The notes: a model not told the origin generated them from the letters alone. A stretch of 49,669 nucleotides of DNA from Verrucomicrobiota bacterium (GCA_027622665.1 JAQBYT010000032.1:1-49669); one strand, 5' to 3'; numbered from the stretch's first letter, positions 1 to 49,669 are shown. Program-made: numbers and translations.

Positions 1-779
1 GCCCGAACCTGCGGAGACAGCAGGTCGAGAGTAATGGAATCGGCGACTATGGTTTGATTCAAGTCGGCGGGAAGACGAGAACGAGATATAGTGCCGTTGA
101 GATCGGCAAGGACGTCTGCCGGAAGCATGTCGCGGGTGATGACTACGGAGCGGTTGAGGTCCGCGAGAACGTCCGGAGACAGACGAGAACGAGTGATGGT
201 TCCGTTGAGATCGGCCCGAACGCCGGGAGAAAGGTGAGAGAGCGTAACGCTACCGGGCTGCAGAGTGGCGTTTTGCTCGGGTAGGACGACGGAGGCGTTG
301 AGGTCCGCGAGGACTTCTGCGGCGAGCATACTTTTGGTAATGGCGCCGGGCTCGACGGCCTTGGCGAGGTTTGCCAGATTTGCCACGTCCGCGGCGAGGG
401 CGTGGGGAGCGGAGGTGATGCGCTGGTTGGGCAGCATGTGGAGCCATTCTTGGGTATCGGCCTGGTAGAACTTTACATCAAGGTAAAGCCGGGGGTGGTC
501 GAGGAAGAGGTTGCTCGGGAGAGCGTTCATGCCCTGCCCGCCGAGGAGGACGACGTAGAGACCGCCATCGACAGGAACGTTGATAGAGGCGTTGGCATCT
601 GCACCGTTTTGCCAATGGACGGTGCCGTTGGCATCCCGCAGGGCGAAGGTGAACCGGGCGTCGCCTTGGAAGTTGGCTCCGTTGATGGCGACCTTGCCCG
701 AATAGGGAATGGGTGCGGCCGACAAGAACCGAGGGAGCAGGAACAGGAACAGGAACAGAAGGAAGTGAGCGTTTTTCAT
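1..779 (-). CDS. Partial secreted repeat protein, runs off the left edge
   Basis: Not in the ORF track because it has no stop in the window. My translation from ATG 779 is MKNAHFLLFLFLFLLPRFLSAAPIPYSGKVAINGANFQGDARFTFALRD..., open to the edge. It has a signal peptide, then ...ITSAPHAL... and about 5 copies of an I(T/S)xxxLxx(D/E/G)VxADLN-like repeat. Confidence 0.85.
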   Translation of the reverse strand, partial: MKNAHFLLFLFLFLLPRFLSAAPIPYSGKVAINGANFQGDARFTFALRDANGTVHWQNGADANASINVPVDGGLYVVLLGGQGMNALPSNLFLDHPRLYLDVKFYQADTQEWLHMLPNQRITSAPHALAADVANLANLAKAVEPGAITKSMLAAEVLADLNASVVLPEQNATLQPGSVTLSHLSPGVRADLNGTITRSRLSPDVLADLNRSVVITRDMLPADVLADLNGTISRSRLPADLNQTIVADSITLDLLSPQVR

Positions 780-849
780 AAGTTGAATAGTATCGATTAT
801 AAATTTAAAGTGAAACGTTGTCTTTGCAAGATGAATAATCATCAATACG

Positions 850-893
850 CTGGACTGCCGCAAGTCGGGGACTTGCCCTTCCTCGCAATGACA
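850..893 (-). repeat. Single inverted arm of the GTCATTGCGAG palindromic repeat family
   Basis: CTGGACTGCCGC...CCTCGCAATGACA matches the reverse complement of the ends (TGTCATTGCGAG...GCGGCAATCCAG) of the repeats at 48656-49623. Intergenic. Confidence 0.7.
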
Positions 894-947
894 AAGGTGG
901 GAAGCGAAGGAGAGGTGGAGAGTAGCAAAAAGCACCCGGCTTGCCCG

Positions 948-2315
948 CTAAGCGGCAGGGTCGAGGAGATATTTGCGACGTAGCAAGCGCCAGGCGATGA
1001 TGATGAAGGCGGTGAGCGGGATGCCGAATATCATGCCTAGAATACCGCCGAGGGCGGTGCCCCAAAAGAAGATGGCCACAATGATGACGACGGGGTGAAG
1101 GCCGGTTTGGCGTCCCATGATGCGAGGGGTGAGCAGGTAGCTCTCGACGACTTGGACGACTCCGAAGGTGACGCCACACCCGAGGAGGATGCCCCACTCT
1201 CCCGTTTCGGCGATGCCGGCGGGCTGGAGGTAGGCGATAAGGATAGCGGTAGCGATGCCGATGATGGACCCGAGGTATGGCACCACGTTGAGGAGACCGA
1301 AGAGGAGACCTAGGGCTAGCCCGAAATTGAGACCGCTGATCTGGAAGCCGATGGCGTAGCCCACCCCCATGAGGAGACCGATGAGTAGCTGTCCACGGAA
1401 GAAAGCCACGAGGATACCGACGAACTCGCGAATAAGAAATACGACGTCCTCCCGAACTCGTGGCGACAGGAAGCCGAGCTCCTGCTCGAAGTCTTCCAAC
1501 AAATCGCGCCTAGAGCCGAGGAAGTAGAACATGTAGATGGGAATGACGGCCAGATAGGTGAACTGGGTGAAGAAGCCGAGGAGCCCCCACCATGCGGACT
1601 TGAGAACCTTGGCCGACTGTTCCGCGATCTGTTCGCCTTGCTGGCCGAAGGTTTCCATGTTGCGGTTGCGGATTTCCTCTTTTTTCTGGGCAAGGTAGGC
1701 GTTACGCTCGTCCGTTTCGTCGATGAGGATGTAGGCCGCCCGCTCGTCCTCGTCGAGGGCAAGGAAGACCTTGTGATCGGCCGGCTCGAGCTCGTCGAGG
1801 GCGGCGCTCTCTTCCTTGGTGAAGCGAGTGGCGGCTGAATCGTCGGCCCCGAACATTTCGCGCCAGTATTGCTTGAAGACCTCGGTCTGGGTGGAGACGG
1901 CTTCGTAGGCGTCTTCGGGCAACCATTCCTTCGCTTTGTCCTCGATTTTTTCGGGCCAGTCCACGGCGGTCACGGCGAGTTCCCGGACTTGCTCGACCAC
2001 CTTGGCTCCCACCAACCAGATGGTGGTGCCTGCCGTTCCCACGACCAATAAATAGAGGAGCATGATGGAAAGAAAACGACCGAGCCGCAGCTTGCTGTCG
2101 AAAAAGGCGACAACGGGCCGCAAGATAATTGCCAGCATACCCGCTACCGCGAGAGACCATATGACACCGGAAAACTTGTCGAAGAACTGTTGCAGGACTA
2201 CGATGGCGCCGATGAGAAGAAAGCCGAGCACCCAAACTCCCGCGAAACAGGATACGTAACCGATAAAACGCCTCTGTCGGAGGGAGAGAATGGGTTCGGA
2301 GTTATCCTTGTCCAT
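948..2315 (-). CDS. AI-2E (PerM/UPF0118) family transporter
   Basis: 455 aa polytopic membrane protein with FFRGQLLI, LNVVPYLGS, ESYLLTPRIMG..GLHPV and GILGMIFGIPL motifs. Confidence 0.92.
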   Translation of the reverse strand: MDKDNSEPILSLRQRRFIGYVSCFAGVWVLGFLLIGAIVVLQQFFDKFSGVIWSLAVAGMLAIILRPVVAFFDSKLRLGRFLSIMLLYLLVVGTAGTTIWLVGAKVVEQVRELAVTAVDWPEKIEDKAKEWLPEDAYEAVSTQTEVFKQYWREMFGADDSAATRFTKEESAALDELEPADHKVFLALDEDERAAYILIDETDERNAYLAQKKEEIRNRNMETFGQQGEQIAEQSAKVLKSAWWGLLGFFTQFTYLAVIPIYMFYFLGSRRDLLEDFEQELGFLSPRVREDVVFLIREFVGILVAFFRGQLLIGLLMGVGYAIGFQISGLNFGLALGLLFGLLNVVPYLGSIIGIATAILIAYLQPAGIAETGEWGILLGCGVTFGVVQVVESYLLTPRIMGRQTGLHPVVIIVAIFFWGTALGGILGMIFGIPLTAFIIIAWRLLRRKYLLDPAA

Positions 2316-2441
2316 GCGTCGAAATGGTAACTTGTTTACTTGCCTTGTACAGGTTCATCCACGATGAAATATACAAAACCCATGTCGACCGTTTCTCGGG
2401 AAGTCAAACGAAAGGCGCAATCGACGACGCTTACAACACTC

Positions 2442-4472
2442 ATGCGAACCTCCATCACTTTTCTCTTTTTTTCGTTAATGGCGACTGCGGTATACGCACA
2501 GGATGACAAGAATACCGACAACCTAGCCGATGACCCGTTGATTCGCGAAGCGGTGGAGGGCACCTTTCCCGCCATCGTGCGTATCGAGGTGGTGTCGGAG
2601 CAGGGTTCATCCGGACGCATGCTGAAGTCCCGGGCCACGGGCAGCGGCGTAATCGTATCGGACAAGGGGCACGTCGTGACGAACCACCACGTGGCCGGCA
2701 AGGCGACCCGCATAACCTGTCGCCTGCACGACGGCGAGGAGATAGCGGCCGACTTGATAGGTGCCGACGCGATGACCGACCTCGCCGTGATTCGCCTTCG
2801 CATAGGTGAACGCCCCAAGGGCGCCAAGCCCTTGGCCGTCGCCAAGTTCGGGGATTCGGACAAGGTGCAGGTGGGCGACGTGTGCTTTGCCATGGGAAGC
2901 CCGGCGGGCCTTTCCCAGTCTGTGACGAGGGGAATCATATCGAACGTCGCCATGATATCGCCGCAACGAGGAAGCTTTCGGCTGGATGGCGAGAACGTAG
3001 GCCAACTGGTGCGCTGGCTGGGACACGATGCGGTGATCTTCCCGGGTAACAGCGGTGGCCCGTTGGTGAATAAAAAGGGAGAGATCGTAGGTATTAACGA
3101 GGTAGGCATCGGCAGCCTCGGAGGGGCGATTCCCGCCAATCTGGCAAGGGACGTATCCGACGAACTCATCAAGACCGGAACCGTGGCCAGAAGCTGGACG
3201 GGACTGGAAGTGCAACCGGTGCTTAGCCCCGACGAAAAAGGCGTGCTCATCGCGGGTATCATCGCCGACTCTCCCGCGGAGAAGGCCGGCATGATGCCGG
3301 GAGATGTGCTGACCCACTTTGGCGGAAAGGCCGTGCAAGCCCGCATTCCCGAGGACCTTCCGTTGTTCAACCAGATCGCCCTATCCAATACAGTTGGCAA
3401 AAAGGTGGCCCTCAAGGGACGTCGGGACGGCAAGCCGAAAAAGTGGACTCTCCTGACCGAGGCTCGCGAACCCGCCCACGCCAAAGAACGAGAGCTGAAG
3501 AGCTGGGGGATCACCGTGCGCGACTTCACCTTGCTTTCCTCGTTGGAAGCTAGACGAGCAGACAAGAGCGGGGCTCAAGTGCACTCCGTGAGGCAAGGTG
3601 GCCCCGCAAACAACGCCAAGCCTGCCCTTCTCCCCAGAGACGTAATCACGAAACTCGGCGACAAACCGGTGACAAGCATGGCCGACTTGATCCGCCTAAC
3701 CAAGGAAATCACCACGGGCAAAACGGAAGCGGTCCCCACCCTTGTGACGATCGAACGGAATTTGGCCCACTTGTTGACCGTGGTGAAACTAGGCCCGGAG
3801 GCGGAAGAAAACCGTCCCGTGCAAGCTTGGAAACCCTGGCTAGGGGTGTCCACTCAAGTGCTTACCCGAGATCTGGCCGATGCGATAGGATTGGAGCGAG
3901 GAGCTCTTGGCGTACGCGTGGTGCAAGTCTACCCCGACACCCCCGCTCGGAAAGGCGGGATAGAGGCAGGCGACCTGTTGCTGCGAATGGATGGTCAAAT
4001 CATTCGAGCCAACCGAGTGGAGGACTCCGAGGTGTTCGGCAACATGATAAAGGAGTACAAGATTGACGCAAAGGTTCTGTTTTCCTGCCTCCGAGGCGAG
4101 GATCCACTGGACCTGAACGTAACTCTGGAAAGACGCCCTACCCCGGCCAACGAGCTGGATGACTTCGAGGACGAAACCTTCGAGTTCACGGTACGGGAAC
4201 TTTCCTTCGCCAACCGAGTCAACTACCGCTTGAAGAAAGAAGACAAGGGACTGCTGGTGGAAAATGTGGAATCCGCAGGATGGGCCGCCCTTGCGGGCCT
4301 CAGGCAGGGCGACGTTCTTTTGTCGATAGACGAAAAGAACATGATCGAGATCGAAGATCTTGAAACGAAGATGACCGATATCGTGAAGAAGAAAGCCAAA
4401 CGTGTCGTATTTTTCGTAAAGAGAGGCATTCACACCTTGTTCATACGACTGGAACCCGATTGGGACGAATAA
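2442..4472 (+). CDS. HtrA/DegP-like trypsin-fold serine protease with four PDZ domains
   Basis: Catalytic triad TNHHV, TDLAV, FPGNSGGP, plus four PDZ-like units. ATG 2442 gives a clean signal peptide (MRTSITFLFFSLMATAVYA); the ORF track starts at 2340. Confidence 0.92.
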   Translation: MRTSITFLFFSLMATAVYAQDDKNTDNLADDPLIREAVEGTFPAIVRIEVVSEQGSSGRMLKSRATGSGVIVSDKGHVVTNHHVAGKATRITCRLHDGEEIAADLIGADAMTDLAVIRLRIGERPKGAKPLAVAKFGDSDKVQVGDVCFAMGSPAGLSQSVTRGIISNVAMISPQRGSFRLDGENVGQLVRWLGHDAVIFPGNSGGPLVNKKGEIVGINEVGIGSLGGAIPANLARDVSDELIKTGTVARSWTGLEVQPVLSPDEKGVLIAGIIADSPAEKAGMMPGDVLTHFGGKAVQARIPEDLPLFNQIALSNTVGKKVALKGRRDGKPKKWTLLTEAREPAHAKERELKSWGITVRDFTLLSSLEARRADKSGAQVHSVRQGGPANNAKPALLPRDVITKLGDKPVTSMADLIRLTKEITTGKTEAVPTLVTIERNLAHLLTVVKLGPEAEENRPVQAWKPWLGVSTQVLTRDLADAIGLERGALGVRVVQVYPDTPARKGGIEAGDLLLRMDGQIIRANRVEDSEVFGNMIKEYKIDAKVLFSCLRGEDPLDLNVTLERRPTPANELDDFEDETFEFTVRELSFANRVNYRLKKEDKGLLVENVESAGWAALAGLRQGDVLLSIDEKNMIEIEDLETKMTDIVKKKAKRVVFFVKRGIHTLFIRLEPDWDE

Positions 4473-4517
4473 CCTAGAACCAGCCTAGCGAGACCTGACA
4501 ACCTGCAGCAATTTCTC

Positions 4518-5294
4518 ATGAAACTAAGAACAATAAGACTATTTGCCCTTCTCGCTTTCTCACTGGCAGCCTTTTCGGCTCTCGCAAAAAAAGAGGCCGA
4601 CCCGATCAAGACTTGGCGTACGTTGCTTAAAGAACGTTCGGAATGCGTGACTTGGGTGTCCGTCACGGTAAAAGTGGAAATAAGTTCGGGCGGAAGAAGC
4701 TATCCGCCGCAAGAGCAAAAACTGGAAGCCTTGGGTACCGTGCTGTCCAAAGACGGTTTGGTCGCGCTATCGCTGACCAAAGTGGATCCCACCGCTTCGA
4801 TCCTCTCCCGAATGCAAGGAGGTGGAGCTTCCGTAAACGTAAACTACTCGGAAGTTAATATTCTGATGCAGGACGGAAGCGAAGTGCCCGCCAAGCTGTT
4901 GCTGAAGGACTCGGATCTCGACCTGGCCTTCCTTCTACCCTTGAAGGATGAAAAAAAGAATGATGACAACATAGTTTTTCAACCAGTACCGTCATCGGGG
5001 AAAAGCCCCAAACCGCAACCCCTCGACGAGGTAGCGTCTCTCGGCAAACTGAGCCGCAACCTGTACCGCCAATCCACGATCATGCGTGGGTGGGTGAATG
5101 CGGTGATCGAGAAACCCAGAGAGTATTACGTAATCGATAGTTTGTCTCCCGGGACACCGGTTTTCGATGCGTCCGGCAATTGGCTCGGAATCGGCGTGTA
5201 CAAGATGGTCTCGGGCCAACCGACGCAAATCGTGACCTTACCCGCCGAGGACGTATTGGAAATTGCCGAACAAGTCCGCAAAAGAACCAAGTGA
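4518..5294 (+). CDS. Secreted trypsin-fold protein, probably catalytically degenerate
   Basis: Signal peptide. GTVLSKDGLV, DSDLDLAFL and SPGTPVFDASGNWLGI follow the trypsin-fold order, but the catalytic His and the GxSGG motif are missing. Confidence 0.7.
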   Translation: MKLRTIRLFALLAFSLAAFSALAKKEADPIKTWRTLLKERSECVTWVSVTVKVEISSGGRSYPPQEQKLEALGTVLSKDGLVALSLTKVDPTASILSRMQGGGASVNVNYSEVNILMQDGSEVPAKLLLKDSDLDLAFLLPLKDEKKNDDNIVFQPVPSSGKSPKPQPLDEVASLGKLSRNLYRQSTIMRGWVNAVIEKPREYYVIDSLSPGTPVFDASGNWLGIGVYKMVSGQPTQIVTLPAEDVLEIAEQVRKRTK

Positions 5295-5351
5295 TTTTTC
5301 CATTGCCCGACGACCAAGAACGAAGGTACTGTTTAAGCAATTTCCTCGTCA

Positions 5352-6698
5352 ATGAAATTGAAAATTTGCGAAATCAAGCGGACATTCACCTTCCTATTGG
5401 TGGTATTAAGCGTGGTAGGTTGCCAAAAGCACGAGATCTCTTCCGATGACGTCGAATACCGCCAGAACGAGGAGGGCAAACTACTCCTATATGAGATCGG
5501 AGAAGAAGAACCCTTCGAAGGAATAGTCGTTGATGAGTACGCCAACGGTCATACGAACTGTAAAGTTGAATTCAAGGGTGGACAGAGAGATGGCAACTTC
5601 ACCTTTTGGCGCGAAAACGAAATCCCCTTGTCCAAAGGAGAATACAGAAAAGACCTTCGACACGGGAGATTTACTGCTTATGGCGGGGCGGGCGAATTGA
5701 TCTTAGAAAAAACTTATGCGAATGGAAAGCTAAACGGACCGTGTAACTTCTATTATCGATATTCTAATGACGAGGTGGAACGATTTTTCGAGGAATTGGA
5801 AGAGCAAGATCTTGAGATCGGTGAACTGAAGGCACAATCCCGGCTACGCTATTCATGCGAATTCGTAGATGATGCACCCTCCGGGGTTTACCACGAGTAT
5901 TTCTACGAAGGGGAAGAGGCGAACTCTACCTCGCCATTACTACGAGAAAGAGGTAACTTCGATGCCAATGGCAGCCTGTATGGCGCTCAAGTCCGGTACT
6001 TCCCAAAGGTTAAGACATTGGCGATCAAACTACCAAATGAACGATTAATGGACGAAGGTTATGAAGCCGACGTCAAAGGTCTCTCTCTTGCCATCGAATC
6101 CGCTTACAAAGCGATTGAGGAATTGCCCGCATATCGTAACCGAGAAGACCAACCGGCGACAATCTTTGCCTTGGACGAAAGAGGCAACGAAATCGTGCCC
6201 ATATGGTCTACCAATATTTTCAAAATTGTGATCAGAGACCTGAACGGTTCCTTCCTTGAAAAACGTTACGATCATACTTTTGAAGATTATAATCGGGCCA
6301 AACAAAGGGCGGAAGATCGATGCGACGAACACGGCATTGCGACTGTAGCAAATTCGGAAGAATCTCTCAATCCTCATGAGGTTCGAAGCATTGATCGCCG
6401 GAAAACGACGGAGGCGATAGAGGTCCTAGGTATCGACCAGAATGGCAAGGTGATCGAAATTCTGTGGACGAGTGACCCCGACAGTCACATAATCGCTCTT
6501 CACGAACGAATTACAAAAAAACGATACCGCGTAATGCGAGCTTGGTTGGATGGCAAATCCTGGGGAGCACGCTGGTTTCTTCCGGATGGCAGTAAATTGA
6601 GTATTTTAGACGAGCGTAGACGAGAAATAATTCACCGCGACAAGGAAACCTCAACCATTTCCGAGAAAAAATCTGAAGACCACAGTCTTCTGCCCTAA
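5352..6698 (+). CDS. Lipoprotein with MORN-variant/YwqK-like repeats
   Basis: Lipobox-like VVGC; repeats such as EFKGGQRDGNFTFW, EYRKDLRHGRFTAY and TYANGKLNGPCNFY. Confidence 0.75.
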   Translation: MKLKICEIKRTFTFLLVVLSVVGCQKHEISSDDVEYRQNEEGKLLLYEIGEEEPFEGIVVDEYANGHTNCKVEFKGGQRDGNFTFWRENEIPLSKGEYRKDLRHGRFTAYGGAGELILEKTYANGKLNGPCNFYYRYSNDEVERFFEELEEQDLEIGELKAQSRLRYSCEFVDDAPSGVYHEYFYEGEEANSTSPLLRERGNFDANGSLYGAQVRYFPKVKTLAIKLPNERLMDEGYEADVKGLSLAIESAYKAIEELPAYRNREDQPATIFALDERGNEIVPIWSTNIFKIVIRDLNGSFLEKRYDHTFEDYNRAKQRAEDRCDEHGIATVANSEESLNPHEVRSIDRRKTTEAIEVLGIDQNGKVIEILWTSDPDSHIIALHERITKKRYRVMRAWLDGKSWGARWFLPDGSKLSILDERRREIIHRDKETSTISEKKSEDHSLLP

Positions 6699-6778
6699 CA
6701 CATAAAATTATGGTAATAGGGTTCGAGTACTAACATTCGCGAACGGATTGGTCGGCGAAAAGTTAGTCAAAGACCAAG

Positions 6779-7699
6779 CTATCGGTCGAACGGGCTGGCA
6801 GGAACCGGGGATGGTTGTGCGTCAAAAGGATTGGCGGGGATATTAGGATCAAAGGGCGATGGGGTTGAGGCTGGTGCGGGTGACGCCTGATCAAAAGGAT
6901 TAGGAACACTCGGAACTGGGACAGGAGAAGGTTTGTGTGCCAGGTCAAAAGGATTACCGGCAGGAACAGTTGCAGCAGGGGGTGCGATTTGGTCGAAAGG
7001 ACTTACGGAACCAGGCACTTCATCAAAAGGATTCGCAGGTGGGGAAGGTATGCCAGGACTAGGTTTTGGCATAGTGCGAGCTTGTTCGTAAAAGGGCACG
7101 AAAGCATCTTCATCTTCATCGACGCCTAGCAAAGAAACCACGCGTGGCCGAATGTCATAAGACCAGACCAATTTGACATCATAACCCGATTCAAGTTCTC
7201 CGATACGGGAAATGGTCGCTTGATCGTACCCTCCGCCTTTGCCTGGTGAACCTCCAACCCATTTCACGTAATAACGAGATGGAATGCCATAGCGGGCAGA
7301 GAGGACCTCCACCCACATCTCTCCCTTATCGACAATGGAGCCCACCACGACCCCCTTTCTTTTATATGGGCGAAGCAATTTCAAGCGATCAACTCGCAAA
7401 TGGCCATCCCAATGCCATGTAAGTTGAACACGGTTGCCGACTGGAATTTCGTCGAATTGACTCAAAATAGCTCGATCGTAACCACCTCCTCGATTTGGAG
7501 GACCACCGATCCAGCCCGGGAGATAACGATGTGGATATCCTTCATCATCCTTAACTTCTATCCAAGAATTTCCCTTTGCCGATAGAATCCCATCTAACTT
7601 TCCCTTAGTCTTAAGAGGCAGCTCACCAAATTGGGCACCGACAGAGGTGAGCACACACAATATGAGTAACAAGAGAAGTTTGCGTGGTAAAGCAAACAT
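6779..7699 (-). CDS. Secreted protein with two homologous beta (OB-like) domains and a Pro-rich [NS]PFD-repeat tail
   Basis: Signal peptide from ATG 7699 (ORF track starts at 7720). Duplicated motif YLPGWIGGPPNRGGGYD / YYVKWVGGSPGKGGGYD; seven [NS]PFD motifs at the C-terminus. Confidence 0.8.
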   Translation of the reverse strand: MFALPRKLLLLLILCVLTSVGAQFGELPLKTKGKLDGILSAKGNSWIEVKDDEGYPHRYLPGWIGGPPNRGGGYDRAILSQFDEIPVGNRVQLTWHWDGHLRVDRLKLLRPYKRKGVVVGSIVDKGEMWVEVLSARYGIPSRYYVKWVGGSPGKGGGYDQATISRIGELESGYDVKLVWSYDIRPRVVSLLGVDEDEDAFVPFYEQARTMPKPSPGIPSPPANPFDEVPGSVSPFDQIAPPAATVPAGNPFDLAHKPSPVPVPSVPNPFDQASPAPASTPSPFDPNIPANPFDAQPSPVPASPFDR

Positions 7700-7726
7700 A
7701 GAACAAACAGCTAGCACCAAACCGCC

Positions 7727-9622
7727 TTAATAGACGTAACGATAGTAGACCTCTAGCATAAGCGTGCAAAGAGTCGTACGATATACGTCGGCATCTTGCC
7801 CTCCTCGTTTAGCAGTCAGATTACTTCCTTCGGCAGGCCAACTACCATCTGCGTTTTGAGCCGCAAGAAGCATGGGTTCCATCCGACGATTCCATGAAGT
7901 CCAGGCAACGCCTCCGTAATTAAAAAGAGCTTGGGTATCATAATACCAAGAATACAGGTTCGAATCTTCACTACCATAATTCATGCCTTTGTTGGCCTTT
8001 AAAATATGTTGACTAGCCTTCGTTAGAACCTCTCTTTTTTTCTCTTGAGAGGGATGTCCCGTCTTCCAAGACTGCAGGCCTAATGAACCGACTCCGGTAA
8101 GTTTGTGGCTGGCATTATTCGAATCGGAAGCTTTCCGGTATCCAAAGCCTCCGTTCTTTGGAGAATACACTCGATAAAAATTCTTCACGGCCGCCTCCAG
8201 CGCAGGCTCGACTCCGCGAAAAACAACACCGGTATTAAAAGCAGCCTTTAGAGCTTGGAACTGCCAACCACTGACCGAGGTATCACTGGCTTCTTTGACG
8301 TTCTTGTTAAAGTCATCGAACCGCATATTGTCCGGTCCCTTGATTTCTTCTAAGTAATACCATCCTCCATCCTGTTTCTGTCCAGCCACAATACGGTGCA
8401 CGGCTTTTTCCAGCGTGGGCAAAATAAAACCCTTTTCCGTCATGCCGTAAGACTCCGCCAAAGCATAAGTAGCGATCCCTTGAGCATAAGCGGCACCGTG
8501 TCGTTTGTTGGTGGTGTATAGCCAGCCATCCTTTTTTATTCCAAGGTCTACAAGATAGTTGATGCCCCTAGTGACAGCATTCCCGTAAACGACGGAATCC
8601 GTAAGGTCGCAATGACCCAAGTAACAAAGCAAGGCAAAGCCGGTCATCGCACCATGGGCAGTCTTCCCCCATGAACCGTCCTCGTTTTGGTTGTCCGTCA
8701 GCCAATTAAGTGAATTAGTTACGGCCCGTTCCACTGCAACCGGATTCTGTACGCCTGCACGACGTAAACGGGAAAACCTCCCTAACTTATCGCAACGACC
8801 GCTCATGGACTTGGGAACAGCAATTCCTAGAGTGTTTTTGCCCGCACGGACATTAAGAACCTCTTGACCTTTAGTCTTACGCACCACGTCAGGTTCACGT
8901 TTATCGCCTTGAAATACCGTGATGTCGAAAGCGAGCGAATTGTCATCTGCCTCAAACACGAGTTCGGCGTCGGGATCCCCCACTTCCACGTTTTCGTCGT
9001 CTTCGCCCACGCGAGCCAACAGTTCGTCTACGGCATCGGCTTTGCCCAAGTCAGCCTCGCCGGGATCAACTTGATCCGGAATCTCTTGAGCGGAAACATT
9101 GGTCAGCTGACCTGTTCCGGCAACAGCACCGGCAATATCAGGATTGAGCACCTGTGCTTCCCGCATGGCATTCTGGTTGTCTTCATTGGCCCCTCCCTTC
9201 GTAGCATCGTCGCCTTCGCCTCGACCGACGTTGCCCAAACGAGCCCGTTCTCCGCCCGAAGCTATATTAGTGCCCAAACTCTCTGGAATATTCTGCCCAT
9301 TGGTTTCGTCACCCGGAGCTTGCCCGGCCTTGGCGATGGTGTCCTGACGCTCGTCAGAGAGGGTCTTGAGCAAGAAAAGCCCTAGCGCCATGGCGACCAG
9401 CAGGTAGGACATCGCCAAGTTCACCCATGGAAGTGGTCCCACAGCTCGCGGTAGTCGGCGCTTGCGTTCCTCAAAGAAAGCAAGGTGAGAAAGAGCCAAC
9501 TGCCCTAATGCGACAAAGAGGAGTGCCGCGCCTAAGATCAAGCCTCCAACTAGAAAGCCCGCTCCCATCGCCACCGCCAATCCTCCGGCAAGTACAAAAG
9601 AAGCTATCAACTTGCTCGACAT
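7727..9622 (-). CDS. Membrane-anchored prenyltransferase/squalene-cyclase-repeat (alpha-alpha toroid) protein
   Basis: About three N-terminal TM segments, an acidic linker and QW-type motifs NQNEDGSW, GQKQDGGW, AQNADGSW; DTSVSGW; ends LMLEVYYRY. No DXDD cyclase motif seen. Confidence 0.85.
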   Translation of the reverse strand: MSSKLIASFVLAGGLAVAMGAGFLVGGLILGAALLFVALGQLALSHLAFFEERKRRLPRAVGPLPWVNLAMSYLLVAMALGLFLLKTLSDERQDTIAKAGQAPGDETNGQNIPESLGTNIASGGERARLGNVGRGEGDDATKGGANEDNQNAMREAQVLNPDIAGAVAGTGQLTNVSAQEIPDQVDPGEADLGKADAVDELLARVGEDDENVEVGDPDAELVFEADDNSLAFDITVFQGDKREPDVVRKTKGQEVLNVRAGKNTLGIAVPKSMSGRCDKLGRFSRLRRAGVQNPVAVERAVTNSLNWLTDNQNEDGSWGKTAHGAMTGFALLCYLGHCDLTDSVVYGNAVTRGINYLVDLGIKKDGWLYTTNKRHGAAYAQGIATYALAESYGMTEKGFILPTLEKAVHRIVAGQKQDGGWYYLEEIKGPDNMRFDDFNKNVKEASDTSVSGWQFQALKAAFNTGVVFRGVEPALEAAVKNFYRVYSPKNGGFGYRKASDSNNASHKLTGVGSLGLQSWKTGHPSQEKKREVLTKASQHILKANKGMNYGSEDSNLYSWYYDTQALFNYGGVAWTSWNRRMEPMLLAAQNADGSWPAEGSNLTAKRGGQDADVYRTTLCTLMLEVYYRYVY

Positions 9623-9684
9623 GGTTTAGGTGGCCGGTCGGGAACGGGCCTTCTGGCTAAAAGTACTCAGGTTAAAATCAATTA

Positions 9685-12339
9685 CTACCGCTCTACGCGT
9701 ATTTGGGCAGTGTACTTATTTTTGCAACCATTACTGCAGAAAGCTATGGTTTTGCCATTGTGCACGACGGTAATTCCAGGATCAACGGCACGGCCTGGCT
9801 TCATGGGACAATTTGAATTTTGAGCAGTGCCCGCCGACGCCGCTATCTTTCCGCCATCCTTGTTCCCCACATACTTACCATCTTCGAGTCCACCGCCGTA
9901 AGTGCCCAAGTCCAAGCCCACTTTTTTGGCAGCCTTGAAGATCGTGTCCATATAGTATTGGGAGTCACCCTCGGACTGGATGTGATACTCGTCACTGAAG
10001 ACAATACCATCGTGATTACGGATGTGATGACGATTTTCCTGCCAGTAATACGGTTTCAGGTTGTGACCGTTACCGGAGAGATAATTCTCACCCTGCCAAG
10101 CACTTTCCACAAACTCCTTGAACGACTTGGCGAACGTCTTGCCTCGATCCACTTGGAACATGACCCCACGATAGACTCCGCCGAAACCGTTAAGCCGTTT
10201 GCGCAGTTCACCCAAGTCCTTGAGATAATGTTTCTCGGGGTTCTTGTTGAAAGTGGGCAGATGATAGGACGGTGCTCCTTCATCCTGAAAAGCAAGTGCG
10301 AGCACATTTTCCTTCTTTGCGGCTGCCGCAAAGAACTCAAGTGAACGTTCACCGTCATCGGCAATGCCCGGAGTACCAATTTCCTTGGCGCCAACTACTT
10401 GAACACGGCGGTTGTACAAACTCTCGTCGTTCATGTAATAAGGCAGAAGAGCATCCTTCATCATGCCATCGCGCATTTCCATAAGAGCTTTGCGAGTAGA
10501 AAGGATTGAGCCACTTTCGTCTACATACATCATGATGAAGAGGTTCCCGTCGGGGGGAAGGTTTTCCCAATGACGTTCGTCTTCGTCGCGACCGATCCCA
10601 TCGTGTCCCCCGATGCCATGACCGGCTACGCCGTCACAATCCGCACAACCCTTGTCACCGCATCCTTCGCACTTGATTCCCAGACCTAAGGGATGGTTCA
10701 CCTGACCAGGCATCAATCCTGCAGCGACGCCTGCGCCTGCGCCGTTGACTAGTCCACCTACTCCTCCGGCAACGCCAGGGGCCAAGGCAAGAGCAGGACC
10801 ACCGGTTTCACCGGGGTTACTGGCGGGATCCTTGGGATTGGTAAGCGCGGCAAGCTCCTCGCCATCGTTAAAGCCATCGCCATCGGTATCTTCATTGGTA
10901 GGGTTAAGTCCATAGAGCGCTTCAAGCGAGGCAGGAACACCGTCACCATCAGCGTCTCCGCCCGGAGCAGGCGTACCAGGCTTGCTACTAGCCATTAGTG
11001 GATTAGAAAGACCTCTGATTTCGTCGGAATCACTCACTCCGTCATTATCCGTATCATTGGACTTGGGATTCGTTTTGAAAACAGACTCCATCGCGTCGGG
11101 CAATTCGTCTCCGTCACCATCAGGTCCTGCGGGAACGGCAGGAGCGGCAGGAGCATATGAACCGATTCCACCAAGGGCTGGAACAGCTTTCCCATCGAGA
11201 ACAGCTTGACCGATTCCTGCACCGATACCGGCGAAACCTGCGGCAGCTCCGACACCTGCATTACCGATGCCGGCTCCTACGCCTTGGCTCGGAAAGTTGT
11301 AAGCATAAACTTGGCTACCTTCACCTATTCCGGGAAGATCACCCTTACCGGCGCCACGACCATCATCGGCGAAGTCGCCGACGTCGCCCAAGTCATCATC
11401 GCCACCGCGTCCGTTCTCGTCCAATTCGAAGCGAGTAGCATCCACATCGTTGTTACCACCTAAATCGAGACCAATATTGTCCCTGTCGCGAACGAGATCG
11501 TCATCTTCACGAACAACCAAAAGATCATCATCGTCATTGTAGATTACCAGCAAGTCGTCGTCATCGCCACCGAGACGACGGTCGAGAATGCCTAAGTCGA
11601 CGTCATCGTCTCCACCGCGTCCGCCACGACCACCGCGTCCGCCAAAACCAACGCGATCAGGACCACCTACGCCGCCCTCGACGGCACCATCGCCAAGATC
11701 GCGACCAGCCAATCGCAAATGACGATCGTCATTATCGACGAAAAGTAGACCGTTGTCACGATCCGCATCGACAACCAAGTCTCTGCCGCGATCAATGAGA
11801 ACATCGTTGCCACGGTCAACAAAGACATCGTTATCACGAACAAATCCACCTTCGTTGACGGTTACGAATCGCTCTTTGGTTTCAAGCACTTGCCCGCTGT
11901 TGGTATCTTTAATCGTGTAGATGACTTTGTGCTGACCAGGTTCGTTAACATCGACAAATGACATTTCCTCAACGAATGCAGTCATGTCCTGCCCATCCAC
12001 CGAGGCGGTCCAACCGGGATCAGTCCATTCCTGCCCGAGGGGCCAAGCGATACTTTTTCCCCCGACCAGAGAAATGATGGAATCTTCGCCTGCAGCGCCT
12101 TCGGCGGCTCCAGCAAGTTCTCCCTCGTCCACGGTTCCCTTATCTTCGTTTTGAGCAAGCTCGACACCGTCGTCTCTCTTGCCCAAGAATACGAGAACGC
12201 CAAAAGCGACGGCAAAGGCGTAACCTCCGATGAGGTTGCCCAAGGCCATCGGCCTGTGCTTTGCGTTGATGGAAGTCTCTTCGACTTCTTCGTCAATCAT
12301 CGAATCCGTCGGATTCTCCTTGGTCTCTTCCTTGCTCAT
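9685..12339 (-). CDS. Membrane-anchored multidomain protein: Ig-like (DUF5011-like), Asp-rich region, TSP3-type Ca-binding repeats, Cys motif, vWA-like and YHS-like domains
   Basis: TM near the N-terminus; ISLVG..WTDPGWTA..VDVNEPGQHKVIYT; DTDNDGVSDSDE and DTDGDGFNDGEE; CEGCGDKGCADC; YVDESGS; CPMKPG...IAFCSNGC. AGGAG SD upstream of the ATG. Confidence 0.8.
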   Translation of the reverse strand: MSKEETKENPTDSMIDEEVEETSINAKHRPMALGNLIGGYAFAVAFGVLVFLGKRDDGVELAQNEDKGTVDEGELAGAAEGAAGEDSIISLVGGKSIAWPLGQEWTDPGWTASVDGQDMTAFVEEMSFVDVNEPGQHKVIYTIKDTNSGQVLETKERFVTVNEGGFVRDNDVFVDRGNDVLIDRGRDLVVDADRDNGLLFVDNDDRHLRLAGRDLGDGAVEGGVGGPDRVGFGGRGGRGGRGGDDDVDLGILDRRLGGDDDDLLVIYNDDDDLLVVREDDDLVRDRDNIGLDLGGNNDVDATRFELDENGRGGDDDLGDVGDFADDGRGAGKGDLPGIGEGSQVYAYNFPSQGVGAGIGNAGVGAAAGFAGIGAGIGQAVLDGKAVPALGGIGSYAPAAPAVPAGPDGDGDELPDAMESVFKTNPKSNDTDNDGVSDSDEIRGLSNPLMASSKPGTPAPGGDADGDGVPASLEALYGLNPTNEDTDGDGFNDGEELAALTNPKDPASNPGETGGPALALAPGVAGGVGGLVNGAGAGVAAGLMPGQVNHPLGLGIKCEGCGDKGCADCDGVAGHGIGGHDGIGRDEDERHWENLPPDGNLFIMMYVDESGSILSTRKALMEMRDGMMKDALLPYYMNDESLYNRRVQVVGAKEIGTPGIADDGERSLEFFAAAAKKENVLALAFQDEGAPSYHLPTFNKNPEKHYLKDLGELRKRLNGFGGVYRGVMFQVDRGKTFAKSFKEFVESAWQGENYLSGNGHNLKPYYWQENRHHIRNHDGIVFSDEYHIQSEGDSQYYMDTIFKAAKKVGLDLGTYGGGLEDGKYVGNKDGGKIAASAGTAQNSNCPMKPGRAVDPGITVVHNGKTIAFCSNGCKNKYTAQIRVER

Positions 12340-12550
12340 TTTCTGTCTCCTGGTTGGCTGTTTCTGGTTCGGTGGTGTTACTAAACTGATTAAATGCTAA
12401 GTGTGCGGTCACAATTTGTCCGACAAACGCGACTACTCCCAAAAGCAAAAATATAGGATTATTTACTATTGCAGTATCCGCTATGCCCCAAATCAAGGCA
12501 AGTAGGAAAACTCCTAGAAAAGCAAATGATATTATTAGTTCTTTAGGCAC
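12293..12550 (-). CDS. Small two-TM membrane protein
   Basis: 85 aa, GTG start, two hydrophobic segments. GQIVTAHLAF resembles GQLALSHLAF in the N-terminus of 7727-9622. Confidence 0.65.
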   Translation of the reverse strand: MPKELIISFAFLGVFLLALIWGIADTAIVNNPIFLLLGVVAFVGQIVTAHLAFNQFSNTTEPETANQETENEQGRDQGESDGFDD

Positions 12551-12623
12551 GGTTGGCAGGTTTTTCTATGGTTAGTTTAAATAAACGACTTGAATTTGGC
12601 GCGTCGATAGATAAAAGGCAAAT

Positions 12624-13544
12624 TCAGTTTTGAATAATATTCACTAGGGATTCGCTTAATTTCAAGCGAAGAGGCAATTCGGATACGGGCATCCAATTAT
12701 AGGACACGTCGCGTAGGGCGGCTTCATCCCGTATTTTGTTAAATAGAGCAAAGCTATCGGATTCGGAATGAACAAAGAGATTAAGGTAAAAAGCCTTCTT
12801 TACCGTACGGGCGGCATCTCGCACGGAGTTGAGAAACGCCTCGAGCTGTACGGCGTCATTGGGATCGATGCCTCGGGCTGGATCAACACCGACCTCTAGA
12901 CGCCCATCGGGCAGAGTACCCCAGTCAAGTCCGTCCTCGTTCTTGAAGATTCGACCTAGATTGAGGGTAAGCATAGGATAAAGTCGACCATGAGCGATAA
13001 CCACGGGCAGTTGCTCCTTTTGAGTGCCCTTAGCTTGAGGGAGGCTAACCTTCCGATAAGGTTTCTTTTTCAACTCTTGCGAAAGTTGCTGAAAAGAGAG
13101 GATGGTCTCGAGCCGGGTGATTTGCTCCTCGGAAGTGAGACGGTTTTCTTCAATCGTCAATTCGTCCGTGACTAGTTTTTTGAGACGAGTCGTGCTGCGA
13201 GTCGCCAAATCTTCCGCGGCGGCGCCATTTTCCTTCAATGCATCGACGTCGTCCTTCAAGTCAGCGATTTCCTTGCGGGCATCGTCCATTTCGTCTTCGA
13301 CGTCGGTGATGTCTTCCGCATGTTCATCCTCAAGATCCAAGAGGGAGTTCCGCAGTTGGTTGCGCTGCTCGATCAAGTCGGAACGATTATCATCGGTCTT
13401 GACGATTTTGTCGTACAGTTCCTGGCTCTTCTCATTAACGCTCAGCGCAAGAAGCAAGGCGATTAGGATAATCCCGCCGAACGTGTTGCAGAGAGTGTCG
13501 AGCAACATGTCTAGGCTTCCTGTACTTTCTTCTTCTCGGGCCAT
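12624..13544 (-). CDS. Single-TM coiled-coil protein, ExbD/MotB-like partner 2
   Basis: SLDMLLDTLCNTFGGIILIALLLAL places an Asp at the start of one TM helix, followed by a coiled coil and a C-terminal alpha/beta domain; lies downstream of a MotA/ExbB gene. Confidence 0.7.
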   Translation of the reverse strand: MAREEESTGSLDMLLDTLCNTFGGIILIALLLALSVNEKSQELYDKIVKTDDNRSDLIEQRNQLRNSLLDLEDEHAEDITDVEDEMDDARKEIADLKDDVDALKENGAAAEDLATRSTTRLKKLVTDELTIEENRLTSEEQITRLETILSFQQLSQELKKKPYRKVSLPQAKGTQKEQLPVVIAHGRLYPMLTLNLGRIFKNEDGLDWGTLPDGRLEVGVDPARGIDPNDAVQLEAFLNSVRDAARTVKKAFYLNLFVHSESDSFALFNKIRDEAALRDVSYNWMPVSELPLRLKLSESLVNIIQN

Positions 13545-13646
13545 AGTGTTATAAAATCAATCAATTAAAAAGGGAGTCTATGCTTATTAGACGCGGTATA
13601 AGCGAGTTTCTTAGAAAAAAGTGAATCTTTTTTAAATTATCCTGAA

Positions 13647-14690
13647 TTAGAGGTCCTTCAAAAGTGCTTCGAAGGTGTCGGGTTGCTTGTCGGTGAAGAG
13701 AAGAGCCGCTTCTTCGTGAATGGGTTCGAATCCGTATTTGAAACCCAATATTTTAGTCAAATTGTTCTTTGGGTCGCAAAGAAGCTTGTAGAGGTTCTTG
13801 CTAATCTGCCCCCCCCCTCGACCAGGTGCATTCACAATGGCCTTGCAGGCCGATGGGCGGAAAAAATACACGAAGAAGTGCTTACCTGGATCGTATTCTC
13901 TAAGAGCCTGTACGAGCGTCTTGGTATAGTCGGCGGCATTCACTTCATAGGTTTGCTGCTTGCCATTGAATTCACCAATAGTGAACTCGGTTCCACCGAG
14001 ACCGACCAAAACCGGTTTTTCCGCCGTATTGTTTTGTTGGGGAATGACCCTGACCTCGTTTTCGATTTGGGATTTGATCTGTTCGATTTGAGAATTGAGA
14101 TGGTTATCGAGTTCTTCTAGCTCAAGTTCACTCATCTCGGAAACCGTGCGCACGACTCGCGAATCGATCTGATCCTCCAATCCCTCTTCCTCTTTTTCGA
14201 GTTCCTCAATTCTGGCCTGAGCAATGTCGAGGTTCAGCTCGATCTTTTCGATTTTCTCCTTGATGAACTTCGTATCATTGGAATCCTCTATACCCAATTT
14301 GCGCTTTTCCCGCTCCAGATCGAGGTTCAGACGTTCCAATTCCTCGTTCAATACTTCCAAATCGCTGTTCTTTTCCTCAATCTGAACAAAGAAAGTCTTG
14401 TTGGCATCAACCATTTGCTGGTTTATCTCGGCAATTTCAGCAACGATCGCTGTGGCGCAGAAATCATCCACGACCACGGTGGCATTGCCTTCGCCCTCCC
14501 TTTTTCCCGTAATATGCTCGACGGGTGACAAAGCTTCGTCGGGATTGTCACCGGGGTCTTCCGACTCGGGATTTACTTGAAGAGCTAAAATAAGAGCAAT
14601 CAGAACCAAGATACCGATCACTGCCGTGATGATGTCTTGAAACGCGAAGAAGCTAACCTTCTCGTCGGAAACCCTTCCCCCTCTAGCCAT
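13647..14690 (-). CDS. Single-TM coiled-coil protein, ExbD/MotB-like partner 1
   Basis: SFFAFQDIITAVIGILVLIALILAL with an intramembrane Asp, long heptad region and C-terminal alpha/beta domain; directly follows the MotA/ExbB gene. Confidence 0.72.
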   Translation of the reverse strand: MARGGRVSDEKVSFFAFQDIITAVIGILVLIALILALQVNPESEDPGDNPDEALSPVEHITGKREGEGNATVVVDDFCATAIVAEIAEINQQMVDANKTFFVQIEEKNSDLEVLNEELERLNLDLEREKRKLGIEDSNDTKFIKEKIEKIELNLDIAQARIEELEKEEEGLEDQIDSRVVRTVSEMSELELEELDNHLNSQIEQIKSQIENEVRVIPQQNNTAEKPVLVGLGGTEFTIGEFNGKQQTYEVNAADYTKTLVQALREYDPGKHFFVYFFRPSACKAIVNAPGRGGGQISKNLYKLLCDPKNNLTKILGFKYGFEPIHEEAALLFTDKQPDTFEALLKDL

Positions 14691-14749
14691 GAATTAGATT
14701 AATTAAGTTTTGTCCAGGAAGCAAATAGACCACCAAGAATGACTTCGCT

Positions 14750-15754
14750 TTAGGCTCCTCCACGACGACCGCCGCTCTTTTCGAGTTTCAATTTGGCCAA
14801 AACGTAGGATTGGCAATATTCGTTGCACTCGTCCAACAAAAGAAATTCCTGCCGTTTGCGAAAGGTCATCACCATCTGAACGATAATCGAGGCAACCAAG
14901 CCAAGTAGGGTGGTGTCGAACGCAGTCGAAAGACCTCCGGTGACATCCGTCAGGGAGTCCTTGAGGGCTGTAATGTCCCCAGTATTCTGAATAGTGATGC
15001 CGAACTCACCGATGGCCGCGCCCAAACCTAGAACGGTTCCGATGAAACCAAGCACGGGAATCGCCCAGTTGAAACCGTTAATCAGACTGTAACTAGCCAA
15101 TACCTGATCCTCGTCAATGGATGCTTGAGCATTGGTCAAGCTAGCTACCTCGGAAATTTCACCAATGTTTTGCAAATTGGATAAGGCAACGTCGATCCGG
15201 TTGAGGAGAAGGTAATGCTTCGGATCATCCACTTGCCCCCTGATCCGCAACAGAGCGTCGCGAGCAGTGGCGTTGTTTAGGAAAAAGTTAGGATCCTGCG
15301 GTATCAGATTCAGAGTAAGGATCTTGCGCTGAAAACTCACCTTGCGCCCCTTTATGACGAGAATGGTGAGAGCCCAGAAGAAGAACATCATGATACCTGC
15401 AGCCATAACGTAACCGCCCATGCCTCGATTGATGAACTTGTCGGCAAAATCCTTATGAATGGGAATAGGTTTGGCTTTTGTCTGTGGAGTGCCGTCCTCC
15501 AGTAAGGCGGGGGTGCCGTCCTCCTGTAGTACGGGCACGTTGTTGTTTGCCTTCCACTCTTTATTCGTTCCCGTATCCCCGATGACAAATTCGAGAACCA
15601 CAAAAAACAAAGTGGTAAATATAAGTCCCACCAAGAATGTGAAAAAAGCGTTGGTGTCTGTAAAGCGCCCACCACTGAACCCGAGTTTCTGCTCGATGTC
15701 CTGTGTGGTCCAACTTAGTTCCGGTTCGTCAAATCCTACTCCGCTGTCAGCCAT
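14750..15754 (-). CDS. MotA/TolQ/ExbB proton-channel family protein
   Basis: WAIPVLGFIGTVLGL and GLSTAFDTTLLGL motifs; about four TM segments. Confidence 0.92.
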   Translation of the reverse strand: MADSGVGFDEPELSWTTQDIEQKLGFSGGRFTDTNAFFTFLVGLIFTTLFFVVLEFVIGDTGTNKEWKANNNVPVLQEDGTPALLEDGTPQTKAKPIPIHKDFADKFINRGMGGYVMAAGIMMFFFWALTILVIKGRKVSFQRKILTLNLIPQDPNFFLNNATARDALLRIRGQVDDPKHYLLLNRIDVALSNLQNIGEISEVASLTNAQASIDEDQVLASYSLINGFNWAIPVLGFIGTVLGLGAAIGEFGITIQNTGDITALKDSLTDVTGGLSTAFDTTLLGLVASIIVQMVMTFRKRQEFLLLDECNEYCQSYVLAKLKLEKSGGRRGGA

Positions 15755-15807
15755 AATTTTTCTGTTGGTTTAAGATGTAAATGTATCAATCGGTGGTGAA
15801 CGTCGGA

Positions 15808-16932
15808 TCAATCTTCGTTTTCTTCCGCATCTTCAGGTCCAGAAATTGCCATCGGATCATCCATAGGTTTTGCCCGAGCAACCGTGCCGCAAGCAAGGTC
15901 GTGCAAACCCTGGCGACGACGGGACACGAACACGATAAAGGGCAGGAGGATCGTAATGGCAAAAAGGCTCTTGAGAAGAGCTCGAGCGGATGCTCGACCG
16001 AATCCAATTTTCGAATGGTCTTGAGCGTTCACAATTTGAATTTTAGCGACTCGCTGACCAAGAGAGGCCATCGCCTTGGAAGACTCGGTCAGGGCGAAAT
16101 AAATCCAGCCTAGAATAGCAAGTACACCCCACATCGTAACCAGCTCCAAAAGCCAAAATCCCAAGTGGGCATTAGTGGCGACGAATGCAATGAGCCATAG
16201 AATACAAACCGCAACTCCTAGAATACCCCAATCGATCAAGGCCGCCAAGGCGCGCGGTCCGTGTTCGGCAAGGCCGGCCGTTTCGGGATCGTCCCCACCC
16301 TCGACTACAGTTAGAGGTTCGAATTCCCGTTGCTCTCTTGCGGGCTTGGCAGGTGCGGCCACGGGACCAGTGATCGATGGAGGAGCAGGTGGAGCTCCGA
16401 CAGGGGCGGGAGGAGGTTTTGGCGGAGGAGGAGCTGCGGCGCCGAGTCCCTTTATCCCATCCGAGATGCCGGGGATCGACGAAAGGGGCACCCACTCCGG
16501 AAGCCCTTGAAACCAAACCATGTCGGAAAAACGAAGATTACCACTCTTCAAATAGTCTTTGACCTCGGGGAGGAGATATGGCCCGAACGGTTGGCCCGAA
16601 CGGTTGACGCTGATCTCATCGGCAGGACCAGGTACGGGAACCTTGATCGGCTCGGGTTCAGGTTCGGGCTTCTTTTCCGCTTCGGCTGCCTTCTGAGCGA
16701 CGGAAGCTTCCTTTTCGATCTCCTCGAAATCCTTCTCGATGTTTTGCTCAGGCAGTTCTCCCTGTTCGTGCTTTTCTACGAAATCGCTGACGCTCATCCA
16801 GTCCTGTTTAACCTTAACCTTGTGAATGGTACTAATCGCCTTCTGGCGGAGTAGGTCGACTATCTCCAACGCAGTGTAAGGTCCTTCTTCCTTACCTCTC
16901 TTGGAAACAGTGTATTTTTCTTCGTAGCTCAT
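15808..16932 (-). CDS. GYF_2 (DUF4339)-like x2 plus RDD domain membrane protein
   Basis: GKEEGPYTALEIVDLL and GQPFGPYLLPEVKDYLKSGNL..VWFQGLPEW; poly-Pro linker; RDD motifs RALAALID, SLGQR and RQGLHD. Confidence 0.88.
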   Translation of the reverse strand: MSYEEKYTVSKRGKEEGPYTALEIVDLLRQKAISTIHKVKVKQDWMSVSDFVEKHEQGELPEQNIEKDFEEIEKEASVAQKAAEAEKKPEPEPEPIKVPVPGPADEISVNRSGQPFGPYLLPEVKDYLKSGNLRFSDMVWFQGLPEWVPLSSIPGISDGIKGLGAAAPPPPKPPPAPVGAPPAPPSITGPVAAPAKPAREQREFEPLTVVEGGDDPETAGLAEHGPRALAALIDWGILGVAVCILWLIAFVATNAHLGFWLLELVTMWGVLAILGWIYFALTESSKAMASLGQRVAKIQIVNAQDHSKIGFGRASARALLKSLFAITILLPFIVFVSRRRQGLHDLACGTVARAKPMDDPMAISGPEDAEENED

Positions 16933-16935
16933 GGT

Positions 16936-19900
16936 CTAATCTCCAAAGGCAAAGGGAAGGAGATCCTCCAGTCTACCAAATTGGCCGACCGGAACACCCG
17001 CTGCGGCATATGAGTTATTATACAACCGTGACAAATCCTTGTCAGTAGTCAGGAGCGGACTAAACGGGGCAACTCTAGACCCAGTGTCTCCCGAAATGGC
17101 ATTATTGGGAGCTATGCGCTGCAAAGCAAATCCCCCACCGGGAGGAGTTCCCATACCCCATGCATAAGCTGGGGGAGCACCTTCGAAATTCGGTTTTCCC
17201 GCTTGATCGACATAACCGACGTAACGAAAGTCAACGGTTGCCAGAGACTTGAGAAGACCACTATTGAATCGTGCCTCGGATGCGTATCCTCGCTTCTGCA
17301 GTTTTTGATAAAATATCGCCAAAGAGCCTTCCAATGCCTCGAAATTTTGACGGTTCATCCAATCGGTAGCCTTGAGGCGAGCTCCCGCCTTTTGCTTGAA
17401 GTCCTGATAATCGCTTACCATGTTTTTACTCAGGGCGGCACCCCACTCTCCCGGTCTTTTTAGCATCAATTCACAAATTTCAGCATGCAAAAAACCTTTG
17501 AATAGAGGCGAAAGCGTATTCTGGCTCATAACCAGATCGAGAAGATCGAGAAGAGGACCATCGACTGAACGAGTATTTTTATCGAGTCTACGCTCGAGCT
17601 GAAACTGAATGAAGTGAGACTCAGGAGCGAGCTGGCCTTGTTCCAGCATATGGCCTTTTACTCCACCATTGTATTCCAGAGATTCGAAAAGGCGACCTTG
17701 CGGCGTGCCGTTGAGTAAGAAGTTTCCTTGCTGAATGATTTGAACCGAGGGGTTCGGTATGGCTTGACCTTGATCGTCGAACTTTTTCTCGATTCGCTCC
17801 TCCTGCATTTGCCCAAAAGCCGTCAACATGGCGACAAGAGTTTTATTCGTGGTGTAACGCTTTAGCCCTCCGGCGTTACCGCCCAGTGAAACCGGCTGAC
17901 AGTCAACCAGCTTGTAATTCCAAACGTTACGCACGTTGCCCTCGGCTATAGCGGCCGCAAGATGATCATACTCGGCTCGAGAGTCCTCGGGGGAAAGACC
18001 GATTTTACCTTCCTTGATTTTTGCCCATAATTCATCAGGACCTTTAAATACGAGCTTTGTTTGCAACTGCCCCTTGTCGTTGTCAAAGAGAACCCGGTGC
18101 GTGGTAACGTCCCGTACCAGATTTAACGCGGCAGGATCAAACGCATTGGTTCGAAGTAATTGGTCCAGCTTGTTGAAGTATTCCGGCAAGCCTGAAGCAT
18201 TTCCGAACCCCGTCTTTGCCGCACCAGCCTCCCCTAGTTGCTTTAGCACTTCGCCGTGAACTTGCATCAAATCCCCAAGCCGACGAGTCTGGGACGAACT
18301 CAACTTCAGTTGATCAGTCGTCCCTCGATTAAGAGCAGTGACCGATTTCAACAATTCTCCCATTCGTCCAAGTTGCTCCCGGGCATCGGGAACGTTCCCA
18401 ACCTGTACAGCCCTTCCAATTTGATCGGCTTGATCCAAAAGTTCATCGACCTGCGATCCTTGATTGTTTTCAACTTCCTTGGAATAAGCTCGCCAAGTGC
18501 TGCGAAGCTTTCGCATGGCGTCCCGAACTCGCCCGTAATTTGAAGAATCAACCGACTTGGAGCCTGAAAACTCCTTGGTCGCTACATCCAGCTTGTCCAG
18601 ATAGTCTTCTTGAGCAAGGATACCATGATTCACCTTGGCAGAGGAACGAAATTCGCGAACTGCCTGCACGACCTGCTGGTCAAGCGATTGAATATCCTCT
18701 GCCAGCTTCCGGAAGCGGCTGAGTTCTCGACCCAAGCCATCTTCATTTTCGGCAACAGCACGGCCAATGTCGAGTAGGACTTCCGACTTCACGAGTTGTT
18801 CCTGAAACCGATAGTAATCGACCTCTTGGAGTGGCAAATCGTTTCCTTTTGCATCCTTTGGAGGAACTGGCGGATCAATAAACAATTGTTGAAATCTATC
18901 TGCATCCTTGGCTTCGAATTCGGGATCATCCGTAAGATCGGCTAACACATTTTCGCACATCTTTGTCACGACTGCCAATCGACGTTGCTTCAAGTCAGCG
19001 GGCTCGACGAAGGCTACCTTGAGGTTTTGAGTCGCAAGCAGAAATTTATCCTGCGACTTACCTCGGAAAACGCCCTTCTCGTGTGTGATGAGATTAATGG
19101 CACCCGAAAAGGCGTTGTCCGTAGCTTGCCTCAGGAGTATCTTGACTTCGTCGTCCTCAAGGTAATCACCATAGTTGCCGGCATAGGCGGAAAGCTTTTC
19201 CCACTGGCGAACAGGGGAAGGAGTTTGCACGATAATGTCGGCAGCGCTTCGGGCATCCCAATAACCCTTCAACCACCACAACAGGGTAACGGAACCCGCG
19301 GCCACCAAAACAAAAGCAAATACAGAGAAAATCCATAACCGTTTCGTCCGGCCCTGAAGACGTTTGATTCGATTTTTGACATGTCCCTCGGCCTTCTGAA
19401 GATCCATCAACACCTCGGTCGATACCGAATGGCCGATATCCTGAAACTCTTGGCGAATGCGCCTCAGTTCATTCTGTTCCTCAAGGTAGTTTTCCAAGGT
19501 CTTCTTTCCTATAACCTCAGCCTGTTGCATTTCGGCCACCCGGTTTTTGAAACGACCGACAAGGTTTTCCAACTCTCGTACAGCCCGTGCTTCATCGGCA
19601 AGTTCCTCGGCCCATTCCTTGTACTCATTGTAGACGTTTACATCATCGGGGTCGAGTTCGCCTTCGAGGTTATGTTCCTGAGCTAGCTCAAAAAATTCTC
19701 CGATCCAAGCAAGCGAACCCTTCCAGTCCTCCGATGACTTGAAGCTCGCCAACTCCACGAGAATTTCCTCCATTCGCAACTTAGCCAAACGTCGGTTCAC
19801 ATTCTCGCGTACGGCTAGAGCGTTTTCCCACTTGTCGCCCTTGGGCATAACTACCCAATCGGTTTCATCCACCTCCATCATGAGATCAAGAAATTCCGGT

Positions 19901-20436
19901 TCACGTCCCGCTTGAATCAGCTCGTCGATCTCGTCCATCTTCTTTTCGAGGATCTTAACGCTGAGCTGGCCGAAATGCCGACGAGCCGCAGCGTGGTCGG
20001 GGTTCGCCTTCAGGATCATCTTGAGAATCTTGAAGGTTTTCTCTTCGTCACGACTTCGGGCGGCCGTTCTGTATTCGCGAAAGAGCGGACTATCTTCCGA
20101 AATTTCCTTCTCGTACAGACCATTGAGCAGATCCACGTGATCCTCCGCCCAATTGGGTCCTAGGTATAGCGCCTTTTCCTCACAAAGTGACTTCCACTTT
20201 ACCTCGTTGGCAAAGGACAACTTCTCCATCAACAAAAGAACGTCGGGGGGCTGTTCGGCTAGTTCGCGTGCCGCAAAATCCTTACCAGAACGAATAAGCG
20301 TGACGCAATGGTCGAGACGTTCGTCTATCTTGGTTCGAAACTTTTCATACTCCTTGGCCAGAGAGTGCAAAACGGGGTCGGTGGCACCTTCACGAAGGGC
20401 CTTTTCTATGCGGTCGATTAGTCTATCAATATTCAC
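16936..20436 (-). CDS. Large bitopic membrane protein with helical N-terminal region and large C-terminal region
   Basis: 1166 aa ORF, GTG start, one TM (LWIFSVFAFVLVAAGSVTLLWWL) at about residue 370; 3-nt gap to the next gene. No family recognised. Confidence 0.8.
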   Translation of the reverse strand: MNIDRLIDRIEKALREGATDPVLHSLAKEYEKFRTKIDERLDHCVTLIRSGKDFAARELAEQPPDVLLLMEKLSFANEVKWKSLCEEKALYLGPNWAEDHVDLLNGLYEKEISEDSPLFREYRTAARSRDEEKTFKILKMILKANPDHAAARRHFGQLSVKILEKKMDEIDELIQAGREPEFLDLMMEVDETDWVVMPKGDKWENALAVRENVNRRLAKLRMEEILVELASFKSSEDWKGSLAWIGEFFELAQEHNLEGELDPDDVNVYNEYKEWAEELADEARAVRELENLVGRFKNRVAEMQQAEVIGKKTLENYLEEQNELRRIRQEFQDIGHSVSTEVLMDLQKAEGHVKNRIKRLQGRTKRLWIFSVFAFVLVAAGSVTLLWWLKGYWDARSAADIIVQTPSPVRQWEKLSAYAGNYGDYLEDDEVKILLRQATDNAFSGAINLITHEKGVFRGKSQDKFLLATQNLKVAFVEPADLKQRRLAVVTKMCENVLADLTDDPEFEAKDADRFQQLFIDPPVPPKDAKGNDLPLQEVDYYRFQEQLVKSEVLLDIGRAVAENEDGLGRELSRFRKLAEDIQSLDQQVVQAVREFRSSAKVNHGILAQEDYLDKLDVATKEFSGSKSVDSSNYGRVRDAMRKLRSTWRAYSKEVENNQGSQVDELLDQADQIGRAVQVGNVPDAREQLGRMGELLKSVTALNRGTTDQLKLSSSQTRRLGDLMQVHGEVLKQLGEAGAAKTGFGNASGLPEYFNKLDQLLRTNAFDPAALNLVRDVTTHRVLFDNDKGQLQTKLVFKGPDELWAKIKEGKIGLSPEDSRAEYDHLAAAIAEGNVRNVWNYKLVDCQPVSLGGNAGGLKRYTTNKTLVAMLTAFGQMQEERIEKKFDDQGQAIPNPSVQIIQQGNFLLNGTPQGRLFESLEYNGGVKGHMLEQGQLAPESHFIQFQLERRLDKNTRSVDGPLLDLLDLVMSQNTLSPLFKGFLHAEICELMLKRPGEWGAALSKNMVSDYQDFKQKAGARLKATDWMNRQNFEALEGSLAIFYQKLQKRGYASEARFNSGLLKSLATVDFRYVGYVDQAGKPNFEGAPPAYAWGMGTPPGGGFALQRIAPNNAISGDTGSRVAPFSPLLTTDKDLSRLYNNSYAAAGVPVGQFGRLEDLLPFAFGD

Positions 20437-20474
20437 GGCATTGGAGGAAGATAATCTATCAATAATGAATCAGT

Positions 20475-23400
20475 TCAACGGAAAGTGACAAGGTCGGAAA
20501 CGCGATCCCAGGTTGCGGGAAGGCGAGCCGCAGGCGGATTAATCTTAAATAGCGCTAGAGCCCATTTTTCTGCGACTAAGCGTTCCCTTGCTTGCTGGAT
20601 CTGGCTGCCACCGGCACGAAATGCGGCATCGCGGGCAGCCTTCAACTCGATAAATTTTGCATTCATACGCTTAAGCCATTGATCGTACTGAGACAGTTTT
20701 GCTCGTTCCTGACCAAACCGAGCTACTGAAGGAGCATCCGACATAAGCTTCAAGGCCTTCGAATATTCCTGCCAGACGAGCTTGTCGGATTGAGTGGATT
20801 CGGACGCATGCTCCAAGTATGCTTTATTCAACTTCATGAATTTTTGGCCAACTTCTTTTCCTTTCGGCTGCTCTCCCATACGCAAGATTTCTTTTTGAAG
20901 TTTTCCAAGCAATCCTTTGTCGGGTTCCGGGGAATCGAAGGAGTCCAAAACTTTCTGCAATTGTACGGCCAAGTTCGTATCCTTCATCCCGAAAGTTCTC
21001 TCAACGTGCATAAAGAAATTCACCAAGTGAAAAGCAATGTCCACGTCATGATCGGCCCGTTCCGCATCATATCGAAAACCATCCATGTGAAGTTCCGCTT
21101 TTTCCTTTAGTGCGGAAGCTGCCGTTTGCCAAAATTGACCAAGAGCTTGCTCGTTTGCATGAAAACTTTGGGGATCGCTCAAACCAATTAGCTTTTTCCG
21201 AAACGTTTTAGTTTGAGGATCATCCAATCCCAATGTTTGCTGAGCAAAATTGGTTGTTACACCAAGCAAGTATTCGCCATAAGAAGAACCTGCTGAATAA
21301 TCGGTCGACTTCGCAGCATTACGACCGAACATACGCAGGTTGTCGTATACTTGGGGATTGGGCAAGGTCGCCGACATTTTTTCCATTTCCGCATCATACT
21401 GAGCTATTCCCGACCGAAAGGAAGCGTCAAGAGAGGCAAAATACTCGACGTTCATCATGATCTCGCTGATTGGTTGCGGCCCCTGTTTTGGTATGACGAT
21501 CGCTTTAGGAAAACCCGGAACGTACCCCATCACAAAAGCATTTGTGGACGGCATGCTTGGGGAGAAAAACACATCCGAACGTGGAGTTCCGCCTGCACCT
21601 AAAGCAGGAGCCAATCCCAGGGAATGCGAAACATTCTTGCCTTTGGTCAAGACATGGAAATTTTGTCCATAAGGCCATGACGGGAGAAACCTCAACGCTG
21701 AGCGGGAAAGCTTCAACTGCTCGCCTCTGGCGACCGGCGGGTGACCGAGTTCCGGGGCGAAATGCTTATTTGAAACAAAATATAAATCCACACAATTGTC
21801 AGCCCCTTTGGGGATGCGAAGAACAAACCCACGCTTGGCGGCATCATTTGCCATATCTGCCGAAAAGTCGATTTCTACAGACACTCCCCTTTTGACCGTA
21901 AATTCCAACGAATAAAGAGAGCGACTGCCACCCACGGTCTTCAAACTAAAGCGCGCCTGACTGTCCGGATCGACCCGATCGGGTGTGGCTTCAACGGCAA
22001 AAGCCTCAAAAGCATCCGCTGCTTCCGCAAGATTGTAAAAGGATTGAGGTCCGTGGAAATCCGTCTGCCAAACACGAGCTTGCTCGACGCCCACAAAGGC
22101 TCTCATGAGAGCGTCAAAAAGGCTCGAAAACTCTGGTTGCTCGTATCGGATCGATCCGCTACTCGGAAGATCAAGCTGCCAACGTACGGGTTTACCCGGC
22201 AAGGTTTTGCCCGGCAACCACAAGACGTAAGCGGATTCCGGCGTTCGAACCAAGGGACCCGAAGGATCGAGTCCCACTGGAACAACAGAGACAGGAGCGG
22301 CAGGAAGGGTGAAATCCAGAGCAGTGATTATGTTTCCGTCTACACGCGCATTAAGCTTCAAGTCCTTCCCTCCCGCTGCTAAAAAGGCAACCAAGTCAAG
22401 AATGCGTTTTTCTTCGTCGACACGAAAAGTGTAAGGCAGTGAACGGACGCCACCTACATTGATTTCAACGATTCCCTGGGCGGGCAAAATGCGTGCGGCG
22501 TCCGGGGCATTCAGTACTACGACCCTCGATTCGCCCGTCGGTTCGGGCCGTACCGGAGGAACTGAACCGATGCCAACTGGTGGAATAGTTATGGGATCGA
22601 CACCTACAATGCGCCCTTCTTCCAAGCGAAGTTTCAAGGGAACTTCCATGCTGGGATTTTCAGTTAAAGCCACTACTAACTGCTCTATTTGCTCACGGAG
22701 GTCAGGGCGGTCGGATGGAAGCTCAAAAGTGAGTTTCCCCTTTGAGGGAATATTGAAAGTGGCGATGTCTCCATCCAAACTAACTGCGTTTTCTCCTGAG
22801 ATATTTTCTTCAAACGGTTCGCCCATCGCTTGCACCGCGGGGGCTTCGTCCAAAGTCTCTATGGCCAACCAGCCGGCCTCGTTCCGCACTACGGTAACTT
22901 GCAGCTGGTCGTCAGGTGCGAGACCTTCGAGCAAATCGCCGTAATCGTCCTGCTGTTGTTCAGTTAGATTAATCTTTACGGGTTCGGAACTGCCTGCATC
23001 CAACTTAATCCAGTTCATGTATTTATGCTTTTCCCTCAACACGACTACCCCGGGCTTGCCCACCATCAAAGTAGCCCCTTCGACCACTGGTTCCCCATCG
23101 GAGGAATCGGGAGTGAGGTCAGGAACTGGAGAAACAATGGAAGGGTTGGACGGATCGGGTTCATCCCCGTTTTTATTGAGGACATCGCCCAGATTATAAA
23201 CTAAACCGACAACCAAACCTACAAGCAAACAAAGGGCCGTCGAAATAACCGCCAACTGCATGAGCCAAGGACGTTTTTTTCGCTTTTTACCAGTAGAGGA
23301 TCCATCCTGAGCGGAAACGGTGGAACCCGAAGGTGCGGCCGATGCCGTATAACTGGACGCCGCTTGCTGGAACCGAACCATTTCGCGATCGGAAAACGCC

Positions 23401-24257
23401 TTTGGAGCCTTTGCCCTAGTTTTCGGGGATTTGGCTCCGGATGCTTTCGCCTTGGGGCCCTTGCGAGCAATGTGAGCAAGATCGTCGTCGATAGGGTCAA
23501 CAACCTTGCTCTGAGCAAAATCGCGAAGATCCAAGTAGTTGGGGGCACCTCCTAGCTTAATGCGCTCGGCGGCAGGTTGCCCGCGGGCTCCGATCCAAGA
23601 GAAAATCTTGGCGTCATCGTTTTCTTGCAGAAAGGTGGTAAAAGAATAGTCCCAAGAATCAAGCGACAATTTGTGCAGGGCGGACGACTCGGCGAACAGC
23701 TTGAGAAGACTTTCCTCTTGTCCGGGATGCACCTCCAGCAGCACGGGCTTTTTCATGCTCGGCGAAACGAGAATTGCGGCGTTTCCGGGATCGTTTGTAG
23801 CGGCAAGCCAAGCGTTGGCAGGAATGAGAGCGAGAGACTTAAACGGGGTAAGGTCGACCTCCTCCGAATCCTCGAGATAGCGCGGTCCTTCCTCCCATTT
23901 GGTTTTCCAGCCATTCCAATTAGCAAGAATTTCAGCGGGGGATGGAACAGTTGCAATCTCGAAGCTGTCGAGAATGAGGTGGTGGGCAATGTAATTGGTA
24001 CGATTCGTGTAGTCGAGGCCGGCATCACTGATTCGACTGACGACAAAAAACTCCTCCGAACCCAATGCCAGTTTTCGAAAGACAGCGACTTTGGCCTTGG
24101 GACCATCGCCTTGCTGATTGTAGTCGTAGACACTGAGCCGCTCCAGTTCACGGACTAGTCGACTGCGTATATCCTTGTGACGAGCAACCGTGCAATACCC
24201 CGACCTCCCGGGCTCCAAGCCTTGAGGGGCACTGGTGAAGATCAGTTGGCGGGCCAT
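20475..24257 (-). CDS. GTPase-associated protein 1 type (GAP1-N2 + GAP1-M-like) bitopic membrane protein
   Basis: QLIFTSAPQGLEPGRSGYCTVA...LERLSVY...GLDYTNRTNYIAHHL is the GAP1-N2 pattern and WDYSFTT resembles GAP1-M. One TM follows KKRKKRP, then a large ectodomain. Adjacent to the GTPase. Confidence 0.8.
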   Translation of the reverse strand: MARQLIFTSAPQGLEPGRSGYCTVARHKDIRSRLVRELERLSVYDYNQQGDGPKAKVAVFRKLALGSEEFFVVSRISDAGLDYTNRTNYIAHHLILDSFEIATVPSPAEILANWNGWKTKWEEGPRYLEDSEEVDLTPFKSLALIPANAWLAATNDPGNAAILVSPSMKKPVLLEVHPGQEESLLKLFAESSALHKLSLDSWDYSFTTFLQENDDAKIFSWIGARGQPAAERIKLGGAPNYLDLRDFAQSKVVDPIDDDLAHIARKGPKAKASGAKSPKTRAKAPKAFSDREMVRFQQAASSYTASAAPSGSTVSAQDGSSTGKKRKKRPWLMQLAVISTALCLLVGLVVGLVYNLGDVLNKNGDEPDPSNPSIVSPVPDLTPDSSDGEPVVEGATLMVGKPGVVVLREKHKYMNWIKLDAGSSEPVKINLTEQQQDDYGDLLEGLAPDDQLQVTVVRNEAGWLAIETLDEAPAVQAMGEPFEENISGENAVSLDGDIATFNIPSKGKLTFELPSDRPDLREQIEQLVVALTENPSMEVPLKLRLEEGRIVGVDPITIPPVGIGSVPPVRPEPTGESRVVVLNAPDAARILPAQGIVEINVGGVRSLPYTFRVDEEKRILDLVAFLAAGGKDLKLNARVDGNIITALDFTLPAAPVSVVPVGLDPSGPLVRTPESAYVLWLPGKTLPGKPVRWQLDLPSSGSIRYEQPEFSSLFDALMRAFVGVEQARVWQTDFHGPQSFYNLAEAADAFEAFAVEATPDRVDPDSQARFSLKTVGGSRSLYSLEFTVKRGVSVEIDFSADMANDAAKRGFVLRIPKGADNCVDLYFVSNKHFAPELGHPPVARGEQLKLSRSALRFLPSWPYGQNFHVLTKGKNVSHSLGLAPALGAGGTPRSDVFFSPSMPSTNAFVMGYVPGFPKAIVIPKQGPQPISEIMMNVEYFASLDASFRSGIAQYDAEMEKMSATLPNPQVYDNLRMFGRNAAKSTDYSAGSSYGEYLLGVTTNFAQQTLGLDDPQTKTFRKKLIGLSDPQSFHANEQALGQFWQTAASALKEKAELHMDGFRYDAERADHDVDIAFHLVNFFMHVERTFGMKDTNLAVQLQKVLDSFDSPEPDKGLLGKLQKEILRMGEQPKGKEVGQKFMKLNKAYLEHASESTQSDKLVWQEYSKALKLMSDAPSVARFGQERAKLSQYDQWLKRMNAKFIELKAARDAAFRAGGSQIQQARERLVAEKWALALFKINPPAARLPATWDRVSDLVTFR

Positions 24258-24287
24258 GACTTGGCTGGTGGTCTGCCGTTAACGGCT

Positions 24288-26069
24288 CTAAACCGGTTCG
24301 GGTACCGGTATCAATTCAGGTTCGACTTGCGAAAGAGCCCAGATAGTGGGAACTTCGACCATCACAGGGTCCAACTTCTCGGGATCGGGAGCAATGAATT
24401 CTTGATCGCCATTTTTGTAGGTGATCGGGCTATGTCCAAAAGCGCTTACGGGGAAATAGCGAACATTTCTCGAAAGCGTTTCAGCATTCGCCACTATTCC
24501 GGGATGCATATCGATCATATAATCTCGGATAATCTCGGAATTGGAATCAATTATTTCTTTAATCAATTTTTTATCTTTTATCGGCCACTGGATACGTTCC
24601 CAATCCAATTGATCTTTTAGAATATCGCATTTGCCGATCATAACGGCAAGTGGGACATCGATTTTGTCGGCGATACTGATATTCTGGTGCTGCTTCACCC
24701 GGACCTCCAACTCGGCCATGATAATGTCTTGCTGGTCGAGGCGTTTGCCCTTTTTATCAAGGGCGAATTGGGGGTCGTCATGACCACGCAACATCCGCCG
24801 AAACTCGGGACTGGCTATCGGGTCGAAGAGGAAGAAGATGCCCGAGGAACTGGCGACGTGAAGGGTGCCGGGAGATTCCTCGTTGGCGATTCCCGGTTCA
24901 AAATGCTCACCCGCGTTGTCGTAAAAGATAATGGAACAATCATGCCCACCACCTCGAGGGTCGGAAAGACTGAAAACAAAGGGCTTAGGCAGAGCAACCA
25001 CGCGGTCGTGACGCTCCAACCGCTCGTACATTTCGCCCTCCAACTGTGTCTTTATCAGCATGGATTCCGCAGGATCCGTTCCGGCGAAAAGGCGATTCTT
25101 CATAGAATTCAGGATCGCGTTAAAAGCAGGATCGGCATCACGGAAGGCGATCCCGAATTCACGAAACATCGTGCGCTGAAGTTGCCGTACCAAAACGCTC
25201 AAATAATAAGATTTCCCTGCACTGGGCGCCCCCACTATCGAAAAAATATGGTGCGTGACGTCCATGAATCCAGGAGGCAACTTATGATGACAGTGTGGGC
25301 AAGCGACATCTGTGGTGGGCAAACCCATGGCGTCCATGGCTTGTCCCTTAGAGTTGAACTCGGTCGGGATGAAACGGAGCATGGCATCCTCGCCAAGTTT
25401 ACGATCTCCCCGCAAGTCTTCGTGCGTTGCCATACTAAGGACATCGGAACGATCAAACCTCAACCAGCAGATTGGGCATGTGAATTCACCTCGATCCGGA
25501 TCAACGACGATCTCTTCCTCGTAAATGGCTTCCTCTTCTTCCTCTTCTTCTTCGAGTTGGAGAAAATCAAGTAGGTGCACCACCCAAAAGGGAACATCCA
25601 AGCCCATCGGTTTGATTGCGCATTCAGCGACGTCTGTGCCGGACTCACGGATCATGTCGATAACCTCGTATCGACCACACTGTCCGAGTTCCATTCCGCT
25701 ACGACCGTTCGTCAAAACCCATTGCCCCTTCTGGATTTGATCCGCCCAAGACTTGGGATCCCGACCGACAAAGACAACCAAAGGATAACCAGTAAACTGC
25801 AACGCGCAAACCTCCTCTTCCTCCACTGTAAAGGGCTCAGTAAAAGGCCCACCGTTCACCAGTAGGCGCTCGTCCCCCTTCTTGTTGGGAACGATTCGAA
25901 AATGGTTGCCCATCTTCTTGATCATGCATGCCCCTTCCCATTCGTCGGAACAAGGCACTTGCCAATCGGCATTCCCAAGACAACCAACGATGAAAGGAAA
26001 TTTTTCCATAATCTGGAATCGCCCTTCCAGACAGTCATACAATCCAATGGTATTTTTCTTTCCTAGCAC
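24288..26069 (-). CDS. TRAFAC-class GTPase (DO-GTPase2-like) with degenerate FHA-like N-terminus and Zn ribbon
   Basis: G1 GAPSAGKS, G3 YDNAGE, G4-like GKCD, G5-like VSAFG; CPICW...CPHCH; poly-Glu linker; beta-rich N-terminus with LLVNG. Confidence 0.82.
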   Translation of the reverse strand: MLGKKNTIGLYDCLEGRFQIMEKFPFIVGCLGNADWQVPCSDEWEGACMIKKMGNHFRIVPNKKGDERLLVNGGPFTEPFTVEEEEVCALQFTGYPLVVFVGRDPKSWADQIQKGQWVLTNGRSGMELGQCGRYEVIDMIRESGTDVAECAIKPMGLDVPFWVVHLLDFLQLEEEEEEEEAIYEEEIVVDPDRGEFTCPICWLRFDRSDVLSMATHEDLRGDRKLGEDAMLRFIPTEFNSKGQAMDAMGLPTTDVACPHCHHKLPPGFMDVTHHIFSIVGAPSAGKSYYLSVLVRQLQRTMFREFGIAFRDADPAFNAILNSMKNRLFAGTDPAESMLIKTQLEGEMYERLERHDRVVALPKPFVFSLSDPRGGGHDCSIIFYDNAGEHFEPGIANEESPGTLHVASSSGIFFLFDPIASPEFRRMLRGHDDPQFALDKKGKRLDQQDIIMAELEVRVKQHQNISIADKIDVPLAVMIGKCDILKDQLDWERIQWPIKDKKLIKEIIDSNSEIIRDYMIDMHPGIVANAETLSRNVRYFPVSAFGHSPITYKNGDQEFIAPDPEKLDPVMVEVPTIWALSQVEPELIPVPEPV

Positions 26070-26430
26070 AGTAATTTACTCAAAAGTTCGCTAACATAAA
26101 AAAACTAATTTTGATCCGAGCACACATATTAAGTGTAATTCCCTGCGGCATAAGGAACAAAACGAGGTAAGTCTAAGTAATTCACTAAATATTTAAGTAG
26201 GGAATTGAAAACATTTAGCCCGACATAGCAAACCCATTTTAGTGCGCTTGGAATTTCTATTCAGAGAAAAGAATAAAGTATAATCTCCATTGCGGCGAGG
26301 CCGATCACGATTTCTTTACGGGCTAATCCAAACTCGACACCTGAAATTCCCACTTAGGAGTTGGACTACGACAGGAACCCAGTCTAGAGCAAATGGTGTA
26401 AGTCCTTTGACTGTCGATGAGAGAGTTAAC

Positions 26431-27153
26431 TCAAAATGTAGTGCCTTCGGACTCCTCCAAATCGTCAAGTCTCTTGGCTACGTTTTGGAGAAGGCGATCC
26501 TCTTCATTCAGCATCTGCGTAAGCTTTTTGAGTCGACTTCGTTGACCCACCAAGCCCTTTTTACCAACAACCCGACTCTCCAGATTAGCCACCAGTTTTT
26601 CCAGTGAAAACACGGCATTCTGAAGTTCCTCGTCCAAGGTCTTCACCTCTTCCTCCATTCGCCGACGCCCTTCCGTATCGGAACTCGAGTTCGACAAGGT
26701 TTTTCTGAGGCGCATCCCTTTCTCAATTTCCGTAACGATGTCTTCGTAAGCCTGCACCACAAGTTCCTGCGTATCCCCAAGACTGGAGACACCGGAAAGC
26801 ATACCCTCAACCACGCGGGAACGACAGGCTAACGCCCGTTCATATATCTGAGCATAAGCTCCTAACCCCTTGGCCACAAGGCTTTGGGAAAATGCTTTCT
26901 GCTTCTCTAGGCGTTCCTTTTCTCGCTTTTTAAGAGCATCGGCGGCGAACATTTTCTTAAGCCGCGACCATTTGCTCGCCCACAAGCCTCCCATAACTCC
27001 GGCGGCAGCTCCAAAACCCAATAAAGCGGCCCAGCCGGGCATGGGAACAAAGGCGTAGACACCCGCTGCAGGCAGAAGGGGAACCCAAGTTACCGGAGAC
27101 CAAAGGAGTTCCTTGAGCAACCTCCCCTTGAAACTTTCCTCCCTCTCGCTCAC
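26431..27153 (-). CDS. Two-TM coiled-coil membrane protein
   Basis: The ORF-track start (27330) overlaps the upstream gene; the in-frame GTG at 27153 is more plausible. Hydrophobic hairpin followed by a helical C-terminus. Confidence 0.7.
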   Translation of the reverse strand: MSEREESFKGRLLKELLWSPVTWVPLLPAAGVYAFVPMPGWAALLGFGAAAGVMGGLWASKWSRLKKMFAADALKKREKERLEKQKAFSQSLVAKGLGAYAQIYERALACRSRVVEGMLSGVSSLGDTQELVVQAYEDIVTEIEKGMRLRKTLSNSSSDTEGRRRMEEEVKTLDEELQNAVFSLEKLVANLESRVVGKKGLVGQRSRLKKLTQMLNEEDRLLQNVAKRLDDLEESEGTTF

Positions 27154-27175
27154 AACGGCAAAAACTGAAAGGCTT

Positions 27176-28738
27176 TCAGGGAGTGATCCCAGCGGAATTA
27201 ACTTTGGCGTCGTGGACGAGGAAGACTTTTGCCAAACGACATCTACGCTTCCAGGCTCGACTACCTTCGCCGGGATATTGTTGTGGCAAATTCGTACTGC
27301 CCAAGCCCTCGGCAAAAATACGGTTTTCATTTATGCTACAAACACCAACCAAGTACCCTTTAATGGACAAAGCACGCTCGCTGGAGAGAGCCAAGTCCAC
27401 TGCCGAATCGGTTCCCGGACTGACGTTTGCCTGTATAACTATGCGGTGGTTCGGGTAATGGGCTAGCTTGCCAGAGGCCGCTCTTAGCTTATCCCTAAAC
27501 TCATCCGAAAGAACGGCTTGTCCCGATCCAAAAATCACTGGCTCATCGATAAAAGTTCCTGTAATTCGACCTTTGACTCCGTTCCACTGCTCCAGCGACA
27601 ATGGGGGGAAATAGCCGCTTACGTATCCCTTGGTCGCGTAACGATGAACGGCTTCCACTTCCTTAGCAGAGGCGATTTCCTTAATGGGGTCACTGTTGAC
27701 AAAACTGTAAAAACTACCGCCTGCGGGCGGTGAAGACAAGTCGCCCACGTCACGACAAATTTTATGGATGCGTTCAATGCCCTCAACCAACTTGGGCAAG
27801 GCTCCACTCTGCAAACCAAACCACTCCTCGGCATTCTCCTTGAGTGTGATGAATCGTATCCCGGCCAACATCCCGGCGGCAACGTCTGACGACTCACCGG
27901 AGTAAGCAGCCGCCAAGGCCTCGAACTCGGCGGGGCGGTTAAGATAGTAATGCAGGGCTCGAAAGTACGCCTTGGTCAACTCCTTGATCACCTCTGGTTC
28001 CTTAACCAAGGTCTTTCGAGAAGCCACCGCGACGTCGAGAATAACTCCTCTGGCCTGTGTTGTATCAAGCACCACCTTGGCCCCTGAAATCTGATCAACC
28101 GCTTGTGATACAAATGGTTCCCAAAGAACGGCAAAATCAGCCTTCCCCTCTTTGAAGCGGCTAAACGCTTCCGCGCTGTTTTCCGCTCGAAAGGAAGCTA
28201 CCTTGGCCTTGGCATTCTCCAGTTTGAAATGAGAGATGCTCGACTTAAGCAGAAACTCGGATGGAGAAAAACCCACCAATGAACCGCGAATACCTTTCTC
28301 GTCCAAGTCGTCCAAGGTGTTTACCTTTGGACCACCGACAATGGCGTCTCCGCCAAAAGACTCGTCGATCAAGAACACGATCGCACCCGGATAACCAGCA
28401 CCTTGACCGTTGGTCAGGTAACTGTCGATCGTGATAGTGGCCAGGTCGCACTTTCCCGAATCCAATCCCGCCACGCGTTCCTCGAAGTCAAATACGTTCT
28501 CGTACCGAATACCCAGATTTTTTTCCTTCAAGTATTCCTGCATCGCTCGAGACTTGAAGATAAGGTAACCGAGCCAATCGTCTCCCCACACGGTAATAAC
28601 GCGGTCGAAATCGACGGCGTCACTGCTTTGCAAGAGCAGCTCCTCGCGCTTTTTTTCCTTCCTCCCCGTCTCAGTCCATTTCCACGCAACCAAGCCCACG
28701 ATGACCAGCAGGCAGAAGATGGTGAGGGCTTTCTTCAT
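27176..28738 (-). CDS. SsuA/NMT1-type substrate-binding domain fused to a C-terminal OmpA-like domain
   Basis: N-terminal anchor; DDWLGY, IDESFGGDAIV and AVLWEPFVS; C-terminal VIFGSGQAVL...LSSERALSIKGYL...RIFAEGLGS. Confidence 0.85.
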   Translation of the reverse strand: MKKALTIFCLLVIVGLVAWKWTETGRKEKKREELLLQSSDAVDFDRVITVWGDDWLGYLIFKSRAMQEYLKEKNLGIRYENVFDFEERVAGLDSGKCDLATITIDSYLTNGQGAGYPGAIVFLIDESFGGDAIVGGPKVNTLDDLDEKGIRGSLVGFSPSEFLLKSSISHFKLENAKAKVASFRAENSAEAFSRFKEGKADFAVLWEPFVSQAVDQISGAKVVLDTTQARGVILDVAVASRKTLVKEPEVIKELTKAYFRALHYYLNRPAEFEALAAAYSGESSDVAAGMLAGIRFITLKENAEEWFGLQSGALPKLVEGIERIHKICRDVGDLSSPPAGGSFYSFVNSDPIKEIASAKEVEAVHRYATKGYVSGYFPPLSLEQWNGVKGRITGTFIDEPVIFGSGQAVLSDEFRDKLRAASGKLAHYPNHRIVIQANVSPGTDSAVDLALSSERALSIKGYLVGVCSINENRIFAEGLGSTNLPQQYPGEGSRAWKRRCRLAKVFLVHDAKVNSAGITP

Positions 28739-28770
28739 AATTCAACTTCAGAATATTCGAATCTCCGCAT

Positions 28771-29637
28771 TCAAGGGCTAACCGCTCTTTTTGCAACAAA
28801 TACTAGAACAAAGATACCAACTACGACAACCAGTACGATTCCTACCTGACTGTCTTCCTCCTCCGGAATTGAACCGTAACCCTCTTCGCCCTCCGCTCCG
28901 TCATGAGAGGTTCGAACCTCCTTACCCAAGGGTAATGCGGATACTCGGGCCATAGCTTTTTCTTCTTCGGCAGAGATGCGAAACTCGATATCCAACGGTA
29001 CCTCGGCATCAACGTTCGCAAGCGAGCGTTGCAACTCCTCGCGATTGTTCGCCGCAACAAAATGAGTGGCAAACCCGTCCAAGTAGTCTCCTTGACCATG
29101 AAAACCGATACCGAACACCTCGACACCTTCCATGCGCAATTTCGAAACCATTTCACAAACCGCAGGATTTCCACCGGGATGCTTAGTTTCATGACCATCG
29201 GTCAAGAGTATCAACAAATGACGCTCGTAAGGCGTCACCGTCTCTCGCCGTTTATTGATCATCTTAAAAGCCCTTTCCAACGTTGCGACGATTGGCGTCA
29301 TCCCCCCGACTCGAAGTTTGTCCACGGCTTTCAATACCTGACTCTCACCGTTCTTCACGAATTCGACGTCCAAAGAACGCCTGTTCATTGGGAGAAAACA
29401 CCAGGCGTTGTTAGGCTCGGCTTTCTCCAACCACCAGCGAAAGGCTTGCTTCGCTTGACTTAACTTTCCTCCTTCCATGCTTCCGGAGTCATCAAAAATA
29501 ATGGTGTAGGCTGTACCCGTCTGCGAAGCGAACTCCGCATCCAGTTCAGAAAACTCGGAATCCTGGGCGAAGATCGCATTAAAGATAAGACAGTTGGCGA
29601 TGACGAAAAGGACAAGCAATGATGATAGATTCTTCAT
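28771..29637 (-). CDS. vWA domain protein with signal peptide and C-terminal TM anchor
   Basis: MIDAS motifs IIFDDSGSM, GMTP and LLTDG; C-terminal GIVLVVVVGIFVLVFVAKR. Confidence 0.9.
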   Translation of the reverse strand: MKNLSSLLVLFVIANCLIFNAIFAQDSEFSELDAEFASQTGTAYTIIFDDSGSMEGGKLSQAKQAFRWWLEKAEPNNAWCFLPMNRRSLDVEFVKNGESQVLKAVDKLRVGGMTPIVATLERAFKMINKRRETVTPYERHLLILLTDGHETKHPGGNPAVCEMVSKLRMEGVEVFGIGFHGQGDYLDGFATHFVAANNREELQRSLANVDAEVPLDIEFRISAEEEKAMARVSALPLGKEVRTSHDGAEGEEGYGSIPEEEDSQVGIVLVVVVGIFVLVFVAKRAVSP

Positions 29638-29682
29638 GATGTGTTACTCCTATGATTGGGGATGGATGAATGGCCACGAAAC

Positions 29683-31500
29683 CTAACGAAGATCTTCCAT
29701 TCCGAAATCGAGAGGAATCTCACTTTCCACCCCGATGATGATCAGCTCACCTCGCATGTTTTCAGTACGTTGCTGAGGACTGGATGGATTGGAATGCTTG
29801 GGATCGCTCACTCCCATTCCCTTAACGTCGAAACGGGAAAGATCCATTTCCTGAGCCGACAAGTCGTGATGCTCTCTTAGGTATCGAGCATAAGCTCGCT
29901 TCACGGCGAAGGCTCGAGAGTAGGATAATTTGTTGGCGGCGTTTGCGACCTCCTCCACTTGCGGAAGAGGAAATTGCTTGAACGCCCCACCTACCTTTCT
30001 CTCATAGGTAGTGGCCCCTCGGCTTCTCTTCATGCGAACGAAATTGTGAAACATGTTGTCGGCATGTCCTCGAAGTTGCACCACGGCTCCACCGTAACGA
30101 GTAACCTTTTCATGAATGGTGTTGAAAACGTCGGGATAATCCCGCCAAGCGAGATCGGCCATCGATGCAGGGAAGCCAAAAGTGTAAGTAAAGAGAGTAC
30201 CCGCACTAGAACTTTCTGCGGCGGCCCTAACAGCTTGAGCGCTTGAAAAGACGGGCTTCACGGCAACGGCCGGCACAGGCACTGCCTCCGATTCGAACCA
30301 CTTGAATTTGGCAGCCGCAGGTAAAGTCTGTGAGGAAATGAGCCCTCCCGCAACATAGTACGATTGGATTCGCTTGTTCGCGGCGGCAAAACCAACGGGG
30401 CTTTTGTCATTCCCGAAAAACTCCTCGTTACCGGAAAAAAGAGCCAACTCACTGTCTAGACCCAACCACATGACAAAATCCTCTACGGCCGCTTCGTCAA
30501 AGAGGAAAATACCCGCCAAGGGTCGGGACAATTGCTTGAATTCACGAAGTTTCGCTTGGTCCGCGGACTTTTTCTTCCCTACGTTATCGAGATGGTCCCG
30601 AAAGAATTTTTGCTCCTCTAGAAGAGTCTTCGCGATTGACTTGACGCGATCGGGATTCGCGGCAAACCAGTCGGAACGCACCGCATAAACATCCGCAATA
30701 ACTCTAGAAGCAGTGCGAGTGGTAAGAATCGGTTTCGCCCCCTTTACGCTGTCCTCGGCTCCGGTACCCACTGTTCCACCTGCAGTAAGCGTGAGGATGT
30801 CGGGGTAAATCGCGGCAGCTCCATCTACCGACGAATCAGCCCGGAAAGCACCAGCCGGATCATTAATGCCCGGGACCGGGTTGTCGGGGTTTTCAGTGAT
30901 GTCCGCAACGTACTTGACCGTCACGTCCGCCAAAGTCAGTCCCGCATCCTGCAGGAGCACATTAACCAAATCCATGTGAGGTCCCGTGCGCTGCACGACG
31001 ATAGTCTTCCCCTTGAGGTCAGAAAGCTTGTTCACTCCCTTCGCCACGAACCCGTCGGCTCCCGTACTCCAACTCAGTTGCATGAATACGATGGGGGCAA
31101 GATCAGGACTGATGGCAGTCAAACCTTCTGCCGCAAGATTGATCATGCCGATCGTTCCACGAAGGAAGGGACTGTCACCGGAAATATAGGCCTTGAGCTG
31201 CTTATCGAACTCGTCCACTCGCTCCAACTTTACAGGTGCGCCGGCTGCGCGTCCAAGCTTTGATCCCGCATTGGGCCTCTCGCCACCATTCGCATGGATG
31301 GTTACGCCATCGGCCGCCCAGGTGATATAGGGCATTTGCAAAATCCCCGGCTTTACCGCGCCCTTTTGGGTTTTAAAAACAGGATCGTTTTTAAAGGGCT
31401 TGATGATCTCTGAGTAGTTGACTTTCTGGCCAAAGACTCCGCCAGCCGACATGGCAAATGCGAGGAAAAATAAGAGGAAGACATGGATTGCGCGATTCAT
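29683..31500 (-). CDS. Secreted SsuA/NMT1-type substrate-binding domain plus OmpA-like domain with insertion
   Basis: Signal peptide; SWSTGADG, LSDLKGKTI and ADVYAVRSD; C-terminal QLRGHAD...LSYSRAFAVK...VKGMG..P...NMR. ATGA overlap with the AAA gene. Confidence 0.83.
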   Translation of the reverse strand: MNRAIHVFLLFFLAFAMSAGGVFGQKVNYSEIIKPFKNDPVFKTQKGAVKPGILQMPYITWAADGVTIHANGGERPNAGSKLGRAAGAPVKLERVDEFDKQLKAYISGDSPFLRGTIGMINLAAEGLTAISPDLAPIVFMQLSWSTGADGFVAKGVNKLSDLKGKTIVVQRTGPHMDLVNVLLQDAGLTLADVTVKYVADITENPDNPVPGINDPAGAFRADSSVDGAAAIYPDILTLTAGGTVGTGAEDSVKGAKPILTTRTASRVIADVYAVRSDWFAANPDRVKSIAKTLLEEQKFFRDHLDNVGKKKSADQAKLREFKQLSRPLAGIFLFDEAAVEDFVMWLGLDSELALFSGNEEFFGNDKSPVGFAAANKRIQSYYVAGGLISSQTLPAAAKFKWFESEAVPVPAVAVKPVFSSAQAVRAAAESSSAGTLFTYTFGFPASMADLAWRDYPDVFNTIHEKVTRYGGAVVQLRGHADNMFHNFVRMKRSRGATTYERKVGGAFKQFPLPQVEEVANAANKLSYSRAFAVKRAYARYLREHHDLSAQEMDLSRFDVKGMGVSDPKHSNPSSPQQRTENMRGELIIIGVESEIPLDFGMEDLR

Positions 31501-33173
31501 GATTCTGTTTCGGTATGAGGTTTTGTATTTCTGCGATTTTGAAAGTATTCGGGGACAAGCTCGATGTCAGTAGCTTCGCGAACGGCTAGGTCGATTTGAA
31601 ACTCGATGACTTCCATGGGAACCGAAGGTTGATAATCCTCCAGCATATCGGCAAGGACTTCAACAGTCTGGCGTTCACTGGTCACCTGTAACCGCATGAC
31701 TTTGGCGGCCAAGGCTTCGGCGGCTCCGGCAGTCATCAACAGGGGAGCCTTCTCCTCAAGAGACTGAGCTTCCTCATCACTCAAAATGAGATCGTTGCGC
31801 TTCAGCAAAGCACGAATAAGGTCCATGCTCTCCGCGGTGGAGGAAGTTGGCAAAATGGGTATTTTGACGTCCACGCGACCGGGACGTTTCAGGTCTACCT
31901 CGATCAGGTCGGGTCTACTGCTGGCAAGTATCCAGACGATACGTCCTCGGTTCTCATTCTTGCCCATTTCCTTTGCGATCATGGAATAAAGCCTGCCGGA
32001 AAGACCTCCGTCGCCTTCAGACACCCGACGTCCCAAGGCTTGATCCGCCTCGTCCACGAACACCATGCAGCGCCCGAGTGCTCTTAGAATGCGAAAGACC
32101 TTCTCCAAGTTCCCCTCGGAAGTACCCACCCATCGCTCGCGGAAATTCTTGAGAGCCACGGTCGGCACCCCCGCTTCACCAGCCATACACTCGGCCAGAA
32201 AGGTCTTACCCGTTCCCACGGGCCCGCAGAGCAAGTAACCCTTGGGAACTGCCCGCAGACGGCCTTCGCGCCAATTCTGCAAATCCTTCGAAACCCATTT
32301 CTTAATGGCCTCAGAGCCGGCCATATTGGAAAAATTCTTGCTGGGCGGAATGAACTCGATGAGGTCGCGAGCATCATTCTCTATGAGAGATTTTTTCAGC
32401 TCGGCCACGTCCGCTCCCTCGATAGGTCGCTCACTCAAGTTCGCCATACGTACGGCTTCCTCCACCGAAACAAGGGCGACACCGGAGAGTTGTTCGGCTA
32501 ATTGGTCCTCCGGCTCCTTTCCGAAGGCTTTTGGAAAACGTTTGCGAAAAGCAACTAGGGCTTCGCCGATTAGCTTTGGACCGGGCAAGGGAACCTCCAC
32601 CGTATGACTGCGTGGATTACGAGAGACTAGGGGATGAAGATCGCTGAAGTTCTCACAGGTCAAGAACGTCGCCAGAGGATGCTCACGCAAAGCAGTGTCG
32701 GATGCCCAATTGCGCAAGGTCAGGGCGAGACGTGAAAGCTCGTGATCACGAGAACGCCCGCCCGAAAAGGGAACCACCAAGTGAGCGTCCTCTATCACGA
32801 CTGCAACCTTGCAGGGTGAACCTCCTCGAATTCTAGCCACGTTTACCGCGCTGAGGAGAAGGCGATCCAGTTCCCGGAGGGCCGCGGCAGGTGATCGGAC
32901 GGTCTCCTCCGAAGAAACGGGACGATTAGTCACCTTGGCCAAGTCGTCGCCACCCTTTCGAACGCGCACCCCCTTGGCCAAATCGTAAGTAAGAATGGCA
33001 TCGAAGCCCGAAAGAATTTCCTCAGAGATGAAGGGCACCAAGCCCAAAAGCTTTTCCTCGGAACGAGTAAAAAAGGAATCGTAAACGTTTCCGTGAAGAA
33101 TGAACTGGTTGTGGGCTCCACTCTTATACGAAGAGCGCAGCTCGCCTATCCATGCTTCGTCCGAGTCAACCAC
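31497..33173 (-). CDS. AAA ATPase with degenerate N-terminal module and active classical AAA module
   Basis: Walker A GPVGTGKT, pore loop RWVG, Walker B VFVDEAD, SRH ASSRPD..LKRPGRVD. The N-terminal half keeps only VVIEDAH. Confidence 0.9.
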   Translation of the reverse strand: MVDSDEAWIGELRSSYKSGAHNQFILHGNVYDSFFTRSEEKLLGLVPFISEEILSGFDAILTYDLAKGVRVRKGGDDLAKVTNRPVSSEETVRSPAAALRELDRLLLSAVNVARIRGGSPCKVAVVIEDAHLVVPFSGGRSRDHELSRLALTLRNWASDTALREHPLATFLTCENFSDLHPLVSRNPRSHTVEVPLPGPKLIGEALVAFRKRFPKAFGKEPEDQLAEQLSGVALVSVEEAVRMANLSERPIEGADVAELKKSLIENDARDLIEFIPPSKNFSNMAGSEAIKKWVSKDLQNWREGRLRAVPKGYLLCGPVGTGKTFLAECMAGEAGVPTVALKNFRERWVGTSEGNLEKVFRILRALGRCMVFVDEADQALGRRVSEGDGGLSGRLYSMIAKEMGKNENRGRIVWILASSRPDLIEVDLKRPGRVDVKIPILPTSSTAESMDLIRALLKRNDLILSDEEAQSLEEKAPLLMTAGAAEALAAKVMRLQVTSERQTVEVLADMLEDYQPSVPMEVIEFQIDLAVREATDIELVPEYFQNRRNTKPHTETES

Positions 33174-33195
33174 TTTACCAGCTCACGCTCCCGGG

Positions 33196-33951
33196 CTACA
33201 TTCCGGCCTTTTCGGATTCCGACTCGGGTTCTTCTTCCACCGGTGCTTCGGATGCCTCAGGTGTCTTCTCGTCAAGGGTTACCCCAAGTTCGCTTGCTAA
33301 GTCGGCCAAAGCCATGTCGGCCAAGGCGTTTTCCTCGGATTCCTTGAGTTTGACCTCGGCCATATCCACACTGTCCCGAGCCACTCGAGCTCGCCCTGCT
33401 GCTTTTTCGCGCTGCTCTCGGACGATTCCTTCAAGACGGTCGAGCGTTTCACCACTTCCACCCAGCTCGGACACCATGCCGGTGGCCATTTCGCTCAGTT
33501 CCGCAGTAGCCTTTTGGATTTTCATGTCCTGGATACCGAACTTGAGGCTCTCGATTTTTCTCTTTGCTTCCTGAATCGTAACGTCTCTGGCCTTCGTCAA
33601 GTCCTTGTAGGTCTTTTCGGCGTCCTCAAGTTGCCGCCTGTTGTCTTCGAGCTCCTTGCGGACTTCCTGCAGGGAGAGAGCATAGCGAGCAGCCGGTTCG
33701 TTGTTCCCCGCCTTAATGTGGGCGCTCGCCTTGGCCTTGAGCTCTCTCTCGCGTTTCTCTTCCCTTTCTATCTGTGATATCAAGCGTTCCACCAAGGCGG
33801 CGTGCGAAGCCAAGCCTTGGTTGTACTGGGCGATTTGCTTGCGCAGGTTTTCCTTTTCCAGCTCGAGCAAGGCTTCGGGGTTTGATGCTTCAGCAGCCGA
33901 AACCGCCATTCCTAGCATTCCTTTAATTAGATTCCAGAGTCTCCTGAACAT
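33196..33951 (-). CDS. pspA: PspA/IM30 (ESCRT-III superfamily) protein
   Basis: Amphipathic MFRRLWNLIKG, NPEALLE, long coiled coil with G.NEPAARYAL, acidic tail. AAGGA SD. Confidence 0.88.
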   Translation of the reverse strand: MFRRLWNLIKGMLGMAVSAAEASNPEALLELEKENLRKQIAQYNQGLASHAALVERLISQIEREEKRERELKAKASAHIKAGNNEPAARYALSLQEVRKELEDNRRQLEDAEKTYKDLTKARDVTIQEAKRKIESLKFGIQDMKIQKATAELSEMATGMVSELGGSGETLDRLEGIVREQREKAAGRARVARDSVDMAEVKLKESEENALADMALADLASELGVTLDEKTPEASEAPVEEEPESESEKAGM

Positions 33952-34023
33952 GGCCTTATCCTTTGGTTGAAGATTGAGAAATTAGTGTATTAAAAATGCT
34001 TAAGATTTAAAAAGTCCATTCGG

Positions 34024-34929
34024 TCAATCAGCATCTACTTCTGCAAATCGATCCACGCCACCGATAAAAGAAATATCATCGGCTTCTTCGGGAAATTCTC
34101 CGTGTATCAGGACATCCAATCGATGACGGACCGCAAGAAACCGAGGATCTAGAAACTGGTCAGGCTTACGTGGCCTCTCAAGAGGTATTTTTACGAACTC
34201 CTCAACACGGCCCGGATTTGCTTCCAAAACGAGAATCCGGTCAGACAAATATATGGCCTCATCGAGATCATGGGTGATAAAAATTATGGTCACGTCCACA
34301 TGCCTCCAAATCTGCAAAAGATATGCCTGCATGAGAGCCCGCGTCTGTGCGTCGAGGGCCCCAAAAGGTTCGTCCATAAGAAGGATGCGTGGTCGGTTCG
34401 CCAAGGCTCTGGCAATGCCCACACGTTGCTTCATCCCCCCCGAAAGTTGGTGCGGGTAATGGTTCTTGAAATCGGAGAGGCCAACCATTTCAAGCCATTT
34501 ATTCGCTTCTTTTTCCACATCTTCGCTGGATTTCCCCATCATTTCGGGGCCGAAGGTCACGTTGCCCGCGACCGTGCGCCACGGAAACAAGGTATAGCTT
34601 TGAAAGACCATGCCGCGCCCCGAACCCGGACCCCGAATTTCCTCGCCGTCCAGCATAGCCGAACCCGAGGTCGAGGTTTCCAAACCGGCCAAGATTCGAA
34701 TCAAGGTGGATTTTCCACATCCGGAAGGTCCCACGATAGAGACGAACTCACGGTGATGCACGTTAAAGGAAACATCTTGCAGTGCCTCCGTTGCCCCGAC
34801 CCCTTCGCCAAATATTTTCCCTAATTTCTCCACCTTCAAAACAACTTCCCGGGAAAGAAGGTCCTCGAAATAGCGTTTTACTTCGGGAGTCTGTTCACGA
34901 TAGTCGACCAGTTGCTCTTCTGTGCTCAC
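34024..34929 (-). CDS. ABC transporter ATP-binding protein, NitT/TauT family
   Basis: [42 protein letters not shown]. Start moved to the GTG that overlaps the permease stop (GTGA); the ORF track gives 35190. Confidence 0.93.
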
Positions 34930-35936
34930 GCCGTACTCGCCTCCTTCCCGAAACCAAGTGCTTTGGCAATGGATGCCAAAATACCCGGTTTGGAATCCTT
35001 TTCCCAAGGGAACAGTCGGGAACCCAAGACTCCCAACATTATATCCACAAATAATCCGATAAGGCCAATCATGATGATTGCAGCGTAAACATTCTCGTAC
35101 ACCTTGTACTTGCTTTGCTGGTGGATAAAGGCGGTGATCCCCGTCTTCGCTCCAACCAGTTCGGCCACGATAAGGTATGTCCAAGCCCACCCCAACAGGA
35201 TGCGCAAATCACGATACAGGTCGGGCAAAATCCCGGGCAAGGCAACCCTAGTCAGCAGTTGCAGCTTTCCGGCTCCCAGAGTTTGGGCAGCCTCCACCAA
35301 GGCCCGATCGAGCCCGCGTGTCGTGTTTGCAACCACAAGCACTTGCTGAAAGAAGGTGCCGATGAAAATAATGGCTATCTTGGGTCCATCGTAAATGCCG
35401 ACGATCGCCACCGCCAAGGCTCCGAACGCGGGAGCAGGCATGTAGCGAACGAAATCGATGAACGGTTCGAACAAACGGGCAATGGGTGAATAGGCCCCAC
35501 ACAGGATTCCCAGAGGAACCCCGATTATCGAAGAAAGCAAAAAGCCCCAGAATATCACTTGAATGCTATGCCACAGACTTTCATGCAGCCAAGGGTCGCC
35601 CGGCAGGCGCGGTTCGGTAACGAAAGCCGTATAAAAGGCTTTCCCGACCTCGTGGGGAGCAGGTAAGTAAACGGGGTTTACGGGAATCCCCTTGACCACA
35701 ACGGAACCTTTTGAGGAAAGACGAGCATTCTCTTGATGGAATGCCTCCCGCTCTACCGTCATGCCCGGACGAAAATACCGGGAATCACCACTTTCAGTTA
35801 CCTCCATCAAGGGATGCCAAAGGAACGGCAGGTAGCTGAAAGCCGACCATACCGCCAGAGGCAACAGAAAGGAGCAGAGGGTAACGATTCCCCGAGCTTT
35901 AGGGGATAACTCTCGCCCGATAGCGAACCAATCCAT
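34926..35936 (-). CDS. ABC transporter permease, NitT/TauT family
   Basis: [24 protein letters not shown] (EAA motif) and [10 protein letters not shown]. Confidence 0.93.
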
Positions 35937-35972
35937 TAAAAGTTTTGTGAGATCTGTTCGGGCAAACGGTCC

Positions 35973-37001
35973 TTACAGGGAATCAACGAAACTCGAGTCT
36001 AGGTAGTCCTCGACTTTTTCCTTGGTCTTGTAGATGTCTTGGGCCACATTGAAATCGTTCACGATGCGACTGGAACCAACCACCGAGTCGAGCCCCTCGG
36101 CATCCTTGAAGCGTTCCTTGTTTTCGGCAAGGGTAAGAATACGGGTGCCTTGGAGAAACTGTTCGTAATCCTCGGGTTTAACCTGCACGCGAGCACTAAG
36201 GATTTCCAAGACCTCCTCCTTGTTCGCAGGATCGTTCATGAAATCGACGATTTGGAACCAAACCTTGACTACTTTTTGCCAATCGTCCCGACGGGCAGCC
36301 AAACTTTCAGGACTGACGTAGAGAAGGTCGTAAATGATACCGGGAATGTTGGCGCTCGTAAAAATCGCCTTCGATCCACCCACTAATTTCAATGCCTGTC
36401 CTGAATTCGGTTGCCAAGCGGAAATGGCGTCCACGTCACCCGTGGCCAAGGTTTCGGCGGTCTTGTCGGTTGGTACGTTGACGAGAGTGACGTCCGTCTC
36501 CGCGAGTCCGGCGCTCTCCAAAGCCTTGAGTAGTAAGAGATGGCTCACAAAGCCAACTTCAACCCCAATTTTCTTGCCCTTAAGAGCAGCTGCGGAATCA
36601 ATACCTTGCTTGGCCACGACCATATCGTTGCCGTTACTGAAGTCGTTGATGAGAATAGCGATGCCTTTCTTGCCAGTGGCTCCCGTTACGAGAGCGTCTC
36701 CATTGGTCATGCAAACGGCATCCACCTTGCCAGCCGCAAAGCTGTCCATAGATGGAACGTAATCAAGCCAAATGAACTCGACCTTTACTCCGGCATCCTT
36801 GAAGAAACCCTTTTGCCTGCCGATTTCCCATGCCACCCATCCGGGCCAGTCGCTATAAGCAATCCGAAGGGCTTCAGCCGAGGAATTGTCGCTCCCGTCG
36901 CCGGCTCCCGATGAATTCGGATTGTCGCCCCCGCCACAACCGACGAACAAGCCGAGGCTCGAAAGAACTGTTGAAAAAAAGAGTTTTCTTATAGTAAGCA
37001 T
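35973..37001 (-). CDS. ABC transporter substrate-binding lipoprotein, SsuA/NMT1 (NitT/TauT) type
   Basis: Lipobox [27 protein letters not shown] and AWQP. These resemble urea-carboxylase-associated binding proteins, but the ligand is unknown. Confidence 0.9.
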
Positions 37002-37171
37002 TTGTAATGGTCTCCTAATGAATAAGATAGGTATGGTGGATGGTTTGAGATAGTTATTCTAGCAAGGACAGAAAACGGTCAAGCGCATTGTGAATATCCT
37101 TCTATGCGAATTACCTTTTCTATCACTAGGTTCATCAAAAAAATCTATTTTACAGGATTCATCAAACCAAC

Positions 37172-37204
37172 TCCATTACAAAATTAGCTGAATTTTGTAA
37201 TGGA
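37172..37204. promoter_or_regulatory. Perfect 14-bp inverted repeat in a divergent intergenic region (candidate operator or RNA hairpin)
   Basis: TCCATTACAAAATT-AGCTG-AATTTTGTAATGGA between the ABC operon and the M50B gene. Confidence 0.6.
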
Positions 37205-37249
37205 TGAAAACCAGCCAACCTGTACCCTATTCATTCCTGCAAACCTATA

Positions 37250-37996
37250 ATGACGAATAAATCTTCAAGATGGGCGGAAATAAAAAATGGCCTGAATGTC
37301 AAAATTCTGGCGATTTATGGCGGAATTATTCTGCTTGATCACGTTTTCTGGAATACGATCATCATTTATCCGCTGAAAATCCTAACGGTCTTCTTCCATG
37401 AATTGAGCCATGCCCTTGCAGCGATCGTGACAGGAGGGAAAGTGTTGGAAATCGTTCTAGTTCCGGAACAAGGCGGCCACTGCCTAATCGCGGGCGGCAA
37501 TGGTTTTCTAGTAAGTTCGGCTGGATATCTCGGAAGCTTGATCTGGGGTGGAATCATTCTGGTGAGCGCCGCAAACTCAAAGCGAGACAAGCAGATCATG
37601 ATCGCCTTGGGTGCCATCCTCATTGCGGTTTCATTTATCTGGATTAGGCCCTTCATAAGCTTTGGATTCATTTTCTGCATCATCCTCGGTGGTACCATGA
37701 TGGCATCAGGTAAATATCTACCAACCAAAGTAAATGACTGGGTCCTGCGAACCGTTGGTTTGACGAGTTGCCTGTACGCCACCCTTGACGTAAAGGACGA
37801 CACCATCGACAGAAATCTTCCGCAATCCGACGCCGGACGCTTGGCCGAAATCACCGGGATGCCATCTCTCTTTTGGGGTTACTTTTGGATGGCTCTAGCA
37901 ATTACTGGAACGGTTTGCTTCATCCTGCTGGCATCCATGGCCCAGAATAAAGCCAAGGAGAAGACGGGTGGAATCTCTCCTTCCTCATCCAAATAA
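37250..37996 (+). CDS. Peptidase M50B-like membrane metalloprotease
   Basis: FFHELSHALA (HExxH), SAGYLG and SDA..LA motifs; multiple TM segments. Confidence 0.9.
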   Translation: MTNKSSRWAEIKNGLNVKILAIYGGIILLDHVFWNTIIIYPLKILTVFFHELSHALAAIVTGGKVLEIVLVPEQGGHCLIAGGNGFLVSSAGYLGSLIWGGIILVSAANSKRDKQIMIALGAILIAVSFIWIRPFISFGFIFCIILGGTMMASGKYLPTKVNDWVLRTVGLTSCLYATLDVKDDTIDRNLPQSDAGRLAEITGMPSLFWGYFWMALAITGTVCFILLASMAQNKAKEKTGGISPSSSK

Positions 37997-38010
37997 AACA
38001 AGGTTTCCCC

Positions 38011-39591
38011 CTACCCTCTTTCGCCGTCCACCACGCGTTTGATACCGAGTGAATTTTCGTCTTTAAGCTCTTCAGGAAGGCGTTCGGTTGGAAATCCTTG
38101 GTAACAAACCGGACGGGCGAAACGCAGGATCGCACCCGTACCGACCGAGGTCGATCGACCGTCGGTGGTGGCGGGATAAGGACCACCGTGCACCATGGAA
38201 TGGCAAACCTCGACTCCCGTCGGGAATTGGTTGAACAATAGTCGACCGACCTTCGTCTCAAGAATGTCGACAAGGTCTTGGTAATCAGAAAGCTCCGAGG
38301 CAGTCCCGAAAATGCTCGCAGTCAATTGACCTTCCAGAGCACCTGCGATTTCCAGCATTTCCTCACGGCCTTCGCAGGCGACGAGCAAGGTGGATGGGCC
38401 AAAAACTTCATCAGCCAGGCTCGCGTCGCCAAGGTAGCTCCGGGCATCGGTCGCAAAGGCGGAAGTCGCTGCTTCGCAACCTCCAGCGCCGCGTCCCTCA
38501 CCAGCATCAGTCAACACCTCGACATTAGAGCTTCCCGAGCGGGCGGACACCCCTTCACCATAGGCATCCCTGATACCGGAATGAAGCATGGTGGATGCCG
38601 GTGCTTGGCTCATCAATTCCGCATAGGTAGTCTTAAAAGCATCGCCCACATCGCCCTTCTCATGAAACACCACTCCGGGGTTGGTGCAAAACTGGCCGAC
38701 GCCCATAACGGCGGAACCTTGTAAACCTGTGGCAAACTCCTCTTTTCGATCGGCCAAGACACTAGGCAACAAAAAGATAGGGTTCACACTGCTCATTTCG
38801 GCATAGACGGGAATGGGTTCGGATCGTGCCGCAGCCAAGTCGAAGAGGGCTCGGCCTCCGGAACGCGATCCAGTAAACCCGACGGCCTTCAACGCGGGGT
38901 GCTTCACTAGTCTTTGCCCAACCGTGCGCCCGCCTCCGTAAAGAAGAGAAAAAGTTCCATCGGGAAGACCGCAACTCTTCACCGCAGCAATCACCGCATG
39001 ACCAACGGCAAGTGCGGAGCCGGGATGAGCATGATGGGCTTTCACTATCACGGGGCAACCGCTCGCAAGAGCGGAGGCGGTATCACCTCCCGCAACCGAG
39101 AAAGCCAAAGGAAAATTGCTGGCGCAAAAAACCCCCACAGGCCCAATCGGTCGCAACATGGAACGCAGGTCGGGCTTGGGAATCGGCTGACGGTCGGGCA
39201 TCGCATGATCGATACGGGCGTCCACCCAGGAACCCTCCTCCACCAAGTCGGCAAAAAGCCGAAGCTGTCCCGACGTACGTCCGGTTTCACCGCGAACTCG
39301 GGGCTCGGGCAACCCCGTCTCCAAGGTCACGATGGAAACAAGATCCTCTACGATGCCTTCGACGTTGTCGGCCACAGTCCGAAGAAAGCTGGCTTTTTCG
39401 GCACCGGATAGCGCGGCAAGTGAACCGGCGGCCTTTTCAGCGAGTTCGGCAGCCCGATCCACTTCGTCATCTGAGGCTGAAGCATAAGCCACGGCCAACT
39501 GTTCACCGGTAGCGGGATTGGATGCGTAAAAGGTATCCCCCGAGGCATCGCCTCGAGATAAACCAATCAGGGAAGTTTCGATTTCAGACAT
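38011..39591 (-). CDS. NADP-dependent aldehyde dehydrogenase, alpha-ketoglutaric semialdehyde dehydrogenase type
   Basis: ASNFPLAFS, GFTGSRSGG, YAEMSSVNP, GQFCTNPG, EVFGP and HGGPYPAT. Confidence 0.92.
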   Translation of the reverse strand: MSEIETSLIGLSRGDASGDTFYASNPATGEQLAVAYASASDDEVDRAAELAEKAAGSLAALSGAEKASFLRTVADNVEGIVEDLVSIVTLETGLPEPRVRGETGRTSGQLRLFADLVEEGSWVDARIDHAMPDRQPIPKPDLRSMLRPIGPVGVFCASNFPLAFSVAGGDTASALASGCPVIVKAHHAHPGSALAVGHAVIAAVKSCGLPDGTFSLLYGGGRTVGQRLVKHPALKAVGFTGSRSGGRALFDLAAARSEPIPVYAEMSSVNPIFLLPSVLADRKEEFATGLQGSAVMGVGQFCTNPGVVFHEKGDVGDAFKTTYAELMSQAPASTMLHSGIRDAYGEGVSARSGSSNVEVLTDAGEGRGAGGCEAATSAFATDARSYLGDASLADEVFGPSTLLVACEGREEMLEIAGALEGQLTASIFGTASELSDYQDLVDILETKVGRLLFNQFPTGVEVCHSMVHGGPYPATTDGRSTSVGTGAILRFARPVCYQGFPTERLPEELKDENSLGIKRVVDGERG

Positions 39592-39625
39592 ATTATTATT
39601 AAATTTTGTTATGAAAACTTGAGAA

Positions 39626-40465
39626 TTAGGCCACGGGATTGGTCAGGGTGCCAATACCGTCTATGGTTATGGAAACTTCGTCGCCGGACTGCAAGGTGAA
39701 GTCCTGCCCGGGAACAATGCCCGTACCCGTCATGAGGAAGACGCCGGTCGGGAAACTGGTCTCACGAAATAAGTACCCGACCAGCTCCTCCGGCGTACGC
39801 TTCATTTGTTTAAGAGAGGTGGCTCCATCGAAAACCACCTCTTCCTCTCGACGGATCTCAAGCTTGACGCCAGTCTCGGAAGAAAGGGGAGTCTCGGGAA
39901 CGTAAAGACAAGGACCAAGGCATGCGCAATCGTCGTAAGTCTTTGCCTGTGGAAGATATAGAGGGTTCTCGCCCTCGATACTGCGCGAGCTCACGTCGTT
40001 GCCCACCGTATAACCCACGATTTTCCCGGAAGACGAGGCAAACAGGGTAAGTTCGGGCTCGGGGACATCCCACTCGGAATCCCGCCTGATCCTGAAAGGT
40101 TCGCCGGGGTCGACCACCCGAGCGGGGGTCGCCTTCATGAAAAGCTCGGGCCGATCCGCCTCGTAAACGCGACTATAGAAATCACCGCCTCCCGCATCGC
40201 CGGATTCCTCCATCCGGGCAAGACGGCTTGAATAATAGGTCACGCCGGCCGCCCAAACTTCCTGGGAACCTATGGGGGCCAGAACTTCCTCCAAAGCCGA
40301 CAATGCAGCTTCCTCGGTCGTCTCGTTCGCGGCCAAAGCCTGACTGAGATGATCTCTGAGATCGTCTCGATTCACCAGTGTATCCCAATCCTCCTCACCG
40401 GCTAGAAAACGAAAACTATCTTCGAATTGAAGAACCGAACCTCTCTTGGTTTTGTAAAGCTTCAC
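39626..40465 (-). CDS. Fumarylacetoacetate-hydrolase family protein, probable 2-keto-3-deoxy-pentonate dehydratase (KdaD/XylX-like)
   Basis: [45 protein letters not shown] and MTGTG; paired with the KGSA dehydrogenase. Start moved to GTG 40465 because the ORF-track start lies inside the tRNA. Confidence 0.88.
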
Positions 40466-40489
40466 AGTGGTAGTAAAATGGAAAAAAGA

Positions 40490-40565
40490 TGGTGGAGCCG
40501 AGCAGATTCGAACTGCCGACCTCGTCATTGCGAACGACGCGCTCTTCCAACTGAGCTACGGCCCC
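40490..40565 (-). tRNA. tRNA-Ala(CGC)
   Basis: GGGGCCGTAGCTCAGTTGGAAGAGCGCGTCGTTCGCAATGACGAGGTCGGCAGTTCGAATCTGCTCGGCTCCACCA: 76 nt, G3:U70 pair, anticodon CGC, T-loop TTCGAAT, encoded CCA. Confidence 0.97.
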
Positions 40566-40620
40566 CAAAAGAGAACAGGCTAACCCTGTTTTGAAAAACA
40601 CTCAGAAGCAAGCGGAAAGC

Positions 40621-41865
40621 TCACTCCAAAGAAAGTTCCAGACAGACGATTTCTCGATCACTGCGTGCATATACGCGGTTTCCTGAATAAGCGGGATGTG
40701 CCCAGGTTTTGCCGATCACTTGGTCTCGAGCCAGCTCTCGGTATCCTTTGGGAGTGAGTTCGCACAAGATGAGCTCACCGTTCGCGTTTAGCGCAAGGGC
40801 TTGATCGGTATCCCCGACCCACACTAAGCTAGCCTGCGGGTTGCGATCTTTCGGCGTGAGCTTGTGACCGTCTCGCCAAAGGATTCTTCCCGTTTTCAGC
40901 TCAAAGCAAGTGAGACCATGACGGCGGTCCAGCAGGTAACAAAACCCATCCCTGTACAACGGTTGAGACATGAGTCCGCAGAGAGTCTCCTTTTCCTCCC
41001 AAAGAAGTTTGGCGTCGCCCGGGTTCACGCCGAGTTTAATGGCCTTGGAACCGTGCCAATAGCCGCACACGAGGACAATGCCTTCTCGGTAAATAGGAGT
41101 GGCGATCGCTACTCCGTAAGTAATCTTGTAGGGAATTCTCCAAAGTTCGTCACCACCTCCCACTGGGAGACCCACAATGTGATTCGGCCCCCAGCAAATA
41201 AGTTCCCGGCGACCACCTCGAGTGATCGGAACCGGAGGCCCATAACCGGCAGGTTCCTTGCCGGTTCGCCATCGAGTTCCGCCTGAAACCGCATCTAGGG
41301 CCAGCACCGAACCGGTGGGCCGGGCACCAACGTGGTAGAGCATCAGCTCACCGTAAGGCTCGGGAGAAGCGGAAAAACCCCAAGTCGGTAATCGCGCCTT
41401 TTCTTCCTTCACTAAGTCCCTCACCCAGAACTGCTTACCTGTTTCAGCATCCAGACAAAAGGCATGCCCCATAGCCCCAAGACCATAGACTTTTCCAGCC
41501 CGAACGGTAACGGAAGCGCGCGGACCTTTGCCATAGTCTAGGTCGCCATATTCGGCCTTGTAGGAATAGGCCCAAAGGATATCACCGGTATTGGCGTTCA
41601 AGCAAAGCACGCGCTCGGTCTCGCCATGCTTTTTCTTGTCCGGACGATCCATCAAAAAGACTCGACCGTCGGTAACCGAGACGCCCGAGAAGCCGGAGGA
41701 TATCGGTCTTTTCCATAGACGTTTCAACCCATCCTCGGGCCATTTTTCGGAGAGCTTCGGAGCCTGCCAAGTTCCGTCTCCTCGCAGACCACGCCAACGC
41801 GGCCAATCCTCGGCACAAAGGTTGGCTACGAAAACAGGGAACAAGACTGCAAATGCCAGGCGCAT
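40621..41865 (-). CDS. PQQ-like/BamB-like beta-propeller repeat protein
   Basis: Signal peptide from ATG 41865, EDWPRWRG, repeated CLDAETGK..W units and terminal TWAHPA. Confidence 0.9.
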   Translation of the reverse strand: MRLAFAVLFPVFVANLCAEDWPRWRGLRGDGTWQAPKLSEKWPEDGLKRLWKRPISSGFSGVSVTDGRVFLMDRPDKKKHGETERVLCLNANTGDILWAYSYKAEYGDLDYGKGPRASVTVRAGKVYGLGAMGHAFCLDAETGKQFWVRDLVKEEKARLPTWGFSASPEPYGELMLYHVGARPTGSVLALDAVSGGTRWRTGKEPAGYGPPVPITRGGRRELICWGPNHIVGLPVGGGDELWRIPYKITYGVAIATPIYREGIVLVCGYWHGSKAIKLGVNPGDAKLLWEEKETLCGLMSQPLYRDGFCYLLDRRHGLTCFELKTGRILWRDGHKLTPKDRNPQASLVWVGDTDQALALNANGELILCELTPKGYRELARDQVIGKTWAHPAYSGNRVYARSDREIVCLELSLE

Positions 41866-41869
41866 AACC

Positions 41870-42691
41870 TCAGAAAAAATTCTGGGTCGCAAACACGTGC
41901 TCCCGATGGGCGTGAACGCCAACGCCAAGGTATCCCTTGGAGGGGTCGAGGATATTCACCCGGAATGCTGGAGTCGCCATCCAGATGAGCACGAGTTGCT
42001 CGGCCATCTTTGCCTCGGTTTGCCAGCGAATGCGCCTGCGGATCACTTCTCCGTCACGCCTTACAACCTGAATGGAAGCGTAGCGACCCACCCTGCCTAT
42101 ATTCTCTACCAAACCGAGGCTAGGCTGCCCTTCGGCACCTCCGGCTAGGCCCGTAAAGCCTGCCTTGCTTGCCCGTGCCGTGGCATCCTCCCCATCCGGA
42201 TTGGCATGAGCGAAAAAACCGCGGATCGCCATATCCAAGCTATGAGATCGAGCCACTAGTGCGATCCGGTCGTTGCTATCCAAAGGTTTGAGATTCCTTG
42301 CTTTGCGCGCCTCGTTTACCCAAAAGACCACGTGTTGCTCGACGAGAGCCACGTTCACGTCCGGAGCAACCCGCAATTCAAGGTCGCTGAGTGGTGGCGG
42401 TTTGGTCGCATCCGGGGCAATAGGCAAGGGTGTGGAAGGGGGAGCCTGTAAATGCCGAGCGTAGGACTGATCAGCTGCACTGAGCCGCGACACTGGAAAG
42501 ATATAGACCTGCCCATCCTTTTCCAGTTTAACCCTGTCACCGTCCAGTCCCTTGAACACGGCCCGAATCTCCCGCCCATCGACGTCTTTCCAAGTACGCA
42601 TCGCCTCGGGAAAAATCTGGTCATCCGCAAGACAGGAGACAGTCACTTGAAAACACAAGTAAAGCAGGCCTGAATGCCACAGTAACCGCAT
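41870..42691 (-). CDS. Secreted SHD1 + CAP (SCP) domain protein
   Basis: RTWKDVDGREIRA...LSAADQSY (SHD1-like); VNEAR...ARSHSLDMA..FFAH..PDG, ENIG and TQNF (CAP). TGATG overlap with the uvrC stop. Confidence 0.85.
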   Translation of the reverse strand: MRLLWHSGLLYLCFQVTVSCLADDQIFPEAMRTWKDVDGREIRAVFKGLDGDRVKLEKDGQVYIFPVSRLSAADQSYARHLQAPPSTPLPIAPDATKPPPLSDLELRVAPDVNVALVEQHVVFWVNEARKARNLKPLDSNDRIALVARSHSLDMAIRGFFAHANPDGEDATARASKAGFTGLAGGAEGQPSLGLVENIGRVGRYASIQVVRRDGEVIRRRIRWQTEAKMAEQLVLIWMATPAFRVNILDPSKGYLGVGVHAHREHVFATQNFF

Positions 42692-44175
42692 CACTTCTGC
42701 ACTTTTCCTTCTTTTAAGTAAAGGGCAAGCTCGGTCGCGAGTTTCGGGCCGATTCCCTCCACTGCCCTCAGGTCTTCCGGACTCGCTTTTCGAAGCTTTT
42801 CGATGGTGCCGAAATGGTTGAACAAGCGAGTTCTACGAGAGGGTCCGATCCCGGGGAAATCGTCCAAGGTGGATTCGCGTATCCGGCGGCTGCGCAGCTC
42901 GGCGTTAAAACGGTTGGCGAAGCGATGAGCCTCATCCCGAATGCGCTGTAAAAGTCGGAGGGCGGGATCGCGACGGTCCAGCTTCAGTTCACCTCGCTCG
43001 TCGGGAAACACTATTGTTTCCTCCTTCTTGGCCAAGCCGATGACCAAGGGAGGCTCGGTCTCGATCGAGAGAAAGGCCTTAAGAGCTGAACCTACCTGCC
43101 CTAACCCACCGTCGACCACCACGAGATCGGGAAAATCCAAACCCTCGTCGAGCAGCCTGCCGTATCGACGACCGACAACCTCTTCCATCGCCATAAAATC
43201 GTCATTTCCCTCGAACCCCCGAATCTTGAATCGACGATAACTTCGGCGGTCTGCCTTTCCGCCCACGAAGCGAACCATCGAAGCAACCACGAATGTTCCC
43301 GAAACATGGGAAATGTCGAAACACTCGATGCAATTGGGTTTTCTCCGCAAACCCAGCGCCTTTCGAAGCGCAAGTAGATCGGAGTTCTCATCGCCTGGCA
43401 TCCTGGGCATTTCGTTCTTAAAGCGCCTAGTCTTTGAAATGGTCTTTTGCAGCGAATCGGAAAGGTCACGAAGTTCCGCAGCTCTTTCGAAATCAAGGTT
43501 TTCCGCCCTTTTTTTCATTTCCTCCCGCAACTCGGCAAGCCATAGGTGAGCCTTTCCCTCTAGAAACGAACACGCTTCCCGCACTCGTCCGGCATACTCC
43601 TCGGGAGTAGTCTCGTTTTGGCCCGCAAAGATTTCCGCCCGGGCGTCGTCATAAAGCTTGAAACGCCCATCGGGAAGACGTACAGGCCGACCGTCGGCAA
43701 GAAGAATCCCAAAACGTTTTCGCATCTCGGAAAGGGTTTCGCGCAGCATACCGGAGTGCGGGAAAGGTCCGTAGTAGCGGGCGCCGTCGTTCTTTCGATT
43801 TCGGGTCAGGCGAAACCGAGGAAGCTCATTTTGCAAATCAACGCAAACCAAGAGAAACTGCTTATCGTCAACGAAGTCCGTGTTGTACTTGGGCCTGTAC
43901 TCCTTGATCAGTTTGCCCTCGAGCAAAAGGGCTTCCGCCTCGCTCTTGGTCTCGAGAATCTCGACGTCTCTGGCCATTTCCACCATCGCCGCGATCTTCG
44001 GCTGGGAACGCACGTACTTGCGCGATTTCTGGAAATAAGTGGTCACGCGCCGCCTAAGGTTTTTCGCCTTGCCCACATAGATGATCTTGCCCAGACGATC
44101 CCTCATCATGTACACGCCGGGACCTTGTGGCAACGAACGCGCTTTTCTACGCAAATGTACGAGTGGATTTTGCAT
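42691..44175 (-). CDS. uvrC: Excinuclease ABC subunit C
   Basis: PGVY..IYVGKAKNL (GIY-YIG), UVR motif FERAAELRD, IECFDISH, VVDGGLGQ, RDEAHRFA and HhH GIG motifs. Confidence 0.96.
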   Translation of the reverse strand: MQNPLVHLRRKARSLPQGPGVYMMRDRLGKIIYVGKAKNLRRRVTTYFQKSRKYVRSQPKIAAMVEMARDVEILETKSEAEALLLEGKLIKEYRPKYNTDFVDDKQFLLVCVDLQNELPRFRLTRNRKNDGARYYGPFPHSGMLRETLSEMRKRFGILLADGRPVRLPDGRFKLYDDARAEIFAGQNETTPEEYAGRVREACSFLEGKAHLWLAELREEMKKRAENLDFERAAELRDLSDSLQKTISKTRRFKNEMPRMPGDENSDLLALRKALGLRRKPNCIECFDISHVSGTFVVASMVRFVGGKADRRSYRRFKIRGFEGNDDFMAMEEVVGRRYGRLLDEGLDFPDLVVVDGGLGQVGSALKAFLSIETEPPLVIGLAKKEETIVFPDERGELKLDRRDPALRLLQRIRDEAHRFANRFNAELRSRRIRESTLDDFPGIGPSRRTRLFNHFGTIEKLRKASPEDLRAVEGIGPKLATELALYLKEGKVQK

Positions 44176-44254
44176 TGGCAAATGAATTGAACTACTGTAG
44201 CGGTGGCTACGATTTCCGCAAAAACAAACTGGACTTTAAACCTAGGCAGCATTC

Positions 44255-45553
44255 ATGAGTTCGACCCATCGCGTCGAGACAATCACCTTGGGTGACGAGT
44301 TATTGCTCGGCATCCGCGAAAACGCCCACCTCACCTATTTGGGCAATCAATTGGCCCACCACGGCTTGGAAGCCGCCGCCAACTTGGTAATCAAGGACGA
44401 CCCCGAGGAAATTCGGCTCTTTTTCGCCGAAAGCTGGGGACGAGCCGACGTGGTAATCACTACGGGCGGACTCGGACCTACCTCCGACGACCTCACCCGC
44501 GAAACTATTTCCAAGTTTCTGGGCGAGGAATTAATTTTTGACGAGTCCGTCGAGAAACACATTAAGGAACGCTTTTCGCTACTCGGACGAACCATGCCGG
44601 AGATCAACCTTCGTCAATGCTACCGTCCCAAAAACGCCGAAATCCTCGCCAACCCCTACGGCACCGCCCCCGGATTATTTATTAAAAAGGACGGCAAAAT
44701 CCTCGTCATGTTGCCTGGCCCTGCCCGCGAGATGCACCCTATGTTCGAGGAGCAAGTAGTTCCACGCCTGCAAGCAGCCGGAGTTTTCCCGGAAATCGAT
44801 TGCTATTTGCAGCTTCGTACTGCCGGCATAGGCGAATCGGACCTCGCCGAAAAGGTGGGTCACCTTCTGGAAGGCCGAGAAGGCCTCGTCGTGGGATACT
44901 GCGCCCATGCCGGGATGGTGGACCTTCGCCTCAGCTCCCTTGACTGCGAAGTACTGTCCCAAGAACAACTCACACAAATCGGCGAGGCCTGCTGCGAATC
45001 CATTGGCGAAGATTTCGTCTGCTTTGGGGACCGCCCCATCGCCGAGGTCATTTTTCGCGAGTTGCGAACGTTGGGCAAGACGCTTGCCGTTGCCGAATCC
45101 TGCACCGGCGGTTTGCTTTCCTCTTCCTTCACCGAGATCGACGGCATCTCAAAGGTCTTCCACGGAGGAGCCGTCTGCTACAACAACGACGCCAAGGTGC
45201 AGATGGTCGACGTACCCGAAAGCATGCTCGACCAACACGGGGCCGTAAGCGAGGAAGTAGCCATCGCCATGGCCACGGGAGCATGCGAACGATTCGGGGC
45301 CGATTACGGTCTAAGCGTCACTGGGTTTGCCGGCCCCACGGGCGGCACTCAGGTCCTGCCGGTTGGCTCGATTTACCTTGGATACGCTTCCCCCGTAGGG
45401 GTGTGGGCAAAGAAATTGCAGCTTCGCGGCGATAGAGCATCCAATCGTCGACGGGCGGCCACGGGAGCACTTGATTGGATGCGGAGGAAGCTCCGCAAGT
45501 ACAAGCTCGAAGACGTCTATGCCGCGGGCGAAACCGAGGATTTCTCGATCTAA
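44255..45553 (+). CDS. cinA: Competence/damage-inducible protein CinA (MoCF-like domain + NMN deamidase)
   Basis: GDELLLG, TGGLGPTSDDLT, LPGP, AESCTGG, HGAVSEE and TGFAGP. Confidence 0.94.
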   Translation: MSSTHRVETITLGDELLLGIRENAHLTYLGNQLAHHGLEAAANLVIKDDPEEIRLFFAESWGRADVVITTGGLGPTSDDLTRETISKFLGEELIFDESVEKHIKERFSLLGRTMPEINLRQCYRPKNAEILANPYGTAPGLFIKKDGKILVMLPGPAREMHPMFEEQVVPRLQAAGVFPEIDCYLQLRTAGIGESDLAEKVGHLLEGREGLVVGYCAHAGMVDLRLSSLDCEVLSQEQLTQIGEACCESIGEDFVCFGDRPIAEVIFRELRTLGKTLAVAESCTGGLLSSSFTEIDGISKVFHGGAVCYNNDAKVQMVDVPESMLDQHGAVSEEVAIAMATGACERFGADYGLSVTGFAGPTGGTQVLPVGSIYLGYASPVGVWAKKLQLRGDRASNRRRAATGALDWMRRKLRKYKLEDVYAAGETEDFSI

Positions 45554-45578
45554 CCACGGACATACCTCGCACTAGCTC

Positions 45579-46682
45579 ATGTCCGACGGACAACTTCACG
45601 CCATCGTCGGAGACGACGACTTCCTCGTACGACAAAAGGCCAAGGAAGTCTTCGATTCCCTCCTCGAACATTACCCCGACGACCTTTCCCGCGAAATAGT
45701 GGACGGCAGAGCCGATCGCGTGGACGACGTCGAGCGCATCCTCAAGGAAACCCGCTCAGCAGTCCAGACTCTATCGCTCTTCGGGGGTGGCAAACTCGTA
45801 TGGTTAAACGAGGTAAACTTCCTAAACCAAACCCGCGTCGGCGCGTCGCAAGGCACCAAGGACTCCCTCGAAACGGCGAAGAAAACACTCGAGTCCATCG
45901 GCGAGGGGAACCAAGTCATCCTTTCCGCATGCCCCGTCCATCGAAACCATAGTTTCGTAAAGTGGTTGCAAAAGAGCTCTCGTTACGAGGACGTCTCAAA
46001 AGGAGAAAAGGGGGACGCTGCCTTTCGCCGCACGGTCGCCGACGCCGCCAAGGAACATGGGGTATCCTACGCTCCGGGCGCCGTCGACATGCTGGCCGCC
46101 AAAATCGGGGCAAACACCCGACTCGCGACCGAGGAAACCAAAAAACTCGCCACCTATTTGGGCGGGGAGAGCACGGAAATCACCGAGCAACTCGTGGCCG
46201 ATCTCGTGCCCGAGTTTGGCGAAGCCGACTTCTTCGAGGCAGCCGAGGCCTTTGCCTCGGGAGACCTCGCATGGACGCTCGACGCCATCGACCGCCACTT
46301 CTTTCACGCCAAGGATTCCCGCCCACTGCTCTCCTCCCTGCAAGGGCGCAACCGTCTCGTCATCCAGCTTCGCGTGCTCATCGATTCGGGGGAGATCGAC
46401 CCGCGCTCTCGCCTCAACAAGGACGTTCTCGACCGCATCGCCCGCAAACGCTCCGTCCATTTCGAAGACGCATCCGAAAAGAACGCCCTCAACATATTCA
46501 CCCAGAACCCATGGTACCTCGGGCGCCTCGTACCCGCCGCCGCCAAATACAACACTAGGAGGCTAATCGACTTCCAGTCTCAGTTTATCCGCGCCTTCGA
46601 GCAACTCCTCGGCGCCAGCAAGGAAGACCAGCCAACCATAATGAAAGAACTAGCAATCCGCTGCCTAGGACGTTCCAATTAA
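45579..46682 (+). CDS. holA: DNA polymerase III subunit delta
   Basis: IVGDDDFL, QTLSLFGGGKLV and EETKKLATY; typical length. Confidence 0.85.
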   Translation: MSDGQLHAIVGDDDFLVRQKAKEVFDSLLEHYPDDLSREIVDGRADRVDDVERILKETRSAVQTLSLFGGGKLVWLNEVNFLNQTRVGASQGTKDSLETAKKTLESIGEGNQVILSACPVHRNHSFVKWLQKSSRYEDVSKGEKGDAAFRRTVADAAKEHGVSYAPGAVDMLAAKIGANTRLATEETKKLATYLGGESTEITEQLVADLVPEFGEADFFEAAEAFASGDLAWTLDAIDRHFFHAKDSRPLLSSLQGRNRLVIQLRVLIDSGEIDPRSRLNKDVLDRIARKRSVHFEDASEKNALNIFTQNPWYLGRLVPAAAKYNTRRLIDFQSQFIRAFEQLLGASKEDQPTIMKELAIRCLGRSN

Positions 46683-46776
46683 ACGGACAAGGCAGTACAG
46701 TTATTATCGACAAACAGGATTCAACCAACTCTCTTGCTTGCCATTGCCTTTCTTTCCTTCTAGCCATTGGTTCCAT

Positions 46777-47334
46777 ATGAAGAACAAACTCTTTGCCATC
46801 GCGGTTATTTTCAGCATCGCAAACGCCTTGCCCGCACAAAAAGCCGTATCCAACGCCGACCTTTCACGAAAACTGGATCTCATTCTGCTCAAAGTCGATT
46901 CCCTTGAGCAGCGGGTGAACGCCATCGAGGGCAAAGAAACCAAGCCCACTGCACTCACCCCGCAGCCTGTGCCTCCAGTTCAGGCGAAACAACACAAACC
47001 GGTTGCCTCTACCAAAGCAGTCCCACAGAATCCGCAGGAGAAAAAATCCTTCTTCCAAAAGATCAAAAAAGAACTAAAGATTGACGAAGCACAAGCAGCC
47101 GGACCTTGGACGAACCCGGAATCATGGAGGCAGATCAGAAAGAACATCAGTTCCTTTAAAGTGCGCAGCACCCTCGGAAACCCTACTAAGATCAAGAATT
47201 CCTTAAATCCTCGCATAGAGCAAGTCTATCGCTACGAAGGTGATCTGGACGGCGACGGAGTGGAAGAGACAGGCGAAGTCAACTTTCACCGCGACAGAGT
47301 CGTCTCCTTCGAGAGCCCCTTCCACGAAAGATAA
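46777..47334 (+). CDS. Secreted hypothetical protein with short coiled coil and SmpA/BamE-like C-terminus
   Basis: Signal peptide from ATG 46777; W..IRKNISSFKVRSTLGNP...YRY...VNF..DRV pattern. Confidence 0.7.
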   Translation: MKNKLFAIAVIFSIANALPAQKAVSNADLSRKLDLILLKVDSLEQRVNAIEGKETKPTALTPQPVPPVQAKQHKPVASTKAVPQNPQEKKSFFQKIKKELKIDEAQAAGPWTNPESWRQIRKNISSFKVRSTLGNPTKIKNSLNPRIEQVYRYEGDLDGDGVEETGEVNFHRDRVVSFESPFHER

Positions 47335-47569
47335 GCATAAACCCCGTTCGGCAATCGGCCGATGTGCTCGGGATGAATTAACCTATCTATCCGTTATATT
47401 CTTCTTACTGTGTGCGCAAGACTCGCCAACAAATAATACGTTCAAAATTGTTAATACTTTTATTGACTTTTGTCCTGAAAAGCTCTTTTTTAGACATGTT
47501 CTTTTAAACGCTATCGGCGTGGAATGAACATTGGTTAACCTAAAACAAACAAACAAACTAGATTAAATT

Positions 47570-48523
47570 ATGAAAAATAAAATCATAGCTACTCTTGTTG
47601 CTTTCGGTCTGGTGGGATCTGCTTCCGCCATCGAGATCAACGAGAATCTATCCATCAATGGTTTCATTGATACCTCCTATACTCTCACCGAAAAAGATGC
47701 CGGAGACGTGCAAGAACTCGGAGTCGACGAAATCGAGCTGAACTTCCTGTTCAACGTAGGCGGTGCTTCAGGTGCCATTCATCTGGACGATGTCGATGCA
47801 GCAGGCGGTAGCGACGTTAACGTCGAGCAAGCCTTCATCGGCTACAGCTTGGAAAACGGCGTGAGTTTTACTATCGGTAAGTATGGTTCCACACTCGGTT
47901 TCGAGCGCGAGGATCCAGGAGGTCTCTACACCTACAGTCGCGCTTACAGTACTGGTGTTGTAGGAAATCAATTCAACCTCGGCGACGTTGACTCCAATGT
48001 CTACGAAGGTATCAGACTTGGATATTCCTCGGATGTTTTCGGTCTTGGTGTCTCCTTGCAGAACGACGCTAGTGGGGAAGAAAACATTGAGAAAAACGAG
48101 CTCGATCTTGAGCTTTCTTTCACCTACACGGGGATTGAAAACCTCAACATTGGTGGTGGATATCGCTTCGCAAACCAGGCTGCCAATGAAGTTGATGTTC
48201 TCAACTTACACGCCACCACGGTGATGGGTAAGTTCCTCCTCGGCGCCGAGTACATCGAACTCCAAAACGGCGGCGGCGCAGGCCAAGACCTCGACGGTTG
48301 GCAAGTAATCGCCGACTACGACGTGAGCGACAAGCTCGGTGTAGCCTTGCGCATCAGCAGCAACGAGAACGAGTTGGTAGGTAACAGTGATTACGAAAAG
48401 GTAACTATTGCTCCTAATTACTCGCTTAGCGACAGCTTGGGTGTAATTCTCGAGTACAGCGACGTTGACGATGCTGGTATCGACTCCAACGAGCTTGCTC
48501 TCGAGCTTACCTTCACTTTCTAA
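47570..48523 (+). CDS. Outer-membrane beta-barrel protein (porin)
   Basis: Signal peptide, alternating beta-strand pattern, VEQAFIGY..SFTIGK and C-terminal LELTFTF; followed by a strong terminator. Confidence 0.88.
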   Translation: MKNKIIATLVAFGLVGSASAIEINENLSINGFIDTSYTLTEKDAGDVQELGVDEIELNFLFNVGGASGAIHLDDVDAAGGSDVNVEQAFIGYSLENGVSFTIGKYGSTLGFEREDPGGLYTYSRAYSTGVVGNQFNLGDVDSNVYEGIRLGYSSDVFGLGVSLQNDASGEENIEKNELDLELSFTYTGIENLNIGGGYRFANQAANEVDVLNLHATTVMGKFLLGAEYIELQNGGGAGQDLDGWQVIADYDVSDKLGVALRISSNENELVGNSDYEKVTIAPNYSLSDSLGVILEYSDVDDAGIDSNELALELTFTF

Positions 48524-48555
48524 GCCTCGGCTTAGCTAAGTTTTACAGATTTACG

Positions 48556-48592
48556 AAAGAGGGTCGCCCGTTCGCCGGGCGGCCCTTTTTCT
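48556..48592 (+). terminator. Rho-independent terminator of the porin gene
   Basis: AAAGAGGGTCGCCCG-TTCGC-CGGGCGGCCCTTTTT hairpin with a T tract. Confidence 0.9.
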
Positions 48593-48655
48593 GTTTCGGG
48601 ATAATCCCCTCCGATAAGCAACCGAGCCCTCAGAGAACCCTTCCCATTAATAGCT

Positions 48656-48796
48656 TGTCATTGCGAGGAGCGCAAGCGACGCAGCAACCCAGCAAAACCG
48701 TCACGGTGCAAGAATCGCCACTACCCGAACCCACAGTACAACCTCCCAAGAACTACCCCCTGTCATTGCGAGCCACAAAGTGGCGCGGCAATCCAG
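48656..48796 (+). repeat. Two tandem GTCATTGCGAG-family palindromic units (type A at 48656, type B at 48761)
   Basis: TGTCATTGCGAGGAGCGCAAGCGACGCAGCAACCCAG and TGTCATTGCGAGCCACAAAGTGGCGCGGCAATCCAG. Confidence 0.88.
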
Positions 48797-48958
48797 ACCG
48801 AATCGTCACGTCGCAAGATATAGGTCACCCCCACCCACCCGCTTACCTCCATCGACCCATCTCTTAAAGGCATCCCTCGCAAGGACGGACACACACACCA
48901 GTGGATAGGAACAAACCTTGTCCCGCTCCCCATTTCGCGTTACGAAATCCACCATCGC

Positions 48959-49369
48959 ATGATCAACCTGAACGAACCCTATTCCGTCCCGCCGGACGAA
49001 GCCAAGTTCTCCCCCGGAGAGGTCGTTCGCCATCTGCGATACGGCTACCGCGGCCTAGTCGTGGACTTCGACACCACCTGCCAAGCGGACGACGGCTGGC
49101 ACAAGGCCAACCAGACCCAACCGGACAAGAACCAGCCATGGTATCACGTATTGGTGGACGGGCAGCACCAAGTGACCTACGTAGCTCAGAGCAACCTCCA
49201 ATCCGATACGTCCGGCGACCCTGTTGTGCACCCCATGCTCAACCTCTTCTTTTCCGGACACGACGAATCGACCAACCGCTACCTCCGTAACGAAGTGCCC
49301 TGGAACCCCGGCCAACCACCCGACGCCCCGCCCCCGCTCCCACCGGAACCACCCGAGCAACTGGCGTGA
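48959..49369 (+). CDS. hspQ: Heat shock protein HspQ (YccV-like)
   Basis: AKFSPGEVVRHLRYGYRGLVVDFD, QPWYHVLVD, TYVAQSNL and HP; Pro-rich tail. Confidence 0.92.
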   Translation: MINLNEPYSVPPDEAKFSPGEVVRHLRYGYRGLVVDFDTTCQADDGWHKANQTQPDKNQPWYHVLVDGQHQVTYVAQSNLQSDTSGDPVVHPMLNLFFSGHDESTNRYLRNEVPWNPGQPPDAPPPLPPEPPEQLA

Positions 49370-49490
49370 AGGGCAGCACGGCACGTCACTAAGCAGGAAA
49401 CAAATAAGCTTAGTCATTAAATCGCGAGACCATAGGTTTGTCTGAGTTCTCTGGTAAAATAGCCTGTTCTCAAGACAAACAAAAAGCATT

Positions 49491-49669
49491 TGTCATTGCG
49501 AGGAGCGCAAGCGACGCGGCAATCCAGTCGGAACCGTCCCACTCCACAAGCATCGACCGCCATGCACACGCACCTCGACACATCCCCTGTCATTGCGAGT
49601 CACAAAGTGGCGCGGCAATCCAGCGGAACCGAGTGTAACTCGCGGCTACCCGCACTCCCCCTGGATTGC
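49491..49669 (+). repeat. Second A+B pair of GTCATTGCGAG units plus the start of an inverted arm at the window edge
   Basis: Type A at 49491-49527 and type B at 49588-49623; CTGGATTGC at 49661-49669 is the reverse complement of the unit end GCAATCCAG. Confidence 0.88.

Follow-up and report, generated by a model that had tools for sequence, protein, structure and literature searches.

The window analysed here, a stretch of 49,669 nucleotides from a Verrucomicrobiota bacterium, contains seven co-directional open reading frames on the minus strand that together span 12624..26069. Read in the direction of transcription, they encode a DO-GTPase2-type TRAFAC GTPase (24288..26069, 593 aa; Pfam PF19993, E 1e-6), a GAP1 protein (20475..24257, 1260 aa), a third, bitopic core protein that we call P1166 (16936..20436, 1166 aa; no Pfam family above cut-off), a membrane protein of the layout GYF-GYF-(Pro-rich linker)-RDD (15808..16932, 374 aa; Pfam GYF_2 and RDD), a motor A subunit of the MotA/TolQ/ExbB family (MotA; 14750..15754, 334 aa) and two B subunits, B1 (13647..14690, 347 aa; no Pfam family above cut-off) and B2 (12624..13544, 306 aa; no Pfam family for either the whole protein or its head). 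From the GTPase to B2 the intergenic gaps measure 30, 38, 3, 53, 59 and 102 nt, compared with 361 nt upstream and 284 nt downstream of the operon. Single hydrophobic helices are found in GAP1 (335-353), P1166 (367-385), B1 (19-37) and B2 (18-36), and four in MotA. The original prediction had described seven tightly spaced co-directional genes of these types, and the ORF coordinates, the gaps, the Pfam matches and the paralogy of B1 and B2 bear it out. The seven open reading frames are confirmed as real genes. All of them are under purifying selection (dN/dS 0.02-0.23 against the nearest complete relative, L005), and contigs from RNA libraries of four studies cover all seven, though these could stem from DNA carry-over or from more than one transcript; a scan for promoters and terminators stayed at chance level (18 vs 12.9; 24 vs 22.1).

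The GTPase matches PF19993 at 29 bits against a cut-off of 27, and 44 of 48 aligned rows also match this family; planctomycete proteins are among the homologues of the GTPase. Its motif residues are invariant in all 48 rows (G1 GAPSAGKS, G3 DNAGE, G4 GKCD), including E388 in DNAGE, the conserved Glu of the Walker B motif, and so is a four-Cys zinc ribbon (C198, C201, C257, C260). An iterative profile that recruits Pfam-FHA-positive rows points to a degenerate FHA-like domain at about aa 1-105; it is followed at about aa 106-170 by a GYF-like segment, recognised by pattern alone and without a match from the GYF profile of related loci. GAP1 consists of a cytoplasmic GAP1-N2 module (aa 1-270), a membrane helix preceded by basic residues and followed by a Pro-rich linker, and an extracytoplasmic part of about 900 aa. 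The GAP1-N2 assignment, on which the original prediction had staked itself beforehand, is upheld (PF20013, aa 1-130, E 1e-22), while the GAP1-M region that it had also named went undetected in the window protein and appeared in 25 of 51 aligned homologues; GAP1-C was matched neither here nor in any of the 51. The extracytoplasmic part is the fastest-diverging region of the operon (dN/dS 0.14-0.23), with outer segments at about 20-33% identity or without a match where the GTPases are 82-85% identical. Internal repeats in aa 400-655 are unsupported, the scores having been reached by 24, 209 and 123 of 500 shuffles. A membrane helix is present in GAP1 of all 22 motor-linked loci vs 16 of 27 others, and seven short, helix-less GAP1 proteins form one clade.

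P1166 has a helical cytoplasmic part (1-360), a membrane helix and a helical periplasmic rod, with a beta-hairpin domain near 838-931. Its AlphaFold2 model (mean pLDDT 84, pTM 0.47) is nearly all alpha, and a fold search with it gave nothing convincing, the matches being weak, of the helical-repeat type and with TM-scores near 0.1. The Atlas clusters that match it are unnamed and mostly from Verrucomicrobiota. Scores of P1166 regions gave no clear separation of loci with and without the motor. The membrane helix of TonB and TolA carries a conserved His; no conserved polar residue of this type is common to the membrane helices of GAP1 and P1166. In the 374-aa protein, the first GYF domain (aa 5-56) was missed by Pfam and found with a profile from related loci (E 5e-9). 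The slot that this gene occupies is variable, holding GYF domains with RDD, TM2, DUF4190 or trypsin domains, or standing empty, so that P1166 is directly followed by MotA (L064, L072, L086); a GYF domain is nevertheless found somewhere in 21 of 22 motor-linked loci.

MotA matches PF01618 at 36.5 bits against a cut-off of 22.9 (E 5e-9), and its profile found no solved structure at E 0.01. T240 and T282 are kept in 57 of 57 rows, and an N-terminal motif, L.W...D.E...G....(K/R)(F/Y)T, marks the clade of linked MotA proteins and is absent from 11 stand-alone paralogues. B1 combines a membrane helix with an invariant D19 (48/48 rows), a long coiled-coil stalk and an alpha/beta head; it is a full-length paralogue of B2 (hhalign probability 99.7), in which the membrane residue D16 is conserved in 48 of 52 rows. 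The AlphaFold2 model of B2 (pLDDT 84.6) contains a helix of 111 residues (H50-160), which at 0.15 nm per residue would be about 16 nm long, and a head that ends in the order strand-helix-strand-helix-strand, an order that we take to resemble ExbD. In hhalign comparisons, the B heads and 16 ExbD rows remained below 1% probability, the same as controls, and neither an OmpA-like nor a MotB-plug domain was found in B2. The model had no Foldseek match at E 0.001, its VIA-align matches were coiled coils only, with the head barely tested, and the B2 profile likewise found only coiled coils among solved structures. An Atlas search with the B2 head gave unnamed, mostly planctomycete clusters at values under 0.9, which serve as a lead only. 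The prediction of a complex of MotA 8-326, P1166 1-395 and GAP1 1-268 was uninformative either way (score 0.00, mark 0.32).

Elsewhere the genome has ten ordinary ExbD genes and a paralogous stand-alone trio (C47). It is also flagellated and contains 11 MotA_ExbB matches, so one may ask whether the motor genes are simply a redundant flagellar stator, or a Tol/Ton set of the usual kind, placed here by chance. We consider this highly improbable: the stator pair with MotA_N and MotB_plug sits in the flagellar cluster on contig C3, MotA is devoid of MotA_N, B1 and B2 have no plug, OmpA or ExbD matches, and the linkage to the core is phylum-wide. The earlier observation that no flagellar, TonB, Tol or Zorya gene is visible accordingly holds for the window and fails for the genome as a whole, which has its own flagellum with MotA/MotB on another contig. 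Ton and Tol-Pal families are absent among the 33 window proteins (with the exception of one unlinked OmpA-domain fusion) and the 44 genes that follow B2 in related loci.

The strongest evidence for a functional unit comes from comparative genomics. In a sample of 401 Verrucomicrobiota genomes, from which 57 GAP1-N2 loci were fetched, P1166 lies within a three-gene core in 39 of the 57, and all three motor genes stand directly behind the core in 21, never a subset of them. Among the best 30 MotA matches (above 300 bits), 28 adjoin a core gene: 22 the whole core, five P1166 upstream on short or broken contigs, and one in an inverted arrangement. Gene order is kept in 32 of 32 related loci as far as contigs reach, the close relatives being marine Opitutales, and in 56 metagenome loci (41-48% identity) B1 and B2 are present in 33 of 33 with room downstream and a core gene in 25 of 28 with room upstream. 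The expectation that the trio and the GTPase/GAP1 genes co-occur in other genomes is therefore borne out by both the phylum loci and the best MotA matches. Tree distances correlate across 23 loci, with kin non-independent (GTPase-MotA rho 0.80, MotA-P1166 rho 0.89); such matching trees would indicate shared descent and nothing more. The deepest split in the GTPase tree has motor-linked loci on either side. On the other hand, of the 36 three-gene cores whose contigs extend far enough downstream, 15 have no trio, and the linked MotA clade includes five stand-alone members; the trio is optional and does not belong to the GAP1-N2 core as a fixed part. In five motor-less cores its slot holds a PilM-like actin-fold gene, followed in three by an AAA ATPase, a replacement consistent with a place for modules that generate force or span the envelope.

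Since each half occurs without the other, and genome G262 even has core and trio on separate contigs and separated by other genes (L096, L201), the operon could hold two modules, a GAP1-N2 system and an envelope motor that works independently of it, which are co-transcribed and kept together by co-regulation or descent without being physically coupled. Yet core and motor remain adjacent where GTPase identity has fallen to about 30% and where the GYF gene has been lost or exchanged, and they stayed side by side through two inversions (L155/L157, L207). The gaps in related loci are, moreover, often overlapping stop and start codons, and we regard two separate modules as an unlikely explanation.

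The wider distribution is patchy: GAP1-N2 was found in 54 of 401 phylum genomes, and the GTPase in 18 of 36 genomes of the same family and in 0 of 13 of one genus. Patchiness of this kind could speak for an anti-invader system, in which the outer part of GAP1 would sense a phage or a contact-dependent attacker, the GTPase would set a threshold and the trio would be the effector, either depolarising the membrane or acting through Zorya-like recruitment. Conflict roles, as well as variable and often membrane-linked components, are predicted for GAP1-N2 systems in PMC7159879, and the present locus adds the rapid divergence of the outer part of GAP1, the exchanged slot behind the core, weak ZorA matches of MotA (E 2.5e-8) and an Mrr nuclease gene after B2 in 2 of 44 loci tested. 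We still find this reading rather doubtful. The ZorA matches are partial, restricted to generic membrane helices and far below cut-offs; none of the seven genes encodes a nuclease, a toxin or a ZorC/D/E-like protein, and no PADLOC or NCBIfam match came near a cut-off; and for the outer part of GAP1, too, dN/dS is well under 1. No plasmid match was found for the GTPase and no viral-contig match for MotA, the trees are concordant and the flanks stable. Moreover, because the genus that lacks the GTPase has small genomes, streamlining loss accounts for part of the patchiness. Taken together, purifying selection, stable Opitutales flanks, the lack of plasmid or viral matches and the RNA contigs fit a standing cellular machine.

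Neighbouring genes were considered as further components. The flanking P884 (9685..12339, minus strand, 884 aa), a non-core, membrane-anchored protein with Ig-like and TSP3 repeats, carries a DxSxS-like motif on which a suspected vWA domain is based; its synteny with the operon, like that of 7727-9622 and 6779-7720, is confined to marine Opitutales, and P884, P631 and P313 were rejected as core genes (0 tblastn matches in 134 distant loci). The upstream PspA/AAA/vWA/ABC cluster was likewise rejected, since 1 of the 11 fetched relatives has it. What follows B2 differs from locus to locus, with a vWA protein in 7 of 44 loci tested and elsewhere ankyrin, Mrr or FRG proteins or none, and in these 44 loci no conserved outer-membrane or substrate gene was found beside the operon.

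Because the gene set recurs across the phylum Verrucomicrobiota, it probably represents one unstudied envelope machine, whose job we infer. More specifically, we give about an even chance to the seven genes forming one GTPase-gated, ion-driven machine that does mechanical work in the envelope, with physical coupling as a prediction. At the inner membrane, the GTPase with its zinc ribbon would form a switch and scaffold together with the cytoplasmic GAP1 head and the helical part of P1166 that lies in the cytoplasm. From family knowledge, MotA would be the outer ring and B1 and B2 a heterodimeric axle whose membrane Asp carries the ion. Since B1 and B2 both have long coiled-coil stalks and no recognisable domain for binding the wall, the stalk would most likely reach into the periplasm as a drive shaft or push-rod, with the scaffold holding the ring, as proposed for GldLM and not for MotAB (for the GldM shaft and the anchoring problem, see PMC9389320). 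A ligand bound at the fast-diverging outer part of GAP1 could shift the GTPase between nucleotide states, and contacts of the GYF/FHA type might then dock or release the motor by analogy with MglA and GltJ, which do so for AglRQS. The output would be mechanical work on the envelope: upon meeting a cell, particle or polymer, the bacterium would deploy, move or remodel a structure of its surface or membrane. Points against such a machine are the dispensable trio, related trios that are GTPase-free, the absence of a shared conserved polar residue from the GAP1 and P1166 helices, the non-significant ExbD comparison of the B heads and the missing conserved outer-membrane gene. The proposal that a GTPase switch is linked to a motor thus stands as a phylum-wide genetic linkage; the coupling is genetic only, the trio is optional and Agl-Glt is a precedent.

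The motor could instead energise regulated uptake or export in a Ton-like manner, with GAP1 or P1166 in the role of TonB, pulling an unlinked outer-membrane receptor or secretin upon polymer binding. The A subunit does belong to the ExbB/TolQ family, the GAP1 helix is followed by a Pro-rich linker, and secretin or NHL-repeat genes occur in the vicinity of three stand-alone paralogues of the A subunit (L217-L219). We judge this quite improbable, as no TonB_C, receptor or secretin gene is found in the operon or consistently beside it, ordinary ExbD genes are available elsewhere and the candidate helices have no conserved polar residue.

Each known use of a MotA/ExbB-type motor (flagella, Ton, Tol, Agl-Glt, Zorya) is a major piece of bacterial cell biology, and one more role for such a motor in an abundant, poorly studied phylum, where its B subunits have an architecture of their own and a GTPase is dedicated to it, would be a new motor context. 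The operon also gives the DO-GTPase/GAP1 family a concrete handle, two Asp, two Thr and the P-loop, for deciding between a defence switch and a standing envelope machine. More tentatively, and as a possibility that we would not yet lean on, the operon may encode a class of rotary motor, driven by ions and not described before, that has a heterodimeric shaft of coiled coils and is switched directly by its own zinc-ribbon GTPase when an exchangeable extracytoplasmic sensor gives the signal. It would be an interchangeable "power module" of a general PVC envelope machine, with PilM-like actin and AAA ATPase as the alternative, and could power a process at the envelope or cell surface that is triggered by contact and has no known motor in Verrucomicrobiota and Planctomycetota.

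Among known systems, the closest relatives of the core are the GAP1-N2 DO-GTPase "GTPase-centric" systems described computationally by Kaur, Burroughs, Iyer and Aravind in 2020 (PMC7159879, compared here by its text). According to that text, they share with our operon a zinc-ribbon TRAFAC GTPase with a Glu after Walker B, a GAP1-N2 gene directly downstream, a membrane helix in GAP1, a GYF-pair gene fused to a membrane region or trypsin, and occurrence in verrucomicrobia; a GYF-pair and membrane-region gene beside such systems was already noted there. They differ in usually having two zinc ribbons rather than one, in tubulin, Hsp70 or kinase themes that are absent here, and in an FNIII-repeat component whose place is taken by the helical, bitopic P1166 (PMC7159879). 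None of the seven proteins gave a Pfam match to an FNIII family. Because no FNIII-repeat component was detected, we file the operon as a variant that shares two core components with these systems and not as a textbook member. A count of the terms MotA, ExbB and TolQ in the main text of PMC7159879 gave 0, and we found no experimental test of such systems in the literature searched.

For the motor half, PMC11761067 and PMC11135422 provide a precedent in Agl-Glt of Myxococcus xanthus (AglR, AglQ, AglS; GltJ; MglA), where a GTPase regulates a TolQ-type motor of one A and two different B subunits; the motor has bitopic partners, and the cytoplasmic side carries GYF, FHA and zinc-ribbon domains. Unlike Agl-Glt as described there, our GTPase is of the DO-GTPase2 rather than the MglA type and is encoded in the operon itself, the B subunits have long coiled-coil stalks, and TonB-C domains and an outer-membrane Glt complex are absent; the GltJ model scored 18 bits against a cut-off of 450, and no NCBIfam gliding model came near its cut-off among ten proteins tested. 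With the 5:2 motors ExbBD, TolQR, MotAB and GldLM, as covered in PMC9389320, the trio has in common the A family, the membrane Asp of B and the A-B gene order, and its periplasmic shaft is comparable to the 18 nm of GldM, while the operon has no TonB, TolA/TolB/Pal, FliG or Gld partner. The B heads differ from those motors in having no detectable ExbD, OmpA or plug match, and flagellar context is missing as well. Zorya is characterised by a long ZorA tail, an OmpA-like ZorB and ZorC/D/E. ZorAB shares family membrane helices with our trio, but MotA has no long tail at 334 aa (ZorA models span 383-1063 positions), OmpA-like ZorB and ZorC/D/E are absent, and no other Zorya model matched.

The operon is not a flagellar stator, Ton, Tol, Zorya or Agl-Glt system, and neither PADLOC, NCBIfam nor the literature searched named a match to a characterised system; a term search found the combination unmentioned in PMC12283558, PMC12505986, bioRxiv 10.64898/2026.10.26.761892 and 10.64898/2026.10.19.760177, and the supplement of PMC11135422. 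The novelty claimed in the original prediction hence needs dividing: the GTPase/GAP1 half was described (PMC7159879) and a GTPase-controlled TolQ-type motor with GYF domains has its precedent (PMC11761067), whereas the motor link is undescribed in the literature searched, including the text of PMC7159879. What that literature leaves undescribed is a MotA/B1/B2-type motor genetically joined to a DO-GTPase2/GAP1 switch.

Seven genes lie on the minus strand at 12624-26069, the span given in the original prediction, encoding in order a DO-GTPase2-type GTPase (593 aa), a GAP1 protein (1260 aa), the bitopic protein P1166 (1166 aa), a GYF-GYF-RDD protein (374 aa), MotA (334 aa) and its partners B1 (347 aa) and B2 (306 aa). 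The gaps between them are 30, 38, 3, 53, 59 and 102 nt, and wider spacers (361 nt upstream, 284 nt downstream) separate the cluster from its flanks. Pfam recovered the DO-GTPase2, GAP1-N2, GYF_2 plus RDD and MotA_ExbB families, and the 1166-, 347- and 306-aa proteins matched no Pfam family above the cut-off. Since dN/dS is 0.02-0.23 in every gene against the nearest complete relative (L005), we regard all seven as real and under selection. The nearest kin, whose MotA is 95-98% identical, are classified as Opitutales, Opitutia or Puniceicoccaceae, and the RNA runs in which the stretch occurs are marine.

The motor trio (MotA, B1, B2) is linked to the three-gene core GTPase-GAP1-P1166. GAP1-N2 occurs in 54 of 401 phylum genomes, at 64 places, from which 57 loci were taken after leaving out the source genome, four contig-end places and two below the cut-off. 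The core is present in 39 of these loci (our profiles did not detect it in full in the other 18) and the trio, always complete, follows directly in 21 of the 39; it is absent from 15 core loci that have 5 kb or more of downstream sequence and from three that have less. Profile scores in this forward test are circular because the profiles were built from the same loci; adjacency is not. In the reverse direction, searching the same 401 genomes with the MotA profile yielded 30 matches above 300 bits (the next scored 254, then 213 and below): 22, source genome included, stand behind a whole core, five lie on short or broken contigs with P1166 upstream, one adjoins P1166 on the other strand and two stand alone. 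By manual comparison of lists, GAP1-N2 is found in 28 of the 30 genomes with such a MotA versus 26 of the remaining 371. Gene order is kept in 32/32 relative loci as far as contigs extend; one of these is a Verrucomicrobiales record whose MotA is 39% identical. Additionally, among 56 metagenome loci at 41-48% identity (24 closer ones of 80 left out; many are near kin), B1 and B2 were present in all 33 with 2 kb downstream and a same-strand core gene in 25 of the 28 with 2.5 kb upstream. Motor and GTPase/GAP1 genes thus do co-occur in other genomes (21/57 loci, 28/30 matches), and the linkage of a predicted GTPase switch to a distinct MotA/ExbB-type motor is real, conserved and apparently unpublished. 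The sequences establish genes, residues and linkage; function and contact, like any mechanism beyond these, are what we infer. Some arrangements vary: L144 (10851-14613) has one MotA and two tandem B1-B2 pairs with three P1166-like genes upstream, and in L155, L157 and L207 core and trio are rearranged onto opposite strands yet still adjacent.

The GTPase P-loop, DNAGE, GKCD and four zinc-ribbon cysteines are invariant in 48/48 aligned rows. Its N-terminus has a degenerate FHA-like domain and then a GYF-like segment; of 48 homologues, 8 have a Pfam FHA match and 17 a GYF match. Planctomycete proteins are among the GTPase homologues. A single membrane helix, immediately preceded by basic residues, is present in both GAP1 and P1166, so that their N-termini are probably inside. 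The GAP1 helix is present in 22/22 motor loci versus 16/27 others, and seven short GAP1 proteins without it form one clade. Five motor-less cores of one family (L067, L071, L076, L082, L085), whose GAP1 is short and helix-less, carry a PilM/FtsA-like actin-fold protein of ~610 aa in the motor slot, with two small genes; an AAA ATPase follows in three. P1166 is predicted to be nearly all helical, without FNIII domains, and a fold search with its model gave no convincing match. MotA T240 and T282, which may be counterparts of the ExbB/TolQ threonines, are present in 57/57 rows. B1 and B2 are paralogous over their full length (hhalign 99.7), each with an Asp-bearing membrane helix (48/48 and 48/52 rows), a long stalk, modelled in B2 as a single 111-residue helix, and an alpha/beta head.

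The motor label changes 7 times on the GTPase tree versus 15 in shuffles (52 rows, leaving out 7 short loci). The deepest split of that tree has motor-linked loci on either side, a pattern consistent with an old association that was lost or exchanged in places. Tree distances across 23 loci correlate at 0.80 (GTPase-MotA), 0.85 (GTPase-P1166) and 0.89 (MotA-P1166), values reached in 0/999 permutations; such matching shows shared descent, not contact. Between them, RNA contigs from four libraries in four studies overlap each of the seven genes in part, and single contigs bridge four junctions, though they neither rule out DNA nor demonstrate a single transcript. Co-transcription of core and motor without contact is a rather improbable reading. 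One side of the MotA tree holds 39 linked and 5 stand-alone rows, the other 11 stand-alone paralogues. Because these exist alongside a GTPase-less trio in the source genome (contig C47; L232, 5424-8619; MotA and two coiled-coil B genes, with Asp in the B2-like but not the B1-like subunit), the motor was recruited from a wider PVC family. Several related A subunits (L209-L215) start with a CxxC zinc-ribbon-like segment; distant MotA paralogues lie upstream of a GspD-like secretin gene (L217, 2352-8232) or before NHL-repeat genes (L218, L219).

In relatives with a GTPase domain 82-85% and MotA ~80% identical, the outer (extracytoplasmic) part of P1166 is ~41% identical and outer GAP1 segments are ~20-33% identical or unalignable. 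dN/dS peaks there (0.14-0.23) and gave no sign of positive selection. A very close relative (L004, 1755-5268) lacks ~90-100 residues of the first outer GAP1 segment (61% coverage of aa 395-660). The GTPase is found in 18/36 same-family genomes and 0/13 of one small-genome genus. An anti-invader role, the conflict function predicted for GTPase/GAP1-N2 pairs in the main text of Kaur et al. 2020 (PMC7159879), could accommodate such outer variability and patchiness; searches of plasmids and viral contigs found no match, and no defence model besides sub-cut-off ZorA matches fits the cluster. We consider this role possible, if fairly unlikely.

An upstream cluster (26431-37001, minus strand), with co-directional genes for ABC substrate-binding protein, permease, ATPase, PspA, AAA ATPase, a 605-aa protein, vWA, an NMT1-OmpA fusion and a 299-aa protein, resembles the PspA, AAA, ABC and PBPB-OmpA operon outlined in bioRxiv 10.1101/2020.09.24.301986; it adjoins the operon in 1/11 relatives and was rejected as a system part. 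Three genes downstream were likewise rejected as core (0 matches in 134 distant loci). Among them, a membrane-anchored 884-aa protein (9685-12339, minus) has Ig-like/TSP3 and Gly/Asp-rich repeats and a DxSxS-like motif; its gene is syntenic with the operon in Opitutales and has the deepest RNA-library contigs in all four runs, a depth that cannot rank genes. A 631-aa membrane protein (7727-9622, minus) with squalene-hopene-cyclase-like repeats has more paralogues on C3, C30 and C65. What follows B2 is variable: of 63 B2 loci, 47 have a same-strand ORF nearby; the 44 scanned include 7 vWA, 2 ankyrin and 2 Mrr nuclease genes.

We give an even chance to one GTPase-gated motor performing mechanical work in the envelope, in which the B1-B2 stalk would be the shaft and the core would act as switch and anchor. 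The source genome's flagellar MotA/MotB pair sits on C3, and a spare stator is very improbable; 14 flagellin N-terminal family matches, some in ORFs of 800-1070 aa, lie on several of its contigs. The strand and helix order of the B head resembles ExbD, but profile comparison with 16 ExbD rows gave <1% probability, as in controls, so the 'ExbD-like' label rests on gene position and Asp rather than demonstrated homology. With ten ordinary ExbD genes elsewhere in the genome and no ExbD-family match to B1/B2, an ordinary ExbD system was rejected. We regard a regulated energiser of uptake or export as improbable, slightly more so than co-transcription without contact. ZorA models match generic helices only, far below cut-offs, and Zorya was rejected.

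Our literature search, covering few subscription papers, found no paper on a GTPase-motor combination and no experimental test of the DO-GTPase/GAP1-N2 family; the main text of Kaur et al. does not mention MotA, ExbB or TolQ, though its figures and source data may show such neighbourhoods. That text also defines the GTPase and GAP1-N2 pair and describes planctomycete genes in which a GYF pair is fused to trypsin or to a membrane region. The cluster shares two core components with the Kaur GAP1-N2 systems and is classed as a variant because it has no FNIII component. The shaft idea is borrowed from GldM (PMC9389320). For a GTPase-gated motor, the nearest working model is Agl-Glt, in which, according to PMC11761067 and PMC11135422, ZnR, GYF and FHA domains let a GTPase control a TolQ-type ring that has an AglQ-AglS heterodimer.
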